Shown: piece after piece, positions 1 to 64,000 of the stretch
Position numbering within the stretch: position 1 is the first letter of the stretch
How the letters are laid out: every line of letters begins with the position of its first letter
IMG/VR virus record: IMGVR_UViG_3300015615_000196
Span: 224,001 to 288,000 of that record
Length of the DNA stretch: 64,000 nucleotides
Source of the DNA: a virus
Taxonomy: Duplodnaviria; Caudoviricetes
Strand: one strand, 5' to 3'
The notes under the pieces: generated by a model
Told to the model about the DNA's origin: nothing
What the model saw: only the letters and a program-made list of their open reading frames with translations
Databases searched by the model: none
Position numbers and translations under genes: made by a program

Positions 1-1
1 T

Positions 2-739
2 GACATACTTGGTGAGTACAACGTAGATAAATACGTAGAGGCTTTCAACAAAAGAGTAAGCACGATTCTTGAGGGCTTTGATCCGAGTCTTAGAAAAATG
101 ATCTTGGTGAAGAACCCTAAGAACTGTGAACAGTTTTCAGAAAGCGAACTTCAATTGAAGAGTTTCGCTGCTGACGACTACGATGCATCAATGGTACTTG
201 AAGAAAAGGAACTGGATTTCTGGAACAGAACAGGTTTGAAGCCTTCGTCAATTTGGGATGGCTACAAGTTACCTGAACCAACTGCTCTGGATGAAATCAA
301 CGAGTACTATGAGAAGATAAATGAACTGAATGAAAAGATGAAGAACAGTTCGAGAAAACAGAAAGTGATTTCTGTTAACGATGAACTGGTTGATGACTGC
401 TTTGTACTGGCGAAGAACTACAACACGTATGATCTTTTCCACTACAAGGATAACATGTATACTGTAGTAAGAAGCAATATGTACGCTCCGCAACAAGGTA
501 CTGAATACGATTTCTTTGAGGGTGGTCTTTCAAAGAAGATGATCGAATTCAAAAGAGAAATGGCGAAGAAGTTCAAGCAAGAATTTGGTTTGCCGGAAGA
601 AAAGAAACTATCAACCATCGTAAACGATAAGGGAGAATTAAGAGGACTTATTATGTTTGAACAGTACATCAAGACTGAACTGGCCAAACTTGATAAGGAC
701 GATGAAGAAGAAGAGGATTCAGACGAAGATGACGATTAA
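2..739 (+). CDS. C-terminal fragment of probable family B DNA polymerase (5' partial)
   Basis: Frame is open from position 2 (DILGEYNVDKYVEAFNKRVSTILEGF...MVLEEKELDFW), resembling the thumb/C-terminus of large-phage PolB; catalytic motifs lie outside the window. Confidence 0.55.
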   Translation, partial: DILGEYNVDKYVEAFNKRVSTILEGFDPSLRKMILVKNPKNCEQFSESELQLKSFAADDYDASMVLEEKELDFWNRTGLKPSSIWDGYKLPEPTALDEINEYYEKINELNEKMKNSSRKQKVISVNDELVDDCFVLAKNYNTYDLFHYKDNMYTVVRSNMYAPQQGTEYDFFEGGLSKKMIEFKREMAKKFKQEFGLPEEKKLSTIVNDKGELRGLIMFEQYIKTELAKLDKDDEEEEDSDEDDD

Positions 740-1016
740 TTATTGCCATGTCAATCCTCAACGACTCAAACAGTTAAAATTCAAGCCAAGAGATTCAGGC
801 GAAGAAGAGGACGATGACATGATATTCATTGTCAGAGTCTATGACGAAGACGGAGGGTCTTTCGTTGATTATTATTTTGATAATCACATATCACTCTACA
901 TTTTTATGGATTCATTGGATGAAGCCGAAGTGGAGTATGATTTAATTGACGAAGACGGCTACATTATTGAAGAAGGAGACGATGAAGATTTCGTAGATGA
1001 TACGCTGCTTGATTAA
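729..1016 (+). CDS. acidic hypothetical protein
   Basis: ATG at 729 overlaps the upstream gene end; very Asp/Glu-rich. Confidence 0.6.
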   Translation: MTINYCHVNPQRLKQLKFKPRDSGEEEDDDMIFIVRVYDEDGGSFVDYYFDNHISLYIFMDSLDEAEVEYDLIDEDGYIIEEGDDEDFVDDTLLD

Positions 1017-1200
1017 TGCAACAAAACTCAAAAATTGGACACTCCGAAAAGAGAGAGAATTTTCTATTGTAATACACGATAGATACGGCTTATTCGGTGT
1101 GTATTTTATGTTGGCACAACTTCGTGTAGCGTACCCAACATTTACTCTTCGCATCTACGACAAGAATCATAACCTGATTGACACGTTTAGGAATGCATGA
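997..1200 (+). CDS. hypothetical protein
   Basis: Short ORF coupled to neighbours; N-terminus (MIRCLINATKLK) resembles that of the next ORF (MICTVNISKLK). Confidence 0.5.
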   Translation: MIRCLINATKLKNWTLRKEREFSIVIHDRYGLFGVYFMLAQLRVAYPTFTLRIYDKNHNLIDTFRNA

Positions 1201-1400
1201 TTTGTACGGTAAACATATCGAAGTTAAAAGCCGGATTGCATTATAGATCAGTCGAAGCACAACAAAGTCGCACCTATTGGGTTGAAGTGACGGGATTTAC
1301 TACCGATCAAGAAATTCACGAATATCTTAATAAGGTTTTAAAAAAATTCAGGTCTCGTCAATGGGGTTCAGGTGAAGAGATTAATATCCCAAATCGGTGA
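1197..1400 (+). CDS. hypothetical protein
   Basis: ATGA overlap with upstream ORF. Confidence 0.5.
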   Translation: MICTVNISKLKAGLHYRSVEAQQSRTYWVEVTGFTTDQEIHEYLNKVLKKFRSRQWGSGEEINIPNR

Positions 1401-1431
1401 TGTAACTCACCGTATCCCCGTATTTATAGGT

Positions 1432-1803
1432 ATGAAAAAGAAGAAAATCATGGAAATTCTCGATTCCAATGAGGTAATCATTGGGTCTGATGATAAACCG
1501 CAGGTTGATCCTAATGCCCCTGCGCAAGCTGCTGGTACTACTGATCGTAATGCGAAAATGGGACACCAGCCGTTTGATGATAAATTTTGGGGTACGTTCG
1601 GATTCAGTCTGTACGAAGAACTGACGGAAGATCAGATGCTTCAAATTGCAGAAGATATTATCGCCAAGCGTACCGATAAGTCAATCAAACCAAAAAAAGA
1701 GGACAAGTCAGAAATAGTAAACAAGGTTGAAAGAATCAAGGAATTGTTTGCTGATTTGTCGGATACCGAAAAGGGTGATCTGATCAGCAAGTTAAAGAAG
1801 TAA
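1432..1803 (+). CDS. hypothetical late protein
   Basis: ATG 4 nt after TATTTAT (1421-1427); internal LYEELTE motif. Confidence 0.65.
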   Translation: MKKKKIMEILDSNEVIIGSDDKPQVDPNAPAQAAGTTDRNAKMGHQPFDDKFWGTFGFSLYEELTEDQMLQIAEDIIAKRTDKSIKPKKEDKSEIVNKVERIKELFADLSDTEKGDLISKLKK

Positions 1804-2618
1804 TGAATAGTCAATTATACGGTGAAGGAAGGCATTACAACATTCCGCGAGACATACTGGTCAGAATCCAATCAAAACTTTTCTCCAATCAAAGTGGAGG
1901 TAGTGAAGGAGCAAAGAGAGCCAAGAATCTTGTGAAGATGGGTTATTGCACATACCCAATGCTCAAGAGACTCAAGAATTTTTTCGACTACTGTGATCCC
2001 AAAGCACAGGCAGGACAATTTGAACTGGCAGGAGGTGAGCCAATGCGTCAATTCGTAGAGCGCACACTTCAATCAGAAAGAGCCAGAACAAACAACAACA
2101 ATCAAACCAACGTTGTATCAATGCCACCTTCGGCATTCGATCCAACATTGAATCTAAGCAAGACTCCGAGAATGAACGTGAACGAATCGGAGGTCAAAGG
2201 AAAGAAACCTCGTGGTGCTGTGGCAGTAATCGTCAACGAAGACGGTAAGGTGCTCATTGTAAAACGTTCTCCCAAAGGTGGCTGGATGCCCGGTAAACAC
2301 GCTTTAGTCGGAGGGGGAATAGAACAAGGGGAAGAACCAATTGATGCAGCCAAACGCGAAGTAATGGAGGAAACGGGGCTTAAATTGGAGCATTTCGTAG
2401 ACTCGTTCAACATCCTGACTCCCCCTGAAACTGTAGACTATGCATTCGTGGCAAAAGCCCCGGAAAAGTGTGATGTTGTCTTAAATGACGAGCATACTGA
2501 ACACGGATGGTACGGACTTGATGAAATTGAGAAGCTGGATGGCGTTCCGATGCTCAAGGACTGTGTCGAACTGGCACTAAATAAAATGAAGGAAAAGGGT
2601 ATTTATGGAAAGCGTTAG
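1803..2618 (+). CDS. NUDIX hydrolase with N-terminal unknown domain
   Basis: Nudix box GGGIEQGEEPIDAAKREVMEETGL; VNE motif at the domain junction. Confidence 0.9.
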   Translation: MNSQLYGEGRHYNIPRDILVRIQSKLFSNQSGGSEGAKRAKNLVKMGYCTYPMLKRLKNFFDYCDPKAQAGQFELAGGEPMRQFVERTLQSERARTNNNNQTNVVSMPPSAFDPTLNLSKTPRMNVNESEVKGKKPRGAVAVIVNEDGKVLIVKRSPKGGWMPGKHALVGGGIEQGEEPIDAAKREVMEETGLKLEHFVDSFNILTPPETVDYAFVAKAPEKCDVVLNDEHTEHGWYGLDEIEKLDGVPMLKDCVELALNKMKEKGIYGKR

Positions 2619-2773
2619 TTGTGTTAAAGACTTCCGCTATGGAATGAAACGCAAAGGTGAGGTTTCGACCAATAGGATAATTATTTGCTATTATGGCAAA
2701 TGTTGGGGCACTCGCTAAATTTTTGTAAAAAAATGCATAACTAAGAAATAATTTAATTAAATTTGTCAAAACT

Positions 2774-3034
2774 ATGCCAAAGCAAAATGGAAAAGAAATT
2801 GGTTTGTTAGCGTACAGTACATCGTTCTTGAATCGTGAGACTGTAAGAAACCGTTACAAAACAACTGACGAATACCGTGCTGGTCACCCTGATGCAAAGT
2901 CAGATGGTGATGAACTTGGTAAAGGAGAAAACAATGGACAAATTGGTGGTAAGACTGACATCGTTCAGAGAAAAGTTTCTCAAGCAAGAAACTTCTTCAC
3001 GCCAAACAATCCATACGATTCTTCAAAGGTATAA
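2774..3034 (+). CDS. hypothetical protein
   Basis: ORF with A-rich leader. Confidence 0.65.
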   Translation: MPKQNGKEIGLLAYSTSFLNRETVRNRYKTTDEYRAGHPDAKSDGDELGKGENNGQIGGKTDIVQRKVSQARNFFTPNNPYDSSKV

Positions 3035-3061
3035 CCTTATTGATGGTGGAACTACATCATA

Positions 3062-3721
3062 ATGAGCAATGAGAAAAGGGTCATTATCGATACGAACGAT
3101 CTCAAACGACACGTTAAGAATTTTCGTAGCGAACCTAACCTGTTAAAAGAATGGGTTAGTCGTGACACTGTTGCCGATGCAATAAAGAACAAGGATGTAG
3201 TGTTCATTTACTATGCTGGTGACGACACAGTAAACAAAGGGTATCGTACAATCGAACCTTATGTGCTTGGTCGTACTAAAGCAGGTAATCTTGCCGTTCG
3301 TGCTTGGCAACAAGCAGGTGCTACGGACAGAGGACAAAATCCATCACGTAAAAATGACGAAATCCCCGGATGGAGATTATTCCGTTTAGACGGAATCACT
3401 TCAATGGTGAAGACTCTGAGAAAGTTTGAAGCTGATCCAGAGTATCTTCGTACCCATCGCCCACACTACAATCCAAAAGATTCTCAAATGGGAGAGATCA
3501 TTTTGGCTGTCGAACCAATGGAAAAAGGACAGACAACAATGAGTGGTGATACTTCGATTACGAAGCCAGATGTGAAGATCACACAGCCAACGGGATTCTT
3601 CAAAAATCAAGCGGACAAATTTAGAAATTTCTTTAGAAAGCCTTCCGACTTTTCAAGTTCATGGATCGAAAGTCAAAAGAGACTGTTCAAAGAATTAATT
3701 AAGCGTAAAAAGGAAGAATAA
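3062..3721 (+). CDS. stand-alone WYL-domain protein
   Basis: IYYAG...RTIEPYVLG...VRAWQ...GWRLFRLDGI matches the WYL pattern (R-x-IEP; WR-x-FR-x-D-x-I). Confidence 0.8.
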   Translation: MSNEKRVIIDTNDLKRHVKNFRSEPNLLKEWVSRDTVADAIKNKDVVFIYYAGDDTVNKGYRTIEPYVLGRTKAGNLAVRAWQQAGATDRGQNPSRKNDEIPGWRLFRLDGITSMVKTLRKFEADPEYLRTHRPHYNPKDSQMGEIILAVEPMEKGQTTMSGDTSITKPDVKITQPTGFFKNQADKFRNFFRKPSDFSSSWIESQKRLFKELIKRKKEE

Positions 3722-3722
3722 T

Positions 3723-4511
3723 ATGCCTGAGCAACTCGTAAAATTCGATCTCAACAAATTAAAGAGCGACATCGATTCACGTAAGAAAGAACAGAACACT
3801 AAACAAGTAGTGTTGGGAAATGTGCCGGAAGGTGCAATCCAGAAGAAAGGAAAAAAACAATTCCTCAATGAATTGGTTACATCAATGCACACTGGTGTAA
3901 GAACCAGTGCAAGTGAAGCGATCAAAGCTGTTAATGAAACAGTTGAAATGAAGAAGGGTGCGCCACAAGCTGTTGCAAAAAACAACGCCAACAAATACAT
4001 CCCATCAAGAACAATCGTAAATGAAGAAGTTGCACCACAACCAATACAAAGAAGAACTGGTGCTGATGATTGGGGCATGGGAGGCAATGGTGCTCAACCA
4101 GATATGAGATATAGATCACAGGGCGATGAACGTGAAATGCAATTCGAAAATGCTTTCCAAAAACAAAACGCAGACTTTGATCAGATGATGATGGCGGGAT
4201 ATGCAAACAATCCGGCATACATGAAGATGATGCAAGAAAGAGGCCAGCAACCAGTACAATCGTACAAGCCTCAAGTTATTGCAGAAGGTTCGCTCAATGA
4301 ACAAGTTGAATTACTCAACGAGAAAATGGAGCGTAACATGGAGAAGTTGGTAGAGTCAACCTTCAAGAATGTTTTAACCAACATCTACACCAAAGAAAAA
4401 ATCCAAGAATCACTTGTAGAGTTCCTTCAAACCGATGAAGGTTTGAAAGTTGTAAGTCGCGCAATCAACGAAATTGCCAAGCGCAACAAGGCGAAACAAC
4501 AGGGAAAATAA
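3723..4511 (+). CDS. hypothetical protein, possibly internal head protein
   Basis: Coiled-coil/low complexity with several hydrophobic-x-E motifs (VNEE, IAEG, LNEQ, LNEK). Confidence 0.65.
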   Translation: MPEQLVKFDLNKLKSDIDSRKKEQNTKQVVLGNVPEGAIQKKGKKQFLNELVTSMHTGVRTSASEAIKAVNETVEMKKGAPQAVAKNNANKYIPSRTIVNEEVAPQPIQRRTGADDWGMGGNGAQPDMRYRSQGDEREMQFENAFQKQNADFDQMMMAGYANNPAYMKMMQERGQQPVQSYKPQVIAEGSLNEQVELLNEKMERNMEKLVESTFKNVLTNIYTKEKIQESLVEFLQTDEGLKVVSRAINEIAKRNKAKQQGK

Positions 4512-4526
4512 AGTATTTATCCCTAT

Positions 4527-7490
4527 ATGGGAGATACAAATTGTCCTAAACTTGACCCTAAACTTTATAGTCAAATTTTAGAGAAGTGCCTTACTTCTCT
4601 CAATTTGCCTATTGAGTACTCTTTAATCGGTGGTCGTACCTGCGGGAACGCCTACTTGAGTCATGGACGAGTCTACAAAGTAACGACCGACAAATCAGAA
4701 GCAGTCGAATCCAACAAAGTAGTTGGAAAGAACAACTCCCACTTAGTTGACGTATATAACGTCAAGAAAATCAACACCGATCTTACTCCTGAAAGCGTAT
4801 ACCTGATTGTAATGGAATACGTGAACACAGGGAAGCAAAGCATTTTCGCTGAGATTCAGGAAAACTTAATTAATCTTTTCCGTGAACACCTGAACTTGCA
4901 TCTTTTTGATTTGCTCGAAGCATACAGATTCAAACCTGAACAATATGCTGCATACGAACCAGACGTGAAAGAGGCATTGGCTCCACATCAAAAGGAAACA
5001 CTGTACTACAATACTCTTCTTGAAATTCTCGATGAACTTAAAGCCAACGGTGTCGAATCAATTGATGTCCATTACCACAACTTAGGCGTGAAGCAGAATG
5101 GTAATATTGCATTCTTTGATTTCGGATTTGGTGACGAGCAGGGAGAGGTTGATTCAATGGGTGTTAATGAGAAGGTAGAGTTGGATGAAGAAATCAAGCA
5201 ACTTTATGACGCATTGGGAAAGAACGGTATTTCACTTCAAGACTTTGCAATCAAATTGAGTGACAGACTTGGGTTTGAGGGTGCAATGATGCTTGGTAGT
5301 GGAACACAAGGTGCAGCAATTGATGTTGGTGGTGGTACTGTTATGAAAATCACAACTGACAACGGAGAGGCAAGTGAGGCAAATCATTTGGTTGGTAAAA
5401 ACAACCAGTACATAGGAAACGTATTTAAGGTTTACAAACTTGACCCTCCATACAATTTCGCATACGTCATCTTGAGAGAAAAACTTAAAGTGGATTCTCA
5501 AGAAAACAGTAGAAGAGAAAAGGTCTTTGAGAAGGTGATGGATGATAACGACATCAGTTGGTTCACATTCGATGAAATCATCATGAGAGGCAACAAGCAA
5601 GAACTTGAAGAAACCAGAGATTCATTAAGAATCAGAAACAACGCAGACATTGAAGTTGTTGATGCATTTTTTGCTGTCTTTGGCAACCTGATTGACAATG
5701 GTATCAAGAGCACAGACTTCGCACCAAACAATTTTGGTTTTAAAAACAATGGTGCATGGGCCTACTACGATTTAGGATATAGTTCAAATCCAGAAGACTT
5801 GGGTGGTGTCGAAGGACTTGCAGTGAACGAGCGTGTAGTATCTTACATGCCAAATTCATCAGCAATGAGTGTCAAGAAGAAGTGTCAAATCGGTGGCAAC
5901 GGTGACGGAACAAGTAGTGCTTGCAATCAAGGAGATATTTCGAATATCAAGCTGAATAAGATAAGTGAGCACACGAGCAAATGGAAACAAAGACTTGAAA
6001 AGAAGCAACAAGTTGAGGAAAATATGTTTTATCGTGTGCCGTCAGGCTTCACCCCGCCAAGGGGAACAACTGCACTTGACGTAGTAAATTTTGAGAGAAA
6101 TGAAAACGGCAATGTTGAAGAAATGGATATTGCACTTGAAAATGCCAAAAAGCATGGAATTGATCTTGCAAAATATCCGGCAAGTAGCGTAATTTGGGTC
6201 ACCAAAACACCGGAAGACGCAATGAGATACGGGAATGACGTTGAAGAAGAACCAATTGAGAATCCGATCATATTGACTACGGATGGTGATAATGGATATT
6301 TGGTGTTTAGAAAAGAAGGAATGATTGCAGAAGAGCAAAAAGTTGAAATCAACGATCTACCATTCAAAGGTGATGTGGAAGCTGCTGGCGGTAAAATTTA
6401 CTCTGTCGGTGGGGCTGTTCGTGACTCTATTCTTGGTAAGGAATCAAAAGACTTGGACATATTGATCACCGGACTACCACTTGATCAACTCGAAACCATT
6501 CTTTCAAAGTATGGTCGTGTCGATAACGTAGGAAAATCATTCGGTATCATCAAATACAACTCTCCGCAGACCGGAGAAATTGACATCGCAATTCCTCGTA
6601 CAGAGAGAAAGAACGATCAAGGTGGGTATCAGGGTTTCGATGTAACTTCTGATCACAATCTACCAATTGAGAAAGACCTTGAACGTAGAGACTTTACGAT
6701 CAATGCCATTGCAAAAGATAGTTCTGGCTTGATGATCGACCCTTACGGTGGACAAGGTGATATTCAGAAGAAACAGATTAAGATGGTGAACCCACAAGCC
6801 TTCTCTGACGATCCGTTGAGAATGCTTCGTGCTGTACAATTTGCATCGCGTTTTGGATTTTCGATTGAACCGGAGACACTGGCATCGATTCAACAGAATG
6901 CATCTAAGATCAGAGAGATTTCTCCTGAAAGAATCTTGATTGAGTTTGACAAAATTGTGAAGAAAGGTAATCCGATGGTCGGAGCAAAGTTGCTTCGTCA
7001 GACAGGATTGTACAATCAAATTTTTGGTGTTGACAGAGGTGTGAACTTCGCTCCTTTCGATCATGTGAAGACAATGGGAGAATTCGTGTTCTCTCTGATC
7101 AAGGACAACATTCAAAATCCTGCTGAGTACTTCAAGGATCATATGAAAGGAGACCTTGACACGTACAACAACATTCGTGCACTGGAACTTGGTAACAAGT
7201 TCAACGGAGACAAGAAGACAATCTTCGATATGTACAAGATTTATCCACAGTCTTTGAACACGGACTTGTTTGGCCCAAAGTTTAAGGATACGGTGGAGTA
7301 TATGAAGGCGAAAAACATACCGTTTTCGTTAAAAGAGGTTCCGGTAAACGGAAACGATTTGATGTCATTGGGCTTCCAAGGTAAAGAAATCGGTAATGCC
7401 TTCGTAAATGTGTTAAACAAGATTTACAGCGAAGAATTGCCCAATAATCGTGAGGATATTCTCAATTACGTGAAGACCCTTAAAGTTTAA
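4527..7490 (+). CDS. cca: polyprotein: two kinase-like domains + Cys module + ART-like module + CCA-adding tRNA nucleotidyltransferase
   Basis: Kinase motifs YKVT..E/DVHYHN/DFG and GSGTQG/MKIT..E/DFAPNN/DLG; class II NTase motifs VGGAVRD, DLDI, PRTERK, RRDFTINA, DDPLRMLR, SPERI. Confidence 0.85.
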   Translation: MGDTNCPKLDPKLYSQILEKCLTSLNLPIEYSLIGGRTCGNAYLSHGRVYKVTTDKSEAVESNKVVGKNNSHLVDVYNVKKINTDLTPESVYLIVMEYVNTGKQSIFAEIQENLINLFREHLNLHLFDLLEAYRFKPEQYAAYEPDVKEALAPHQKETLYYNTLLEILDELKANGVESIDVHYHNLGVKQNGNIAFFDFGFGDEQGEVDSMGVNEKVELDEEIKQLYDALGKNGISLQDFAIKLSDRLGFEGAMMLGSGTQGAAIDVGGGTVMKITTDNGEASEANHLVGKNNQYIGNVFKVYKLDPPYNFAYVILREKLKVDSQENSRREKVFEKVMDDNDISWFTFDEIIMRGNKQELEETRDSLRIRNNADIEVVDAFFAVFGNLIDNGIKSTDFAPNNFGFKNNGAWAYYDLGYSSNPEDLGGVEGLAVNERVVSYMPNSSAMSVKKKCQIGGNGDGTSSACNQGDISNIKLNKISEHTSKWKQRLEKKQQVEENMFYRVPSGFTPPRGTTALDVVNFERNENGNVEEMDIALENAKKHGIDLAKYPASSVIWVTKTPEDAMRYGNDVEEEPIENPIILTTDGDNGYLVFRKEGMIAEEQKVEINDLPFKGDVEAAGGKIYSVGGAVRDSILGKESKDLDILITGLPLDQLETILSKYGRVDNVGKSFGIIKYNSPQTGEIDIAIPRTERKNDQGGYQGFDVTSDHNLPIEKDLERRDFTINAIAKDSSGLMIDPYGGQGDIQKKQIKMVNPQAFSDDPLRMLRAVQFASRFGFSIEPETLASIQQNASKIREISPERILIEFDKIVKKGNPMVGAKLLRQTGLYNQIFGVDRGVNFAPFDHVKTMGEFVFSLIKDNIQNPAEYFKDHMKGDLDTYNNIRALELGNKFNGDKKTIFDMYKIYPQSLNTDLFGPKFKDTVEYMKAKNIPFSLKEVPVNGNDLMSLGFQGKEIGNAFVNVLNKIYSEELPNNREDILNYVKTLKV

Positions 7491-7509
7491 AAATCACGTA
7501 TTTATTAGC

Positions 7510-8307
7510 ATGGAGAAAGAGAACATCTATAAGCCGAAGTCATTACCACAGTTGTCAGCACCGTTTAGCTACGTTGCTCACCACTTGAATGACATGGGTC
7601 AACCCTATGAATTGGTAGGTGCGAACGTAGATTCTATCACTCCGTCACAGGCGTTTATTGATACGGACATCGTAAGCAATCTGGTGGACAAATTGAAGAA
7701 AGGCGAAGAACTCAAGGCAATTTGGTTGGACAAAGACAACAATGCTCTTGATGGTCACCACAGATATGCAGCGTATGCTCTCAATAAGAATAGCCATATC
7801 CCATCCGTAAGATTGGGTTGTGAAAAGCAAAAGGCAATTGATATTTTGAACGAGATTCAGTCGATGTACGAGAGAGAAAACGGTTCTCAATTCTTGAACG
7901 CATTGACAGAAGATCAAGATACTTCAATGTACATCCCGGACAAGAAAGTGCCTACGAAGAAGGCTACGGTGAAAGGATATAGAAAGAACAAGATCGTAGA
8001 GAAGTCCATCACTGGTAACTTCTTTGCATTGAAACCTGTGGAAGGCTACAAACTCGAAACAGAAATCGAATTCTCGTCACTCATGAATTCGGACGATGTA
8101 AATCCGAGTATTAAGGACGACAAGAATCCTCCGGCTGCTCTTGCAAAAGAGTGGTTCCCGTCTTTGAATTTCAAAGAAAAGGCAAAGATGATGGGCATGA
8201 AAGAAGAGCAATTCATCAATGCTATCGTAGCTGAAAAAGCAAGAACGAAGGGCATCGATGGTATCCAATACGGAGACAAATTACTTCAATCAATTGACGA
8301 CAAATAA
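7510..8307 (+). CDS. ParB/sulfiredoxin-like domain protein with C-terminal possible ART-like domain
   Basis: ITPSQ...IWLDKDNNALDGHHR is ParB-N-like; C-terminal YR...GNFFAL...GIDGI. Confidence 0.65.
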   Translation: MEKENIYKPKSLPQLSAPFSYVAHHLNDMGQPYELVGANVDSITPSQAFIDTDIVSNLVDKLKKGEELKAIWLDKDNNALDGHHRYAAYALNKNSHIPSVRLGCEKQKAIDILNEIQSMYERENGSQFLNALTEDQDTSMYIPDKKVPTKKATVKGYRKNKIVEKSITGNFFALKPVEGYKLETEIEFSSLMNSDDVNPSIKDDKNPPAALAKEWFPSLNFKEKAKMMGMKEEQFINAIVAEKARTKGIDGIQYGDKLLQSIDDK

Positions 8308-8316
8308 CACAACGAT

Positions 8317-8673
8317 ATGTCATACTACAGAATTAGAAACAACACCAACACTCTCGGCAAAAGACACCCAAGATTCAACACGCCTCAAATAATTGAGTTT
8401 AAAGACCTTTTGGAGAACAATGAGGTAAGTGTCGCCCCTTCTACGGAAATCATCGTAGAGACCGCCTATTTGCCTGTATCAGCACAAAAGCTGAGAGCCG
8501 AAGGATTGATCACCATTGTGGAGATCGATAAGCAGACGTACCACAAACTGCGTAAAAACAAAGAAACGCAACTTGCTGAGGAAGCAAAGAATGCAGCTAT
8601 CGTAGAGCAGGAAATAGCTAAAGTAGCAAAATCTGAGGAAAGAAGCAAGAAATACGCTACAAAACTTAAATAA
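8317..8673 (+). CDS. hypothetical protein
   Basis: ORF in operon context. Confidence 0.7.
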   Translation: MSYYRIRNNTNTLGKRHPRFNTPQIIEFKDLLENNEVSVAPSTEIIVETAYLPVSAQKLRAEGLITIVEIDKQTYHKLRKNKETQLAEEAKNAAIVEQEIAKVAKSEERSKKYATKLK

Positions 8674-8757
8674 TAAAATTTTGTAAATTTTTACAGTTTT
8701 TTCCGATTTTCGGAGAAGTGAGTCCGTATTTATAATAAACTATAAATTATTATAACT

Positions 8758-10140
8758 ATGGACGAAAAAATCAAAATCCTGTTTTTCAACAAAGACGTTG
8801 CTGGTGTAAACTATTGGAGAACGCTTACTCCGGCAATGCAATTGGACATGTCACATTCTGACAAGTTCAAAGTGGAAATCAACCCGGACTTAAACTTCAA
8901 CAACTACGATGAAGTTCTCAACTATCTCAAGGGCTTCCACATCATCCACTATCACCGTTACATTTTACCGAACGTCACACAGACGGTTCAGCTTGCCCGT
9001 GAACTGAAAAAGAACGGAACAGTTCTTATCATGGACATAGATGACTACTGGTTACTTGACCGTACTCACCCGATGTATCCTACTGCCTTCGAAAAGAAGT
9101 TGCACTTTGACATCATCGACAACTTGAAGATCGCGGACTACGTAACCACTACGACTGATTTGTTTGCTTCTGAGATCAGAAGAATTACTGGTAAGGACAA
9201 CGTAATGGTATTCCCGAACTCGGTGAATCCTGAATGGATGAAACAATTTCAAGACAACAAAATCGTTGACGAAAAATTTGTACGTATCATGTACATGGCG
9301 GGTTCTTCTCACAAGAATGATATTCAGCAACTTGATGGCGTGGCAAACGCATTGAACTCAACTCTTGGTGTTCAAGATCAATTCAAGTTCCTTCTTGCAG
9401 GTTGGGACACGGAAGGTCATACGACCGATTTCAAATTCAATCAGGAATTTGCAACTGTGTTACAGAAGAGAAGATTGTGGGACAAAAAAATGATCAAACA
9501 AATCAACAAAACCAGAGGTGATGTTGATAAGATTGAAGGTCTTCCTGCCGACATTCGTAATGCGTTCAGAGGAAGAGTTTTTGATGTAAATGAACGTGCG
9601 ATTCACTCAACCGAATCAGTGTACCTTGACTATGAAAAGATGCTCACGGACAATTATCGTGTGATCAAAAATCAAGACTATTTGACTTGGTTGAATAAAT
9701 TTGAACGTGATAAGTATGCCGATGCTGCACTTGTAAATTACGAGAGAAGATGGACGCAGAAGGCGAATATCTACGCTCAGGTTCTTGACGAAGCCGACAT
9801 TTCTCTTGCTCCACTTGCAGACAACACATTCAACAGAATGAAGTCTAATTTGAAGCAGGTGGAAGTTTGGTCACGTAAGCTGCCGATCATCTGTACTGAC
9901 ATTCCACCGTACAACGTGGACGGTAAGCACATGAAAAACTGTATTCTTATTCCTTGGAAGAAACACAATGACAAGGAGTGGTACAAGGCAATCAAAACTT
10001 TGATCAAGGAGCCGAATCTCCGTGCTGATTTGGGTAACCAACTGTACGAAGATTTCAAGGTCAAGTATAACCTGAAACACGTAACAGAGGCCAGAGCGCA
10101 ATTCTATTCTACCGTAGCCACTATTTATCATTTAGTATGA
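8758..10140 (+). CDS. GT-B (GT4-like) glycosyltransferase
   Basis: MDIDDYW, ADYVTTTT, PNSV, DISLAPLADNTFNRMKSNLKQVE...PIICTDIPPY. Confidence 0.85.
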   Translation: MDEKIKILFFNKDVAGVNYWRTLTPAMQLDMSHSDKFKVEINPDLNFNNYDEVLNYLKGFHIIHYHRYILPNVTQTVQLARELKKNGTVLIMDIDDYWLLDRTHPMYPTAFEKKLHFDIIDNLKIADYVTTTTDLFASEIRRITGKDNVMVFPNSVNPEWMKQFQDNKIVDEKFVRIMYMAGSSHKNDIQQLDGVANALNSTLGVQDQFKFLLAGWDTEGHTTDFKFNQEFATVLQKRRLWDKKMIKQINKTRGDVDKIEGLPADIRNAFRGRVFDVNERAIHSTESVYLDYEKMLTDNYRVIKNQDYLTWLNKFERDKYADAALVNYERRWTQKANIYAQVLDEADISLAPLADNTFNRMKSNLKQVEVWSRKLPIICTDIPPYNVDGKHMKNCILIPWKKHNDKEWYKAIKTLIKEPNLRADLGNQLYEDFKVKYNLKHVTEARAQFYSTVATIYHLV

Positions 10141-10161
10141 TCTTACTAATTGATAATCAGT

Positions 10162-10602
10162 ATGGACTATGAATACATTAGATATTTGATGCTCTACACG
10201 GATCAAAAGTATCCGTTTGAAATGGCAAAATCCGATCCGGGATTAGCCGAAGGTTTGCGAAGTGTCAACACCTACATGGCGAAAAATGGTAGAAGAAAGT
10301 TGACCGATGCAGAAGCTGGACGCATCCTCATGACGGAGAGAACGATAAGAAGACAAGTTCGTGATATAGACAGAGACTACGAACCGGGTGATCAAGCACC
10401 AGTGGCAGCACAACCGCCACAGAAGACACAAGCAGACCTTGAAAGTGAATTGGCTTTATTAAGAAAGGCAATTCAGGAAAAGGAAGCTGAACTCAGAAAC
10501 AGTGCCGTTCACAAGATTAGTTCTCCGACACAAACAAAAGGTGATAGTGGTATCATCGAACGTAACTTAAAAGACACTGGATACAGTGACAAAATAAATT
10601 AA
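10162..10602 (+). CDS. hypothetical protein
   Basis: ATG 10162 downstream of TATTTAT at 10122. Confidence 0.6.
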   Translation: MDYEYIRYLMLYTDQKYPFEMAKSDPGLAEGLRSVNTYMAKNGRRKLTDAEAGRILMTERTIRRQVRDIDRDYEPGDQAPVAAQPPQKTQADLESELALLRKAIQEKEAELRNSAVHKISSPTQTKGDSGIIERNLKDTGYSDKIN

Positions 10603-10606
10603 CACA

Positions 10607-11107
10607 ATGAGTAACTTTTTGACCCGTTTAAAAGAAAGTCTTGACACAGGAAAACAGGACGACCAATTGAAATCACAGATGGAGGAAACTTTGGCTAATG
10701 CCGATAAGTATGGTTCAGGAGATTTTAGTGCACTTGAAAAGAAAGCAGAAGCTGCTGTTGCCAAAAGAAAACCTTTGACCCCGGAAGAGATTGCCAAGAT
10801 AAACGAAGAAGCCGCAGCACATCAAAAACGCATTGATGAATTTGATGCAAAGATGAAAGAACTTGCAAAGTTGAAACTTGCAGAACAAGATGCGCAACAA
10901 AAAGAGTTGGAAGCAAAACAAGAACCGTTTGTGTTGTTGAATGTTGTTAAGAAGGAGGTTCTTAATCCACCAACAGAAGGAGTGAGTGAACTTGTACTAC
11001 AGGATAGTACTGGTAAACCAATAACGAGCGATCAGCTTTTCGATAAGTATGATTATCCCAAGAAAGAGGATACTAAGTTAGAAGAGAGCAATGATAAATT
11101 GGTTTAA
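10607..11107 (+). CDS. coiled-coil hypothetical protein
   Basis: Charged helical ORF in operon. Confidence 0.65.
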   Translation: MSNFLTRLKESLDTGKQDDQLKSQMEETLANADKYGSGDFSALEKKAEAAVAKRKPLTPEEIAKINEEAAAHQKRIDEFDAKMKELAKLKLAEQDAQQKELEAKQEPFVLLNVVKKEVLNPPTEGVSELVLQDSTGKPITSDQLFDKYDYPKKEDTKLEESNDKLV

Positions 11108-11963
11108 AAGGCTATTTGCATCAGCCACACTATCACTATTCTTTGCTCTCAAACGTGTTGATGATGAACTTCGTGCTGACCCAATCGATTTGTTCAAAAC
11201 AGAACATCGAGCGGAGATCAGAAGTATATTCGAGCGTTTTGATGAAAAGTATGTTGAACGTTTCTATGAGATTTTAAAGAATGCCGACAAGTTCTTACGA
11301 ACAGCAAATCCCGCCAAGATTCAAAGGGCAGCAGGTAAGTTCGGATTGAACTACGGTATGAAGGATCATCATGGAAGACGCTTTGAACACTACGGCTTCT
11401 TTGACGAGAAGCATAGGTTCGCAGGTAAATCACTGAAAGAAGTTCGTGATTTGGAAGTTGCAGAAAAACAAGTGCAGGATGACGATTATCCGGTAATCGT
11501 GATGTATCAGAACAAGAAGGAATTCTCGTTTAATGAAAGTGCAGCAATGGTTCTTTTCAACAAGAGAGGATTATTTGCACCGGAGATTCACGAACTGGCA
11601 AGAATGAAGAAGTATCCTTTACTTGTAGTAAGAGATAAAGTTGTTGCAAACAGAATCGAGCAGTTGACCGAGTATTTGCACGTAAAGCAGATCACCAGCC
11701 AACACAAGATTCTCGAATTCATGATACCAAAGAAATTCGGACTTGAAAAAATTGAGGACAGTGATCCAATATTCAAAGAGTTGATCAACATCGATCAGGT
11801 GTGGTTTAAGGATGAATATGGTGATCGCAACTCATACAAGGTTCAAGAATTCTTTAAGCGCAGTGAGCACAATAAATTTAAACCGGATGGTGAACTCAAT
11901 CCTCACGGATATGACGTAATAAAATTCAAGGCTACCGACATAATTGAAATGGGTAGACCGTAA
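11091..11963 (+). CDS. hypothetical protein
   Basis: 290-aa ORF, coupled. Confidence 0.7.
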   Translation: MINWFKRLFASATLSLFFALKRVDDELRADPIDLFKTEHRAEIRSIFERFDEKYVERFYEILKNADKFLRTANPAKIQRAAGKFGLNYGMKDHHGRRFEHYGFFDEKHRFAGKSLKEVRDLEVAEKQVQDDDYPVIVMYQNKKEFSFNESAAMVLFNKRGLFAPEIHELARMKKYPLLVVRDKVVANRIEQLTEYLHVKQITSQHKILEFMIPKKFGLEKIEDSDPIFKELINIDQVWFKDEYGDRNSYKVQEFFKRSEHNKFKPDGELNPHGYDVIKFKATDIIEMGRP

Positions 11964-11985
11964 CATTAAATCAAACACAATATTT

Positions 11986-12387
11986 ATGGACGCACAAGAT
12001 CACACAATTCAGGGAGGATCGTTGACAGCACAGAACCATACTCACTTTCATCACAACAACGCGAATGCAGTTAATTTTGTGCATGTAGGAGACGGTAGTT
12101 GGGGCACATCAACATCAAGTTGGGAACCCTATGGTGAGAAGAACGTAGTTGATGTAAAAGTCGATGATGAAACAATTGAGATCACGTATATTCAACGTGC
12201 ACTCTATTCGTACACGACAATCAACAGTAGTTTCACTATCGGTGGCCCTCAGCAAAGTTACCACAACCCTGACAGAGTGTTCAAGGAAGTTTACGGTGTG
12301 AAAGATGGCAAGTTAACATTGGTGAAAACCATTCAAGGACGTGTTATTCCACCACAGCCGAACGAAACTTATGAATTTGATGAATAG
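11986..12387 (+). CDS. hypothetical protein
   Basis: Probable ATG at 11986 overlapping a TATTTAT motif. Confidence 0.6.
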   Translation: MDAQDHTIQGGSLTAQNHTHFHHNNANAVNFVHVGDGSWGTSTSSWEPYGEKNVVDVKVDDETIEITYIQRALYSYTTINSSFTIGGPQQSYHNPDRVFKEVYGVKDGKLTLVKTIQGRVIPPQPNETYEFDE

Positions 12388-12420
12388 TAGTTGTTTTCTC
12401 GTTTAGTTTTAGTTTTTTCG

Positions 12421-12448
12421 AAAAATCCGCTTAAAAAACGGATTTTTT
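12421..12448 (+). terminator. intrinsic terminator
   Basis: AAAAATCCG-loop-CGGATTTTTT. Confidence 0.6.
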
Positions 12449-12467
12449 GTATTTATAGAAAATACTT

Positions 12468-12875
12468 ATGCCAGCCATCAATATCAAATTTCCTCTTGAA
12501 GATGACGTTGAAAAGAACGTGCTGTTCAAGCAGAACAATGTATCGAAAGATGCCCTTGTTTCCAACTTGCTTTTGTTGCTTTTGACCGATGAAGGGGAAA
12601 GATTTTACATGTCCGACTATGGTATCAATCTCAGAAAATACATATTCGAACCAAAGGATGGCGTAACCGAAGCAGAAGTCACAGAAGAGATTAAAACAAG
12701 AGTAAGACAATTCATTCCGCAGCTTACCATCAATAGAGTACAGTTTTTCCATGCGGAGGAAGATCAGGACGGTAATCCACTTATGGAAAATGAGGTTAAC
12801 GTCCATATTGACTTCACCTACGGTAGTGATGTGTTCAGCGATACAGGTAGCGTAGAGATAACATTTCCAGCATAA
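12468..12875 (+). CDS. baseplate wedge protein, gp25/GPW-like
   Basis: NLLLLLLTDEGERFYMSDYGINLRKYIFEP is the gp25 signature. Confidence 0.85.
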   Translation: MPAINIKFPLEDDVEKNVLFKQNNVSKDALVSNLLLLLLTDEGERFYMSDYGINLRKYIFEPKDGVTEAEVTEEIKTRVRQFIPQLTINRVQFFHAEEDQDGNPLMENEVNVHIDFTYGSDVFSDTGSVEITFPA

Positions 12876-12887
12876 TAACAGATAGCA

Positions 12888-14741
12888 ATGGCAGATCAAA
12901 TTTCATTCAATAAACGTACTTTCACCGAATATCGTGACGAATTGGTTTCGATGATAAGAGAAATGTATCCAGAAGTATTCACAGACTTCACGGATTCAAG
13001 CGTTGGTTCAATGCTTATTGATTTGAACGCAGGTGTTGCGAACAATCTCTCAGTAAATACCGACAGAGCATTTCAAGAAACACAACTTGAAAATGCACAA
13101 CAAAGACAATCAATTCTCAACATAGCAAAAAACTTGGGATTCAACATACCGGGTAACCGTGCATCGGTAACTGTAGTTGATTTCAGCGTACAAGTTCCAG
13201 TAAGAGGCGACAGACCAAACGAAACTTACCTTCCGGTTATTCAGGCAGGTGCACAAGTATCGGGTGGTGGGAAAATTTTCGAAACCTCAGATGCTATCGA
13301 CTTCAATAGTGCATTCAGTATCTTAGGCGATCCGAACAGAGCAGAGAGTCCAAACTTTGATGGTAACGGTATTATTCAAAGCTATACAATTACAAAGAGA
13401 GAAGTAGTACTTAATGGTGCTACCAATATTTTCAAGAAGATTATTACCGATACCGAAGCAGCACCATTCTATTCGTTGTTGCTTCCTGACAGTGATGTAT
13501 TAGAGATTACATCAATCATTCTTTTGCCGGGAACAAACTATTCTGGCAATCCAACTGACGCAGATTTTTCAAATCCAGATAACAGATACTATGAAGTTGA
13601 TTATTTGATTCAGCAACGAGTGTTTGTTGATGATCCTAATGGTGGAACAACAAATGCAACGACTGGTGGCACAGGTATCAGAGCAGGAAAGTGGATGGAT
13701 GTCACCAAGAAATTCATCAAGGAATTTACGAGCGCAGGTTTATGCAAAGTAACGTTCGGTGGTGGTAATGGCGATCTTGATTTCTTTTTGGATGGTTTTG
13801 CAAAGGCCGGAGTAACCAACCAGCAATTCTTAAATAACTATTTGCTCAATACATCATTGGGTGAGAAGTTGAAAAAAGACTACACGTTATTCGTAAGATA
13901 TAGAACGGGTGGTGGTACATCATCAAACATTGGTTCAAACGTACTTAGCAGCGTTGGTAATATCAACATGATCATCAACGGGTCAAGAGACGACTTCAAT
14001 AAGCAAGTACGTAGAAGTTTAAGAGTGAACAACCCAATTCCTGCAATTGGTGGTAATGATGGGTTGAGCATCGAACAGATTAGAAATTTGATCAAGTACA
14101 ATTTCAGTTCTCAATTTAGAGACGTAACAATCAATGACTACTTGTTCCAAGTGTACAAAATGCCGGGTAAATATGGCTCACCTTTCAGAGCAAATGCTTT
14201 CAAAGAAAATAACAAGGTGGTTATTTCAATCATTGGAAAGAACAGTGATAATACATTGAACAACACCAGCAACACATTACTACAAGAAAACATTACAGAG
14301 TACTTAACAGAATTCCGTATGGTTAATGATTACGTTGAAGTGCGAAATGGTCAAATATTCAATCTTGCATTAACTTTCGACATCTTCATAGCTGATTCAG
14401 CTAATCAAGGTGAATTGGCAAACAATGTCATTCAAACCGTAAGTGCCTACTTCGATGTAAACACCACCCAAATGAATGAAGACATTTTCTTGGGTGATCT
14501 TTTAAACTCGATAAATGACATCAATGGTGTAATCAACATCATTTCGTGCAAGGTCTTCAATAAAGTCGGTAACGGTTACTCGTTAAACGAAATTGGTCAG
14601 GAATATGTGGATGAAACAACAAAAGAAATCAAATTGATTAACAATACTGTCTACAGTAGTGAAGATTCAATGTTTGAAATCAAGTATCCTCAAAAGGACA
14701 TTGTATTATATCTAAGAAAGAAGACTGACTTATTTAAGTAA
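12888..14741 (+). CDS. baseplate wedge subunit (T4 gp6 / baseplate J-like)
   Basis: DFTDSSVGSMLIDLNA, ETQLENAQQRQSILNIAKNLG, AIGGND..SIEQIR, RDVTINDY; follows gp25. Confidence 0.8.
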   Translation: MADQISFNKRTFTEYRDELVSMIREMYPEVFTDFTDSSVGSMLIDLNAGVANNLSVNTDRAFQETQLENAQQRQSILNIAKNLGFNIPGNRASVTVVDFSVQVPVRGDRPNETYLPVIQAGAQVSGGGKIFETSDAIDFNSAFSILGDPNRAESPNFDGNGIIQSYTITKREVVLNGATNIFKKIITDTEAAPFYSLLLPDSDVLEITSIILLPGTNYSGNPTDADFSNPDNRYYEVDYLIQQRVFVDDPNGGTTNATTGGTGIRAGKWMDVTKKFIKEFTSAGLCKVTFGGGNGDLDFFLDGFAKAGVTNQQFLNNYLLNTSLGEKLKKDYTLFVRYRTGGGTSSNIGSNVLSSVGNINMIINGSRDDFNKQVRRSLRVNNPIPAIGGNDGLSIEQIRNLIKYNFSSQFRDVTINDYLFQVYKMPGKYGSPFRANAFKENNKVVISIIGKNSDNTLNNTSNTLLQENITEYLTEFRMVNDYVEVRNGQIFNLALTFDIFIADSANQGELANNVIQTVSAYFDVNTTQMNEDIFLGDLLNSINDINGVINIISCKVFNKVGNGYSLNEIGQEYVDETTKEIKLINNTVYSSEDSMFEIKYPQKDIVLYLRKKTDLFK

Positions 14742-15427
14742 TGAGTTTGATAAGACGACAGATTCAGTATCAGAGTGGAGCGACCGAATACAATTTCAAT
14801 ATTTTACTCACTGCAAGTGTTAAAGATTGGGGTTTTTTCGATACACTTGACGACACAGAAATGGTCGGACAGATTAACTATGCCGATAGACCAACAACCT
14901 ATGCTGGTAATCAACCCTACGTAAACAGCTACAATTTTTCAAACTATACACCGGATGATTTTCCATCGGGGTTCACGTATACTGTGACCGGGGAATCATT
15001 CAGTCGTCTCAATGAACTTGAGAAGTACGTGGTATCAAATGATCCGAATGTAAAGTACTTCCCATACACTGGTGGAACTGACGGATTAAGCGGTTTCACA
15101 ATTAACGCATCCATGACGGCTTTCACCTACTACGTGGGTGGGATATTGTACACGGATTTGACGGTTAGTGGATCAAGTGCAACGACAACCACATTTTCAT
15201 TCAACGCAATCACAAATAACCCCCTCAATTTTGACAATAAGCGTATCGTAAAATTTGAGAATAAGCAGAACATGGTGGAGAATCCACGAGTTGGAAAGGA
15301 TGTATTTATTGTAAGACAGCAACAGCCTGTATTTGAACGAAATTACCGATTAAGAGCGGTAAATAGCTTAAATGACACGTTGACGTATGCTGGTGGGAAT
15401 TATTTTACAATTTTCGATAACACATAA
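14741..15427 (+). CDS. putative virion structural protein
   Basis: Beta-rich T/S/N/G composition within the baseplate operon. Confidence 0.55.
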   Translation: MSLIRRQIQYQSGATEYNFNILLTASVKDWGFFDTLDDTEMVGQINYADRPTTYAGNQPYVNSYNFSNYTPDDFPSGFTYTVTGESFSRLNELEKYVVSNDPNVKYFPYTGGTDGLSGFTINASMTAFTYYVGGILYTDLTVSGSSATTTTFSFNAITNNPLNFDNKRIVKFENKQNMVENPRVGKDVFIVRQQQPVFERNYRLRAVNSLNDTLTYAGGNYFTIFDNT

Positions 15428-15430
15428 GAT

Positions 15431-16345
15431 ATGGCAATAGGAACCTTTGGAAATATCAGACCAGCCGACATTAATCCTGCTGATTTAGAAATTTTCTACA
15501 CGTATGCAGTCAATAGAGAAACCGCACCAATTGGTTTCACTGCTTTGACGGCAACAGAAGTATTGACGGAATTCACAATTCCATCAAGCGATCCGAACTT
15601 TGTGAGTGGAGAAGAAAACTTATTGGGCGGCATGTACAACCTTACGCTCAAAGCATCTATCTTCAACCAGTTTGGTATCTACACGATCTTCATCAGACCA
15701 AAAGCAATTCGTACTACGATTACAGATTGCGGTGTATTGTCATCACTCCCATCTGTAAAGGGTATTGTTCTTAATGTGAACGACCTTGACGCAAGTTTAA
15801 GAGGTAACAATGCACTTCAAGGATACCGTGTAGAGTATATTCAAAACGATGGTACTAAATTGAGAAACGTAGTTCGCTACGTGACCACCTCAAACAGAGT
15901 TGTACCTGTAACCGACAACATTTCGAACACGAGCCAAACGGCAGTACGATACAGATTCGATGACTCTGGTAATTTATTGTTCTTACAAGTGACACCGAGC
16001 AGTGCATCGGCAGTAAAGCCAAATATCACTCCGTTTATCGGATCACCGAACCAGAGCATATTGCTTTCAAACACCAACGTCAATCCTGAAACGATTGAAG
16101 TTGAAATTGTTGAAAACACAATTGATAGCTTGGTTGATTACGTTGCTGGTGAACAAATCAGAGACGTGAAGAAAGGTATCTTGACCTACTACGATAAAAA
16201 CAGAGCGATCACAAGACAGTTTGACGTGTACGACATCGAAGACAACATCAATCAGGAAGAGTTATTTGAAGTTAAACAAAAGAGAGAAACCATTGACAAC
16301 AGTCAAGATTTTGATACTGTTACTGGTGACGTGACCGGATCGTAA
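15431..16345 (+). CDS. putative baseplate/virion structural protein
   Basis: Position in structural operon. Confidence 0.6.
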   Translation: MAIGTFGNIRPADINPADLEIFYTYAVNRETAPIGFTALTATEVLTEFTIPSSDPNFVSGEENLLGGMYNLTLKASIFNQFGIYTIFIRPKAIRTTITDCGVLSSLPSVKGIVLNVNDLDASLRGNNALQGYRVEYIQNDGTKLRNVVRYVTTSNRVVPVTDNISNTSQTAVRYRFDDSGNLLFLQVTPSSASAVKPNITPFIGSPNQSILLSNTNVNPETIEVEIVENTIDSLVDYVAGEQIRDVKKGILTYYDKNRAITRQFDVYDIEDNINQEELFEVKQKRETIDNSQDFDTVTGDVTGS

Positions 16346-16346
16346 T

Positions 16347-19300
16347 ATGGCAAAGATAAAGGTAATAAATAAGAGAGACGGCAAAACAGCCGTTGGTAGT
16401 TCGTTCAGAAACATCCCGTCTGAAACTATTTTCAGTTTTGGTGATTTTTCGGTTGAAACGAACTTTAATACTCGTGTTGTTAAAAACTATAGCAACACTC
16501 TCAGTTCCTTTGTAAAACCAATTACGCTTGAGACTCTAAATGTTACACCGGAAGATTCATTGAAGATAATGAACTTCTCGACCGATGTAAAACTGAACCT
16601 TCAATTATCGGATATTGGTTCGTATGTGAGATACGGATCAACAAAGGAACTTTTGAGAGTTTCGGTTGAGAATATCATCGCAGAATTTCCTTCAAGTTTA
16701 TTCTTATCGTATCAAACAGATACAAGTAAGGTATACTCGGTATTCAACTACAGCTACAATCCTATTTTGGACGTGTCTACGTTTGATATACCATACAACG
16801 CAGTTCACAACACCTTTGGTTTATCAATCAACGAAGGAAATGAACAGTTACCACAAAATAACGTTCTAAGAAACTTAAATATCAGCTACAACAACTACGT
16901 CATTTGGCGTAGTGAGTTTGCTGATGACAATACCCATCAAGTACTCGGATTTACTGGTCTCTCAAATACCAATCCATTCATTCATGTGGTTGTTGCTGGT
17001 GATCCATTCCCGGAAATGACCTCTGGCTTTACAACTCAGGACTTCAAGAACTATCACATGAAGCCTATGCCGTTGTATTTCAACAAGTTCTTTGAAGACT
17101 TGACTCAATTGGAGAAATACATGGTATCTGATAAGGTTGATTTGGGTTACCAAATGATTTTTAAGAAGGCATTCATTTCAGAAGATAGTACTGTTACCTA
17201 TGCAAATCAGACAGTCATTTGGACAACTGGTGACGGTTACAACATTGACATCACTGGCGCACAATACAGCAAGTTCTTGGACGATCTTGGTGATCTTGGC
17301 GATGACTACGATAAGTTCAAGACTGATACAATCATTCGTATGCTTGTACCTCAGTCGTTGTTACAGTATGATACTACCGAAGAAGGTAAGATGTCAAAGT
17401 TGCTCAGAGTATACGGTAGAAACTTCGATAGTATCAAAGTTTATGTTGATGCTCTTGCATACGTAAACACATTTACCTACGATAAGAAAGATAACGCACC
17501 TGATGTAATTGTAAAGAACTTTGCAAAGACATTAGGATGGGATGTAACCACATTGGTTACCGATGATGACTTATTGAGCAGCGTATTCTCGACCACCTCA
17601 ATGAATAAGGACGATGTAACACCACCAGAGGTCGATATTGAACTTTGGAGACGAATTGTCATCAACACAAATTATCTTTTTAAAGCAAAAGGTACTCGTC
17701 ATGCATTGAAGGCTATGTTTTTGTTGGTTGGTATCCCCGAACCATTCATTGACATCAAAGAATATGTTTACACGGTAGATCAGGTAATCGATCCAAATAC
17801 AGTAACCGTAAGTCTTGCTGATTTACCTTCGGCATCTTTACCCTACAACGTTCAAGGATACCCAATTGCCCCGATTGAGACAGAGAAGTTCTATTTCCAG
17901 ATTAGCGGTAGCACCGATTCTGGTCAGGCATATATTGACAACTATAGAAAGGTTGGCTTCAAGGTTAACAGAACAGAAGATAACAAGAAATCATGGGTAA
18001 AGGCAGGTAGTGTTGAGAGAATACACTATTCAACGCCAAACTACTATCAGCGTGACAGCAATTTGATCATCAATACAAAAGAAGTTGATGCAACTCTCGA
18101 CATCGCAAGAGGTATCGAGTACGACATGTTCAAATATAACGTTGAACAGAACTTCCCTATCACAAATACTGGTAGAACCAAGCCGTTTATCTACATCAAC
18201 ATTGCAGCAAGCTATGGCGTATCTGCAAACACATTCACGTTACCCGAAAATGCACAGGGGGATATACAAGTTAACTTCAATGGTTTCAACTTAAAGAAGG
18301 GAACGGATTACACTCAGATCGGTTTGAATCAAGTTCAATTGATTGGTGGTGTCGCACAAACACTTTCAAACGGAGAGAAAGACATAATCACGCTTACCTA
18401 TGCTAACGATCATAATAATACGGGCTTCTACAATCAGGTCAGCTTCGTGGTTACGGCAGTTGCAGCAAACATCAGTGGTATGGTAATTCCATTACCAGAA
18501 GTACCGTTGGGTGAAGTTCAGTTGAGTGTAAACGGAGTGAGCCTTGCAAAGGGCACTACGTTGTATACTGGCGACTATATTACGAATCCGGGTAACCCAT
18601 CAGAATTGTTAGTGGTTAACAGTTCGTTGATGACATACTTGCAAACCAATCCAATTGTGGTTATCTCGTATTTCAAGTCAACACAACCAGAAACACTACA
18701 GAAAAAATCAGAAGTATTCCGTGTTGATAGTTTTAGCAGTGCAAAGTTCTTCTTTAACATTTCGTTGAGCAAGTACACTTATGTGATGGACTATGAAGCA
18801 CCAGACGTATCTGCAATAAAGGTCATTGTTAATGGTTTGACACTTCAAAACACAACGGACTTCATTTTGAATCCTACGAATAAGAAACAAATTTTATTCA
18901 ATACCAGTGGTATCAATATAGGTTACATCATTCACGTATTCTATGTTATCGATACTTCCGCACCAGATGTACCGATTACCTTTGGTGACTTTGTGTTCCC
19001 GGATTTCTCTACAATCAGTTTCTTGGAGTATCTCGAATTGATCAATAGAAGATTGATTAACGTTAAGAACAGAAAGACACTTACTGATCATGAAGGTGGC
19101 ATCTATCCTACAGTACAAAAGCTGTATGAGGAATATCTCAAGAGAAGTTTTGCTCAACCTCCGATTACACCAAGTAACGGATACACGTTCTACAACTTGT
19201 ACCCATTCATCAACAAATTCAATGCTTACTTCCATAAGTTCATTGACCAGATGTTGAGTGCAACAATCATTTTGAAGAAGGGCGGGGTAATGGTTCGTAA

Positions 19301-19529
19301 TACAGACTATACAAAACAGAAGTTCCCGTATCGTAGAGGTGTGAGTTTTATTCAACTTTTAAATCATTTAGGTGATGACGGTTCGGAATTTAAAGTAGCA
19401 GTACCTGCACCAGCAGCAGTGGCATTGTATATCTTCCGTGATGACGAGAACGAACCAGCCTACATTTATCAGGAAAATGAACATCGTCCACCCTATTTAT
19501 TTGTAGAAACCGAAATAACACCACCATAA
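16347..19529 (+). CDS. baseplate wedge/tail protein (P2 gpI-like core with inserted beta-repeat modules)
   Basis: AKTLGW...LWRRIVINTNYLFKAKGTRHAL core; repeated (V/I)x(F/V)NG-x-x-L...DY/DF modules. Confidence 0.6.
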   Translation: MAKIKVINKRDGKTAVGSSFRNIPSETIFSFGDFSVETNFNTRVVKNYSNTLSSFVKPITLETLNVTPEDSLKIMNFSTDVKLNLQLSDIGSYVRYGSTKELLRVSVENIIAEFPSSLFLSYQTDTSKVYSVFNYSYNPILDVSTFDIPYNAVHNTFGLSINEGNEQLPQNNVLRNLNISYNNYVIWRSEFADDNTHQVLGFTGLSNTNPFIHVVVAGDPFPEMTSGFTTQDFKNYHMKPMPLYFNKFFEDLTQLEKYMVSDKVDLGYQMIFKKAFISEDSTVTYANQTVIWTTGDGYNIDITGAQYSKFLDDLGDLGDDYDKFKTDTIIRMLVPQSLLQYDTTEEGKMSKLLRVYGRNFDSIKVYVDALAYVNTFTYDKKDNAPDVIVKNFAKTLGWDVTTLVTDDDLLSSVFSTTSMNKDDVTPPEVDIELWRRIVINTNYLFKAKGTRHALKAMFLLVGIPEPFIDIKEYVYTVDQVIDPNTVTVSLADLPSASLPYNVQGYPIAPIETEKFYFQISGSTDSGQAYIDNYRKVGFKVNRTEDNKKSWVKAGSVERIHYSTPNYYQRDSNLIINTKEVDATLDIARGIEYDMFKYNVEQNFPITNTGRTKPFIYINIAASYGVSANTFTLPENAQGDIQVNFNGFNLKKGTDYTQIGLNQVQLIGGVAQTLSNGEKDIITLTYANDHNNTGFYNQVSFVVTAVAANISGMVIPLPEVPLGEVQLSVNGVSLAKGTTLYTGDYITNPGNPSELLVVNSSLMTYLQTNPIVVISYFKSTQPETLQKKSEVFRVDSFSSAKFFFNISLSKYTYVMDYEAPDVSAIKVIVNGLTLQNTTDFILNPTNKKQILFNTSGINIGYIIHVFYVIDTSAPDVPITFGDFVFPDFSTISFLEYLELINRRLINVKNRKTLTDHEGGIYPTVQKLYEEYLKRSFAQPPITPSNGYTFYNLYPFINKFNAYFHKFIDQMLSATIILKKGGVMVRNTDYTKQKFPYRRGVSFIQLLNHLGDDGSEFKVAVPAPAAVALYIFRDDENEPAYIYQENEHRPPYLFVETEITPP

Positions 19530-19543
19530 GAACTGATTAATAT

Positions 19544-20434
19544 ATGTACAAATACATTGATTTTACGAAAACAGGGGGATTCCCGCTTACACAAGATGTA
19601 ATGGCATTTCTTCAAGACAGCTATGATAAAGTATTTGGAAGCATCGCACAGACTTTGGGCCAATATAACATTCTTACTGGATGTACTTTTGATGGTGGTA
19701 GTGGAAGCTATGGTAGTGGATGGATCACATACAATGGTGAAGTTTTACCTTTTGTGGGTGCTCCGGCTGTTCCAAATGGTGTTATTGTGGTTGAAAGTGC
19801 ACATACAGTAACATACAGAGATACATCAATGAATGCTGTAATTAAGACCAGATATGCTACACTTGGTTCTGGTGGTATACCAATCACGTCATTTAGTATA
19901 AACACACTTGCAAGTTTAAAAAATGGTATTGACGGAGCCAATGCAGCCGCAGCACAAGCAGCCGCAGATGCAGCAGCAGCACAATCTGCGGCAGCAGCAG
20001 CTACATCAACAGCAAACAATGCACTTTCAGTTGCAGGTTCGGCAGGTCTTCCTTCTGGAACAATTATTTTGTGGAGTGGTTCCGTTGGTTCAATTCCCTC
20101 TGGCTTCGTACTATGTAATGGTGGAAGTGGGACTCCTGATTTACGCGATAGATTCGTTGTGGGTGCTGGTCTATCGTATAGCCCCGGTAATACTGGTGGT
20201 GCTAATGGGGTCACGTTAACCACGCCACAAATACCAACACACACTCACACTGTTAACGGACAAACAGGTGGTGATAATAATGACCATAGTAACAACACAA
20301 GATTTGCTGGTGGTGATAAAGGTGTTTCAGAAAGTGCATTCTTTTTCGCAATCAGCAGTGGTTCGGCAGGTGGTAATCAATCACACGAAAACCGTCCACC
20401 ATACTATGCCTTGTGTTATATCATGAAAACTTAA
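19544..20434 (+). CDS. tail fibre / tail-collar domain protein
   Basis: LPSGTIILWSG..IPSGFVLCNG..TPDLRDRFVVGAG and HENRPPYYALCYIMK collar motifs; Ala-rich linker. Confidence 0.85.
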   Translation: MYKYIDFTKTGGFPLTQDVMAFLQDSYDKVFGSIAQTLGQYNILTGCTFDGGSGSYGSGWITYNGEVLPFVGAPAVPNGVIVVESAHTVTYRDTSMNAVIKTRYATLGSGGIPITSFSINTLASLKNGIDGANAAAAQAAADAAAAQSAAAAATSTANNALSVAGSAGLPSGTIILWSGSVGSIPSGFVLCNGGSGTPDLRDRFVVGAGLSYSPGNTGGANGVTLTTPQIPTHTHTVNGQTGGDNNDHSNNTRFAGGDKGVSESAFFFAISSGSAGGNQSHENRPPYYALCYIMKT

Positions 20435-20443
20435 TTAATAATC

Positions 20444-21379
20444 ATGCTATTCTTAACCACACAACCGGATAGCGATTATTACATTTGGCAGCTTCAAGTA
20501 CAGATTAACAATTTCAAAAAGTTTGGATGTGAGGACAAATGCATTGTTATCTTTGGCTACAACCCGGTAATCGGTATCAATCCAAAAGCAAAAGAGTTTC
20601 AGTCTCAGACTACGGCTAAGGTATTATTCTATCCTGATAACCGAGATTTGTCAACCAGACTTTATCTTCCATCGATTCGACCACATTTACTCAAGCAGCT
20701 TTATCGTGAAAATCCAGAAATTATTCTTGATCAGAATTTCTTGTATTTGGATTGTGACATCATATTTGCCGACTATCCAGATTTCAGTGAGATCAATGGT
20801 GAAAAATTTGTTCATGTGAGTGATACAAATGAATTATTTTCGTATGAAGACATCGCAGAGACAAACAAAGAACTCTTTTTCAATATGTGTAAGGAAGTGG
20901 GTATCCCACCATATACTGTTGAGAATTACAAGAACGCTATCGGTGGAATAACATACGCATTTAAATTCTTCCACTACTTCGATTACGATTTTTGGGATAA
21001 AGTGGAACGTGATTCTGTTGCACTTTATAAGATGATGCTGGTAACCAATAACGAAGACAGCATTTCACAAATCATGTCAGTAAACAAATGGGCTTTGATG
21101 TGGAACCTTTGGTTAATAGGATACGATACCAAGGTATCAAACGAATTGAAGGTTATGTGGGCAATGAATAGTATTGAAGATTGGGATGACTACAATTTGT
21201 ACAACAATGCAGGGGTTGAAGAACAGCAAAGTAAGTATTTATTCTATAAGCACGACTATACAGAAAAGTCTCCTTTCGGAGTAGATTTTTCATACGTTTC
21301 TGACAAACATTGTTCATACAAATACGTTGAAGAATTGATCTCTACGGGGAAAGCACTTAAAGCATTGGACAATGAGTAA
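20444..21379 (+). CDS. GT-A glycosyltransferase, HPAT/SGT1 (GT95/GT96)-like, paralog 1
   Basis: YYIWQ, YLPSIRP, DxD motif YLDCDIIF; paralogous to the next ORF. Confidence 0.65.
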   Translation: MLFLTTQPDSDYYIWQLQVQINNFKKFGCEDKCIVIFGYNPVIGINPKAKEFQSQTTAKVLFYPDNRDLSTRLYLPSIRPHLLKQLYRENPEIILDQNFLYLDCDIIFADYPDFSEINGEKFVHVSDTNELFSYEDIAETNKELFFNMCKEVGIPPYTVENYKNAIGGITYAFKFFHYFDYDFWDKVERDSVALYKMMLVTNNEDSISQIMSVNKWALMWNLWLIGYDTKVSNELKVMWAMNSIEDWDDYNLYNNAGVEEQQSKYLFYKHDYTEKSPFGVDFSYVSDKHCSYKYVEELISTGKALKALDNE

Positions 21380-22307
21380 TCAGACACTATTCATATCGGT
21401 ACAACCAGACACAGACTACTACGTTTGGCAGTTAATGGTTCAAATGAAGAATTTCAGAAAGTTTAATATCGAGAATAGTGCAATCATCATCTTCGTTTAC
21501 AATCCTCGTACTGGAATAAACAAAACAGCATTAAAATTTGAGAAGAACACTAACGCAGTTGTATTATACTTCCCGGACAACAGAACAGATTACGATAGAA
21601 GATATGTTTCTTCCATTAGACCATATGCACTGGCTGAATTTTATAGACAGTATTATGAGTTGGTGGCAGAGGCAAATGTTTTTTATCACGATTCGGATAT
21701 TGTCTTTACTGAACTTCCTGATTTTAATGCTTTGAGTAAGGAAAATAAAATTATGGTATCAGATACGATGTCGTACATTGGTGCGAAGTATGTGAGAAGT
21801 AAGAGTTACGAGTTGCTTGTTGAAATGTGTAAAATTGTTGGCGTTGATTCTCAACTTGTGATTGACAACGAAGAGAAGACTGGTGGTGCGCAGTACTTCA
21901 TTCCAAACAACCTCAAACTTTCTTCTGATTTTTGGAATAAGGTTAAGTTGGATTCTGTGGCACTTTTTGACTACATGAATTCAACCACATCTAAGTATGC
22001 ACCTTCTGATCCGATTCAGGCATGGACTGCGGATATGTGGGCATTACTCTGGAATTTTTGGTTGATTGGATACGACTCAAAAATTTCAAAAGAATTGGCA
22101 TTCTCATGGGCGACTGATCCAATTGCTTATTGGAAGGCAAATAAAATATTTCACAATGCAGGTGTTACACCAGATCGCAAAAATTTGTTCTTTAAAGGGG
22201 GTTTTATGACTAAAATGCCGTTCGGGGAAGATTTTAGTTATGTCTCAGAACAGTTTTGTTCTAAGAAGTATGTTGAAGAAATCATGTCCACCCCAAATTT
22301 GCGCTAA
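21372..22307 (+). CDS. GT-A glycosyltransferase, HPAT/SGT1 (GT95/GT96)-like, paralog 2
   Basis: YYVWQ, YVSSIRP, YHDSDIVF, GGAQY, WTADMWA, FHNAGV. Confidence 0.7.
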   Translation: MSNQTLFISVQPDTDYYVWQLMVQMKNFRKFNIENSAIIIFVYNPRTGINKTALKFEKNTNAVVLYFPDNRTDYDRRYVSSIRPYALAEFYRQYYELVAEANVFYHDSDIVFTELPDFNALSKENKIMVSDTMSYIGAKYVRSKSYELLVEMCKIVGVDSQLVIDNEEKTGGAQYFIPNNLKLSSDFWNKVKLDSVALFDYMNSTTSKYAPSDPIQAWTADMWALLWNFWLIGYDSKISKELAFSWATDPIAYWKANKIFHNAGVTPDRKNLFFKGGFMTKMPFGEDFSYVSEQFCSKKYVEEIMSTPNLR

Positions 22308-22346
22308 ATCCCAAGAATTAGTATTTATTTTAGAACATCGTAAGAT

Positions 22347-24980
22347 ATGTCATTTATACTAAAAACGAACCCTACAGTCATCAACATCAAACTCACCAAT
22401 CTTGGGAGACAAAGCCTTTCACAGGGCACTTTGACCTTTAAGAAGTGGGCAATCGGAGACAGTGAAGTAGATTATTCGTTTAATTCAGATATTGCTTTTG
22501 ATTCATTTCGAGCAACCATACTTAGACCAAAGGATGGTAACCCGAAATTCTTATCTTATATCAAAAGAGACGACTCAGACCCCGCAAGTATATATACGGA
22601 CTTGCCATCGGTAGTTTCAAACACTAACATCATTACGAATACTGCAACAGAGAGAGGTTTCTTCAACATCACGACTGGTGGTACTCAAATTTATACTGAT
22701 GTTATTCATTGTAAGCAGCCTGATATGCAAATCTACATTTCGGGAGCAACTGGTGGCACAAAAATATCAATCAAAAAAGCCCCATCATATATTGCGAATG
22801 TGGTTGAACCTGTAGTTGGTGATTATATTGTTGTTAAGTGGGCTAATCCAATAATTACTGGTGGTACTGTTACTCCAATCGTAAATCAAAATGTACCATA
22901 CATCTGGTATAAGATTCATGCGAAAACTGGTACGTTGAGTGCAAATGATTTACTTGTTACAGTTGACAAACAAACACCTGATTTCAGTGGTTACGTTGGC
23001 AACATTGCATCGGGAGCATTCTGTTATCCGAATAACAACAATAGAGACGTAAGTGGTGACTCGGTACAAACCTACTATAGTACACCATTCGTTACTGATT
23101 TTATTGATGATAGTGTTATCGCATTCTTAGAAAATTGTATTTGTCCAACAAGAGACGTTCCTGTTTGGAATTTGGCCATTGTATTCACAGAAGAAGTGGC
23201 TGGTGTTACTTCAAACATGAGAAACATTTCTCAATATTACACAAAAGGTTTTGGTGGGTTTGTGAGATATATTGAACGTATCAGCACAGACATTAAAAAA
23301 ATTGGCATCATTCACTTCACGAATTCATCACCAAACAACCACTACGGTGAAGGTTTTTTTGATGATACTCCAATTCTTGATTTGCCAACAATCATGTGGC
23401 ATCATGAAACAGGTAATACAATTGGCTTACAATTAACTTCTGCATTTGATGTACAATATTTACCTGATCTTGAAACTCCTTATAGAGATTTGGTTGACAA
23501 ATATGGAACAATTGTAGGCAAGGTTTTTAATGACTTGAAGATTTTCGTAATTGAAGATCAGGAATTATTGTTTGCAATGACCTACAAAGGTAATAGAAAT
23601 TGGACATTGCCAAGACCCACTCTTGCATTGAATACAACCTTGTGTGAGGGTTGTAATTTGATTATAACTACAATAACAACAACACCAGATGATGGATCGA
23701 ATATTGGATCGTTAACAATCAATACTGACTATGGTTTGGGACAGTTATTGTATTCGATAAATGGTTCGATCTTCGTTACTGGAAATACATTCAGTAATTT
23801 GAGCGGTGGAACCTATAATGTAACTGTAATCGATACGGGTGTTAACAACTGTGTTCAAACTCAGATTGTAAGTGTGCCGTTGAATACGACAACTACGACT
23901 ACTACAACGACCACGACAACTACGACTACTACAACGACCACGACAACTACGACCACAACTACAACAACACCGCCTCCACAAGAATTTTGGATAGTAAGGG
24001 ATGGTGGTCAAGTGTTGTATACATTAAATGGTGGGCAAACTTGGGTAGATAGATCAATACCAGCAGCAGTGGTTCCCACAATTGCAAGTCATTTACTTAC
24101 TTATGATATTAGTTTTGTAGGACAAACAGGATATATATTGGGTAATGCTGGTAGTTTATTCCTTGTTAAAACTATTGATGGCGGTCAAAACTGGACAAAT
24201 ATTAGTGCAAAAGTACCGGGCCTTGGAATCACGACAGCACCAACTTCAATGTATGCGATTGATGCAAATACTGTTGTTATTGGAACTGATACTGCTGATT
24301 CGCAGATTTGGAAAACAACTGATGGTGGTGCAACTAATTTTGTTGGATATGCGAAAGGGCCAGCAGCAACAATGAATAGATTAGTCTTCACTTCACAATT
24401 GACTGCATATGCTTCGGATGTATATGCATCTGGCGGCTTCCGCACATATAAATCAACTCTTGGTGGTGCTTCGTTAGTTGGTAAGGATGATGCGGGAATG
24501 AGTAGTGCTTATTTGTTCGACATTTCGGCAATTGGAAACAATGTGGCTGTTGGTGGTGGTTATGATTTGTGGAAGTCAACAAATGGTGCAGGAACTTGGA
24601 CAAAAATAACGACACTTCCTAATCAGGGGAATTATGCTGACGATATTTATGTTTACGCAGTGAAAATATTGAGTAATGGCAATATCATTGTAGCGGGTAC
24701 GACCAGTAGCTATTCACAGAACAAATTTGCTATGTCAAGTGATGGTGTGAATTGGACGGTGACGAATGTTCCAATAACTGGTAATGGTGTTGCTACATCA
24801 TATTATTATCATAATAATATTGATTTTGCACCTGACGAATTACATGGTATTGCAGTAATAAACAGTGGTGACAAAATTATGAGAACTTCTGATGGAGGAT
24901 TAACGTGGACATTGACATCATTGGGCTTTGGAGTTAAATCAATCACGGCAGTTTCCGCAGCAAAATTACCGTTACTATAA
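22347..24980 (+). CDS. tail/baseplate protein with poly-Thr linker and C-terminal Asp-box (BNR/YCF48-like) beta-propeller
   Basis: N-terminal IKLTNLGRQSLSQG...WAIGD; Thr28-PPP; repeats TLNGGQTW, TIDGGQNW, TTDGGATNF, STNGAGTW, SSDGVNW, TSDGGLTW. Confidence 0.75.
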   Translation: MSFILKTNPTVINIKLTNLGRQSLSQGTLTFKKWAIGDSEVDYSFNSDIAFDSFRATILRPKDGNPKFLSYIKRDDSDPASIYTDLPSVVSNTNIITNTATERGFFNITTGGTQIYTDVIHCKQPDMQIYISGATGGTKISIKKAPSYIANVVEPVVGDYIVVKWANPIITGGTVTPIVNQNVPYIWYKIHAKTGTLSANDLLVTVDKQTPDFSGYVGNIASGAFCYPNNNNRDVSGDSVQTYYSTPFVTDFIDDSVIAFLENCICPTRDVPVWNLAIVFTEEVAGVTSNMRNISQYYTKGFGGFVRYIERISTDIKKIGIIHFTNSSPNNHYGEGFFDDTPILDLPTIMWHHETGNTIGLQLTSAFDVQYLPDLETPYRDLVDKYGTIVGKVFNDLKIFVIEDQELLFAMTYKGNRNWTLPRPTLALNTTLCEGCNLIITTITTTPDDGSNIGSLTINTDYGLGQLLYSINGSIFVTGNTFSNLSGGTYNVTVIDTGVNNCVQTQIVSVPLNTTTTTTTTTTTTTTTTTTTTTTTTTTTTPPPQEFWIVRDGGQVLYTLNGGQTWVDRSIPAAVVPTIASHLLTYDISFVGQTGYILGNAGSLFLVKTIDGGQNWTNISAKVPGLGITTAPTSMYAIDANTVVIGTDTADSQIWKTTDGGATNFVGYAKGPAATMNRLVFTSQLTAYASDVYASGGFRTYKSTLGGASLVGKDDAGMSSAYLFDISAIGNNVAVGGGYDLWKSTNGAGTWTKITTLPNQGNYADDIYVYAVKILSNGNIIVAGTTSSYSQNKFAMSSDGVNWTVTNVPITGNGVATSYYYHNNIDFAPDELHGIAVINSGDKIMRTSDGGLTWTLTSLGFGVKSITAVSAAKLPLL
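23886..23969 (+). repeat. poly-threonine tract (28 ACN codons, including two exact 27-bp units)
   Basis: ACGACAACTACGACTACTACAACGACC x2, then 10 further Thr codons. Confidence 0.95.
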
Positions 24981-24991
24981 TTGATTAAGAA

Positions 24992-25777
24992 ATGAGTGCA
25001 CCTAAAACAATATTCTTTACGTATGTGATGGCAACTTCACCGATAACAGGTGGAACATACACCCATACGTATCAAACTCAAACTAATTTTGGTTATGGGA
25101 CGGCAATTCACTGTAACTATGTAGAGAGATTTGAAGCCGAGTCGTTGGCAAATAAAAACATCAACGTAATCTTACCTGATGGTTCTGCATTTCCTTTCTT
25201 GAGAAATTCATCTGAGATTCAAGCAGGATTTGATGGATGGGGATGGAATGCAAGATACTTGTTTGGCTTGTGTCAGATCGTAGACGGAACTGGAAGTACG
25301 GTAACTGCCGATCCTACCAACTGGTCTGTGATTGATTTAACGCCTCAATTAGACAACTACAATACGTTCTCTGGAACAACCATTCCAGTAACTGCATTTA
25401 ACTCGTCAACGATCATGATTATCCGTATTACGGACGTGATCAACGCACCGAAATATAGCTTGGCATATTTGAACAACCCATCAAAATTGAGTGTGGACGA
25501 CAACAAGTTGGCATTCGGGGAAGAAGCCTTCTTTTTCGGTAACGTAAGAGCCGATATTTTGGCAAGAGCCTACACAACCGAGATTCCAGCAGTACTTCCG
25601 TTGAACCAATACAACTCGACTACCAACCCTACTTGGGATGCTGTTTCCCCGGTGGTAATCAGTGAAATGGGCATTTTTGACGAAAATAACAACCTTGTAG
25701 CCGTAGGGAAGCTAAACAACCCTATCGAAAAGGATTCGACCATCTACCGTACTGTGCTTTTCAGCATAGATTTCTAA
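24992..25777 (+). CDS. tail/baseplate protein with DUF3751-like C-terminal motif
   Basis: VVISEMGIFDENNNLVAVGKL. Confidence 0.65.
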   Translation: MSAPKTIFFTYVMATSPITGGTYTHTYQTQTNFGYGTAIHCNYVERFEAESLANKNINVILPDGSAFPFLRNSSEIQAGFDGWGWNARYLFGLCQIVDGTGSTVTADPTNWSVIDLTPQLDNYNTFSGTTIPVTAFNSSTIMIIRITDVINAPKYSLAYLNNPSKLSVDDNKLAFGEEAFFFGNVRADILARAYTTEIPAVLPLNQYNSTTNPTWDAVSPVVISEMGIFDENNNLVAVGKLNNPIEKDSTIYRTVLFSIDF

Positions 25778-25838
25778 GGTTTTTTATAAAATTCTGTAAA
25801 TTCTTAGTATTTATTATAAAGATAGATACTTAGAAACT

Positions 25839-26042
25839 ATGGAAGCATTAAAAAAAATCACCGATAAGACATCAAAATCTGTCATTATCGATGGAGACAT
25901 TCACGCACAGCTTAAATCACTTTGTGCTGGCAAGAATTTGAAAATGGGTGGAGTAATCGAGAACCTTATTCGCTTGTACCTAAAGGATTACAAGAACGTA
26001 CAGAAGCAGATCGATAACCTTAACGAATCAGAAGTGGGATAA
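25839..26042 (+). CDS. small putative DNA-binding protein (ribbon-helix-helix-like)
   Basis: KSVIIDGDIHAQLKSLC...MGGVIENLI strand-helix-helix pattern. Confidence 0.5.
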   Translation: MEALKKITDKTSKSVIIDGDIHAQLKSLCAGKNLKMGGVIENLIRLYLKDYKNVQKQIDNLNESEVG

Positions 26043-26044
26043 TC

Positions 26045-26650
26045 GTGAAGAAGTACTCGTGGTCAATTGACGTATCGACCTCAAACTTGGGGTCTGCACT
26101 TTGGGATGAAAACGGCAACCTTGTAGAGGTACGCCATTTGGTGTTGAAAAATAACAAAGAGATTCCAGAAGAAGTTCGCTACCTTGATAAGGCCAAGGTA
26201 TTCAAAGATTACGTCCTAAAATTCAAGAAGGAAGTGGAGAGTGCATACAACTGCGAGATCGACAACATCTTTGTGGAAGCACCTCTTCAAAACACTCCTG
26301 TGAACATTGAGACTACGGCCAAACTTCTCGCATTTAATGGTATCGTATGCTATATTTTGGATGAAGTCTTTGAAAAGGCTCCGTATCTCATTACCATCTA
26401 CCAATCTCGTAAACTCTTCTTCCCTGAGCATGTGACTCGTAAGAAGGTGAAAGGGCAGATAAAAGAAACTTTAAGTTTGCCTAAGAATATTGACAAAAAG
26501 CACTATATTTGGGAAAAAGTTGCACGACTTTATCCCCAAATAGCTTGGCACTATAAGAAGGATGGAACTTCTATACGTGATACAAGTTACGATATTTCCG
26601 ACAGCATTGTCGTTGGTTTGGCAGGATTGAAAGTCATGGGACTGCAATAA
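26045..26650 (+). CDS. RuvC-like Holliday junction resolvase
   Basis: SIDVSTSNLG, FVEAP, DISDSIVVG acidic RNase H-fold residues. Confidence 0.75.
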   Translation: MKKYSWSIDVSTSNLGSALWDENGNLVEVRHLVLKNNKEIPEEVRYLDKAKVFKDYVLKFKKEVESAYNCEIDNIFVEAPLQNTPVNIETTAKLLAFNGIVCYILDEVFEKAPYLITIYQSRKLFFPEHVTRKKVKGQIKETLSLPKNIDKKHYIWEKVARLYPQIAWHYKKDGTSIRDTSYDISDSIVVGLAGLKVMGLQ

Positions 26651-26673
26651 CCTGATCATTGTCATGATCATCG

Positions 26674-26979
26674 TTGAAACAAGTCTACTTATTAAAATCT
26701 GATTACACTGGCTACTACAAGATCGGTGTTTCAAAGAACACGGCTCAACGTGTAAAGCAACTCCTGACCGGATCGTCAGAAAATATTTCTATTGTCTTCA
26801 CCTTTGAAAGTACGATACCGTATAAAGTTGAGACAGCCCTTCACAATTTCTTCAAGCAGTATAAAGTAAACAGAGAATGGTATAACCTTTCTTTGGAAGA
26901 TGAAATAGAGTTTCCGGCCCTTTGTGAGAAGACCGAAAAAAACCTGAAATTAGTCCTTGAAAATAATATGAAAATTTAA
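26674..26979 (+). CDS. GIY-YIG / T5orf172-family protein
   Basis: VYLL...YKIGVS....RVKQL.TG...ETALH...REWY. Confidence 0.85.
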   Translation: MKQVYLLKSDYTGYYKIGVSKNTAQRVKQLLTGSSENISIVFTFESTIPYKVETALHNFFKQYKVNREWYNLSLEDEIEFPALCEKTEKNLKLVLENNMKI

Positions 26980-27053
26980 GCCAGAAGGCTTGTATTTGTG
27001 AAAACTTTGTTATCTTTACAATCGTTGAATCATTTTATTAACCAAACAAACCG

Positions 27054-28538
27054 ATGATCACTGAGAGATTGAGTAATGCAATCAAAATTTTAACCTATGC
27101 AATAAACAATAATCTGAGTCTTGCCGAAGCATGTAGAAGAATGGGTAAAGCCGAGTCCTACGTGCGTAACACACGAAACGAATACAGCGACAAGAATTCT
27201 CCTGAGTACAAAACGATGTTAAAACTGTATGAACAAGTTTTGACTAAAACACTCAGCATCAAAAACCCCCAACCAGTTGCAATCGAAGACGTAGCCAACG
27301 CAGCAGCATCAACAGATGACGAACTTGGCCTCCTACCTCACGATACCGTCATCGAAAAAGAAGAAACACTCCGTACCGAAACCGACAACACACTTGAACT
27401 TGATTTCAGAGGCAATGACTTAGTTCGTACACCTGATCAACTTTTGAGAAAAGCAAAAATCGATCTTTCCGTTTGGAAGGTTGATAGACAAGTAGTGAAC
27501 TGTTGGGATGTCACGATGAAAATTCGTGAGTTCGATGAAAACGGAAAAACTGCTGCCGAGAATCCAACAGTATCACAGAATTTTCAGGTCAAAGTATGGT
27601 TGTCGAAGATTCGTAATACTGAGGAACAAAAAGCATGGGATGACTTCATCGCAGCGATCAAAGCAAATGCACCGAAGTTACCCCCGCCACCCCAAAGATT
27701 TGTCAGCCCCGGCATTTCTACTCGTGAAGGTGGTGAGGTTCCTGCAAGAAAAAAATATCTGTTGGAAGTATCCATTCCTGACTTACACATTGGTAAGTTG
27801 GCATGGGAGGATGAATCAGGTGAGAACTATGACACGAAAATTGCCGTTGAACGTTTCAACGAATGTGTTGAGAACTTACTTGCTCATTCAATGCCATACA
27901 GAAATGATATTGAAGAAATTCTTTTCCCGATTGGTAATGACTTGATCAACATAGACAATATGTCGAACAAGACAACCGCAGGAACAGAACAACGTGTTGA
28001 TTCAAGATGGCAACAGATGTTTATCAAGGCAAAAGACTTGATGATTAAAAACATCGACCGTCTTTCGAAAATCGCTCCGGTACGTGTATTGATGGTAAGT
28101 GGTAACCACGACTATCAAACAGTGTACTACTTGGGTTGTGTGCTTGAAGCATACTACAGCAAGTCTCCTACTGTCACAATCGACAACAGTGCGGAACAAC
28201 GTAAGTACCACGAGTACGGTGTTAATATGATCGGCTTCACTCACGGTAACGAAGAGAAGCACCAAGAATTGGGATTGATCATGGCAACGCAAAAGCCGGA
28301 AATGTGGGCAAGAACAAAGTGCCGTCAAATTCACTTGGGACACTTCCACTCACGCAAGACAACGAAGTACTTGGACGTACAAGAGTTCCAAGGATTCACA
28401 GTGAGAGTGTTACCGTCATTGAGTGGAACTGATGACTGGCACAACCGTAAAGGATATATGAGCATGAAATCAGGTGTCGTCTTTTTGTATGAAAAAACTG
28501 GTGGTCTGGTTGCAGAGTTCTCTCATAACATTATTTAA
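27054..28538 (+). CDS. calcineurin-like metallophosphoesterase with N-terminal HTH-like region
   Basis: PDLHIG, GNDL, GNHD, THG, GHFH. Confidence 0.85.
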   Translation: MITERLSNAIKILTYAINNNLSLAEACRRMGKAESYVRNTRNEYSDKNSPEYKTMLKLYEQVLTKTLSIKNPQPVAIEDVANAAASTDDELGLLPHDTVIEKEETLRTETDNTLELDFRGNDLVRTPDQLLRKAKIDLSVWKVDRQVVNCWDVTMKIREFDENGKTAAENPTVSQNFQVKVWLSKIRNTEEQKAWDDFIAAIKANAPKLPPPPQRFVSPGISTREGGEVPARKKYLLEVSIPDLHIGKLAWEDESGENYDTKIAVERFNECVENLLAHSMPYRNDIEEILFPIGNDLINIDNMSNKTTAGTEQRVDSRWQQMFIKAKDLMIKNIDRLSKIAPVRVLMVSGNHDYQTVYYLGCVLEAYYSKSPTVTIDNSAEQRKYHEYGVNMIGFTHGNEEKHQELGLIMATQKPEMWARTKCRQIHLGHFHSRKTTKYLDVQEFQGFTVRVLPSLSGTDDWHNRKGYMSMKSGVVFLYEKTGGLVAEFSHNII

Positions 28539-28551
28539 CAAGCTAAGGGGT

Positions 28552-29109
28552 ATGGAAGAGAATGTACAACCCGAAGAAAGCGGTAAGTTAGTATTACCGC
28601 CAAAAAGTAGTAGTGGTAGTAAGAGTAAAAAGAAATCTACTACGACTGATAAAGACAAAGAAGCGAAAGCTAAAGTACAGGAGTTGTTGAAGAACACTCC
28701 GGTAGCTGCTCTCGTTGGTGCAACCAATGATTCGCAAGTAGTAAAGCCTGAGACCATTTCTCAAGAGAGATCACAAAAATGGCTTGAAGATCAAGTGGAC
28801 ATTTTGAGTAAGCAAGTTGAAGAACTTGAAAACGAGATTGTCTGGTACAAGAGTGAAATGGGTAAGATGCAGCAGAATGCTACACAACTTATTCCCGGTG
28901 GTCAAGGGTTGCAACCCAATCCTGAACTTGAGAGCAATCTTGTAGAATTATTCCGTCATTTTGAAAATCTACATCTACGATACAATCGTGATGGAAATTT
29001 CATGGTAAAAATATCATATCCGGCAACGAGAAATGGTATCCTCGATAAGTTCTTGGAGTACTTCCCGTTCTTACAAAAATATCAACGGTTCCAGAACCCG
29101 AATATGTAA
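28552..29109 (+). CDS. hypothetical coiled-coil protein
   Basis: Probable ATG 28552. Confidence 0.65.
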   Translation: MEENVQPEESGKLVLPPKSSSGSKSKKKSTTTDKDKEAKAKVQELLKNTPVAALVGATNDSQVVKPETISQERSQKWLEDQVDILSKQVEELENEIVWYKSEMGKMQQNATQLIPGGQGLQPNPELESNLVELFRHFENLHLRYNRDGNFMVKISYPATRNGILDKFLEYFPFLQKYQRFQNPNM

Positions 29110-29140
29110 AGAAGCTGTTTTGTTTTGCTTTTGTTTGGTT

Positions 29141-29172
29141 AAATCCCACTGATTTTTATCGTGGGATTTTTC
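29141..29172 (+). terminator. intrinsic terminator
   Basis: AAATCCCAC-loop-GTGGGATTTTT. Confidence 0.65.
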
Positions 29173-29189
29173 TTTGTATATTTGCTCAC

Positions 29190-30179
29190 ATGTCGAAATA
29201 CGATGACTTAGCTGGTTTGTTCAGACGCATCTTCTCTGAGGTTCAGAATGAAGGTAGTTCACAAATTCAGGTGAATTGTCCTCGGTGTCAGGAGAGAGAT
29301 AATCTTGATGAACCCGATGGTAAGTTCAACTTGGAAATCAATTTGGACAAACACATGTTCCGTTGCTGGAAATGTGACGAACCAAAGTTTTCTGGCCGTA
29401 GTCTTGAATACTTAATTAAACTTTTCGGTGGGAAGGACGAACTTGAGGAATACAAGCAGGTTCGTGAAGACTACTTCGACATGTTTAATGATGAAGAGAA
29501 GTCCGAAGAGGAAGAAAAGGAAGTCGCAGTAAATCTACCGGATGAATTCATTCCATTCTCTTCAATGGATGAAGACGATCCACAGCATCTTGAAGCATAC
29601 CGCTATCTGGTATTTGATCGTAAGATACCACGAGACATCATGTTCAAGTATAGACTTGGATTTTGTGTTACTGGTCGATTCAAGAACAGAGTGGTCATCC
29701 CTTCATTCGATAAGAATGGAAAGCTGAATTACTTTGTAGCAAGAACGTGGATAAAGGGTGTTAAACCAACGTATTTGAATCCTAAAGTAGAGAAAGGTAA
29801 GTTCATCTACAATGAAGGATTCATAAATTGGGATGCTCCGGTGTATTTAGTAGAAGGGGGATTCGAAGAACTTAGTTTCCCTGTCAATGCAATCCCTTTG
29901 TTGGGTAAAGTAATCGGAGAGAAATTATTTTTCGAACTAAAGGACAAAAAACCGGAAATAATCGTTATATTAGACCCGGATGCAGTAAAGGATGCGATAC
30001 GACTTTACGAACAATTACAAGGTATCTATTACGACTGCACAGAAAAAGTAAAAATAATCATCATGGAGGGAAAGCATGATTTAGACGAAGTAAAGAGAAA
30101 CTTCGATGTAGAGGGTGTCAAGAAAGTCATCCAATCTGCACGGTATTTGAATGATCTTGATTACTTACGTCTCAAATAA
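29190..30179 (+). CDS. DNA primase (DnaG-like, Zn ribbon + TOPRIM)
   Basis: CPRC...CWKC; NRVVIPSF..G.LNYFVAR; LVEGGFE; LDPDA. Confidence 0.85.
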   Translation: MSKYDDLAGLFRRIFSEVQNEGSSQIQVNCPRCQERDNLDEPDGKFNLEINLDKHMFRCWKCDEPKFSGRSLEYLIKLFGGKDELEEYKQVREDYFDMFNDEEKSEEEEKEVAVNLPDEFIPFSSMDEDDPQHLEAYRYLVFDRKIPRDIMFKYRLGFCVTGRFKNRVVIPSFDKNGKLNYFVARTWIKGVKPTYLNPKVEKGKFIYNEGFINWDAPVYLVEGGFEELSFPVNAIPLLGKVIGEKLFFELKDKKPEIIVILDPDAVKDAIRLYEQLQGIYYDCTEKVKIIIMEGKHDLDEVKRNFDVEGVKKVIQSARYLNDLDYLRLK

Positions 30180-30203
30180 TCTAAGATGGTATGAGAGATT
30201 TTA

Positions 30204-30776
30204 ATGACTCAAGAAGAAGACAATATTCTGATTGAACAAATCATAAAGAGCAACGATCAAAAGGCTTCAAACAAACTATACAACTGGTACTATAAAGAGG
30301 TAAAGAACCACATCAAAAAGAAGTTTGGCAAAAAACTTTCATCGGACGATGTGGATGATTTGAGTTCAGACGCAATCAGTAAAAGTTTTATAAACCTTAC
30401 TGCATTTGACGCAAACAAGTCGAGTTTCAAAACTTGGCTGTATACGATAGCCGAGAATTTAGCAATTGACCATTCACGTAAACTTGAGAATCGAGTTGAT
30501 CGTGTACATTATCATTATCTGGAAGAAGCAGAGGATCGAAAGTTCGAACTTCCGGCAACAGATAACTACGAAGAGTCGTTTGCAATACGACAAACGGTAA
30601 AATACGGGACATCAAATCTCGATGAACAGACAACCGATATGATTCAGAAGAAATATGTTGAAGGATACTCCCACAATGAGATCGGAGAGTTGTATTCTCT
30701 CACCAGTTCTACGGTTTCCAATAAGATCAACTATGCCAAAAGCAAGATCAGGAACAAGATCGGAAAGCTGAAATAA
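30204..30776 (+). CDS. ECF-type RNA polymerase sigma factor
   Basis: Region 2 DDL...SSFKTWLYTIAENLAIDHSRK; region 4 EGYSHNEIGELYSLTSSTVSNKINYAK. Confidence 0.9.
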   Translation: MTQEEDNILIEQIIKSNDQKASNKLYNWYYKEVKNHIKKKFGKKLSSDDVDDLSSDAISKSFINLTAFDANKSSFKTWLYTIAENLAIDHSRKLENRVDRVHYHYLEEAEDRKFELPATDNYEESFAIRQTVKYGTSNLDEQTTDMIQKKYVEGYSHNEIGELYSLTSSTVSNKINYAKSKIRNKIGKLK

Positions 30777-30800
30777 ACACATAAAGGAGTATTTATTTTT

Positions 30801-31928
30801 ATGGATATAGAAAAGTACCGTAAGCTAAAAGAAGAGATCAGAAACAAGAGTTTTGAGAAAAAATACACTACTGTTGACTGGATTCTCTACTATGCCTCAT
30901 TCTTTGGTAATATAGCATCAATTTTCTTCGCATTTTTCCTTTGGTTTCCATCCCTTTTAAAGACGATAACCCTACACGTAGCTGATAATAGCCTTACATA
31001 CGGTATTGCCGTTCTAAGCACCATTATCTTGCTCACATTGGTTGAATTTTTAAAACGTGGGATACTCGGTATTTTTTCATCGGAGTTCATTGAAGCCAAA
31101 ATGAGAATTGCCACCCGATCAATATTTGGGTTGTTTGTTTTCAGTCTTGGTATTCTTGCATTGAGTTTTTACTTCTCCATTAACGGAGCAATTGAGTTCT
31201 CAAAGACCAGTGGTAAGACCAACATAGCAGTGGAAGCCAGTAGTAAGGCAATGCTCGATAGTTTGGTGAAGGTAAATGAAAGAGAGAAGCGTCCGATTCA
31301 AGAAGAACTTACTTCGTTACGTGAATCGAACAAGAACATACGTCAGAAGCGTGATGATACTCCACTTGAACAACGTACTGCCCGTTATCAATACAATGTG
31401 TTGATTAACGAGAATGAAAAACTGATTGCTGAGAATACAAAGAAACTGGAAGCACTTGAGAAGGGATTTCAGACCGACATCATTAAACTCAAATCAGAAG
31501 AATCAAAAACTAAAGAAGAAAATGTGAAGGGCGATGAAAGCAATGTTTTACTGTTCTTGCTCGTCTCTACTTTCATCGAAGTGATCATCGTAATTGGTGT
31601 GTACTTTCGACAACTTTATATTCACCGTGCATTCTACGAAGCCGAGCAAAAACTTGAGCCATTGGTAAGAAAACGAGACAAGTATGAAACACTACTTCGT
31701 ATTGTCTACAAGAATGGTGAGGTAAAACAAGATGAACAAATTATCAGTCTCACCAAACTTACTGAAATCGTGAGAACGAAGGGTGCTGCATTCACACCAA
31801 AGCACGTAAAAGACTTCTATACTGAAATGACCCACTTGGGTGCATTCAAAATTGCTGCAAATAAACGCTGGACTTTGGTTTCTTATGACGAAGCTAAAAA
31901 ACTCATTACAAGCCTCGAAAATCTATAA
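30801..31928 (+). CDS. membrane protein with coiled coil
   Basis: Three N-terminal hydrophobic helices, long coiled coil, fourth TM helix. Confidence 0.65.
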   Translation: MDIEKYRKLKEEIRNKSFEKKYTTVDWILYYASFFGNIASIFFAFFLWFPSLLKTITLHVADNSLTYGIAVLSTIILLTLVEFLKRGILGIFSSEFIEAKMRIATRSIFGLFVFSLGILALSFYFSINGAIEFSKTSGKTNIAVEASSKAMLDSLVKVNEREKRPIQEELTSLRESNKNIRQKRDDTPLEQRTARYQYNVLINENEKLIAENTKKLEALEKGFQTDIIKLKSEESKTKEENVKGDESNVLLFLLVSTFIEVIIVIGVYFRQLYIHRAFYEAEQKLEPLVRKRDKYETLLRIVYKNGEVKQDEQIISLTKLTEIVRTKGAAFTPKHVKDFYTEMTHLGAFKIAANKRWTLVSYDEAKKLITSLENL

Positions 31929-31975
31929 TTAATCGCGTTTTGTTTCTGTATTTATAAAGAAACAGAGACGAAACA

Positions 31976-34900
31976 ATGAGCAATAATCGAAGTGCTTTTG
32001 AGGCAATTCCGGGTAAGGATGCGCTTGTAGAATATCAAAACAAAGCATATCCCGCAAAATCATACGTGGAAAGGGATGGTTTGGTTTACAAGTCGTTGAC
32101 CGGAACATCAACCACATTCCTAAGTACACAATGGGAATTAATCGCTGACTTACGTGAAGTAAGAGTTGCAAATATCAAGGATCGTAATGCCTTGACTGGC
32201 TATACAGCCACTACTGGTACAACAGGTATTCGTATTCCAATTCTGGATAATACCAATGTACTTGTGTTAAATGCTGCTGGCGATCCGCAAGTTGGGGTTA
32301 ATAATTTTGCTCGTTACAATTATAATCAAACAACTACAAGCTGGCTTCTATTGCAAGTTGGCACTGGTGCAACAAATTCGAATGTAAATAACTATCAATT
32401 ACTTACAAATAAACCTGCTGTTGTCAGTGGAGTCACTGTCACGGCTGGTAATGGTTTAACTGGTGGAGGAAGTGTGTTCGGTACAGCATCTGCGCCCTAT
32501 GCTGCTGGTGGTACAATTAATGTTTCACATGCTGACACATCTTCGCAAGGAAATATCGTAGGTTCAGGATATGCATATATTCAAACCTTACGTTTCGATA
32601 CTTTTGGCCACGTAACCGGAGCAACTTCAAGTACATGGGTTCATCCAACTGGATTAACACAAAATTTTTCAAACACAGGATACACGTACATTCAAAGTGT
32701 TCAAGTTAACAACGGACACGTTACAAGTGTAAGTCCTTCAACATGGGTTCACCCGGATACCTCAACACAGGCCAATTCAGTAAACTCTGGAAATGTTTTC
32801 ATTCAAAGCATTTATGTTGATGGTGCTGGTCACGTAACAAATATCACAACTGGTACGGCTGGTGGTGGAGGTGGTGGTGGATCACCACTTAAAGTTAATG
32901 GTGATAGTGGTGGTTTGATTACCATGAATAGTGGTGGTACGTTAACCATTTCAGGTGGAACAAACATTGCAACTGTAAGAACAGGTAACGTAAACAATAC
33001 AGGCATAAGAATAAACCTTAATCCGGCAGGTACAACAAATCAAGTACAATACAATAGTGGTTCTGGCTTGGGTGCAAGTGCAAACTTTGTATTCAGTGCT
33101 GGCACAAGCACGTTGAGATCAAGTAACTACGTAGTAGGTTCAACGCCAACATCTGGTACTACATCAGATCAAATACTTACAAGAAATTCTGGAAGTGGTG
33201 CTGTACAAAGATTAAGTATCAATACAGTTTTAGCACAATTAGCGGTAAACAATGGTCTTACCAAGAGTTTTAACAATGTTAGATTAGGTGGAACACTCAC
33301 TGGTAACACATCAATTGCCGGAGCATTTGGTCTTAATCTTACGGCTGGTTATTTAACTGTAGGTGCACGATCAGGTAGTACTGGAACGAATTCATTAAGT
33401 ATTGGTCAAGGCAATTTAGTTAGTGGGCAATATAGTGCATCATTTGGTGCATCTAATAAAGCTACTGGTCAATATGCCATAAGTTCAGGGGCAAATTCAG
33501 AAGCGACTGGTGATCAGAGTTCAGCATTTGGTTGGGGAGCAATTGCATCCGGTATGGGCGCACATGCATCTGGCTTCGGTAATGGTGTTGGTAAAGGAGT
33601 GCTTGCACAAGGAAACTTCTCATTTAATCATTCATTTAATCACAACGTAAATCAAACTGCTGGTCATGGTGCACTTGCAGACGCATCAGCAATTCTTGGT
33701 GGTCGTGATCATAATATTGATGCAACAAATACAAATGCAGCAATTGTTGGTGGTGACACAATTAAATTACCTGCTGGTTATGGTAACTTTACTGCCGTAG
33801 GTAATCTCGCAATTTGGACAGCACCTGCAACAAATAACACGGACGATCTTCTTGTATATAATGCAACAACGAAGAAAATTGAGAAAACAACCAGAGCATC
33901 TATTGTGGGTGGTGGTACACCGCCAGCAGGATCGAATACACAGGTTCAATTTAATAATAGTGGTGCGTTTGGTGCATCTGCTAATCTAACGTTCACAACT
34001 GGCACAAATACTTTGTTGTCAACAAACATTAATGTTGGTACAACACTTACCTTAGCATCTAACCCTGCATCTGGTACAACAGGAGACCAAATACTTACAA
34101 GAAATTCTGGTACTGGTATCGTACAAAGATTATCATTAAGTGCAATTGCTGGACTTCCATTAAATGCAATACAATATAGAACTGTTACCGGATTCGGTGG
34201 TGACGCAAATTGGATTTTTGATCCAACAAATGATGCGATCACTTTAGGTACAAGAGCGGGTGGTACTGTGGGATTAAACAGTGCAACATTTGGTACAAGC
34301 AATCTTGCTTCTGGTGCAACATCTTTTGTTGTTGGTACAAGTTCAATTGCTGGCGCAAATGCGATTGCAATGGGTGTGTCGGTCACAGCAACGGGTCAAT
34401 ATTCGTCTGCATTTGGTCAACAAACTGTTGCAAGCGGACAATATTCATTTGCAGAAGGTGTTGGTAGTGTCGCTTCCGGTGGATTTGGTTCACATGCAGA
34501 AGGTACAAGAACAACTGCAAGTGGTAATGCTGCTCACGCAGGTGGTTATGGACAAAATGCAACATTAACACTTCTCGCATCTGGCTTTGCTGCATTCAAT
34601 CACTCACAGACAACGCCATCACAAACAACTGGTCATGGTGCATTAGCAAACGGATCAGCAATTCTTGGTGGACAAGATCATAACATTGCAGTTGGTAATA
34701 CTAATGCGGCAATTATTGGTGGCACAGCAATTAAGTTAACTGGCACAACATACATTGATCATACAGCAGTTGCAAATTTAGCAATCATGTCAACGCCTGT
34801 AACTGGTATTGCTGCGGATGATGTTCTTGTAAGAAGTTCGACAACAGGCAGAATCAGAACAGTAACTCAAGCATCATTAAGTGGTGGTGGAGGTGGTTCA

Positions 34901-36799
34901 CCGGGTGGTGCAAATACGCAAATCCAATATAACAATTCAGGCGCATTTGGGGGTTCGGCTGAATTAACATTTGTGCCGGGAGTTCTTAGAACACCTGTTG
35001 GTATTAGACTTTCAGATAATGCCACTGCTGGTAATAGAATGCTTATTGCAGAAAGCAGTACATTGGGTAATGCATTTAGAATTTACAATAGAGTAGGTAG
35101 TGTTCTTATATCTGGTGGTACAAGTACAACTGCAACACAAGCATATCCTGTAACAATTCAGGGGGGGACAAACACATCAACAGGTCAACAAGGTAATGTA
35201 GTTATTCAAGGTGGTGGTGTGTTTTTTAGCACAACATCGCAAGGTGGGGATGTTCAAATTCAAGGTGGCCCAACAAACAGTGCATCACAAGCAGGTAATG
35301 TTAGCATAAACGGTGGTAGTAATACAAGCACAGGTGCAAATGGTAACGTAAATATTACTGGTGCTGGTGGTACAGGACAAGGTGGTTCGGTCAACCTTAG
35401 TGCAGGTCAAGCATCATCGGGTAATCCGGGGATTATTTCAATCAATGCTGGTAATTCAGCAGGATCAAATGCAATTCAAGCTGGTCGTGTTGATATTAAT
35501 GGTGGTATTGCTTTCAGTACAGCAGCAAAAGGTGGTAATGTCAACATTAAGGGTGGTGCAAATGTATCGACAAATATTTCTGGTGATGTAAATATCACTG
35601 GTGGACAAACTAATGGTTCAGGTGCGGCAGGATATGTGAATATTCGTGCTGGTGAAAACAGCAGTTCAGTTGCAAAAGGAGTGGTACGAATTGTTGGTGG
35701 TGATTCGAGTACAAACGCCTATGGTCTTATCATCAGTGGCGAATCAAATACTGGTACTGGACAAGCTGGATCAGTTGTGCTTCAAGCTGGAACGTATACA
35801 AGCACATCATCAACTGGTGGTTATGTAAAATTATTTGGAGGTGGAACACCAACAAGTAAAGTTGTTATTGGAGGTGGAAATACTGCTTCTGGACAAGTGG
35901 GACACGTTATTATCAGTGGAGGTACAAGTTTTAGTAACGGTGCTGGTGGTAATGTAAACGTATTTGGCGGTTATAACGCTAATGCTACAGGTAATGGTGG
36001 TAACGCAAATATAACTGGTGGTACTGCTATTGGTAACGGTGTTGGTGGTAATGTGAATATTACAGCAGGTGCAACTAATTCTTCTGCATCACATAATGGT
36101 GGTAATGTAAACATCACTGGTGGTAGAACGCTTGGATCGGGTACTGGACAAGGCGGTAACGTAGTTATTCAAGGTGGACAAGGTAATTTTTTACACGGTA
36201 ATACGACAATTAAAGGTGTTGATGCTGCTACAAGTGTAAGTGCAAGTCATGTTTTTATTAATGGTGGTGGTAATTCAGGTGTTGCTGGTGTTGCTGCTGG
36301 TAATGTTATTGTCTCAGGTGGTCAAAATACTTCTGGCACGGGGCCGGGAACTGTCACTATAAATGGTGGTAGTTCAAATAACACAATTGGTGGTTTTGTT
36401 ACAATTCAAGGTGGTCAAACTACATCAGCAACCGCAGTTAAAGCAGGAGCAGTTAATATTATTGGTGGTACTTCATCAACATCACAAGCATCTGGTGGTA
36501 ATGTAGTAGTTCAAGGTGGTGGTAGAAACGTTGTTGGTACAAATACTAATGGTGATGTGACAATAAATGGTGGTGGTACTTTATTTGGTGACACTGCCGT
36601 AGGGAATGTTTATATCAACAATCAGAAATTTTCAGTTGTGCTTGGTGCAACTAATGGTAATGGTGTAATGCACATTGGTCACGCTTCAATTCTTCCATCC
36701 GCAGGGCCATCAAGTGGTGCAATCATATATTTCGATGGTACGTCAGGTAATTTGAAGGTTTGGAAAGCAGGTGCAGGTGCACCAGTTACATTAGCATAA
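31976..36799 (+). CDS. long Gly-rich tail fibre / adhesin-like protein
   Basis: 1607 aa; YadA-head-like AxGxxSxAxG repeats, QVQ(Y/F)N..GAFG modules, many GGNVNITGG-type repeats. Confidence 0.75.
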   Translation: MSNNRSAFEAIPGKDALVEYQNKAYPAKSYVERDGLVYKSLTGTSTTFLSTQWELIADLREVRVANIKDRNALTGYTATTGTTGIRIPILDNTNVLVLNAAGDPQVGVNNFARYNYNQTTTSWLLLQVGTGATNSNVNNYQLLTNKPAVVSGVTVTAGNGLTGGGSVFGTASAPYAAGGTINVSHADTSSQGNIVGSGYAYIQTLRFDTFGHVTGATSSTWVHPTGLTQNFSNTGYTYIQSVQVNNGHVTSVSPSTWVHPDTSTQANSVNSGNVFIQSIYVDGAGHVTNITTGTAGGGGGGGSPLKVNGDSGGLITMNSGGTLTISGGTNIATVRTGNVNNTGIRINLNPAGTTNQVQYNSGSGLGASANFVFSAGTSTLRSSNYVVGSTPTSGTTSDQILTRNSGSGAVQRLSINTVLAQLAVNNGLTKSFNNVRLGGTLTGNTSIAGAFGLNLTAGYLTVGARSGSTGTNSLSIGQGNLVSGQYSASFGASNKATGQYAISSGANSEATGDQSSAFGWGAIASGMGAHASGFGNGVGKGVLAQGNFSFNHSFNHNVNQTAGHGALADASAILGGRDHNIDATNTNAAIVGGDTIKLPAGYGNFTAVGNLAIWTAPATNNTDDLLVYNATTKKIEKTTRASIVGGGTPPAGSNTQVQFNNSGAFGASANLTFTTGTNTLLSTNINVGTTLTLASNPASGTTGDQILTRNSGTGIVQRLSLSAIAGLPLNAIQYRTVTGFGGDANWIFDPTNDAITLGTRAGGTVGLNSATFGTSNLASGATSFVVGTSSIAGANAIAMGVSVTATGQYSSAFGQQTVASGQYSFAEGVGSVASGGFGSHAEGTRTTASGNAAHAGGYGQNATLTLLASGFAAFNHSQTTPSQTTGHGALANGSAILGGQDHNIAVGNTNAAIIGGTAIKLTGTTYIDHTAVANLAIMSTPVTGIAADDVLVRSSTTGRIRTVTQASLSGGGGGSPGGANTQIQYNNSGAFGGSAELTFVPGVLRTPVGIRLSDNATAGNRMLIAESSTLGNAFRIYNRVGSVLISGGTSTTATQAYPVTIQGGTNTSTGQQGNVVIQGGGVFFSTTSQGGDVQIQGGPTNSASQAGNVSINGGSNTSTGANGNVNITGAGGTGQGGSVNLSAGQASSGNPGIISINAGNSAGSNAIQAGRVDINGGIAFSTAAKGGNVNIKGGANVSTNISGDVNITGGQTNGSGAAGYVNIRAGENSSSVAKGVVRIVGGDSSTNAYGLIISGESNTGTGQAGSVVLQAGTYTSTSSTGGYVKLFGGGTPTSKVVIGGGNTASGQVGHVIISGGTSFSNGAGGNVNVFGGYNANATGNGGNANITGGTAIGNGVGGNVNITAGATNSSASHNGGNVNITGGRTLGSGTGQGGNVVIQGGQGNFLHGNTTIKGVDAATSVSASHVFINGGGNSGVAGVAAGNVIVSGGQNTSGTGPGTVTINGGSSNNTIGGFVTIQGGQTTSATAVKAGAVNIIGGTSSTSQASGGNVVVQGGGRNVVGTNTNGDVTINGGGTLFGDTAVGNVYINNQKFSVVLGATNGNGVMHIGHASILPSAGPSSGAIIYFDGTSGNLKVWKAGAGAPVTLA

Positions 36800-36811
36800 C
36801 AATAAAAAACC

Positions 36812-37786
36812 ATGAGTAAGAAAAAAACTAAGGTTAACAAAAGAGGTCTCATTATTTCTGGTGGTGGTGCATTTGGTGCATACGGAGTTGGTACGCTTGC
36901 TGCATTGAACAAAGATTACGATGTGGTTGCAGGAATATCAACAGGTGCACTCATGGCCCCTCTTGTCTCATTAAAAAAATGGGATGTGTTAAAAGAGGCA
37001 TATACCTCTGTGACTGACAAAAAGATTTTTGATAAAAAATGGTATCGTCCACATGTCTTCACCAAGAAGGGTAGCTTAAACGTGTTCTCTGTTTTGTATG
37101 TGTTGATTAATCGTATTTTTGGAAGAAGTAATGCGACCAATACTCTTGCAACTACTCATAACATGAGAAATTTGATTGAAACATTTGTAACAACTGAGGA
37201 TTACGATACAATTAAGAATAGCAATAGAGAAGTTGTGGTTGCAGCAGTTAACATTAACGAAGTTCCAGCAGCCGTGCATTATTTTTCAAGCGATAACGAA
37301 ACATTTGGTGACTTCAAAGATTGGATGTGGGCATCTGCAAATGCTCCATTTGTTACAACTCTTCTTGAGAAGAAGTGGTTTGACGAAGAAGATCAAAAAG
37401 AATACATGGGAGAGTGGACTGATGGTGGCTTAACTGAGATTGCACCATTTGATTACGTACTTCAAAAGGGAATTAAAGAAGTTGACATCATCATGCATCG
37501 TGCAAAGCCACTTAAAGTAAAGGAACAAAAACTTTGTGAAGACTTTCTTGAAAATATTGAACGTGGTATTGCAGCAATGCGATATGACATTGAATTTGAG
37601 AATGGGAAACTTGAAGAAAAACTTGCAAATTTTGCAACAGAAAATGACGTAAAAATTACTGTTTACTGGTTACCTCGAAGATTAGCAGACAATAGTTTAG
37701 TTTTCGACAAGCAGACAATGCTTGACTGGTATGAAGAAGGATTTAAAACTGCCAAAGACGAAAATCGTATAGAAATTTTCGAATAA
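36812..37786 (+). CDS. patatin-like phospholipase
   Basis: SGGGAFG oxyanion loop, GISTG nucleophile, DGG. Confidence 0.9.
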   Translation: MSKKKTKVNKRGLIISGGGAFGAYGVGTLAALNKDYDVVAGISTGALMAPLVSLKKWDVLKEAYTSVTDKKIFDKKWYRPHVFTKKGSLNVFSVLYVLINRIFGRSNATNTLATTHNMRNLIETFVTTEDYDTIKNSNREVVVAAVNINEVPAAVHYFSSDNETFGDFKDWMWASANAPFVTTLLEKKWFDEEDQKEYMGEWTDGGLTEIAPFDYVLQKGIKEVDIIMHRAKPLKVKEQKLCEDFLENIERGIAAMRYDIEFENGKLEEKLANFATENDVKITVYWLPRRLADNSLVFDKQTMLDWYEEGFKTAKDENRIEIFE

Positions 37787-37830
37787 AAAATCTGCGCAAA
37801 CAATATCGAAAACCCTGATTCAGAGTAAAA

Positions 37831-37853
37831 CCCTGATCATCAGGGCTTTTTTA
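37831..37853 (+). terminator. intrinsic terminator after fibre-patatin operon
   Basis: CCCTGA-TCA-TCAGGG followed by CTTTTTT. Confidence 0.6.
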
Positions 37854-37919
37854 TTTTCGAGAATTCTATTTATCTTTACGTTTATCTTGTAGAGAGATAA
37901 TTTTACAAACTGAATAACT

Positions 37920-38729
37920 ATGAAAAAAACAATCATTTTGACAGGTTTGTTATTGATTTGTTCTTTGATTTCAGATGTTTTCGTACAATCAAGTGCGAAA
38001 GGAAGCGTGACGCAGCGTTCACAAGCTGCAATTGCGCTGGAATCAAAGCCCAAATTTGATTTCAAGCCGAAACAAGAGTTGATTGACTCTGCATTACTCA
38101 AAACAATTTCACTTCCGTTGGATGTGAACTACGTTGAGAAAGTAGACATCAAGATTCTTTACAGAAATGTAAAAGGAACAGTCTATCATGCCGAAGAAAG
38201 CCAGTGCGATAACACGCCACTGATCACAGCAGATAATTCGTTAATTGATACTGCGCATGTGAATGACCTTAGATGGGTAGCTTTAAGTCGTGATTTACTG
38301 AACCGAAAATTCACTGATCCATACGGAAGAAAACATGTATGGGCGGGGAAAATTAAATTAGGGGACACAATTTGGGTAGACTATGACAACAAAGCCCTAT
38401 GGAAACTAACCCATGAACGCCAAAATCCAAAAGACACTGTTGCAGTAAAACGTAACGATGCACGATATGAGAAACTAAAAACAAAATACGAGCAGATCAG
38501 AGGATATTGGATAGTACACGATGTGATGGGTACACAGTACATTAAGCGAACACGAGACGGTAGATTGATACCAGATAAAGATGGAAAGCCACAAACGGTT
38601 TACATCCATACTGCAATCGACTTTCTCCAACATCCCGAACTTGGTATGATGGACGTTTGGGATCGGCACATAATCATCGCGAACAGAAAGGTCACAAAAA
38701 TAACCTTACCCGTAGTAGCAATGAACTAA
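37920..38729 (+). CDS. secreted 3D-domain (MltA-like) cell-wall hydrolase
   Basis: Signal peptide; TVYH...QCDNTPLITAD, VALSRDLL, GDTIWV, IVHDVM, IDFL. Confidence 0.65.
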   Translation: MKKTIILTGLLLICSLISDVFVQSSAKGSVTQRSQAAIALESKPKFDFKPKQELIDSALLKTISLPLDVNYVEKVDIKILYRNVKGTVYHAEESQCDNTPLITADNSLIDTAHVNDLRWVALSRDLLNRKFTDPYGRKHVWAGKIKLGDTIWVDYDNKALWKLTHERQNPKDTVAVKRNDARYEKLKTKYEQIRGYWIVHDVMGTQYIKRTRDGRLIPDKDGKPQTVYIHTAIDFLQHPELGMMDVWDRHIIIANRKVTKITLPVVAMN

Positions 38730-38731
38730 GG

Positions 38732-38980
38732 ATGACTCTACAAAAGATAAACGATAAACTGACACAAGGAATGGTTGCCGTTTTTACGGCAATCGTTCCT
38801 TTGTCTTTACTGACCATTGTGCTCCCGATATTGGGATACGTTGTGGCAGTATTGATTGTGCTACTTGGAATTAGTACAATCGTAAATTTTGTTCTCGGAT
38901 CATACTTGCTTTCTATCCAAATGGCCAAGATGATCGATCAAGTAATGAAGCAACATGAACAGCAACAAGGAAGAGCCTGA
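38732..38980 (+). CDS. small two-TM membrane protein
   Basis: Two hydrophobic segments. Confidence 0.55.
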   Translation: MTLQKINDKLTQGMVAVFTAIVPLSLLTIVLPILGYVVAVLIVLLGISTIVNFVLGSYLLSIQMAKMIDQVMKQHEQQQGRA

Positions 38981-39320
38981 TTTTTTTCAATTGGTCGTTA
39001 ACTTGTTCAAGAAGAAAAAGCCAGTACCACCGCCACAACCTACAGTTGAAGAACTTGCAGAAGAAGCGAAGTGGATAAATACAAAAGCAAAATATTCACT
39101 TGAACATTTCCCAACGCATGGCATTTACTTGGTTCGTTATATGTTCAAAGACCAGTGGTGGTATTTGAGACGTTGGGATGAAGACTATACTCTTGAACGA
39201 GTGAAAGGCAATGCAATCAAAATTCCTGAGTCACCAAATTACGACAAGGATTTTGATTTCATAATCAAACTTCATCAGGAGTGGATTAACGAAGGACACG
39301 TATCGCTCAATTACGATTAA
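38955..39320 (+). CDS. hypothetical protein
   Basis: Coupled ORF. Confidence 0.6.
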   Translation: MNSNKEEPDFFQLVVNLFKKKKPVPPPQPTVEELAEEAKWINTKAKYSLEHFPTHGIYLVRYMFKDQWWYLRRWDEDYTLERVKGNAIKIPESPNYDKDFDFIIKLHQEWINEGHVSLNYD

Positions 39321-39634
39321 TGGATTTACGTTACGAAACCATCAAAGCAAGACTTTCCCTGCTTTCCGGGAGTGAGGTTCAGAGGATTCTGGACAACATA
39401 GATCAGGTCTGTTTCGATGAATTCAATTATGATGCCTCAGAAGGCAAATACTGCCCTCTGGCGATAGCTATGGATTTGCAGCACTTACCCCACCCTACGG
39501 ATTTGAAGGTTAAGGAGGCCATTTCTGTGCGTTTTACGCCTGTAAACGTAATCAAGGGTGTTCCGGGGCAATTCTACACCGATAATCGCAGGGAAGACCT
39601 CATTAATCTTTGTAAAGAAATCTTGGGAAGATAA
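39320..39634 (+). CDS. hypothetical protein
   Basis: Coupled ORF. Confidence 0.6.
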   Translation: MDLRYETIKARLSLLSGSEVQRILDNIDQVCFDEFNYDASEGKYCPLAIAMDLQHLPHPTDLKVKEAISVRFTPVNVIKGVPGQFYTDNRREDLINLCKEILGR

Positions 39635-39635
39635 A

Positions 39636-39661
39636 AACCTTTTTGCTAATATTACGTATAA
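39636..39661 (+). promoter_or_regulatory. ECF-type promoter AAC-N16-CGTATAA
   Basis: One of four exact copies; 10 nt before the CYTH ATG. Confidence 0.7.
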
Positions 39662-39671
39662 TTTCGTGACG

Positions 39672-40181
39672 ATGAATAAAAACTCAGTCGAAATTGAACG
39701 TAAATTTTTAGTGAAGTGGGAAGTTTTCAACGACCCAATTAATAGAAGCGAAGCAGCAGACGAATCCAGTGTAGGAACCAAGCCATCACCTACCATTCTC
39801 AAACTCACTCAAGGCTATCTCACAAAAAACAAATACGGTTCTGTTCGTATACGTATCGAAGATGACGGTACTTTGGCATTGGCGTATCTAATGTCGAAAA
39901 CCAGAGTCGATGACATGACGAACATTGAAACGGTTGATGAAATTTCAGTAGAGAACGCTGAAAAATTAATTAAGCAATTTTCGATCTCTGTAATTCGTAA
40001 GCACAGACATTTGATTTACGAACACGGCAAGAAATGGGAAGTCGATGTTTTCATTGAACCGAATGCGGGATTGGTCTTGGCTGAGATCGAACTCACATCG
40101 GCAGATGAAGTGATTATTTTACCGAAGTGGATTGACAGAGAAGTAACTGGCGAACCACAGTATTACAATGCTAACATGTAA
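39672..40181 (+). CDS. CYTH-domain (triphosphate tunnel) protein
   Basis: EIERKFLV, QGYL, VRIR, WEVDVF, LAEIEL, EVTGEPQYYN. Confidence 0.9.
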   Translation: MNKNSVEIERKFLVKWEVFNDPINRSEAADESSVGTKPSPTILKLTQGYLTKNKYGSVRIRIEDDGTLALAYLMSKTRVDDMTNIETVDEISVENAEKLIKQFSISVIRKHRHLIYEHGKKWEVDVFIEPNAGLVLAEIELTSADEVIILPKWIDREVTGEPQYYNANM

Positions 40182-40441
40182 TGGAAACGATTGACGAAAA
40201 ATTACTTGATTTTCTTTCCCAATCACCAGACAGCCAACTTGACAAGAGTGTTGCTGTTCGATGTGGTCAGATGAAAGGTAAGACGAAAGAGCAACAGATC
40301 GAAGAGTTGAGGAACATCATCGGAGACTGTATCAATGGCGCACTTGCTTCTACTTTCATGATGATCGTATTGCAGGAACAGTACAAGATATTGACTGGTG
40401 ATTATGTTCGTGGAGAGATTAGAGTTGAGAAGTTATCATGA
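40181..40441 (+). CDS. hypothetical protein
   Basis: Coupled ORF. Confidence 0.6.
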   Translation: METIDEKLLDFLSQSPDSQLDKSVAVRCGQMKGKTKEQQIEELRNIIGDCINGALASTFMMIVLQEQYKILTGDYVRGEIRVEKLS

Positions 40442-40602
40442 GCAGAAAGGATCATTGCCAAGCCTGTACTTTCATGCTTCATGGAGTAAAAACAAGAAGG
40501 GCAATTCCACATACGTGTGGGAGAACGGCAGAACAATTAAGAGAACTTAAAAAAGAGTATGAAACTCGAACAAATAAGAGAAATATTAAAACCGGAAACT
40601 GA
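40438..40602 (+). CDS. small putative Zn-binding protein (not in ORF track)
   Basis: 54 aa, MSRKDHCQAC...HTC; ATGA overlap with the upstream stop. Confidence 0.4.
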   Translation: MSRKDHCQACTFMLHGVKTRRAIPHTCGRTAEQLRELKKEYETRTNKRNIKTGN

Positions 40603-41113
40603 GTTAGAAAAGCGTATCGTAGCCGACCCCGATTTTGTGGTTGGTGCAGGATACGGTAAACCGAGACCCGGCCATCCAGAAGGACAAGTGGTGTATCACA
40701 TCAGAGAAGTCCTTGATAACGTAGATAAGTTTTCAACTGAGGAATTCAGAAAAGACCTTAGACTTATTGCGTTGATCCACGATACGTTTAAAAACAAAGT
40801 GGATAACACTAAGCCCAAAAGTGGTATGAATCATCATGCGATGATCGCCAGAAAATTTGCGGAGAAGTTTATACAGATACCAGAGTACGTTCTTGACATC
40901 ATCGAACTTCATGATGAAGCCTACAATGCGTGGCAACAAGGTGGACGAAAAGGAGATTGGTATCGAGCAGAAAAAAGAGCGCAGGATTTACTTGGTAAAC
41001 TTCAAACTGATCATCGGATTGATCTTTACATGAAGTTCTACAAGTGCGATAATCTTACAGGAGACAAGGAGCAAGAGAACTTCCAATGGTTCTTTGATTT
41101 TGTTTATGGATAA
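40559..41113 (+). CDS. HD-domain phosphohydrolase
   Basis: GHPEGQVVYH, ALIHDTFK, HH, ELHDE, KCD. Confidence 0.8.
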   Translation: MKLEQIREILKPETELEKRIVADPDFVVGAGYGKPRPGHPEGQVVYHIREVLDNVDKFSTEEFRKDLRLIALIHDTFKNKVDNTKPKSGMNHHAMIARKFAEKFIQIPEYVLDIIELHDEAYNAWQQGGRKGDWYRAEKRAQDLLGKLQTDHRIDLYMKFYKCDNLTGDKEQENFQWFFDFVYG

Positions 41114-41453
41114 GAAAAAAGGCGACAAGAACGAGCAAGGATCAACATACAAAGTTGATCTTGCTGAAATCAAAACAATCACTGCCGATGACGAGATCAT
41201 GAAGCAGTTTGATCGATTGAGCAGATACAAAGCATCCCACGAGAAGATGATTAACGAACATAATCGATTGATCAAAGTCCGTGAAGTGGCAGCAACAATT
41301 CCAGACGAGTATTTGCGCAATGTAAAAGTTGATAACTATCTCTCGGTGGATGACACCAGAAGATTGCTTGTTGTAGGATGCGAAACAGAAATAAAACATC
41401 TTGCTGTGGAACTGGACAAGATGACAAAACACTTTAAGCAAAACAATTTATGA
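41106..41453 (+). CDS. hypothetical protein
   Basis: Coupled ORF. Confidence 0.6.
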   Translation: MDKKKGDKNEQGSTYKVDLAEIKTITADDEIMKQFDRLSRYKASHEKMINEHNRLIKVREVAATIPDEYLRNVKVDNYLSVDDTRRLLVVGCETEIKHLAVELDKMTKHFKQNNL

Positions 41454-41971
41454 GTTTTATAGTAGTGGACGTAGAAGCAGATGGGCCATATCCCGGAGAC
41501 TATTCAATGGTCTCTTTCGGGGCAGTGGTAGTTGAGCCTTCATTGTCCAAGACCTTCTATGGGGAGGTCAAACCGATTTCCAGTTTATGGAAGCCGGATG
41601 CTCTTGCAGTATCAAACATTACACGAGAGCAACATTTGAAATTTAATGATCCTCTGCATGTCATGCATGACTTTGCAGATTGGGCTGAAAAAGTATCAAA
41701 GGGACGACCAGTATTCGTCAGTGATAACGTGGCATTCGACTGGATGTTCATTTGCTATTACTTACACAAGTACGCAGGACGCAATCCATTTGGCTTTAGC
41801 GGACGCAGGATCGGAGACATGTACTGTGGACTGGTCAATGATGCTTATGCAAAATGGAAGCATTTGAGAAAGACATCACATACCCATCATCCAGTGGACG
41901 ATGCAAAGGGTAATGCCGAAGCATTGCTGCACATGAGAGAAAAGATGGGATTCAAAATCGACTTGAAATGA
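41450..41971 (+). CDS. DEDDh 3'-5' exo(ribo)nuclease
   Basis: VDVEADG, NVAFDW, HHPVDDA. Confidence 0.85.
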   Translation: MSFIVVDVEADGPYPGDYSMVSFGAVVVEPSLSKTFYGEVKPISSLWKPDALAVSNITREQHLKFNDPLHVMHDFADWAEKVSKGRPVFVSDNVAFDWMFICYYLHKYAGRNPFGFSGRRIGDMYCGLVNDAYAKWKHLRKTSHTHHPVDDAKGNAEALLHMREKMGFKIDLK

Positions 41972-42261
41972 ATCTACTTCCATACGCTTACGCACTTCTC
42001 GTATTTGGAATAATTACATTCCTATTCTTTTTATTGGGCAGGATGTTTTTGAATGTTGAGACAATCTACGAATATGATTTTGAGGTGATCATTGAAGACA
42101 ATTCGGATTACGGAGTTGATCTTCAAAGATTCATCACTGAAAGAGGTAAGAGGGGATGGAAATATGAACGTTGTGAACGAATAAAAATCGAAAGAGCAAC
42201 GGCCAGCCTATTAATGTTGATTTTTGTAAAGACAAAAAATCGGATACGACTTTTCAGTTAA
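41968..42261 (+). CDS. small membrane-anchored protein
   Basis: N-terminal TM helix. Confidence 0.55.
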   Translation: MNLLPYAYALLVFGIITFLFFLLGRMFLNVETIYEYDFEVIIEDNSDYGVDLQRFITERGKRGWKYERCERIKIERATASLLMLIFVKTKNRIRLFS

Positions 42262-42308
42262 TCTGTCGTATTTATTATTGTCATAAATAAAGTTGTGTTA
42301 AACGAAAG

Positions 42309-42335
42309 AGGTGATCCCGTAAGATCACCTTTTTT
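42309..42335 (+). terminator. intrinsic terminator between convergent genes
   Basis: AGGTGATC-CCGTAA-GATCACCT-TTTTT. Confidence 0.75.
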
Positions 42336-43197
42336 GTTCTGAGCGGTTGTTGTGCTCACGACTATACGTGAAGTCAAGACTCCATCCAGTAGGCATGAAC
42401 TGAGGTTTCATGCTTTCAACGAAGTGAACTCTCCATCCCCGGATAAACTTCTCGAAGTCTTTAGTTGTTTCCAACTTTTCGATAACAGCCTTTCCGTGAT
42501 AGAAGTTTTCAACATTCATCAATTCGTTCTTCTTTGCCTTGATCAATTTGTCAGTCTTAATCAACATTTCTTCAATGTCATCGAATGACATTTGAAGTAA
42601 GTCAACATTGATTATCGACTTCAATTCCTGAGCAATCCAAAGAACACGTTCTTCTGGAATAACGTTGAACCTGTTAAGGATAGTGTCAAGAAGTTTGACC
42701 ACCTTGAACTGATCCTTCAAGTTTTGAACCATGTAAGAAATTTGCTTCGCGTTCATCGTTTCGATTGAGTCAACATTGAACGTGACTGCAATTTCGTTCT
42801 TGTAGAACTTAGCAATCTGTTCGTACTCTTCGTGATGTCTACGGCAGATCAATACAACGTCATGGTGATTACGCGACTTGTACTTCAACGGCATGAACTT
42901 ACGGTAGTGATATGGTACTACGTGATGCCTTTGCAAGTTGTGTTCTTCACCACATACAACGCAACGATTGATTCTCGGCAGCTTGCCGAAAATTTCGTGT
43001 TCCTTGAATCCTTCTCCTTTGGGGATGAACTTTAGACGTACTTTATTCGGAGCAATGATTTCTGCCAAGTCTCTCTGCAAATACCAGTCAACCTTTCTCT
43101 TACTGGTAGTGTACATGTGAGTCCCATTCGGGTGATGTACATCCCAATTGTCTGAAAGATCGAATTTTCTACTGCCATTTTTGAGAACTTGAGCCAT
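42325..43197 (-). CDS. HNH-like protein resembling the EXD2 C-terminal domain
   Basis: KRKVDWYL, NRCVVCG, HHVVPYHYRK, NHHDVVLIC, WRVHFVESMKPQFMPTGWS. Confidence 0.75.
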   Translation of the reverse strand: MAQVLKNGSRKFDLSDNWDVHHPNGTHMYTTSKRKVDWYLQRDLAEIIAPNKVRLKFIPKGEGFKEHEIFGKLPRINRCVVCGEEHNLQRHHVVPYHYRKFMPLKYKSRNHHDVVLICRRHHEEYEQIAKFYKNEIAVTFNVDSIETMNAKQISYMVQNLKDQFKVVKLLDTILNRFNVIPEERVLWIAQELKSIINVDLLQMSFDDIEEMLIKTDKLIKAKKNELMNVENFYHGKAVIEKLETTKDFEKFIRGWRVHFVESMKPQFMPTGWSLDFTYSREHNNRSEQKR

Positions 43198-43687
43198 TGA
43201 AGTTTTTAATAAGAGAATAGTAGTCTATAATTTTTTGATTTGATGTCACATTGTCAATACCGTAAATGTCTGCAATTTCTTGCTTCCAAAAAAGGGCCAC
43301 CCCAATTCTTTTCAGGTCGGTGATGAAGTCATCTATCGTTTCGGGGAGAACGGGGAAGAGAAATTTCCTTCCCTGATGGTTCACTTCGTACTCGGAGGCT
43401 TCGAAGGTGATTACCGTGTTCGTTGTTTTGTTTCTGATTTCTTGGTACTGGATCAAGTCCTTGCAAGACCAACCAGTGAACAAAACCACTTTCTCGGCAG
43501 CTTCCCATTGGATCATTCGTTTCTCGAAAGCCTGATCACTTTCCCAAAACCCAAATCTCTTTTCGGGCACACCGCCCAACTTATTTGAGATACGGCTTAC
43601 TTCGAAAGGGAGTTGATACAACTCTTCCTTCGCCTTGCTTGTGTGCTTCACATCAATGCATGGCGATGCTTCGATTATAACGTCCAT
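43169..43687 (-). CDS. hypothetical protein
   Basis: Coupled minus-strand ORF. Confidence 0.6.
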   Translation of the reverse strand: MDVIIEASPCIDVKHTSKAKEELYQLPFEVSRISNKLGGVPEKRFGFWESDQAFEKRMIQWEAAEKVVLFTGWSCKDLIQYQEIRNKTTNTVITFEASEYEVNHQGRKFLFPVLPETIDDFITDLKRIGVALFWKQEIADIYGIDNVTSNQKIIDYYSLIKNFNGSSSQKWQ

Positions 43688-44236
43688 TTAGTTAAGAGGC
43701 TTCGAGACCCACTTCAAGTTGCTTCCCACTCCACCGTAGTTCTTCGCATTCACGTAGCAAAAGAGCGTGTCATTGCTGACTTTGGCATTCCAGATTCCAC
43801 TGCCGTTACCGGAGAGTTTTTCTTTACGAAGATCGAATAGTTCTTTGAACTTTCCGGTCTTGAGGTTGTAAGAATAAATAGTCCTGATGTCGCTATCAGC
43901 AGTTGTGCCTTTCTCGAACTTACCAACGACCAACACATTCTTGATTGAATCATGAGCGTAAACGTAGTACGAATTCAGAGCCGGAATCTGTTCCATAGTC
44001 CCCATCTTTTCAATGAAGGTGACATAGCCCATTACTTCGTATCCGCTTTCTTTATCGCCCCTCAATTGAACGCAGATCGTATTACCCACACTGGTAGAAG
44101 CGTTCAGCGTGAGCCTGTTTGTGGCCTTCTGAATACCCTGCCCGGAGAGAGCAATCCAAGCCCCATCATTTGCATCCTGAGCGAAACCAGTCGTCAGGGT
44201 GAGGATAAAAACCGCTAAAATTGCTATATTTTTCAT
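43688..44236 (-). CDS. secreted hypothetical protein
   Basis: Signal peptide MKNIAILAVFILTLTTGFA-Q. Confidence 0.65.
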   Translation of the reverse strand: MKNIAILAVFILTLTTGFAQDANDGAWIALSGQGIQKATNRLTLNASTSVGNTICVQLRGDKESGYEVMGYVTFIEKMGTMEQIPALNSYYVYAHDSIKNVLVVGKFEKGTTADSDIRTIYSYNLKTGKFKELFDLRKEKLSGNGSGIWNAKVSNDTLFCYVNAKNYGGVGSNLKWVSKPLN

Positions 44237-44264
44237 GTTTTTTGCTTATTATTACTGTACCTAT

Positions 44265-44290
44265 TTATACGTAAAACCGTGTTGAAGGTT
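44265..44290 (-). promoter_or_regulatory. ECF-type promoter AAC-N16-CGTATAA (minus strand), overlapping a plus-strand TATTTAT
   Basis: Reverse complement reads AAC-CTTCAACACGGTTTTA-CGTATAA. Confidence 0.7.
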
Positions 44291-44307
44291 GCATAAACCC
44301 CGAAAAT

Positions 44308-44955
44308 ATGAGTAGAATCAGCAAAAATTTGGATGTTGTACTGGCACTGGATAAAGACACCTATGCCGTAGACGGCAGGAACTACCACTTTGCCAAGAGC
44401 AAAAAGAACCAGATCATTTTGGGTGGATCATTGAGAAAGGACAGTAATCACATTCAGCACCTTCTCCGCAAAGACAACGGTAACTCGAAACGTTGGCCAA
44501 CATTCTCGATCACCAGAAACGGTACAATCTACCAGCACTATGACCCACAATTTTATAGCGACTACATGGGAGTCAAAGAAATTGACAAGAGATCGATCAG
44601 CGTGGTACTTGAAAATATGGGTATGCTCACATTCAATGCAGACAAAGAATGCTTCGTGAATTGGGCCAATGAGGAATGTGATGAAAAATTGGTGTTGGAT
44701 AGACTCTGGAAGAACTGTAGATATTGGGAGAAGTACTCTGAGCCACAATATGAGTCTTTAGCTAACCTGTGTAACTATTTAAGTAAGGAATACGAAGTGC
44801 ACATGGATGCACTTGGGTTTAATGTTTTTCACGAAGAGAGCGAGAAATTTCAGGGCATATTGACCAGAAGTAACTACGATTCGGATTACACTGACCTAAA
44901 TCCATCCTTTGACTTCCAAAAATTCATGAAAATGTTGAACATTTCCATCGAGTAA
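44308..44955 (+). CDS. Amidase_2 (N-acetylmuramoyl-L-alanine amidase)-like protein with degenerate metal ligands
   Basis: FSITRNGTIYQ, SISVVLENMG, YSEPQYESL, TDLNPSFDF; expected His residues are absent. Confidence 0.65.
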   Translation: MSRISKNLDVVLALDKDTYAVDGRNYHFAKSKKNQIILGGSLRKDSNHIQHLLRKDNGNSKRWPTFSITRNGTIYQHYDPQFYSDYMGVKEIDKRSISVVLENMGMLTFNADKECFVNWANEECDEKLVLDRLWKNCRYWEKYSEPQYESLANLCNYLSKEYEVHMDALGFNVFHEESEKFQGILTRSNYDSDYTDLNPSFDFQKFMKMLNISIE

Positions 44956-44981
44956 AATAGTATTTATAAAAAACTATAGCA

Positions 44982-45467
44982 GTGAATAAGAAGATTTTTG
45001 ATAGAATACACGAAACCTCAAAGCGTTATGCGCGACAAATGGGGTATGCTAAGAAAAGTCCGTTGAAGGAAATGACAATGCGTGAAATGTTACGCAGAAC
45101 CCGTAACCAAGATTGGATGAAAGAAGACTCAGCATTGGTTGCAGAACCCGTTGCCAAGCAATTAAGCCGTAACGAACAGGTAGAACAAGAAAGAGCAATG
45201 CAGGACTATTTTGATGATGAAAACCTCACCATCAAATTTGAACCGATTGAAGTCTACGACAACGGTGTATTTTGGGCAGGAACTATTGATGGTCAACTAA
45301 AATTCGCGTATATGGTTACGCCAGAGGAATCATCAAGTGGTGTAAAGATTGAACGTTCACCGGACTTCGATCCTACCAACGAAGACAATCAGGCTATCGA
45401 GAAGAAAGTGATTGACTACTACGACACCTTCTACGACTATTGGAGCAAGAACCAATTTGAAAATTAA
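44982..45467 (+). CDS. hypothetical late protein
   Basis: Follows TATTTAT at 44961; IHE/LKE/MKE motifs. Confidence 0.65.
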   Translation: MNKKIFDRIHETSKRYARQMGYAKKSPLKEMTMREMLRRTRNQDWMKEDSALVAEPVAKQLSRNEQVEQERAMQDYFDDENLTIKFEPIEVYDNGVFWAGTIDGQLKFAYMVTPEESSSGVKIERSPDFDPTNEDNQAIEKKVIDYYDTFYDYWSKNQFEN

Positions 45468-45853
45468 TGTACAATACGAAAAACATATTGGAACAAATTG
45501 GTTGGTACAGAAATGCCGAAGTAACATCACATGACAGGTTAACAGACTTGTTCAATGGCATGATGGAGTATTTCAGAACCAAAGAGCAAACCAACAGATT
45601 CAACCGAGATATTTTCGTAGGATTTTATCCGATCAATCCAGAAGCAAGTTTTGGAAACGTAATTAAAAGAGCACACAGATTTATTGAACCAACACAACAA
45701 TCAATTCATAAAGCATACATCGGATACTGTACTTTCTTGAGATCACAAGAAGCGCAGCAACTTTCAAGTAACGTTCACCGATTCATAAACAACGATCTTG
45801 AAGACGAATTGATTGACAACTTTATTATAAAGACATATGGACAAGTATTTTAA
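45467..45853 (+). CDS. hypothetical protein
   Basis: Coupled ORF. Confidence 0.6.
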   Translation: MYNTKNILEQIGWYRNAEVTSHDRLTDLFNGMMEYFRTKEQTNRFNRDIFVGFYPINPEASFGNVIKRAHRFIEPTQQSIHKAYIGYCTFLRSQEAQQLSSNVHRFINNDLEDELIDNFIIKTYGQVF

Positions 45854-46580
45854 ATACGGCTTCTTCATTGCCGTCCTTGCAGTAGTCGCACTGACTTTCA
45901 AGATGTGTAGCGATGGCGAAAAGTATCGCGACATGAAAATCCAAGAATCAAATCTTCGTAAGGCACTTACGGATTCAGCAACTCATTTCAAAACCAAAGA
46001 AGGCGCATGGGGTGTAGAGAAAAGAACGCTTCAAGCCAGCCTTGATGAACTTAGCGATAAGAATTTGCAGTTGAGTTCAAATCAGAAATCATTGATTCAA
46101 CAGGTAAAGGATCAGAATAAAACCAGTCAAACCATTGCTGCTGCACTTCTTGAATTGAAGGCAGAAGTTACCAACATAAAGAATGGAAAGGTTACTACTG
46201 AAACTGATTCTACCGTAGCGTTTACTTCACCACCTGCCGACACCACGTTCCAATACAGTTTGACCGTGTTCAATGTTCACAGATACAAAATGCAGGAGCC
46301 TTCATTGTTGATCAACAAGATCAGCTTCCCGAACAAGCAAACCATAAACTTCCATTGGAAAGATGATCGTAAAGAGGGATACCCTGTATCATTCAGCGTG
46401 GTAAACACCAATCCTTACTTCAAAGTCAACGACATTCAGTCGTATGCCATCCCGGAACTTACTCGTGAGAAAGTAAAGCCGACATTTTGGCAAAAAGTTG
46501 GTACGTTTAGCAAGTCAACCGGGGGTAAACTTACCTTCTTAGCAATCGGTTTTGTTGCTGGTGCTGCCATAGCGAAGTAA
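45837..46580 (+). CDS. membrane protein with N- and C-terminal hydrophobic anchors (spanin-like candidate)
   Basis: N-terminal TM + Cys24, coiled coil, C-terminal LTFLAIGFVAGAAIAK. Confidence 0.45.
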   Translation: MDKYFKYGFFIAVLAVVALTFKMCSDGEKYRDMKIQESNLRKALTDSATHFKTKEGAWGVEKRTLQASLDELSDKNLQLSSNQKSLIQQVKDQNKTSQTIAAALLELKAEVTNIKNGKVTTETDSTVAFTSPPADTTFQYSLTVFNVHRYKMQEPSLLINKISFPNKQTINFHWKDDRKEGYPVSFSVVNTNPYFKVNDIQSYAIPELTREKVKPTFWQKVGTFSKSTGGKLTFLAIGFVAGAAIAK

Positions 46581-46607
46581 CTCCAACTGGTCACTATAAA
46601 AAATTGT

Positions 46608-46635
46608 AAAGCACCTGTATTTAAGGTGCTTTTTT
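46608..46635 (+). terminator. intrinsic terminator
   Basis: AAAGCACCT-loop-AGGTGCTTTTTT. Confidence 0.7.
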
Positions 46636-46654
46636 AGTATTTATGTAATATACT

Positions 46655-46870
46655 ATGCTTAACGAAGAGTTTACCAAGGTCGAAATCAGAAAAATTGTCA
46701 ATGATGAACTTGATAAAGCCATGAGAGACAAGCTGAAACGTGAAATTGTGGCATCTTTGAAGAGCGGTGCAGGTAGAGGGGAAGTGAACGATATTGTGAA
46801 AAACGGACTCAATGCACTCTATAAGTTCCTCTGGACTAAGCGTAGTAGCTGGAACAACGAAATAAAGTAA
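46655..46870 (+). CDS. small late protein
   Basis: Follows TATTTAT at 46638; begins MLNEEF. Confidence 0.65.
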   Translation: MLNEEFTKVEIRKIVNDELDKAMRDKLKREIVASLKSGAGRGEVNDIVKNGLNALYKFLWTKRSSWNNEIK

Positions 46871-49800
46871 TGGAAGGAAGTTTCAACAGTAAAAACATCA
46901 AGCCCTCACTTACCACTCCTACAAAGATGGGTAAGCAGCTTGATAGTAATTTTAAAAGCCAAATTAGAAAATCAGGCATGAAGTTAAGCGAAAATGGCAT
47001 GTTGCACGAGAAGGAAGAATCTTTAAAGAAGAAAATCTTCAAACTCGACAAAATGGAAACATTGGTACACACCGATGAAAACCTATCTAAGGTATTCAAT
47101 GAAATGAAGCAAGATGCTGCTGAAAAATTTGGTTACCACTGGAATGAAACAATCTTGAACATTATCTTCAACGATTATGTGTTGAACAGTCCTAAGAACC
47201 TACAGAAGTACAAGAACACCCGTGCGAAGCCTAAGAAAAGAAGAGGCGAAGAAGGGATCAAAGAACTTCAAAATGATATTGACAAGGAAAAGGCAGCATC
47301 ATCAGGTGCAGAAGAAAGAAAAGAAAAATTGATGGGTGGAGACGACAAGGAAAAGGTAGATGAATTTTTCAACTTTGGTAAAAGTGCAGCAACTGAGTTG
47401 CCGATGAACCAGAGAAGTAAAAACGATACCTACTTCGTGGACATGAGAAACAAGAAACTTCTTGCACCTGTACCGTACAACGCTTCACAAGAAGCAAAGC
47501 AAGCAATCATATCAAAGTATGTTGGTCAACCCAACATCAAACAACTTGCATGGTATGATGCAGTAAAGCAAGGTATAAAAGGTGTCCCTACCGAAGTACC
47601 GGATGGATCAATTCAACAGATCGATCAAGAGTTACAACAGCGTTACGGCAACGACCTTCAAACTATCCCTGCATTGGGAGAGAACTTAGGTCAGCCAGTA
47701 ACTTCTGCTTTCACATTAGCAAAAATCATTGCTGGTCTTTTACCTGACCAATATACACAGAAAGATTTTAATACTGCGCTCGAAAACTATTTCGTAGATC
47801 ACGGAATGGATTTCGCGAAGTTGAACAACCAAGAGTACGTGCAGGACATTTCACATTTCCTTGCAAGTGATTTTGGAAAAACTCAAATGGATGAAACAAC
47901 TGGCGCAGCAGGTGCTGGTGCTTTCGCTCCTGCACTGGACAATCAAAAACCAGTTACAGAAGAAAAGACAGCAAACTATGTTGGTGAAGACGAATGGAGC
48001 CGTAAGGTATACAGAAGTGAAGATGGCACTATGTACGTTGACGTAGATGGTGTTCTTCATTCAGTAACGCCAGAGGGCGAACCAATTGCTCCGGTTAGTG
48101 GAGTGCAAATCGTAGACTCAATCAAAGAGACAACAACAAGTGCATCATCAGGTCAATACAGTGGCCCCGCTATTTGGGCGAAGAATCCAAACAAGTCACG
48201 TTGGGCACACAGACCAGCATGGCATGGTGGTAAAATTCTTGAGTCAGTCGTAGACAAGCGTAACGACTATCTTACAGAAGCTGGTGCGTTTAAGAAATAT
48301 TTGATCAACAACATGCTTTTTGAAGCAGTCAATATGGGAATGATGGAAGCTGAATCATTTCAAGATCACGCAAAAAGAATAAAAGCAGTGCTTGATAAAT
48401 ATTTAGCGGATACCCCTGAGATTGCCAATGCTGATGGTTTCAAGGATGCTTACGAGTTTAGTAAATATGAAGCTGAAACTGGAAAAGCACATCCAAATAG
48501 AGGAAAAGGGAATGTTGATCAAGAAGTAAATGAACATCATTTACATAGTAAGCAAGAGAAGATTGATTTCATTCTTCAATACACATACGATGATGCGTCA
48601 GACAGTGCAACACACTCTACGGAAGAGTTGAATGCAATGTCAGATGGTGAAATTGAAAATTTGTATCGCAGCACCGAAAAGAAAATTGGTCTTGATGAAT
48701 TCTTCTCTTTCGGGAAGAAGGATCAGCCAGTTGCAAACAATCAAGAATTGAGCATCGGCCAACTTAGCGGATACAAGAATAACATCATCAATGTTCTCCG
48801 TAACTTAAAGTTCGGTGAACAGATGATCGATGCACTCAACAAGACCTACGATCAAATCGTAATTAAGGGATTGAAGAACGGTGTACCAGCAGACGTGCTT
48901 GCTCAAAAAATTGCAGCACACTACAGTGGTCAACAAGTGTCATTGCCTGAACAGGATGATACCAATTTTAGAGAAACAATGGTGAAGGACTTGAAATATA
49001 ACGGCAAGCCAGCATCAGATAGTGAATCAACAGAAGAACTTGAAAGTCAAGATGGTCTTTTCAAGGGCAAGTGGAATTCAAACACTTCGGTAGCTGAAAA
49101 TGATGAAGAAATGGATGTTGTAGAAGAAAGACCAAGACCACAAGATGACGATTGTTTCGTATCTTCAAACGGCTTCAAACTTTCTGCATCATGCGGTGAT
49201 AAATACATTGGTGAATTCACCGAAGATGAAGCAGCATGGGAAGCAGTAAGAAATTGGAAGAAAGAAAACAACTATTACCCGAACACATGGTTCATTTCGG
49301 ATCATGGCAATGAATCATTGGTAGACGATGACGGCAATGAGATCAAAGAAGGTTTCGGTGGTGATCCAGAAGTTGGTGAAGATCAATACAAGGAAGAACA
49401 AGATTACAATAGATTTGCAGCACTTGAGCAACAGTCAAAAGAGTTGGCTCAATTGCGTGATGCTGGTGATGAAGGTGCATTGAAAGCAAAAATAGATTCA
49501 TTACAAGTTATCCCGATGATTAATCACTCTGGTGGTTATGAAGATGGATTGGGTCACAGAGATTTGGAGAAATTGGGTTATACCCGTATTACCCACGATT
49601 ATTCTTTCGATGAAGATGGTGAGTTTGTAATCAACAATATATCGAACAAACCAATTGTAATGATTGATGAACGTGGTATCAGAGGTATCATCAATCCGGG
49701 CGAAAGTGATATTGACGAAAACACGTCAATCAGACTTCATGAGAAGGCTTCATCAAAGTCACAACAAAGATTCATGGGTATGGTACACGCAGCACAAAAG

Positions 49801-56535: not shown

Positions 56536-59500
56536 TTAGTTTACGATAAGTTTAGATATATGGTTCTCGTCCTTCTCAATGTGAAGGATGTAATCGGGGT
56601 TCACTTCATGAGTAGGTTCAATAATAAGTACCTTCTTGTAGAATTTCTTCGACAAGTGAAGTAGATCAACAAACTTCTCAACGTACTCGCCTTTGAGTTT
56701 ACCCATTACTTCGTCTACGGTAAGCAAGGTTGACTTGGACTTACTGTTGATCTGATTCAAAGCAATTTTAAGTGCGTATACTGCAAAGGTTCGTTCCATA
56801 CCTGATGCTGAGATACAGTCAATGATTGCATTGGGATGATCGTTGTAGAAGAACTTCAAACGAAGATCGTCTTTGTCCAAATAAACATCAAAGTCAGCCG
56901 TCTCAAGTAACTTCGCCAACACATTGTTGATGTTTGGCAATAAGGTATCCGTAAGGATTTGAGTAGGTAATCCATCCCTGTGAATAATTTCTTCATAGAG
57001 TTTTCTCACCTGTTCTTTCTTCTCATAGTCAAGGTAATCCTTTATGAGTTGAACACGTTGTTTAATGGTGTTTTCATTTTGAACGATAGTGCCTTCCATT
57101 TCAACAATTGACTTATTGAAGTATTCAATCTCACCATTCGCAACCATAATCTTGTTGTTGAGGGCAACGATCTGCTCTTTGAGTTTGCGGTTCTCTTCAA
57201 TCTTATTCTTCTGATCAACGAATCGTTTCATCATATCCTGTTGACCAGTAATTTTCATCTGGAAGTTTTCCTTCTTGGTTGGATACGTGCTTAATTCAAT
57301 GTTGAGTCGATCACGTTTTTCGACTTCTGCTTTATCGTTGTTCAACTTACCGATTTCTTCAAGCACATTCTGGATACCAAGATCATCGTTTTTGATTTGA
57401 TCCTCAATGGACTTGATTTCTGTTTCAACGGATACGATAGAGGCTTGAATTGTAGGTTTCTCTGCTTGCTTCTTTTTAATGTCGGCAGCAACTTGGAACA
57501 TTACTGATTCGTGTTCTTTGATTGAATTACGAATGTGTTGCTCGTGTTCTGCACCAAGCGTTTGACCGCAAGCATGGCAGGTCTTGCTTTCCTCAAGTTC
57601 CTTGATTTGTTTTTTGTAACCAGAACCTTCACGCATCAATTGATCAATGTCACCATTGATCTTGGTAATGGCGTAGTTCAAGTTAACGATGTCCATCTTC
57701 TTTTTATTGATGGCACTACGTTTCTCAAACTCTTGTTGTTTATGGTTATCCTTTTTCAACATCAACTCACTCAAACGGTTTGAGTCGAAAGTAGATTTCA
57801 TTGCAGCTACCGTTGCTTGAAGACGAGTCTCTTCTTGCTCAAGGCTTTTCAAATTCACATTGAGACTGGCAATGGTTGCGTTGATTTGATTCTCATTGGT
57901 TGCACTCAATTCAGCATCGATTTGATGCATTGATTCTTGGAGTACTTCTTTGCTTTGGTTCAATAAGTCAAGTGCTTTCTTCTGATCAACAATCTTGTCT
58001 TTGGTAGAAGCGATCATTTCACGCTTCAACTTGATATTGGAATTCAATGCAGCAATAGAGTTCTCTTCATTGACAACACTCACACTGGCAAGTGAACGAT
58101 CAATGATAAGTTCATCTTTGTATTTCTTGTATTCTTTGAGACGCACGTCAAATACGTCAAGACCAGAATCAAACAACAGGGAATCGATAAATGGGGCTTT
58201 GTCACTTGACAAAACATTATTTAAGGTATCCGATGTAGTCAGGGTTACACGAATGAAGTTCTCGTATGTGCCAATGATCTCGTTGATCCGTTCTTGAGTT
58301 TTGAAACGATCATTCTCGTTCAACTTCTCAATGTTAAACTGATCTTCCAGTTCGTCCGTTGAACCGTTGAGTTTGTAGTATGATGTGGTGGTAGACGCTG
58401 CCGTCAATTCCCCTTCTTTGTTCTTCTTTACAATGGTAATACGTTTGATACCGTAGTATTCACCATTAGCTTCAAGAACAATAGAACCTTCACAATGACC
58501 CACAGGGAGTTTGTTGTTGATGAATCGAGCATCACCGAACTTCTTTCTGAAATCAGTTTCAAGGGACTTGCCAAACAGAATGTAGGTGATCAATTGATTG
58601 ATGGTTGACTTACCAACCCCGTTCTCGCCTACGATCTGGTATAAACCGTCCTTATTTTCCCAATTGATGTCGAGAGTGTCATAGCTTCTAAAGTTCTTGC
58701 CTTTCAAGGATACGATAGACCATTGTATGTTGGTCATTTCTTCGGTGACCAATCTATTTTCGATTTCAGTGTCAAGATCAAGTACGTTCTGGATGATGTC
58801 ATCTTCCGTACCCATCTTCTTCAAGTATTCGGAAAGAATACGATGGATAACTTCTCGCTTACCAATGTTTTCAATGTCCGATCTTTCTTCAATCTTGATT
58901 TTCTTTTCTTCAATGAAATCATTGACGTGCTTGATTGATAGTGGCGCATACTTGTTGGTAAGCAGAGTATCAACCTTACGCATGTTTTCAATATTCTTGA
59001 CATTGGGTAGGGTCTTCCACTTCACACGAATACGCTTGTACGTAGCTGGACTGTTGACTTCAAGTTGAAGTTTATCAAAGTCAGTGAAGCGATTTACATC
59101 GACAGTAAGGTGTGCGTAGTCATTTGCGATGGCAACTTCTTGGGCGGTCTTTGTTGCCAAGTCCCAAAGGAGATACCCGTGAAACTGACCATTACCTTCA
59201 CTGAAATTTTGTTCGATCAATGAACTACTGTATGCTTTAGTTTTGGTTGGGTCAAGATATTGCAGCATGTGGATGTCTCCGAACATACTGATGTCGCCCA
59301 TGAATTCTTTGGTAGCACGGTATGTGCGACTTTTGAATTCGTACCCATCTGCATTTGATGATCCGTTTACAGGATCGTGGAAGAGGTCAATGTAAGTCTT
59401 TGCAGGGTCTTTTACGAAGTTCTTGTTCCAAGGATTGTTACGCTTCTCTCCGTGCTTCCAGACTGCCCACACAACGTTTAAATCATCGTAGAGACCAGTC

Positions 59501-59838
59501 TTGTTGAAGTAAGTGATGTTGGTATTTGCCATTGCCGTAACCAATGCTTCAATTGCATCAGTACGGTTAGGTGCAGTACGGGCAACGTCATGGTTACCAC
59601 GAGTAATGATTACCGGGGCAACATTAGCCAACGCATTCAAAAATTCAGAAGCAAGAACAACAAGTTCTCCTTCCAACTTGATATAGTCGTGAAACAAGTC
59701 TCCTACAACGACAATCCGATCTGGTTTGTCTTGCTTGAGTTGTTTAATAAGATTAGCGAATACATTTCTATATTCTTGGTGTCTTGCAGTGCTTTTTCTA
59801 ATATGTATATCTGCAAGGTGTACTACCTTTTTGATCAT
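56536..59838 (-). CDS. fused SbcD-SbcC (Mre11-Rad50, T4 gp47-gp46-like) recombination nuclease
   Basis: DIH, GDLFH, GNHD, GDIH; Walker A GENGVGKS; Zn hook CHAC; signature SGME; Walker B LTVDE. Confidence 0.9.
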   Translation of the reverse strand: MIKKVVHLADIHIRKSTARHQEYRNVFANLIKQLKQDKPDRIVVVGDLFHDYIKLEGELVVLASEFLNALANVAPVIITRGNHDVARTAPNRTDAIEALVTAMANTNITYFNKTGLYDDLNVVWAVWKHGEKRNNPWNKNFVKDPAKTYIDLFHDPVNGSSNADGYEFKSRTYRATKEFMGDISMFGDIHMLQYLDPTKTKAYSSSLIEQNFSEGNGQFHGYLLWDLATKTAQEVAIANDYAHLTVDVNRFTDFDKLQLEVNSPATYKRIRVKWKTLPNVKNIENMRKVDTLLTNKYAPLSIKHVNDFIEEKKIKIEERSDIENIGKREVIHRILSEYLKKMGTEDDIIQNVLDLDTEIENRLVTEEMTNIQWSIVSLKGKNFRSYDTLDINWENKDGLYQIVGENGVGKSTINQLITYILFGKSLETDFRKKFGDARFINNKLPVGHCEGSIVLEANGEYYGIKRITIVKKNKEGELTAASTTTSYYKLNGSTDELEDQFNIEKLNENDRFKTQERINEIIGTYENFIRVTLTTSDTLNNVLSSDKAPFIDSLLFDSGLDVFDVRLKEYKKYKDELIIDRSLASVSVVNEENSIAALNSNIKLKREMIASTKDKIVDQKKALDLLNQSKEVLQESMHQIDAELSATNENQINATIASLNVNLKSLEQEETRLQATVAAMKSTFDSNRLSELMLKKDNHKQQEFEKRSAINKKKMDIVNLNYAITKINGDIDQLMREGSGYKKQIKELEESKTCHACGQTLGAEHEQHIRNSIKEHESVMFQVAADIKKKQAEKPTIQASIVSVETEIKSIEDQIKNDDLGIQNVLEEIGKLNNDKAEVEKRDRLNIELSTYPTKKENFQMKITGQQDMMKRFVDQKNKIEENRKLKEQIVALNNKIMVANGEIEYFNKSIVEMEGTIVQNENTIKQRVQLIKDYLDYEKKEQVRKLYEEIIHRDGLPTQILTDTLLPNINNVLAKLLETADFDVYLDKDDLRLKFFYNDHPNAIIDCISASGMERTFAVYALKIALNQINSKSKSTLLTVDEVMGKLKGEYVEKFVDLLHLSKKFYKKVLIIEPTHEVNPDYILHIEKDENHISKLIVN

Positions 59839-60014
59839 TTAGAATCATTGTTCTTCTGATCAGGTGATTTCGCGCTTTCTTCGGAAGCGCGAAGTTTTTT
59901 TAATTTTTCTAAGAAGGCCGAGACTTCTTTGTCTTCTTCATCGACATACGGTAAAGCATCTTGATCAAGTTGAAGAAGATACTTTATTCCGAGTTCTGAT
60001 AATGCTGTTAACAT
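59835..60014 (-). CDS. small hypothetical protein (not in ORF track)
   Basis: 59 aa MLTALSELG...NNDSK, overlapping both the dUTPase stop and the sbcCD ATG. Confidence 0.55.
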   Translation of the reverse strand: MLTALSELGIKYLLQLDQDALPYVDEEDKEVSAFLEKLKKLRASEESAKSPDQKNNDSK

Positions 60015-60457
60015 TAGTTTCCTGTGCTACCGTATCCGTCAGTACCACGATTAGTTTCAGATAATTCAGGAACCTCTTCAAGTTCAATGAAAGGTGCTGG
60101 TACTATGACCAATTGACCAACACGGTCACCCTTTTTGTAAACATCATCGTAGATTTTTTTTGTACCGAAAGTATGATGTGAAAATGCCTTGAATCGAACT
60201 TTCATTTCACCACGAAAGTTGCTGTCAATGACACCGACACTGTTTTTCAAAACCATGTTTTTATCTGTGACGGAACTACGTGGCATCAACAAACCAACGT
60301 ATCCTTCTGGTATTTCGATGGCGATACCAGTGGCATATTCTACATATTTATCCGCATGGACGTTTGATACTGCCGTGAGGTCTAAACCTGCGTCTCCGAT
60401 CTTACTGTAAGAAGGAGTTACGGCATCAGGATGTACTTTCTTGAATCTGACCTTCAT
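60014..60457 (-). CDS. dut: trimeric dUTPase
   Basis: AGLDL, PRSS, GVIDSNFRGE, GDRVGQL, RGTDGYGSTG. Confidence 0.95.
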   Translation of the reverse strand: MKVRFKKVHPDAVTPSYSKIGDAGLDLTAVSNVHADKYVEYATGIAIEIPEGYVGLLMPRSSVTDKNMVLKNSVGVIDSNFRGEMKVRFKAFSHHTFGTKKIYDDVYKKGDRVGQLVIVPAPFIELEEVPELSETNRGTDGYGSTGN

Positions 60458-60495
60458 TAGTCTTGAGTTTAAGCAAAACTAACGAATAAAGGGGT

Positions 60496-60786
60496 TCAAT
60501 CCAAGACTTCAACCACTTTTCCGTAGACGTTTTTTGTCCAACCGTTGATGTGTCCTTTGTTGTTTCCGATCTGGCAACCCCGGTCGTTATTCTTGGCTTT
60601 GACCAAGTGAGTAAAGAATCGTCCTGCAACCTTGCAGTATACGATGTCACCTACTTCAACATCTTCCCATTTAGCAGGAGCAAGTTTATGTGGTTGACCT
60701 GATTTGATCAGGGGAACCATTGAGTTCCCTTTCTCTTTTGTAACGAAGGATTCGCCCTTCTGTAATTTTTCTACTTTCCAGTTCAC
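60496..60786 (-). CDS. S24/S26 peptidase-like protein
   Basis: GTG start at 60786; GNSMVPLIKSG, VGDIVYC, THLVKA, GNN. Confidence 0.6.
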   Translation of the reverse strand: MNWKVEKLQKGESFVTKEKGNSMVPLIKSGQPHKLAPAKWEDVEVGDIVYCKVAGRFFTHLVKAKNNDRGCQIGNNKGHINGWTKNVYGKVVEVLD

Positions 60787-61172
60787 GATAAGTTTTTTAT
60801 TGCAAGGTATGGCATTCCACCGGGAAGCACTGCCCATACTTCGCGAGGAAGCAAGAACACAACCTTGTCGATTGCCAAGCCCATGCAGATTAAGTTGTCG
60901 CACACGGCATGAACACCAGTCCAGAGATTTCCGTTTTTGTCTTCACAAAAGCCAAGAAAGGAATATCCCTTTGCTGATCCTTCTGCCATGAATTTTTCAT
61001 CGCATTGAGAAAGCAATGAAATGATCTCTTCGCGATTTTTCGCAAGTCGCTCAGGATTGAATCCAACTTTGAGCATGACTCCTTCTGCAAGGACTGCATT
61101 TGTTGTGTCTTCTCCTTCTTTGAAGAGACAATCGAGAAAAAGATTCTCTACGTTCGGTGATGTTAATTCCAT
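60783..61172 (-). CDS. hypothetical protein
   Basis: Coupled ORF; GYSFL..C.D..G.LWTG...LPGGMPY. Confidence 0.65.
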   Translation of the reverse strand: MELTSPNVENLFLDCLFKEGEDTTNAVLAEGVMLKVGFNPERLAKNREEIISLLSQCDEKFMAEGSAKGYSFLGFCEDKNGNLWTGVHAVCDNLICMGLAIDKVVFLLPREVWAVLPGGMPYLAIKNLS

Positions 61173-61182
61173 ATGATTTGTT

Positions 61183-61530
61183 TTAAGTCCAACCTAATTT
61201 ATCTTCGTCATCTGGCTCTACGGGATACTTGTCCATGTTGGCGAAGCAATGACCGATTTGGTCTTTGTTCTTGTGATAAAATTTGATGATTTGTTTTTCA
61301 ACAAAGTGATCTTTGTTGATCTCCGGTTTCTCAATTGTGAGGTGAGCACGAGAAAGTTCAAGGTTCATGTCAATAACTAACTTCTTTCTCTTTTCCCGTT
61401 CGTAGCTGAGAATTTCTAAGACAGTAGGTATTGCTTCTTCATCGTCAGCAATTATCTTGAGAATAAATCTTCTTTGTACGTCAGCAGGAAGACCAGCATT
61501 CAATATCTCTTTGATTTTGTCTAAGTCCAT
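61183..61530 (-). CDS. hypothetical protein
   Basis: Coupled ORF. Confidence 0.6.
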   Translation of the reverse strand: MDLDKIKEILNAGLPADVQRRFILKIIADDEEAIPTVLEILSYEREKRKKLVIDMNLELSRAHLTIEKPEINKDHFVEKQIIKFYHKNKDQIGHCFANMDKYPVEPDDEDKLGWT

Positions 61531-61784
61531 TACTCAATAGATGTTTTCTCTTCATCAACCCATTCCAACACCCATTCATTGTGATATGCCAACCATACAC
61601 CGTATGGGCCGATAGCATCCGGCACTGCTTTAAGATTTTTCTGAACAGTTTGAGAGACGAGGTATTTTTCCAACCAAACATAAGTCTCCCCTTTGTCGGT
61701 AGACGTAGGTAAAAAAGCGAAACGAACGACAATTCGTTTATCTCCCTCTTTTAGTACTGGTGGATTTGGTGTTTTTATTTTCAT
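61530..61784 (-). CDS. hypothetical protein
   Basis: Probable start MKIKTP at 61784. Confidence 0.55.
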   Translation of the reverse strand: MKIKTPNPPVLKEGDKRIVVRFAFLPTSTDKGETYVWLEKYLVSQTVQKNLKAVPDAIGPYGVWLAYHNEWVLEWVDEEKTSIE

Positions 61785-62190
61785 TCTTTTTCTTCGGTTT
61801 CTTTTTCTTCGGTGGATCACCGCACAAGGTACGAAGTTCTTCCCATGTTGGTTTAGTCCCCTTCTTCACAAAAAATTCTATGTGTTCATCGTCCCAATCA
61901 AATTTGTAAATAAGTTGGGGTGGTAGTGTTTCATCAGTCTTTAACCGAGCACTATTAAATTTTGCTCCATCCATTATGAAATGATTAACAGTGGATGAAT
62001 GCATGACTGGTTCTTTTTCTACAACTTTTTTTGTAATGAGAAATTTTATACAGTCATACCAGTCCTTTACAAAATCACCAGACTTGTAGATTTTTCTTTT
62101 TTTCAAAGAGTCATAGGCCAGTTCTACAGATTTGTAGCCGAGGTCTTTTTTCTTGCTACCTTCATCATAGTTGATGCTAATAACTGCCAT
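61738..62190 (-). CDS. hypothetical protein
   Basis: Coupled ORF. Confidence 0.6.
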   Translation of the reverse strand: MAVISINYDEGSKKKDLGYKSVELAYDSLKKRKIYKSGDFVKDWYDCIKFLITKKVVEKEPVMHSSTVNHFIMDGAKFNSARLKTDETLPPQLIYKFDWDDEHIEFFVKKGTKPTWEELRTLCGDPPKKKKPKKKNENKNTKSTSTKRGR

Positions 62191-62465
62191 TATTCCTTAT
62201 TTAAAGTTTCATAGGTGAGGCGAAGAATGTGTTCTTCGTAAGACTCCTTCCGGGTAATCGGAATTTGAAAGAACCAAAGAAAGCAAAAAAGAGTCTTGGT
62301 CTCTTTATATTCAAGTGGGCATCCTGCACCGATAACACCTAATACTACGAGCATGGCTTCCATTGCACCCAAGCATTTCATCTTGAATCCTGAGTGTACA
62401 AAGGATTTGGTGTCGAGCATATAATTCTCGTACAGGTTGCTTAAATATTGTCTTACATTGTCCAT
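62190..62465 (-). CDS. hypothetical protein
   Basis: First gene after a minus-strand ECF-type promoter. Confidence 0.6.
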   Translation of the reverse strand: MDNVRQYLSNLYENYMLDTKSFVHSGFKMKCLGAMEAMLVVLGVIGAGCPLEYKETKTLFCFLWFFQIPITRKESYEEHILRLTYETLNKE

Positions 62466-62484
62466 TTTAAGGGCATTTATTCGC

Positions 62485-62547
62485 TTATACGGCTATTTCC
62501 TTAAAAGGTTATGTCACAGGAAACAAAGTTACTAATTTTGCGTATAA
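62485..62547. promoter_or_regulatory. divergent back-to-back ECF-type promoters AAC-N16-CGTATAA
   Basis: Minus copy 62485-62510, plus copy 62522-62547. Confidence 0.75.
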
Positions 62548-62554
62548 TGTCAAT

Positions 62555-62956
62555 ATGAGGGTCACAGACAACTATATAACAGTCCTCAAGGCAAACGAGA
62601 TATTTGTCTTCGGGTCAAATCTTGCTGGCATTCACGGTGCTGGTGCAGCAAAAATGGCACATGAACTTTTTGGCGCAAAATGGGGTATAGGATACGGACT
62701 CGAAGGACAGTCCTTTGCACTCCCAACAAAAGATCGACAGATCGAAACATTGACGCTCACGCAGATCAAACATTTTGTAGATCAGTTTATTAAGTTCGCA
62801 AAGCGTAAACCACAACTTACATTTTTAGTGACCGAAGTCGGTTGCAAACTTGCTGGTTACGAACCACATCAAATCGCTCCACTCTTCAAAGATGCAGTCG
62901 AAGTTGAGAACATTCACCTTCCAGAAAGATTTTGGAATGTTTTGAATTTAGAATAG
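62555..62956 (+). CDS. macro-like phage protein (A1S_2505-type)
   Basis: IFVFGSNLAGIHGAGAA, G.GLEGQSFALPT, FLVTEVGCKLAG. Confidence 0.7.
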   Translation: MRVTDNYITVLKANEIFVFGSNLAGIHGAGAAKMAHELFGAKWGIGYGLEGQSFALPTKDRQIETLTLTQIKHFVDQFIKFAKRKPQLTFLVTEVGCKLAGYEPHQIAPLFKDAVEVENIHLPERFWNVLNLE

Positions 62957-62987
62957 AAATCTATAATATTGCTGATATTTCAGTAGT

Positions 62988-63428
62988 ATGATTTCTGAAT
63001 TCAGGGGAGAGTTTTATTTTTTATCGAACTTCTTTTTATGCCCCGTTGAATATGAGGGTACGATCTTTGCATCATCTGAACATGCGTACATGTCAGCAAA
63101 GTCGCATGATCCAATCTGGAAAGCCTACTGCTCAAATCCGAATGTAACGCCATCGGATGTCAAACGTGAAAGTCAACACATACCACTGATTCCCACATGG
63201 GAGAAGGTGAAGTATTCTATAATGGAGAAGTGTGTGAGAAGCAAGTTCATGATGAATGAAGAACTACGTGCAAAGTTGATCGCAACTGGCAATCAAAATC
63301 TTCAAGAAGGCAACTGGTGGGAAGATCGCACTTGGGGTGTTGATCTTAAAGTAAACCCCAACGTAGGTGAGAATCACTTGGGACGAATATTGATGAAAGT
63401 AAGGGACGAACTTAAAACCATCGCGTGA
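62988..63428 (+). CDS. NADAR (YbiA) family protein
   Basis: FLSNF, SSEHAYMSAK, SKF...L...L..TG..L.EGN.W.D..WG, GENHLGRILMKVR. Confidence 0.9.
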   Translation: MISEFRGEFYFLSNFFLCPVEYEGTIFASSEHAYMSAKSHDPIWKAYCSNPNVTPSDVKRESQHIPLIPTWEKVKYSIMEKCVRSKFMMNEELRAKLIATGNQNLQEGNWWEDRTWGVDLKVNPNVGENHLGRILMKVRDELKTIA

Positions 63429-63625
63429 TTTTAGAAGAGGCAATTCGAGAGTCCCAAAAAAGACGAGACCTATTTAAACAAGATGTTCATGTACTACGGG
63501 ATAATGAACAGCAGTATTTTACGGTCTTAGACATGAATCTTAAAGTGAGTTTACAAAATCCGCTTTTAGATGATAAAAAAATTTACTATACTGCATGGAA
63601 TTTGGAAAATTTGTTCGATCTTTAA
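63425..63625 (+). CDS. hypothetical protein
   Basis: GTGA overlap with NADAR stop. Confidence 0.5.
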   Translation: MILEEAIRESQKRRDLFKQDVHVLRDNEQQYFTVLDMNLKVSLQNPLLDDKKIYYTAWNLENLFDL

Positions 63626-63660
63626 CCCGATAAACTTATCTTAAACCATATATACACCGA

Positions 63661-64000
63661 ATGAAAAACCGCTCAGTTAAAAGTACCCTTAAAGAAGAAA
63701 GCAAAGAAGTTGCATCACCGAGAAATACACCGATGCCGAAATCTGCGGGGGTTCCAGATGATCACGATGAAGATGATGACGATGAACCGAGTTACATTCA
63801 ATGGATAACCAGAGGTAATAAACTCTACTATCCAGAAGCACAAGTAAAGCTGGTGAAGAAAATCCCACCGGGATACTATTCAATCGGCTTTGATCAGCAA
63901 GCAGGAAAGTTTACCGTGAGAAAACTCTCCTACTCAACTGATCACGTTTTGGTGCTGCCGATGCCTGAGACACAACAAATACTCAAGGACATCAATACCT
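63661..64000 (+). CDS. N-terminal fragment, possibly an AAA+ ATPase (3' partial)
   Basis: Open frame to the window end; KIPPGYYSI...LPMPETQQILKDINT resembles N-termini of phage AAA ATPases; no Walker motif in window. Confidence 0.45.
   Translation, partial: MKNRSVKSTLKEESKEVASPRNTPMPKSAGVPDDHDEDDDDEPSYIQWITRGNKLYYPEAQVKLVKKIPPGYYSIGFDQQAGKFTVRKLSYSTDHVLVLPMPETQQILKDINT

Follow-up and report, generated by a model that had tools for sequence, protein, structure and literature searches.

A five-module polyprotein in a jumbo phage genome

The 64,000-nucleotide window considered here (i.e., the whole stretch of DNA analysed, from the complete 362.6-kb genome, with terminal repeats, of an uncultured jumbo phage) carries at positions 4527..7490, on the + strand, a single uninterrupted reading frame of 987 aa plus stop, hereafter P0001. 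The intact 113-kDa polyprotein comprises five modules, namely two kinase-like domains (K1 and K2), a Cys-loop module (LNK), a ~100-aa domain (MID) and a class II CCA-adding enzyme (CCA), arranged as K1-K2-LNK-spacer-MID-CCA. A first-pass annotation of the sequence had reported kinases, a small module and a CCA enzyme in one polypeptide, and the continuous frame confirms this observation. An assembly artefact is ruled out by this continuity together with the same architecture on independent contigs and sequencing runs: the kinase-linker-MID-CCA fusion recurs in P0004 (five contigs, at least two sequencing runs) and in P0002, the related genomes also sharing a conserved position upstream of baseplate genes. 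Outside P0001, a genome-wide search detected neither the kinase domain, nor the Cys-loop (thus single-copy in this phage), nor a class II nucleotidyltransferase, and the records retrieved by a phage database search cover at most the CCA part of P0001.

K1 (aa 1-215; 4527..5171, + strand) is a truncated protein-kinase-like domain with a Gly-loop, Lys51, Asp180/Asn185 and Asp198, ending in V-N-E, and K2 (aa 216-435; 5172..5831, + strand) is its paralogue with the same catalytic residues, ending in V-N-E followed by R. The two are 27% identical over residues 33-217 and 255-437 (BLASTP E 2e-16), and these boundaries fit the paralogous kinase-like domains previously placed at about 4527-5150 and 5200-5800. 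Both retain the Gly-loop, ATP-binding Lys, C-helix Glu, catalytic Asp..Asn and Mg-binding Asp; G40, K51, N185 and D198 are invariant among 100 kinase-domain homologues, and G37, E58 and D180 are kept in at least 90% of these 100 sequences. The K2 profile match reached E 3.4e-49. Scores against Pfam stayed below the gathering cut-offs (ABC1 15.7 bits for a cut-off of 22.9, Pkinase 11.7 bits for a cut-off of 31.7), so that kinase membership rests on fold and motifs rather than on a sequence-family score. The AlphaFold2 (AF2) model (pLDDT 94.6) lacks a C-lobe and displays the elements of the bilobal kinase fold (N-lobe sheet and C-helix, catalytic and Mg loops); Foldseek returned 188 kinase matches at E<=1e-3, with top matches at probability 1.0, and the VIA fold search found a kinase fold in 50/50 top matches. 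As modelled, K1 and K2 are thus kinase folds with their catalytic residues intact, as expected from the earlier reading of these N-terminal modules. At 215 aa, such a kinase may be one of the shortest protein-kinase-like domains with a full catalytic set.

LNK (aa 436-481; 5832..5969, + strand) is a 46-aa Cys-loop bounded on both edges by hydrophobic-x-Glu, whose invariant residues are two Cys, two Gly and one Ser. Its mean column identity is 54% across proteins whose kinase domains are ~30% identical, so that what had been described as a small Cys/Gly module is real and more strongly conserved than was then realised. No Pfam family matched it, and a candidate relationship to Ribosomal_S14 was rejected (chance-level matches, E 0.03 in 5/61 members). 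AF2 rendered the module disordered (pLDDT 40-50, from a shallow alignment). A complex prediction of the Cys-loop with the kinase domain scored 0.00 with no control runs and carries no weight for or against docking. The basic spacer that follows (aa 482-498; 5970..6020, + strand; “HTSKW”, with V-E-E at its end) is found at other junctions in seven close relatives. Next comes MID (aa 499-602; 6021..6332, + strand), a conserved alpha/beta domain ending in I-A-E. What had been singled out as an FYR...WVTKT module is indeed a discrete domain of ~100 aa: its core (aa 499-597) has 11 homologues and 19 invariant positions, and was modelled with pLDDT 85-94.

The C-terminal module (aa 603-987; 6333..7487, + strand) is a class II tRNA nucleotidyltransferase with head, RNA-binding and tail regions and no HD domain, beginning at aa ~603 (nt ~6333), close to the start near 6340 given previously. 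Both its head (PolyA_pol, PF01743, 80 bits for a cut-off of 23) and its RNA-binding domain (PF12627, 61 bits for a cut-off of 22) scored above Pfam cut-offs. The best match in the structure database was the Geobacillus CCA-adding enzyme (1MIV, E 7.6e-30), with E. coli poly(A) polymerase behind (2.8e-22), and motif A (GGAVRD and the DLD carboxylates), motif B (ERRDFTINA) and motif D (DDPLRMLRA, which opens with Asp, not Glu) all align to their 1MIV counterparts. The best NCBIfam model was likewise a CCA tRNA nucleotidyltransferase (NF009814, Bacillus-type), matched end to end (16-393 of 396) at 163 bits, below the equivalog cut-off of 290, with pcnB lower still (111 bits). These results support a CCA-type rather than a poly(A)-polymerase-type enzyme, as originally proposed; for the exact nucleotide specificity, which is predicted, the ranking over poly(A) polymerase is only suggestive. 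The PF01743 match is unique to P0001 within the phage genome, which makes this module the sole CCA enzyme of a phage with 61 tRNA genes. Since the encoded CCA is absent in about 55 of these 61, finishing the phage’s own tRNAs would be a simpler job for the enzyme than the repair of damaged tRNA 3′ ends, which is possible.

Family architecture and genomic setting

Beyond this phage, the N-terminal part of P0001 is matched by 752 cluster representatives, and at least 270 protein clusters contain the Cys-loop. Exactly one Cys-loop copy was found in 176/182 proteins, with a strong polarity: kinases lie upstream rather than downstream of it in a ratio of 200:6, and the CCA enzyme downstream rather than upstream in a ratio of 87:1. 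Between the Cys-loop and the CCA enzyme sit swappable modules (ART-PolyVal, 2H/Acb1-like, GNAT, or MID), some relatives carrying an ART-PolyVal and/or a 2H/Acb1-like domain in the very slot of MID, and kinases of the family also turn up joined to GNAT and ART modules, or without any RNA enzyme. P0001 is thus a compact member of a large jumbo-phage polyvalent family, ordered as kinase(s), one Cys-loop, swappable enzymes and CCA. In public databases, members of the family appear only under the labels “CCA tRNA nucleotidyltransferase”, “GNAT” or “hypothetical”. No description of the kinase-CCA fusion family was found in the searchable literature, which agrees with the earlier remark that this fusion was not known from publications, and the paper on the “Jug” gut jumbo phages (PMC12880540) contains nothing on a P0001-type protein.

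A P0001-type gene lies upstream of a gp25-like baseplate gene in three phages, and no MuF, portal or head gene adjoins the P0001 gene. Promoter and terminator scans across positions 1-13000 of the window gave counts at or below shuffle expectation, with no enrichment of the Bacteroidota-type -33/-7 pattern. The TATTTATA motif was recorded as a candidate late promoter.

Glu motifs, a T4-type protease and possible packaging

The phage also encodes, at 124581-125375 of its genome, a Peptidase_S77 protein (PF03420, 75.7 bits, over cut-off) that shares 33% identity with T4 gp21 (E 2e-21, His and Ser motifs aligned), within a protease-scaffold-capsid cluster in T4 order. In the phage’s major capsid protein, an L-N-E precedes the conserved beginning of the mature domain by 18 residues. 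Cleavage by T4-type proteases takes place C-terminal to Glu, which is also how T4 proteins destined for the capsid are processed. Within P0001, hydrophobic-x-Glu occurs at the module boundaries (E215, E435, E481, E498 and E602). Across the family, 91% of 47 polyproteins have an [LIVM]-x-E that precedes the CCA domain by 8-9 residues (the background is 2.4% per position), and the edges of the Cys-loop are similarly constrained, the first Glu being E in 56/61 members and the second E in 46/61 or D in 11/61. Hydrophobic-x-Glu is present at 270/281 junctions (a set in which homologous junctions do not count as independent) and in 57.5% of interior windows of 40 aa, and several family proteins terminate exactly at the second Cys-loop Glu motif.

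Because the boundary Glu motifs occur in a phage with a T4 gp21-type prohead protease, loading of P0001 into the capsid, its cleavage and its injection are plausible. From the baseplate linkage, the gp21-type protease and the boundary motifs, we infer that the protein could be late-made and possibly injected, as the first-pass annotation had put it. In such a scheme, P0001 would be produced together with the baseplate genes and then enter the prohead, where the gp21-type protease would cut after Glu at E215, E435, E481, E498 and E602. The cuts would release two kinases, MID and a CCA enzyme of native length, which would accompany the DNA into the host as T4 Alt does. During takeover, K1 and K2 might act as kinases on proteins of the host or the phage, like T7 gp0.7, while the CCA module would add CCA to the ~55 CCA-less phage tRNAs and could rebuild trimmed 3′ ends; the Cys-loop, one per protein, may serve as an address or processing tag of the packaging route. 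Taken as a whole (a polyvalent family member, tRNA CCA addition, host-takeover kinases, prohead cleavage and injection, and a Cys-loop tag), we regard this explanation as somewhat probable. Several observations count against packaging: hydrophobic-x-Glu is short and common, no T4-like N-terminal capsid-targeting sequence is evident, the gene does not adjoin MuF, portal or head genes, and a CCA enzyme for tRNAs made during infection has no obvious need of injection.

These same observations lend some weight to another view, which we consider rather unlikely, that P0001 is an uncleaved, never-packaged cytoplasmic multi-enzyme whose fusion simply ensures joint expression or localisation of the kinases and the tRNA 3′-end maturation activity, the Glu motifs being ordinary helix or linker features. 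Infected cells require the CCA enzyme, given about 55 phage tRNAs without CCA, head, portal and MuF genes are missing from the neighbourhood of the P0001 gene, and the motif is common in interior windows (the 57.5% given above). In place of an N-terminal targeting sequence, residues 11-24 form a confidently folded helix of K1 in the AF2 model. However, a linker feature fits poorly with the position-specific excess at -8/-9 before the CCA domain (91% vs. 2.4%), with the motif at both Cys-loop edges and with the family proteins that stop exactly at it. The T4-type protease encoded by the phage also argues against an uncleaved protein, as does the conserved linkage to baseplate genes, which Iyer et al. 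likewise note for the head-packaged T4 Alt (PMC5512222).

The identity of MID bears on a further reading, in which the domain is an ADP-ribosyltransferase (ART) and the protein an injected kit for ADP-ribosylation of host proteins and for repair of tRNA 3′ ends that host defence has cut. The ART idea is not absurd, since the equivalent slot in relatives is occupied by a genuine ART-PolyVal domain. Moreover, the weak Foldseek matches of MID are enriched in ART-fold proteins (KptA/Tpt1, SdeA, Certhrax, TreX, ExoS and cholera toxin A1), and hhalign pairs its WVTKT..A..Y with the “YFT..VA..Y” strand-helix of ART-PolyVal. All of these matches are nonetheless non-significant: Foldseek E was 0.85 or worse with probability of at most 0.16, and the hhalign probability against the relatives’ genuine ART-PolyVal domains was 5.6%, so that MID as an ART-PolyVal domain was rejected. 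An Alt-like assignment was rejected as well (hhalign vs. T4 Alt, probability 0.1%; ART-PolyVal vs. T4 Alt itself gave 0.3%). MID matched nothing in Pfam at E<=10 and no PDB profile, and its ~100 residues are below the size of known ART cores. In addition, no 2H phosphoesterase (which relatives fuse to the CCA enzyme) or other cyclic-phosphate-opening enzyme that would prepare nuclease-cut ends for CCA addition was detected in the phage genome. Elsewhere in this genome, far outside the window, an ART-PolyVal match was recorded below threshold. We therefore judge the ART reading improbable. Of the interpretation first given for this locus, the kinase folds, the CCA type, the polyvalent analogy and the absence of the fusion from the searchable literature are supported, and the ART assignment is not. 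With no significant match from fold and profile searches, MID may be an enzyme-like fold without known relatives.

A very improbable alternative is that K1 and K2 act on RNA, as tRNA 2′-OH kinases like archaeal ArkI, the whole protein being a tRNA-protecting and tRNA-finishing machine. The family-wide fusion of kinases to tRNA and RNA-end enzymes would be in keeping with this; yet ArkI ranked only 36th in the fold search, statistically tied with ordinary protein kinases, no sequence-profile link to ArkI was found, and the same kinases occur fused to GNAT and ART modules or without any RNA enzyme. (Text matches to “ArkI” in two Aravind-lab papers, PMC7824862 and PMC9503650, proved to be the name “Arkin” in reference lists.) Least probable of all is a virion-delivered tRNA-protection kit in which the kinases would 2′-phosphorylate tRNA in an ArkI-like manner for nuclease resistance, MID would be a KptA/Tpt1-like NAD-dependent partner, the CCA enzyme would rebuild 3′ ends, and the Cys-loop would be a new kind of internal cassette, for both capsid targeting and processing, that the prohead core or the protease recognises.

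Relation to polyvalent proteins, CCA enzymes and T4 Alt

The closest described counterparts are the polyvalent proteins of phages and conjugative elements (Iyer, Burroughs, Anand, de Souza and Aravind, 2017; PMC5512222), which, like P0001, combine several unrelated catalytic domains in one phage polypeptide. With two kinases and a nucleotidyltransferase, P0001 brings together at least two disparate catalytic domains in a phage-encoded protein, and the analogy drawn by the first-pass annotation is supported. The published repertoire includes a kinase clade without the C-terminal subdomain (which may be that of the P0001 kinases), ART-PolyVal, 2H phosphoesterase and GNAT, and the route predicted for these proteins is head packaging followed by injection (PMC5512222). 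Unlike in the P0001 family, no CCA-adding enzyme is mentioned there (0 occurrences), nor is a Cys-loop module or a fixed kinase-to-CCA polarity described, and those genes are linked to MuF or portal genes whereas that of P0001 is linked to baseplate genes. The P0001 family is a variant of the Iyer-Aravind polyvalent proteins. The fixed polarity around one nearly invariant Cys-loop provides a testable handle, and this module could be a targeting or processing tag, of use for loading foreign proteins into capsids.

For the kinases, a parallel in function is T7 gp0.7, a phage-encoded Ser/Thr-type kinase for host takeover, which Iyer et al. cite as a precedent for polyvalent-protein kinases (PMC5512222); unlike P0001, it is an early cytoplasmic protein outside any polyprotein. 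The C-terminal module shares head motifs A, B and D and an end-to-end match to a Bacillus-type model with bacterial class II CCA-adding enzymes such as that of Geobacillus (1MIV), and differs from bacterial CCA enzymes in its location at the C-terminus of a polyprotein, its lack of an HD domain, its sub-equivalog score and its Asp-first motif D. The multifunctional Cca of E. coli has an HD phosphohydrolase domain, which is mirrored by the 2H phosphoesterase fused in relatives of P0001.

Finally, T4 Alt is a head-packaged ADP-ribosyltransferase that is loaded into the prohead, trimmed by gp21 after a Glu, and injected. As in T4, the P0001 phage encodes a gp21 homologue, and both proteins are encoded beside baseplate genes. 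The two have no detectable homology, and where Alt has one catalytic domain and is targeted by an N-terminal peptide of 10 residues, P0001 has five modules and a candidate tag that is internal. If cleavage and injection do take place, many jumbo phages would deliver ready-made kinases and a CCA-adding enzyme at infection, with relatives also delivering ART, 2H/Acb1-like and GNAT modules, and the T4 Alt paradigm would extend to the maintenance of the translation apparatus.

Domain composition of the polyprotein

The virus record, of which the window covers bases 224001-288000, spans 362,603 bp with direct terminal repeats (completeness rated 100%), and the ORF at 4527-7490 (+ strand) runs without interruption for 987 residues, which confirms the single-polypeptide fusion proposed in the first-pass annotation. 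Its product (hereafter the polyprotein) comprises two kinase-like domains (K1, aa 1-215; K2, aa 216-435), a Cys-loop module (aa 436-481), a basic spacer of 17 residues (aa 482-498), a conserved domain termed MID (aa 499-602), and a class II nucleotidyltransferase (the CCA module, aa 603-987). The protein is thus polyvalent, as initially suggested, with kinases and a CCA enzyme in one chain.

K1 and K2 proved paralogous as first proposed (E 2e-16, 27% identity across about 190 residues), with Pfam scores below cut-off (ABC1 15.7 bits, Pkinase 11.7 bits). With aa 1-620 as the query, exhaustive HMMER searching matched 752 cluster representatives (E ≤ 1e-3), and the catalytic set (Gly-loop G37/G40, K51, E58, D180, N185, and D198) is invariant or nearly so in a 100-domain alignment. 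The kinase domain ends about 20 residues past the DFG-equivalent Asp, and most of the substrate-binding C-lobe is therefore absent. This fits the published description of a kinase clade of polyvalent proteins which lost the C-terminal subdomain and kept the active site (Iyer et al., 2017, PMC5512222).

MID has 11 homologues, one of them a stand-alone protein of 114 aa, and the abundance of Arg, Asp, and Glu among its 19 invariant positions hints at an enzymatic function. The earlier tentative assignment of an ADP-ribosyltransferase (ART) is unsupported for this domain: Pfam and PDB profile searches gave no match, hhalign probabilities were 5.6% against the genuine ART-PolyVal domains of relatives and 0.1% against T4 Alt, and the predicted structure (core pLDDT 85–94) returned top Foldseek matches at E about 1 and none in BFVD. 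These weak Foldseek matches are enriched in ART folds (KptA/Tpt1, SdeA, Certhrax, TreX, ExoS, cholera toxin A1), which leaves an ART fold as a low-probability candidate for MID. Outside the window, a match to ART-PolyVal below the threshold (17 bits, E 1.5e-3) at 33738-33884 of the whole genome (G000) lies within a 371-aa open frame, which may be a separate ART-like phage gene.

The CCA module and the phage tRNAs

The C-terminal module passes Pfam cut-offs (PolyA_pol head 80 bits, RNA-binding 61 bits) and matches PHROG 2244, “tRNA nucleotidyltransferase” (4.7e-66). Of the NCBIfam models, that for the Bacillus-type CCA enzyme fits best (positions 16-393 of 396 aligned; 163 bits, under the equivalog cut-off of 290), ahead of PcnB (111 bits). 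Against solved structures, the matches to the CCA-adding enzyme of Geobacillus (1MIV, 7.6e-30) and to that of Planococcus rank above the one to E. coli poly(A) polymerase (2.8e-22), and the original identification of a CCA enzyme stands. Motifs A, B, and D align with a solved CCA enzyme, motif D starting with Asp instead of Glu, and the module lacks an HD domain.

The polyprotein gene is the only one with PF01743 genome-wide. The phage also encodes 61 tRNA genes covering every amino acid, and since only about 6 of these encode the 3′ CCA, finishing the phage's own tRNAs is the most economical predicted role for this module, with repair of trimmed tRNA ends as a natural extension. No 2H phosphoesterase was detected in the genome, hence this phage would be without the healing of ends by 2H that, in relatives, is built into the same protein as the CCA enzyme. 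Among the tRNAs called by ARAGORN outside the window is one with anticodon CUA (amber-suppressor type, labelled “Pyl”) at G000:299220-299292, near an odd tRNA-like gene with a two-base anticodon call; the window ORFs translate normally with table 11.

Family architecture and putative processing in the prohead

Relatives found via aa 1-620 keep a common backbone and differ in their inserts: K-LNK-MID-CCA in P0004 (LNK being the Cys-loop module), K-K-LNK-2H-CCA in P0005, K-LNK-ART-PolyVal-2H-CCA in P0011 and P0013, and K-K-LNK-2H in P0003, with GNAT domains in further versions. The anti-CBASS Acb1 model also matches the 2H domains of these relatives. A loop-only profile found the Cys-loop in at least 270 clusters (E ≤ 1e-5, contigs up to 371 kb), which databases name only “CCA tRNA nucleotidyltransferase,” “GNAT” or “hypothetical”; 68 long proteins retrieved by the loop alone include a kinase in 43 cases and a CCA enzyme in 39. 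Across 245 collected proteins, module order is strongly polar, with the kinase upstream of the loop in 200 instances and downstream in 6, and the CCA domain downstream in 87 and upstream in one. The loop is single in 176 of 182 loop-bearing proteins and present once in this phage genome, is better conserved than the kinase (mean column identity 54 vs. 31%), has two Cys, two Gly, and one Ser invariant, and corresponds to no Pfam family.

The module boundaries share a short motif. The first edge of the Cys-loop reads hydrophobic-x-E-R (E in 56/61) and the second I/L-x-E/D (E in 46/61, D in 11/61), where several family proteins terminate precisely. In 91% of 47 proteins, the first conserved CCA-domain helix is preceded at a distance of 8 or 9 residues by [LIVM]-x-E (background 2.4% per position), and a cut there would presumably start the enzyme near the N-terminus of stand-alone (Bacillus) enzymes. 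An “HTSKW” spacer of 18 residues, bounded by the motif, occurs at varying junctions in 8 close relatives.

The phage head module follows the T4 order, i.e., Peptidase_S77 protease (75.7 bits, 33% identity to T4 gp21), acidic scaffold-like protein and gp23-like capsid protein, the latter with L-N-E 18 residues before the segment aligned to the start of mature T4 gp23. Proteases of the gp21 lineage (T4, phiKZ, SPN3US) cut after Glu in x-x-E motifs, and T4 core-targeted proteins, Alt included, are trimmed in this way. Boundary motifs and protease are thus consistent with a precursor that the prohead protease would cut at E215, E435, E481, E498, and E602. The hydrophobic-x-E motif is present at 270 of 281 recognised-module junctions (vs. 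57.5% of equal-length interior windows), which fits such processing, but it is short and homologous junctions are not independent. Injection of the products is plausible from these sequence features, but the polyprotein has no T4-like N-terminal targeting peptide.

Genomic setting and comparison with known systems

Two close relatives (loci L004 and L005) and a distant one (L006) keep the same locus order, i.e., NUDIX, three small genes, polyprotein and, after a few kilobases, the genes for a gp25-like baseplate protein and for a baseplate wedge protein; the window matches it (NUDIX 1803-2618, wedge gene 12888-14741). The NUDIX gene (PF00293, 69 bits), kept three small genes upstream in L004 and L005, may be tied functionally to the polyprotein, e.g., in nucleotide or RNA-end pyrophosphate removal. 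Order and size of the five small flanking genes (2774-4511: 86, 219, and 262 aa; 7510-8673: 265 and 118 aa) are likewise kept, and none has a family, the only matches being a sub-threshold WYL (219-aa) and phrog_2859 of unknown function (265-aa). GIY-YIG/NUMOD3 homing-endonuclease genes occur at L004 7560-8213 (missing from the otherwise identical L005) and immediately 3′ of the polyprotein at L006 6089-6856, a distribution that indicates mobile-element traffic around this locus. Elsewhere in the window are large ORFs of 1607 (31976-36799, +; no PHROG match), 1695 (46870-51957, +), and 1100 aa (56536-59838, −).

The window has 8 + strand copies of the octamer TATTTATA (2.5 expected), usually with a G directly before it, and none in reverse orientation; the copies are at 1421-1428, 8727-8734, 12450-12457, 31949-31956, 44262-44269, 44961-44968, 52360-52367, and 55489-55496. 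For most of them a + strand start codon follows at a distance of a few to about 45 nt, that of the gp25-like baseplate gene included (the closest listed ORF start is farther from those at 52360 and 55489), and an imperfect copy is found ahead of the head scaffold gene. This octamer mirrors T4's TATAAATA and may be the late promoter of this phage, in which case the 1421 copy could drive a unit containing the polyprotein gene; up to 8727, the + strand showed no terminator-like site.

Polyvalent proteins with kinases, ARTs, and 2H domains are already described (PMC5512222), as are stand-alone CCA enzymes among the RNA-repair genes of jumbo phages (PMC7824862). In the literature searched, whose coverage is incomplete, we found no description of a CCA enzyme within a polyvalent protein, of the Cys-loop or of the fixed module polarity. 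T4-type Alt genes are also linked to baseplate genes, consistent with late synthesis and head packaging (Iyer et al., PMC5512222). T4 alt itself adjoins genes 54, 48, and 29 through 25, a baseplate-gene linkage that the polyprotein gene shares.

Follow-up and report, generated by a model that had tools for sequence, protein, structure and literature searches.

In an uncultured giant phage with a genome of 362.6 kb, two genes for sugar-adding enzymes (GT-a and GT-b) lie directly 5' of a tail-region gene whose product carries a run of 28 threonines (Thr28). The comparative evidence makes it likely that this glycosyltransferase (GT) pair O-glycosylates the adjacent Thr28 linker in the cytoplasm. 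This reading builds on the fold of the enzymes, the conservation of their catalytic motifs, the arrangement of the genes and the statistical pairing of the enzyme family with poly-threonine. The initial annotation of the locus had already suggested that the pair acts on the neighbouring tract, a suggestion now supported by family-wide co-occurrence with poly-threonine. No published description of a GT/poly-threonine pairing was found in the literature.

Gene arrangement in the tail region

The window, that is, the whole stretch of phage DNA analysed (64,000 nucleotides), contains the features listed in Table 1. The initial annotation placed the two GT genes inside a tail operon, and the context fits this, with a baseplate wedge gene and a tail-collar fibre gene upstream; the genes share one strand and are spaced by -8 to 39 nt. 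The 261-aa protein downstream probably belongs to the same fibre/baseplate block, judging by its match and synteny. In the related phage L005, the 1208-aa relative of the 1060-aa protein has an extra poly-threonine tract and a C-terminal module. The probable GT-B-type enzyme further upstream matches the Pfam family Glyco_trans_1_4 below threshold (E 0.0011) and may contribute to the glycan.

Table 1. Position of the enzyme pair, the Thr28 protein and neighbouring features in the window.
Feature	Position	Strand	Remarks
Further GT-B-type glycosyltransferase, probable	8758..10140	+	phrog_7162 'glycosyltransferase', E 8.7e-39
Upstream baseplate block	12888..19529	+	wedge subunit, two small proteins, 1060-aa protein
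Baseplate wedge subunit	12888-14741	+	phrog_219, E 1.8e-23
1060-aa protein	16347-19529	+	60% identical to 1208-aa protein of L005
Tail-collar fibre protein	19544..20434	+	phrog_1800, E 1e-27, and other tail-fibre PHROGs; 9 nt before GT-a
GT-a	20444..21379	+	311 aa; divergent paralog in stand-alone GT-A glycosyltransferase family phrog_4417
GT-b	21372..22307	+	311 aa; canonical phrog_4417-family member
877-aa (Thr28) protein ORF	22347..24980	+	starts 39 nt past GT-b
N-terminal conserved part, residues 1-513	22347..23885	+	FN3/Ig-like domain at end (~residues 430-510)
Thr28 tract and PPP	23886..23978	+	Thr 23886-23969, PPP 23970-23978; proposed to link the modules and to accept O-glycosylation
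BNR/Asp-box beta-propeller module, residues 545-877	23979..24980	+	PF14870
Conserved 261-aa protein	24992..25777	+	57% identical and syntenic in L005; weak phrog_1780 (tail-collar fibre) match, E 1.4e-4

The threonine run and PPP ahead of a beta-propeller had been noticed from the sequence, and both hold: the run counts exactly 28 residues (514-541) before PPP, and the C-terminal propeller matches PF14870 (PSII_BNR, BNR/YCF48-type; E 1.3e-11), with four strict Asp-box motifs at residues 559, 609, 744 and 847. Since the threonine frequency is 0.066 and no threonine run elsewhere in the 362.6-kb genome exceeds T4, the tract is not a product of chance; it is the sole poly-threonine or S/T-dense run in the whole genome. 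The region before it had been called a tail domain. Gene context fits this description and indicates that the 877-aa protein is probably in the virion, but the structure model of the N-terminal part was poor and lent the domain no backing from fold.

Among the closest homologs of the 877-aa protein (at least 53% identical), most of those with a C-terminal extension show a threonine-rich linker at this junction, while homologs that have gained no C-terminal module lack it. In L005, a homologous propeller (37-40% identity) occupies another gene, of 469 aa, and there too follows a poly-threonine tract, on a different carrier.

Fold, conservation and family placement of the enzymes

GT-a and GT-b, recognised at the outset as adjacent paralogs of equal length, are encoded in tandem with an 8-nt overlap and are 44% identical (E 5e-88). 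All of the motifs first read from their sequences were recovered: Y-Y-x-W-Q (DYYIWQ in GT-a, DYYVWQ in GT-b), Y-x-x-S-I-R-P (LYLPSIRP, RYVSSIRP) and DxD (LDCDI, HDSDI) in both, and W-x-A-D-M-W in the second (WTADMWA), where GT-a has KWALMW. Both match phrog_4417 over about 290 of its 293 profile positions (GT-a E 7.4e-48, GT-b E 1.8e-65), a family labelled 'unknown function' in PHROGs. The enzyme structure model (pLDDT 96.5) is a single Rossmann-like alpha/beta/alpha domain whose best matches are GT-A fold glycosyltransferases, and the DxD metal/nucleotide-binding motif, present in each protein, follows the fourth strand. Sequence and model show neither a signal nor a membrane segment at the N-terminus, where the first strand already begins at residue 5.

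D107 and D109 of the DxD motif are invariant in both homolog alignments (n=60, and n=52 diverse homologs). Furthermore, G172, H261 (52/52 diverse homologs) and G264 are invariant and K275 is nearly so in diverse family members, as would be anticipated for an active site that binds metal and nucleotide sugar. GT-b has the consensus residue at 49 of 49 conserved columns. GT-a retains DxD, GG and K275 and deviates at 12 of these columns, including His261 to Asn, W218M, M222K and AQ173-174IT; lacking the invariant His, it may be inactive. The loss of His261 and 11 other conserved positions from GT-a would suit a model in which both proteins serve assembly without catalysis, as chaperones or scaffolds binding poly-threonine, and keep the GT fold with no sugar transfer, as would the fact that the activity of this family is predicted only. 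However, the invariant residues fit the expectation for an active site, GT-b departs from the consensus nowhere, and in metagenomic relatives the phage-enzyme domain is joined to GT2, GT6, GT25 or GT7C domains, a sign that it works in enzymatic glycan synthesis. Such a purely structural role is considered highly improbable.

The initial description of the enzymes as 'HPAT/SGT1-like' finds weak support. Pfam HPAT (PF23452) is the sole Pfam family recurring among members of the phage family, with every match below the Pfam threshold: GT-b scores 10.6 bits against a gathering cut-off of 23.9 (E 0.35), GT-a has no match to the profile, and 5 of 112 homolog entries from two overlapping scans match at E <= 1 (best E 0.004; 3/60 and 2/52 reach E <= 1 or <= 0.1). 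As an indirect hint of fold similarity, 18 among the 30 named ESM Atlas clusters that lie nearest bear PF23452, which in two examples covers 10% and 40% of the members. Neither the profile score nor the sequence, which has no type II membrane anchor, places the enzymes in HPAT/GT95, and the solved structures closest to the model are GT8-like enzymes. Pfam GT8 (PF01501) gave no match at E <= 1 for GT-a, GT-b or 60 homologs. No GT95/GT96 structure occurs among the structural matches of the model; we know of no solved structure for either family.

Pairing of the enzyme family with poly-threonine

Co-occurrence of this GT family with poly-threonine across phages, named in the initial annotation as a check, proved strongly positive. 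A poly-threonine ORF is present in 36 of 48 dereplicated GT clusters and in 0 of 118 quasi-random viral loci (p 1.9e-26; control unmatched for habitat or phage type), and is directly adjacent to the GT in 26 of the 48; a T6-run criterion gives 38/48 against 1/118. IMG/VR loci with a GT homolog contain an S/T-dense ORF in 56 of 80 cases, directly adjacent in 45. Nearly all S/T-dense ORFs (76/79) are on the GT strand and 45/79 are within 150 bp of the GT, their count falling steeply with distance. At the locus studied here, too, the gene that follows GT-b on its strand encodes a poly-threonine-bearing, probable virion-module protein. The poly-threonine proteins near GTs form about 30 unrelated clusters, thus the GT is linked to the tract and not to a single protein family. 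Roughly one in four viral GT clusters has no strong poly-threonine ORF within 10 kb, though several of these contain T5-T6 runs. When loci were sampled through poly-threonine coding DNA, the GT lay within 25 bp downstream of the poly-threonine ORF in 8/8 GT-holding loci. A GT was found near 8 of 69 viral poly-threonine ORFs (5/24 among those with adequate flanks); such tracts occur also without a phrog_4417-family GT.

The pairing, seen in unrelated phages numbering in the hundreds, extends across Bacteroidota-type jumbo phages, environmental phages (contigs of at least 40 kb), and Firmicutes siphophages and one myophage. Seven cultured phages (MA9V-3, phiCTP1, iLp84, VPE25, phiFL1A, SA2 and LpeD) have threonine tags beside the GT, on capsid, tail-tube, portal or small neighbouring proteins. 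On their unrelated carriers the tags form a C-terminal tail in some cases and a linker within the protein in others, and in the Firmicutes phages analysed they sit at the C-termini of capsid and tail-tube proteins. In a matched set with a homologous major tail protein, the two phages with the GT have tags on capsid and tail protein, whereas all nine without it are untagged. In prokaryote genomes, a poly-threonine ORF lies within 2 kb of the stand-alone form of the enzyme in 22/26 cases and of fused forms in 1/45 (p 2.5e-13), the latter on Chitinophaga, Pedobacter, Sphingobacterium and Mucilaginibacter chromosomes. With these fused bacterial homologs untied to poly-threonine, the enzyme family overall is, by sequence context, not confined to that acceptor.

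Evidence from these surveys bears on two further explanations. The GTs could modify another target, be it precursors of the host envelope, the DNA of the phage, or a different residue or protein, with adjacency to poly-threonine reflecting a shared variable accessory region of structural operons. The fused homologs imply a fold able to work on other acceptors, the majority of viral poly-threonine ORFs have no phrog_4417-family GT nearby, and another GT lies 10 kb upstream of the present pair. However, this account sits poorly with the sharpness of the adjacency, with its spread over several phage morphotypes and host phyla as well as unrelated protein families, and with the lack of tags in GT-less relatives. 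In addition, the GT gene of small temperate Firmicutes phages lies between tail-tube and chaperone genes, an unlikely site for DNA or envelope modification. We regard a different target as improbable.

Alternatively, Thr28 could be an unmodified flexible spacer produced by repeat expansion, its pairing with the enzyme being indirect because both mark one mobile fibre-module lineage. The tract DNA, which uses all four threonine codons (ACA 9, ACG 8, ACT 8, ACC 3), holds a perfect 27-bp unit in 2.5 copies, indicating recent expansion, and many viral proteins have poly-threonine linkers without a GT. Common descent of one module would nevertheless hardly yield the same pairing in such diverse phages with varied tag positions, and the matched relatives differ in tag and GT alone. 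An unmodified spacer appears slightly less probable again than a different target.

Proposed mechanism and relation to known systems

Under the favoured reading, glycosylation of the Thr28 linker by the enzyme pair, GT-a and GT-b would be soluble, cytoplasmic, metal-dependent GT-A enzymes, produced late alongside the baseplate and fibre proteins. They would draw on nucleotide sugars of the host and place sugars on the hydroxyls of the linker in the following gene's product, either ahead of virion assembly or in its course. The outcome would be a mucin-like glycosylated stalk joining the virion-anchored N-terminal part to the distal beta-propeller. GT-b would act as the canonical enzyme, while GT-a, given its missing invariant His and several altered sugar-pocket-like positions, would probably add a different sugar or extend the first. 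Both threonine as acceptor and this division of labour are suggested by sequence comparison, and the GT8-like fold of the model points to retaining (alpha-linkage) chemistry. The linker might thereby gain extension, resistance to proteases or antigenic masking; a purpose as a rigid protease-resistant arm is proposed by analogy with mucins and cellulase linkers.

A close functional parallel is found in mycobacteriophages, to our knowledge the only phages with experimental virion glycosylation by phage-encoded enzymes; it has reportedly been described for Che8, Corndog and Myrna (Freeman et al. 2023, Cell Host Microbe). There, the phage's own GTs modify its own structural proteins in the cell, with glycans on terminal extensions of capsid or tail-tube subunits, and the modification alters antibody recognition. 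The Firmicutes phages share this layout, as far as their sequences tell, through the threonine tags on the corresponding proteins. In contrast to the mycobacteriophage system, the phages considered here have hosts outside Actinobacteria, their enzymes belong to phrog_4417, the GT gene lies in the structural operon beside its presumed substrate, and the proposed acceptor is a near-homopolymeric threonine tract, which in this window links two parts within a fibre-region protein rather than forming a capsid or tube tail. No mycobacteriophage protein is among the top 50 BFVD matches.

The plant and algal HPAT (GT95, PF23452) and SGT1 (GT96) enzymes are likewise predicted GT-A proteins that add sugars directly to extended repeats rich in hydroxy amino acids. 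HPATs are Golgi type II membrane proteins, whereas the phage proteins, compared with them by sequence profile, have no membrane anchor and would use threonine in place of Hyp or Ser. A parallel in fold, probable from the GT8-like structural matches, lies with retaining GT8-type enzymes (glycogenin, LgtC, Skp1 alpha-galactosyltransferase and pneumococcal GlyE, which acts in the serine-rich-repeat protein pathway), at about 10% sequence identity and with no Pfam GT8 match; the DxD motif, H261 and K275 of the phage family may correspond to the DxD and downstream His/Lys ligands of GT8. Chlorovirus PBCV-1 A64R and the giant-virus fibril enzymes are structurally more distant and belong to eukaryotic viruses, the PBCV-1 glycans being N-linked.

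A broader interpretation, favoured with more reserve than glycosylation of Thr28 itself, is that the stand-alone enzyme recognises poly-threonine on any carrier, such that tract and transferase would form a portable glyco-tag, with which phages infecting Bacteroidota, Firmicutes and further hosts sugar-coat their capsids, tail tubes and fibre linkers. If so, there would be a mucin-like O-glycosylation code among phages that is transplantable to arbitrary proteins. A short homopolymeric acceptor and a single soluble enzyme would also make an attractive tool for cytoplasmic glyco-engineering. If the glycosylation is real, the phrog_4417 family, now 'hypothetical', would need new annotation, and cryo-EM maps would have to be read with glycan-bearing disordered threonine tails, invisible there, in mind. 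Self-glycosylation would be widespread, including in aquatic Bacteroidota jumbo phages, many environmental phages, and phages of Enterococcus, Staphylococcus, Lactobacillus and Clostridium that have been studied closely or are used in therapy. It would thereby bear on phage immunogenicity and stability in therapy, and on how phages attach exchangeable receptor-binding modules.

The glycosyltransferase pair and its gene block

The plus strand of the window from about 12468 to 25777 is occupied by tightly packed genes (spacing -8 to 39 nt), among which two adjacent 311-aa proteins, GT-a and GT-b, lie between a fibre gene and the gene of a protein with a long threonine tract. A promoter scan found fewer promoter-like sites in this block than in shuffled sequence, and a terminator scan returned 14 terminator-like sites vs 8.7 ± 3.0 in shuffled sequence, which is not clearly above it. 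The contig carrying the block (G000:C1; 362,603 bp) has overlapping ends (~48 bases of the start recur at the end) and is most likely a complete jumbo-phage genome, either circular or terminally redundant. Megablast against a phage collection found no close relative at the nucleotide level. Judged by the glycosyltransferase, the closest cultured relative is Chryseobacterium phage MA9V-3, so the host may belong to the Bacteroidota.

Genes of the plus-strand block in the window
Feature	Position	Strand	Family match
Baseplate wedge subunit	12888-14741	+	phrog_219, E 1.8e-23
Two small proteins	between wedge subunit and 1060-aa protein gene	+	
1060-aa baseplate-region protein	16347-19529	+	
Tail-collar fibre protein	19544-20434	+	phrog_1800, E 1e-27
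GT-a, 311 aa	20444-21379	+	phrog_4417
GT-b, 311 aa	21372-22307	+	phrog_4417
877-aa Thr28 protein	22347-24980	+	
Conserved 261-aa ORF	last of block, after 877-aa ORF	+	

Two further proteins were noted outside the block. A 460-aa probable GT-B glycosyltransferase (8758-10140; phrog_7162, E 8.7e-39; Pfam Glyco_trans_1_4 below threshold, E 0.0011) lies just upstream of the baseplate genes and could add to the same glycan as GT-a and GT-b. A 987-aa protein (4527-7490; phrog_2244, E 4.7e-66) contains a tRNA nucleotidyltransferase domain of the CCA-adding type at residues 622-834; no tRNA genes were found in the 64-kb window.

The initial annotation had described GT-a and GT-b as adjacent paralogs carrying Y-Y-x-W-Q, Y-x-x-S-I-R-P and DxD motifs (with W-x-A-D-M-W in the second), and this description holds: they are 44% identical, contain these motifs and are the only copies of their family in the contig. 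Both match phrog_4417 ('unknown function') across their full length, and no Pfam family scores above threshold for either. The proposed likeness to HPAT/SGT1 enzymes is faint. Plant HPAT (GT95; PF23452) is the closest sequence family and the only biologically meaningful weak Pfam match, but it falls short of the curated threshold (E 0.35; 10.6 vs 23.9 bits), and the best structural matches are to GT8 enzymes. HPAT recurs in 3/60 and 2/52 homologs (best E 0.004) and is named on 18 of the nearest 30 named ESM Atlas clusters (10% and 40% of members in two listed). Single Pfam matches to RIO1, AsiA and DUF7394 (E > 0.05) were taken as chance.

From 60 homologs, AlphaFold2 gave a very confident model of GT-b (pLDDT 96.5, pTM 0.93). 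Its best solved-structure matches are GT-A glycosyltransferases, with retaining GT8-like enzymes first: glycogenin (14.4), LgtC (14.0), the Skp1 alpha-galactosyltransferase (13.4), the UGGT catalytic domain (13.2), WbbM (13.1) and GlyE (12.6). Furthermore, D107-x-D109 is invariant in the family, H261 is invariant and K275 nearly so in a diverse homolog set, many metagenomic relatives have C-terminal fusions to GT2, GT6, GT25 or GT7C domains, and neither protein has a signal or membrane segment. These features argue for GT-a and GT-b being soluble, cytoplasmic, metal-dependent glycosyltransferases, which we conclude form a sequence family of their own, predicted to be nearest to GT8 in structure and faintly related to HPAT.

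A profile search of the PDB with the family alignment also returned TAL effectors (E down to 2e-8), which were rejected as an artefact. In the profile of 60 homologs, positions 128-169 (GT-b ~130-175) contain a 30-residue helix-loop, LLxxMCxIVGIxPxxVxxNxxxSGGAQY, that resembles the TAL-effector repeat consensus. Matches amount to 1-4 bits per repeat (per-domain E 250 or more), and the low E-values arise because this likeness is summed over many repeats. The resemblance is taken as chance, since single repeats are insignificant and only the summed value reaches 1e-8.

The two paralogs have diverged unequally. GT-b agrees with the family consensus at all 49 columns conserved at ≥90%, whereas GT-a departs from it at 12, including His261 to Asn, W218M, M222K and GGAQY to GGITY. 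The ortholog of GT-a in a related 371.5-kb phage contig (L005) is off consensus at four columns and keeps the His. The tandem pair occurs only in the window and L005 among 84 viral loci examined, which points to GT-a as a lineage-specific duplicate, apparently either altered in specificity or decaying.

Co-occurrence of the enzyme with threonine tracts

The protein encoded next to GT-b contains, as initially annotated, exactly 28 consecutive Thr (residues 514-541 of 877) followed by PPP. This is the only Thr run of more than four residues in the contig, and the only S/T-dense run among its ~800 ORFs. All four Thr codons occur in the tract, whose DNA includes a perfect 27-bp unit in 2.5 copies.

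Co-occurrence of the enzyme family with poly-Thr proteins across phages, which the initial annotation had proposed as a check, was borne out. In 80 IMG/VR loci selected for a homolog (flanks up to 10 kb each side), an S/T-dense ORF was present in 56 and lay within 150 bp of the enzyme gene in 45; these ORFs share its strand in 76 of 79 cases and fall steeply over successive distance bins (45, 12, 11, 5, 5, 1, 0). After dereplication at 70% enzyme identity, a poly-Thr ORF (at least 9 Thr in 12 residues) was found in 36 of 48 clusters vs 0 of 118 quasi-random viral loci drawn by an arbitrary 14-mer (Fisher p 1.9e-26, with clusters still partly related by phylogeny and a control unmatched for habitat). 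The enzyme itself is likewise absent from the control loci. The poly-Thr ORF is directly adjacent in 26/48 clusters and within 2 kb in 33/48; a T6 criterion gives 38/48 vs 1/118, and several remaining clusters have T5-T6 runs in a large upstream protein. The 52 poly-Thr proteins fall into ~30 unrelated sequence clusters, which indicates that the enzyme is associated with the Thr tract itself rather than with a particular protein family; for ten of these neighbours, Pfam and PHROGs returned almost no matches.

The converse sample was 118 viral loci chosen by an (ACN)10 DNA pattern, of which 69 encode T10 or longer in frame. Eight of these 69 contain the enzyme, its gene in each case starting at most 25 bp beyond the 3' end of the poly-Thr ORF. 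Just 12-21% of poly-Thr ORFs have an enzyme gene nearby; the tract can therefore occur without the enzyme.

Cultured phages have the same arrangement. In Lactobacillus phage iLp84, (ACN)6 runs occur at three genome sites only: the C-termini of the major head and major tail proteins and a 125-aa protein directly before the enzyme gene. Such runs are found at the portal and tail-tube C-termini in Clostridium phage phiCTP1, and Enterococcus phage phiFL1A has Thr runs at capsid and tail-protein C-termini, with the enzyme gene directly 3' of the tail gene. The pairing also occurs in Enterococcus VPE25, Staphylococcus SA2, Lactobacillus LpeD and Chryseobacterium MA9V-3. As a matched control, 11 phages whose major tail proteins are homologous were compared. 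Both enzyme-bearing members (phiFL1A and R3.3) have Thr runs on capsid and tail proteins. No such runs were seen in the nine others (three Javan prophages, P9, SPP1, cIP1, Aeromonas AS1, Silenus and phiJL-1) within the sequence retrieved around the tail gene, which extended up to 8 kb in either direction (downstream only for cIP1). R3.3, with the enzyme, and Silenus and phiJL-1, without it, belong to one genus.

Two reading-frame arrangements were observed in these phages. In VPE25 (L004:6715-6870; LT615366.1, about 77900-78060), the -1 frame is open for ~50 codons directly after the major capsid stop codon and encodes the unannotated ...PQPTTTTTTTVKPTTTTTSTTTTTTTVKPTTTTTTTTATPGE, just upstream of the enzyme gene; programmed frameshifting may add a poly-Thr tail to some of the capsid subunits. 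In SA2 (L322:11661-11924, MH356730.1), whose major tail protein ends in T8, a small annotated ORF in another frame overlaps the 3' end of the tail protein gene and contains a long poly-Thr stretch directly before the enzyme gene. The arrangement resembles a tail-tube protein extended by frameshifting.

In prokaryote genomes, stand-alone forms of at most 360 aa, chiefly from prophage-like Firmicutes loci and MAG contigs, have a poly-Thr ORF within 2 kb in 22/26 loci, vs 1/45 for fused forms (p 2.5e-13), which are found on chromosomes of Chitinophaga, Pedobacter, Sphingobacterium and Mucilaginibacter. The same pipeline applied to homologous loci without the stand-alone branch found almost no poly-Thr. 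The pairing thus belongs to the stand-alone, viral branch. Homologs at the bacterial chromosomal loci (L335-L412) are two-domain fusions of ~480-830 aa with a second, C-terminal GT-like domain; they probably make up a distinct cellular branch engaged in polysaccharide synthesis, from which the phage enzyme may have originated.

Threonine tracts and module junctions

Residues 1-513 of the 877-aa protein fall in a widely distributed family, with identities of up to 75%. Of 120 listed members, 69 are shorter than 600 aa, and the closest (~515-530 aa) stop without an extension. Among the closest relatives with an extra C-terminal module (≥53% identical), most carry a Thr-rich linker at the corresponding junction, near residues 518-533. 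L005 encodes the N-terminal family as a gene of its own (434 aa), and a homolog of the C-terminal BNR propeller of the 877-aa protein is in a separate 469-aa gene, behind poly-Thr on a different 105-residue carrier. The 1060-aa baseplate-region protein shares 60% identity with a 1208-aa protein (L005:4031-7657) that additionally has a poly-Thr tract at residue 1062 and a short C-terminal module, a second case in which a module was gained or lost at such a joint. The rearrangements in L005 and the shared junction in relatives argue that poly-Thr is a joint fastening exchangeable distal modules to conserved baseplate- or fibre-region proteins, with the enzyme genes staying mid-region.

The N-terminal 510 residues were modelled poorly (pLDDT 62, pTM 0.40), with an FN3/Ig-like domain (430-510) as the sole interpretable part, so the designation of the 877-aa protein as a putative tail protein is drawn from gene context. 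Matches of this part to tail proteins in BFVD were weak (TM ~0.1) and were set aside.

A proposed glycosylated stalk

GlyE decorates a Ser-rich-repeat adhesin in the cytoplasm, and is among the GT8 enzymes structurally closest to GT-b. The closest functional precedent is virion glycosylation in mycobacteriophages, as reported by Freeman et al. (2023). In large aquatic Bacteroidota phages, four core glycosyltransferase groups have been described, with possible roles merely listed (PMC12619734). A full-text literature search found no paper tying phrog_4417-type enzymes or poly-Thr tags to phage glycosylation. As phage self-glycosylation is already known, the novelty would lie in the enzyme family, acceptor type and host range.

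The analysis shows the fold, motifs, synteny and statistical pairing; we infer the acceptor, donor, linkage and benefit as follows. GT-a and GT-b would be co-expressed late with the fibre and baseplate genes and would O-glycosylate the Thr28 linker with nucleotide sugars drawn from the cytoplasm. A retaining mechanism, which would give an alpha linkage, is suggested by the GT8-like fold; the divergent GT-a may extend the first sugar or add a second sugar type. The product would be a mucin-like stalk bearing the BNR propeller. If mucins, cellulase linkers and the mycobacteriophage system are a guide, the phage could gain a linker that is extended and resists proteases, concealment from antibodies or host sensors, or adhesion.
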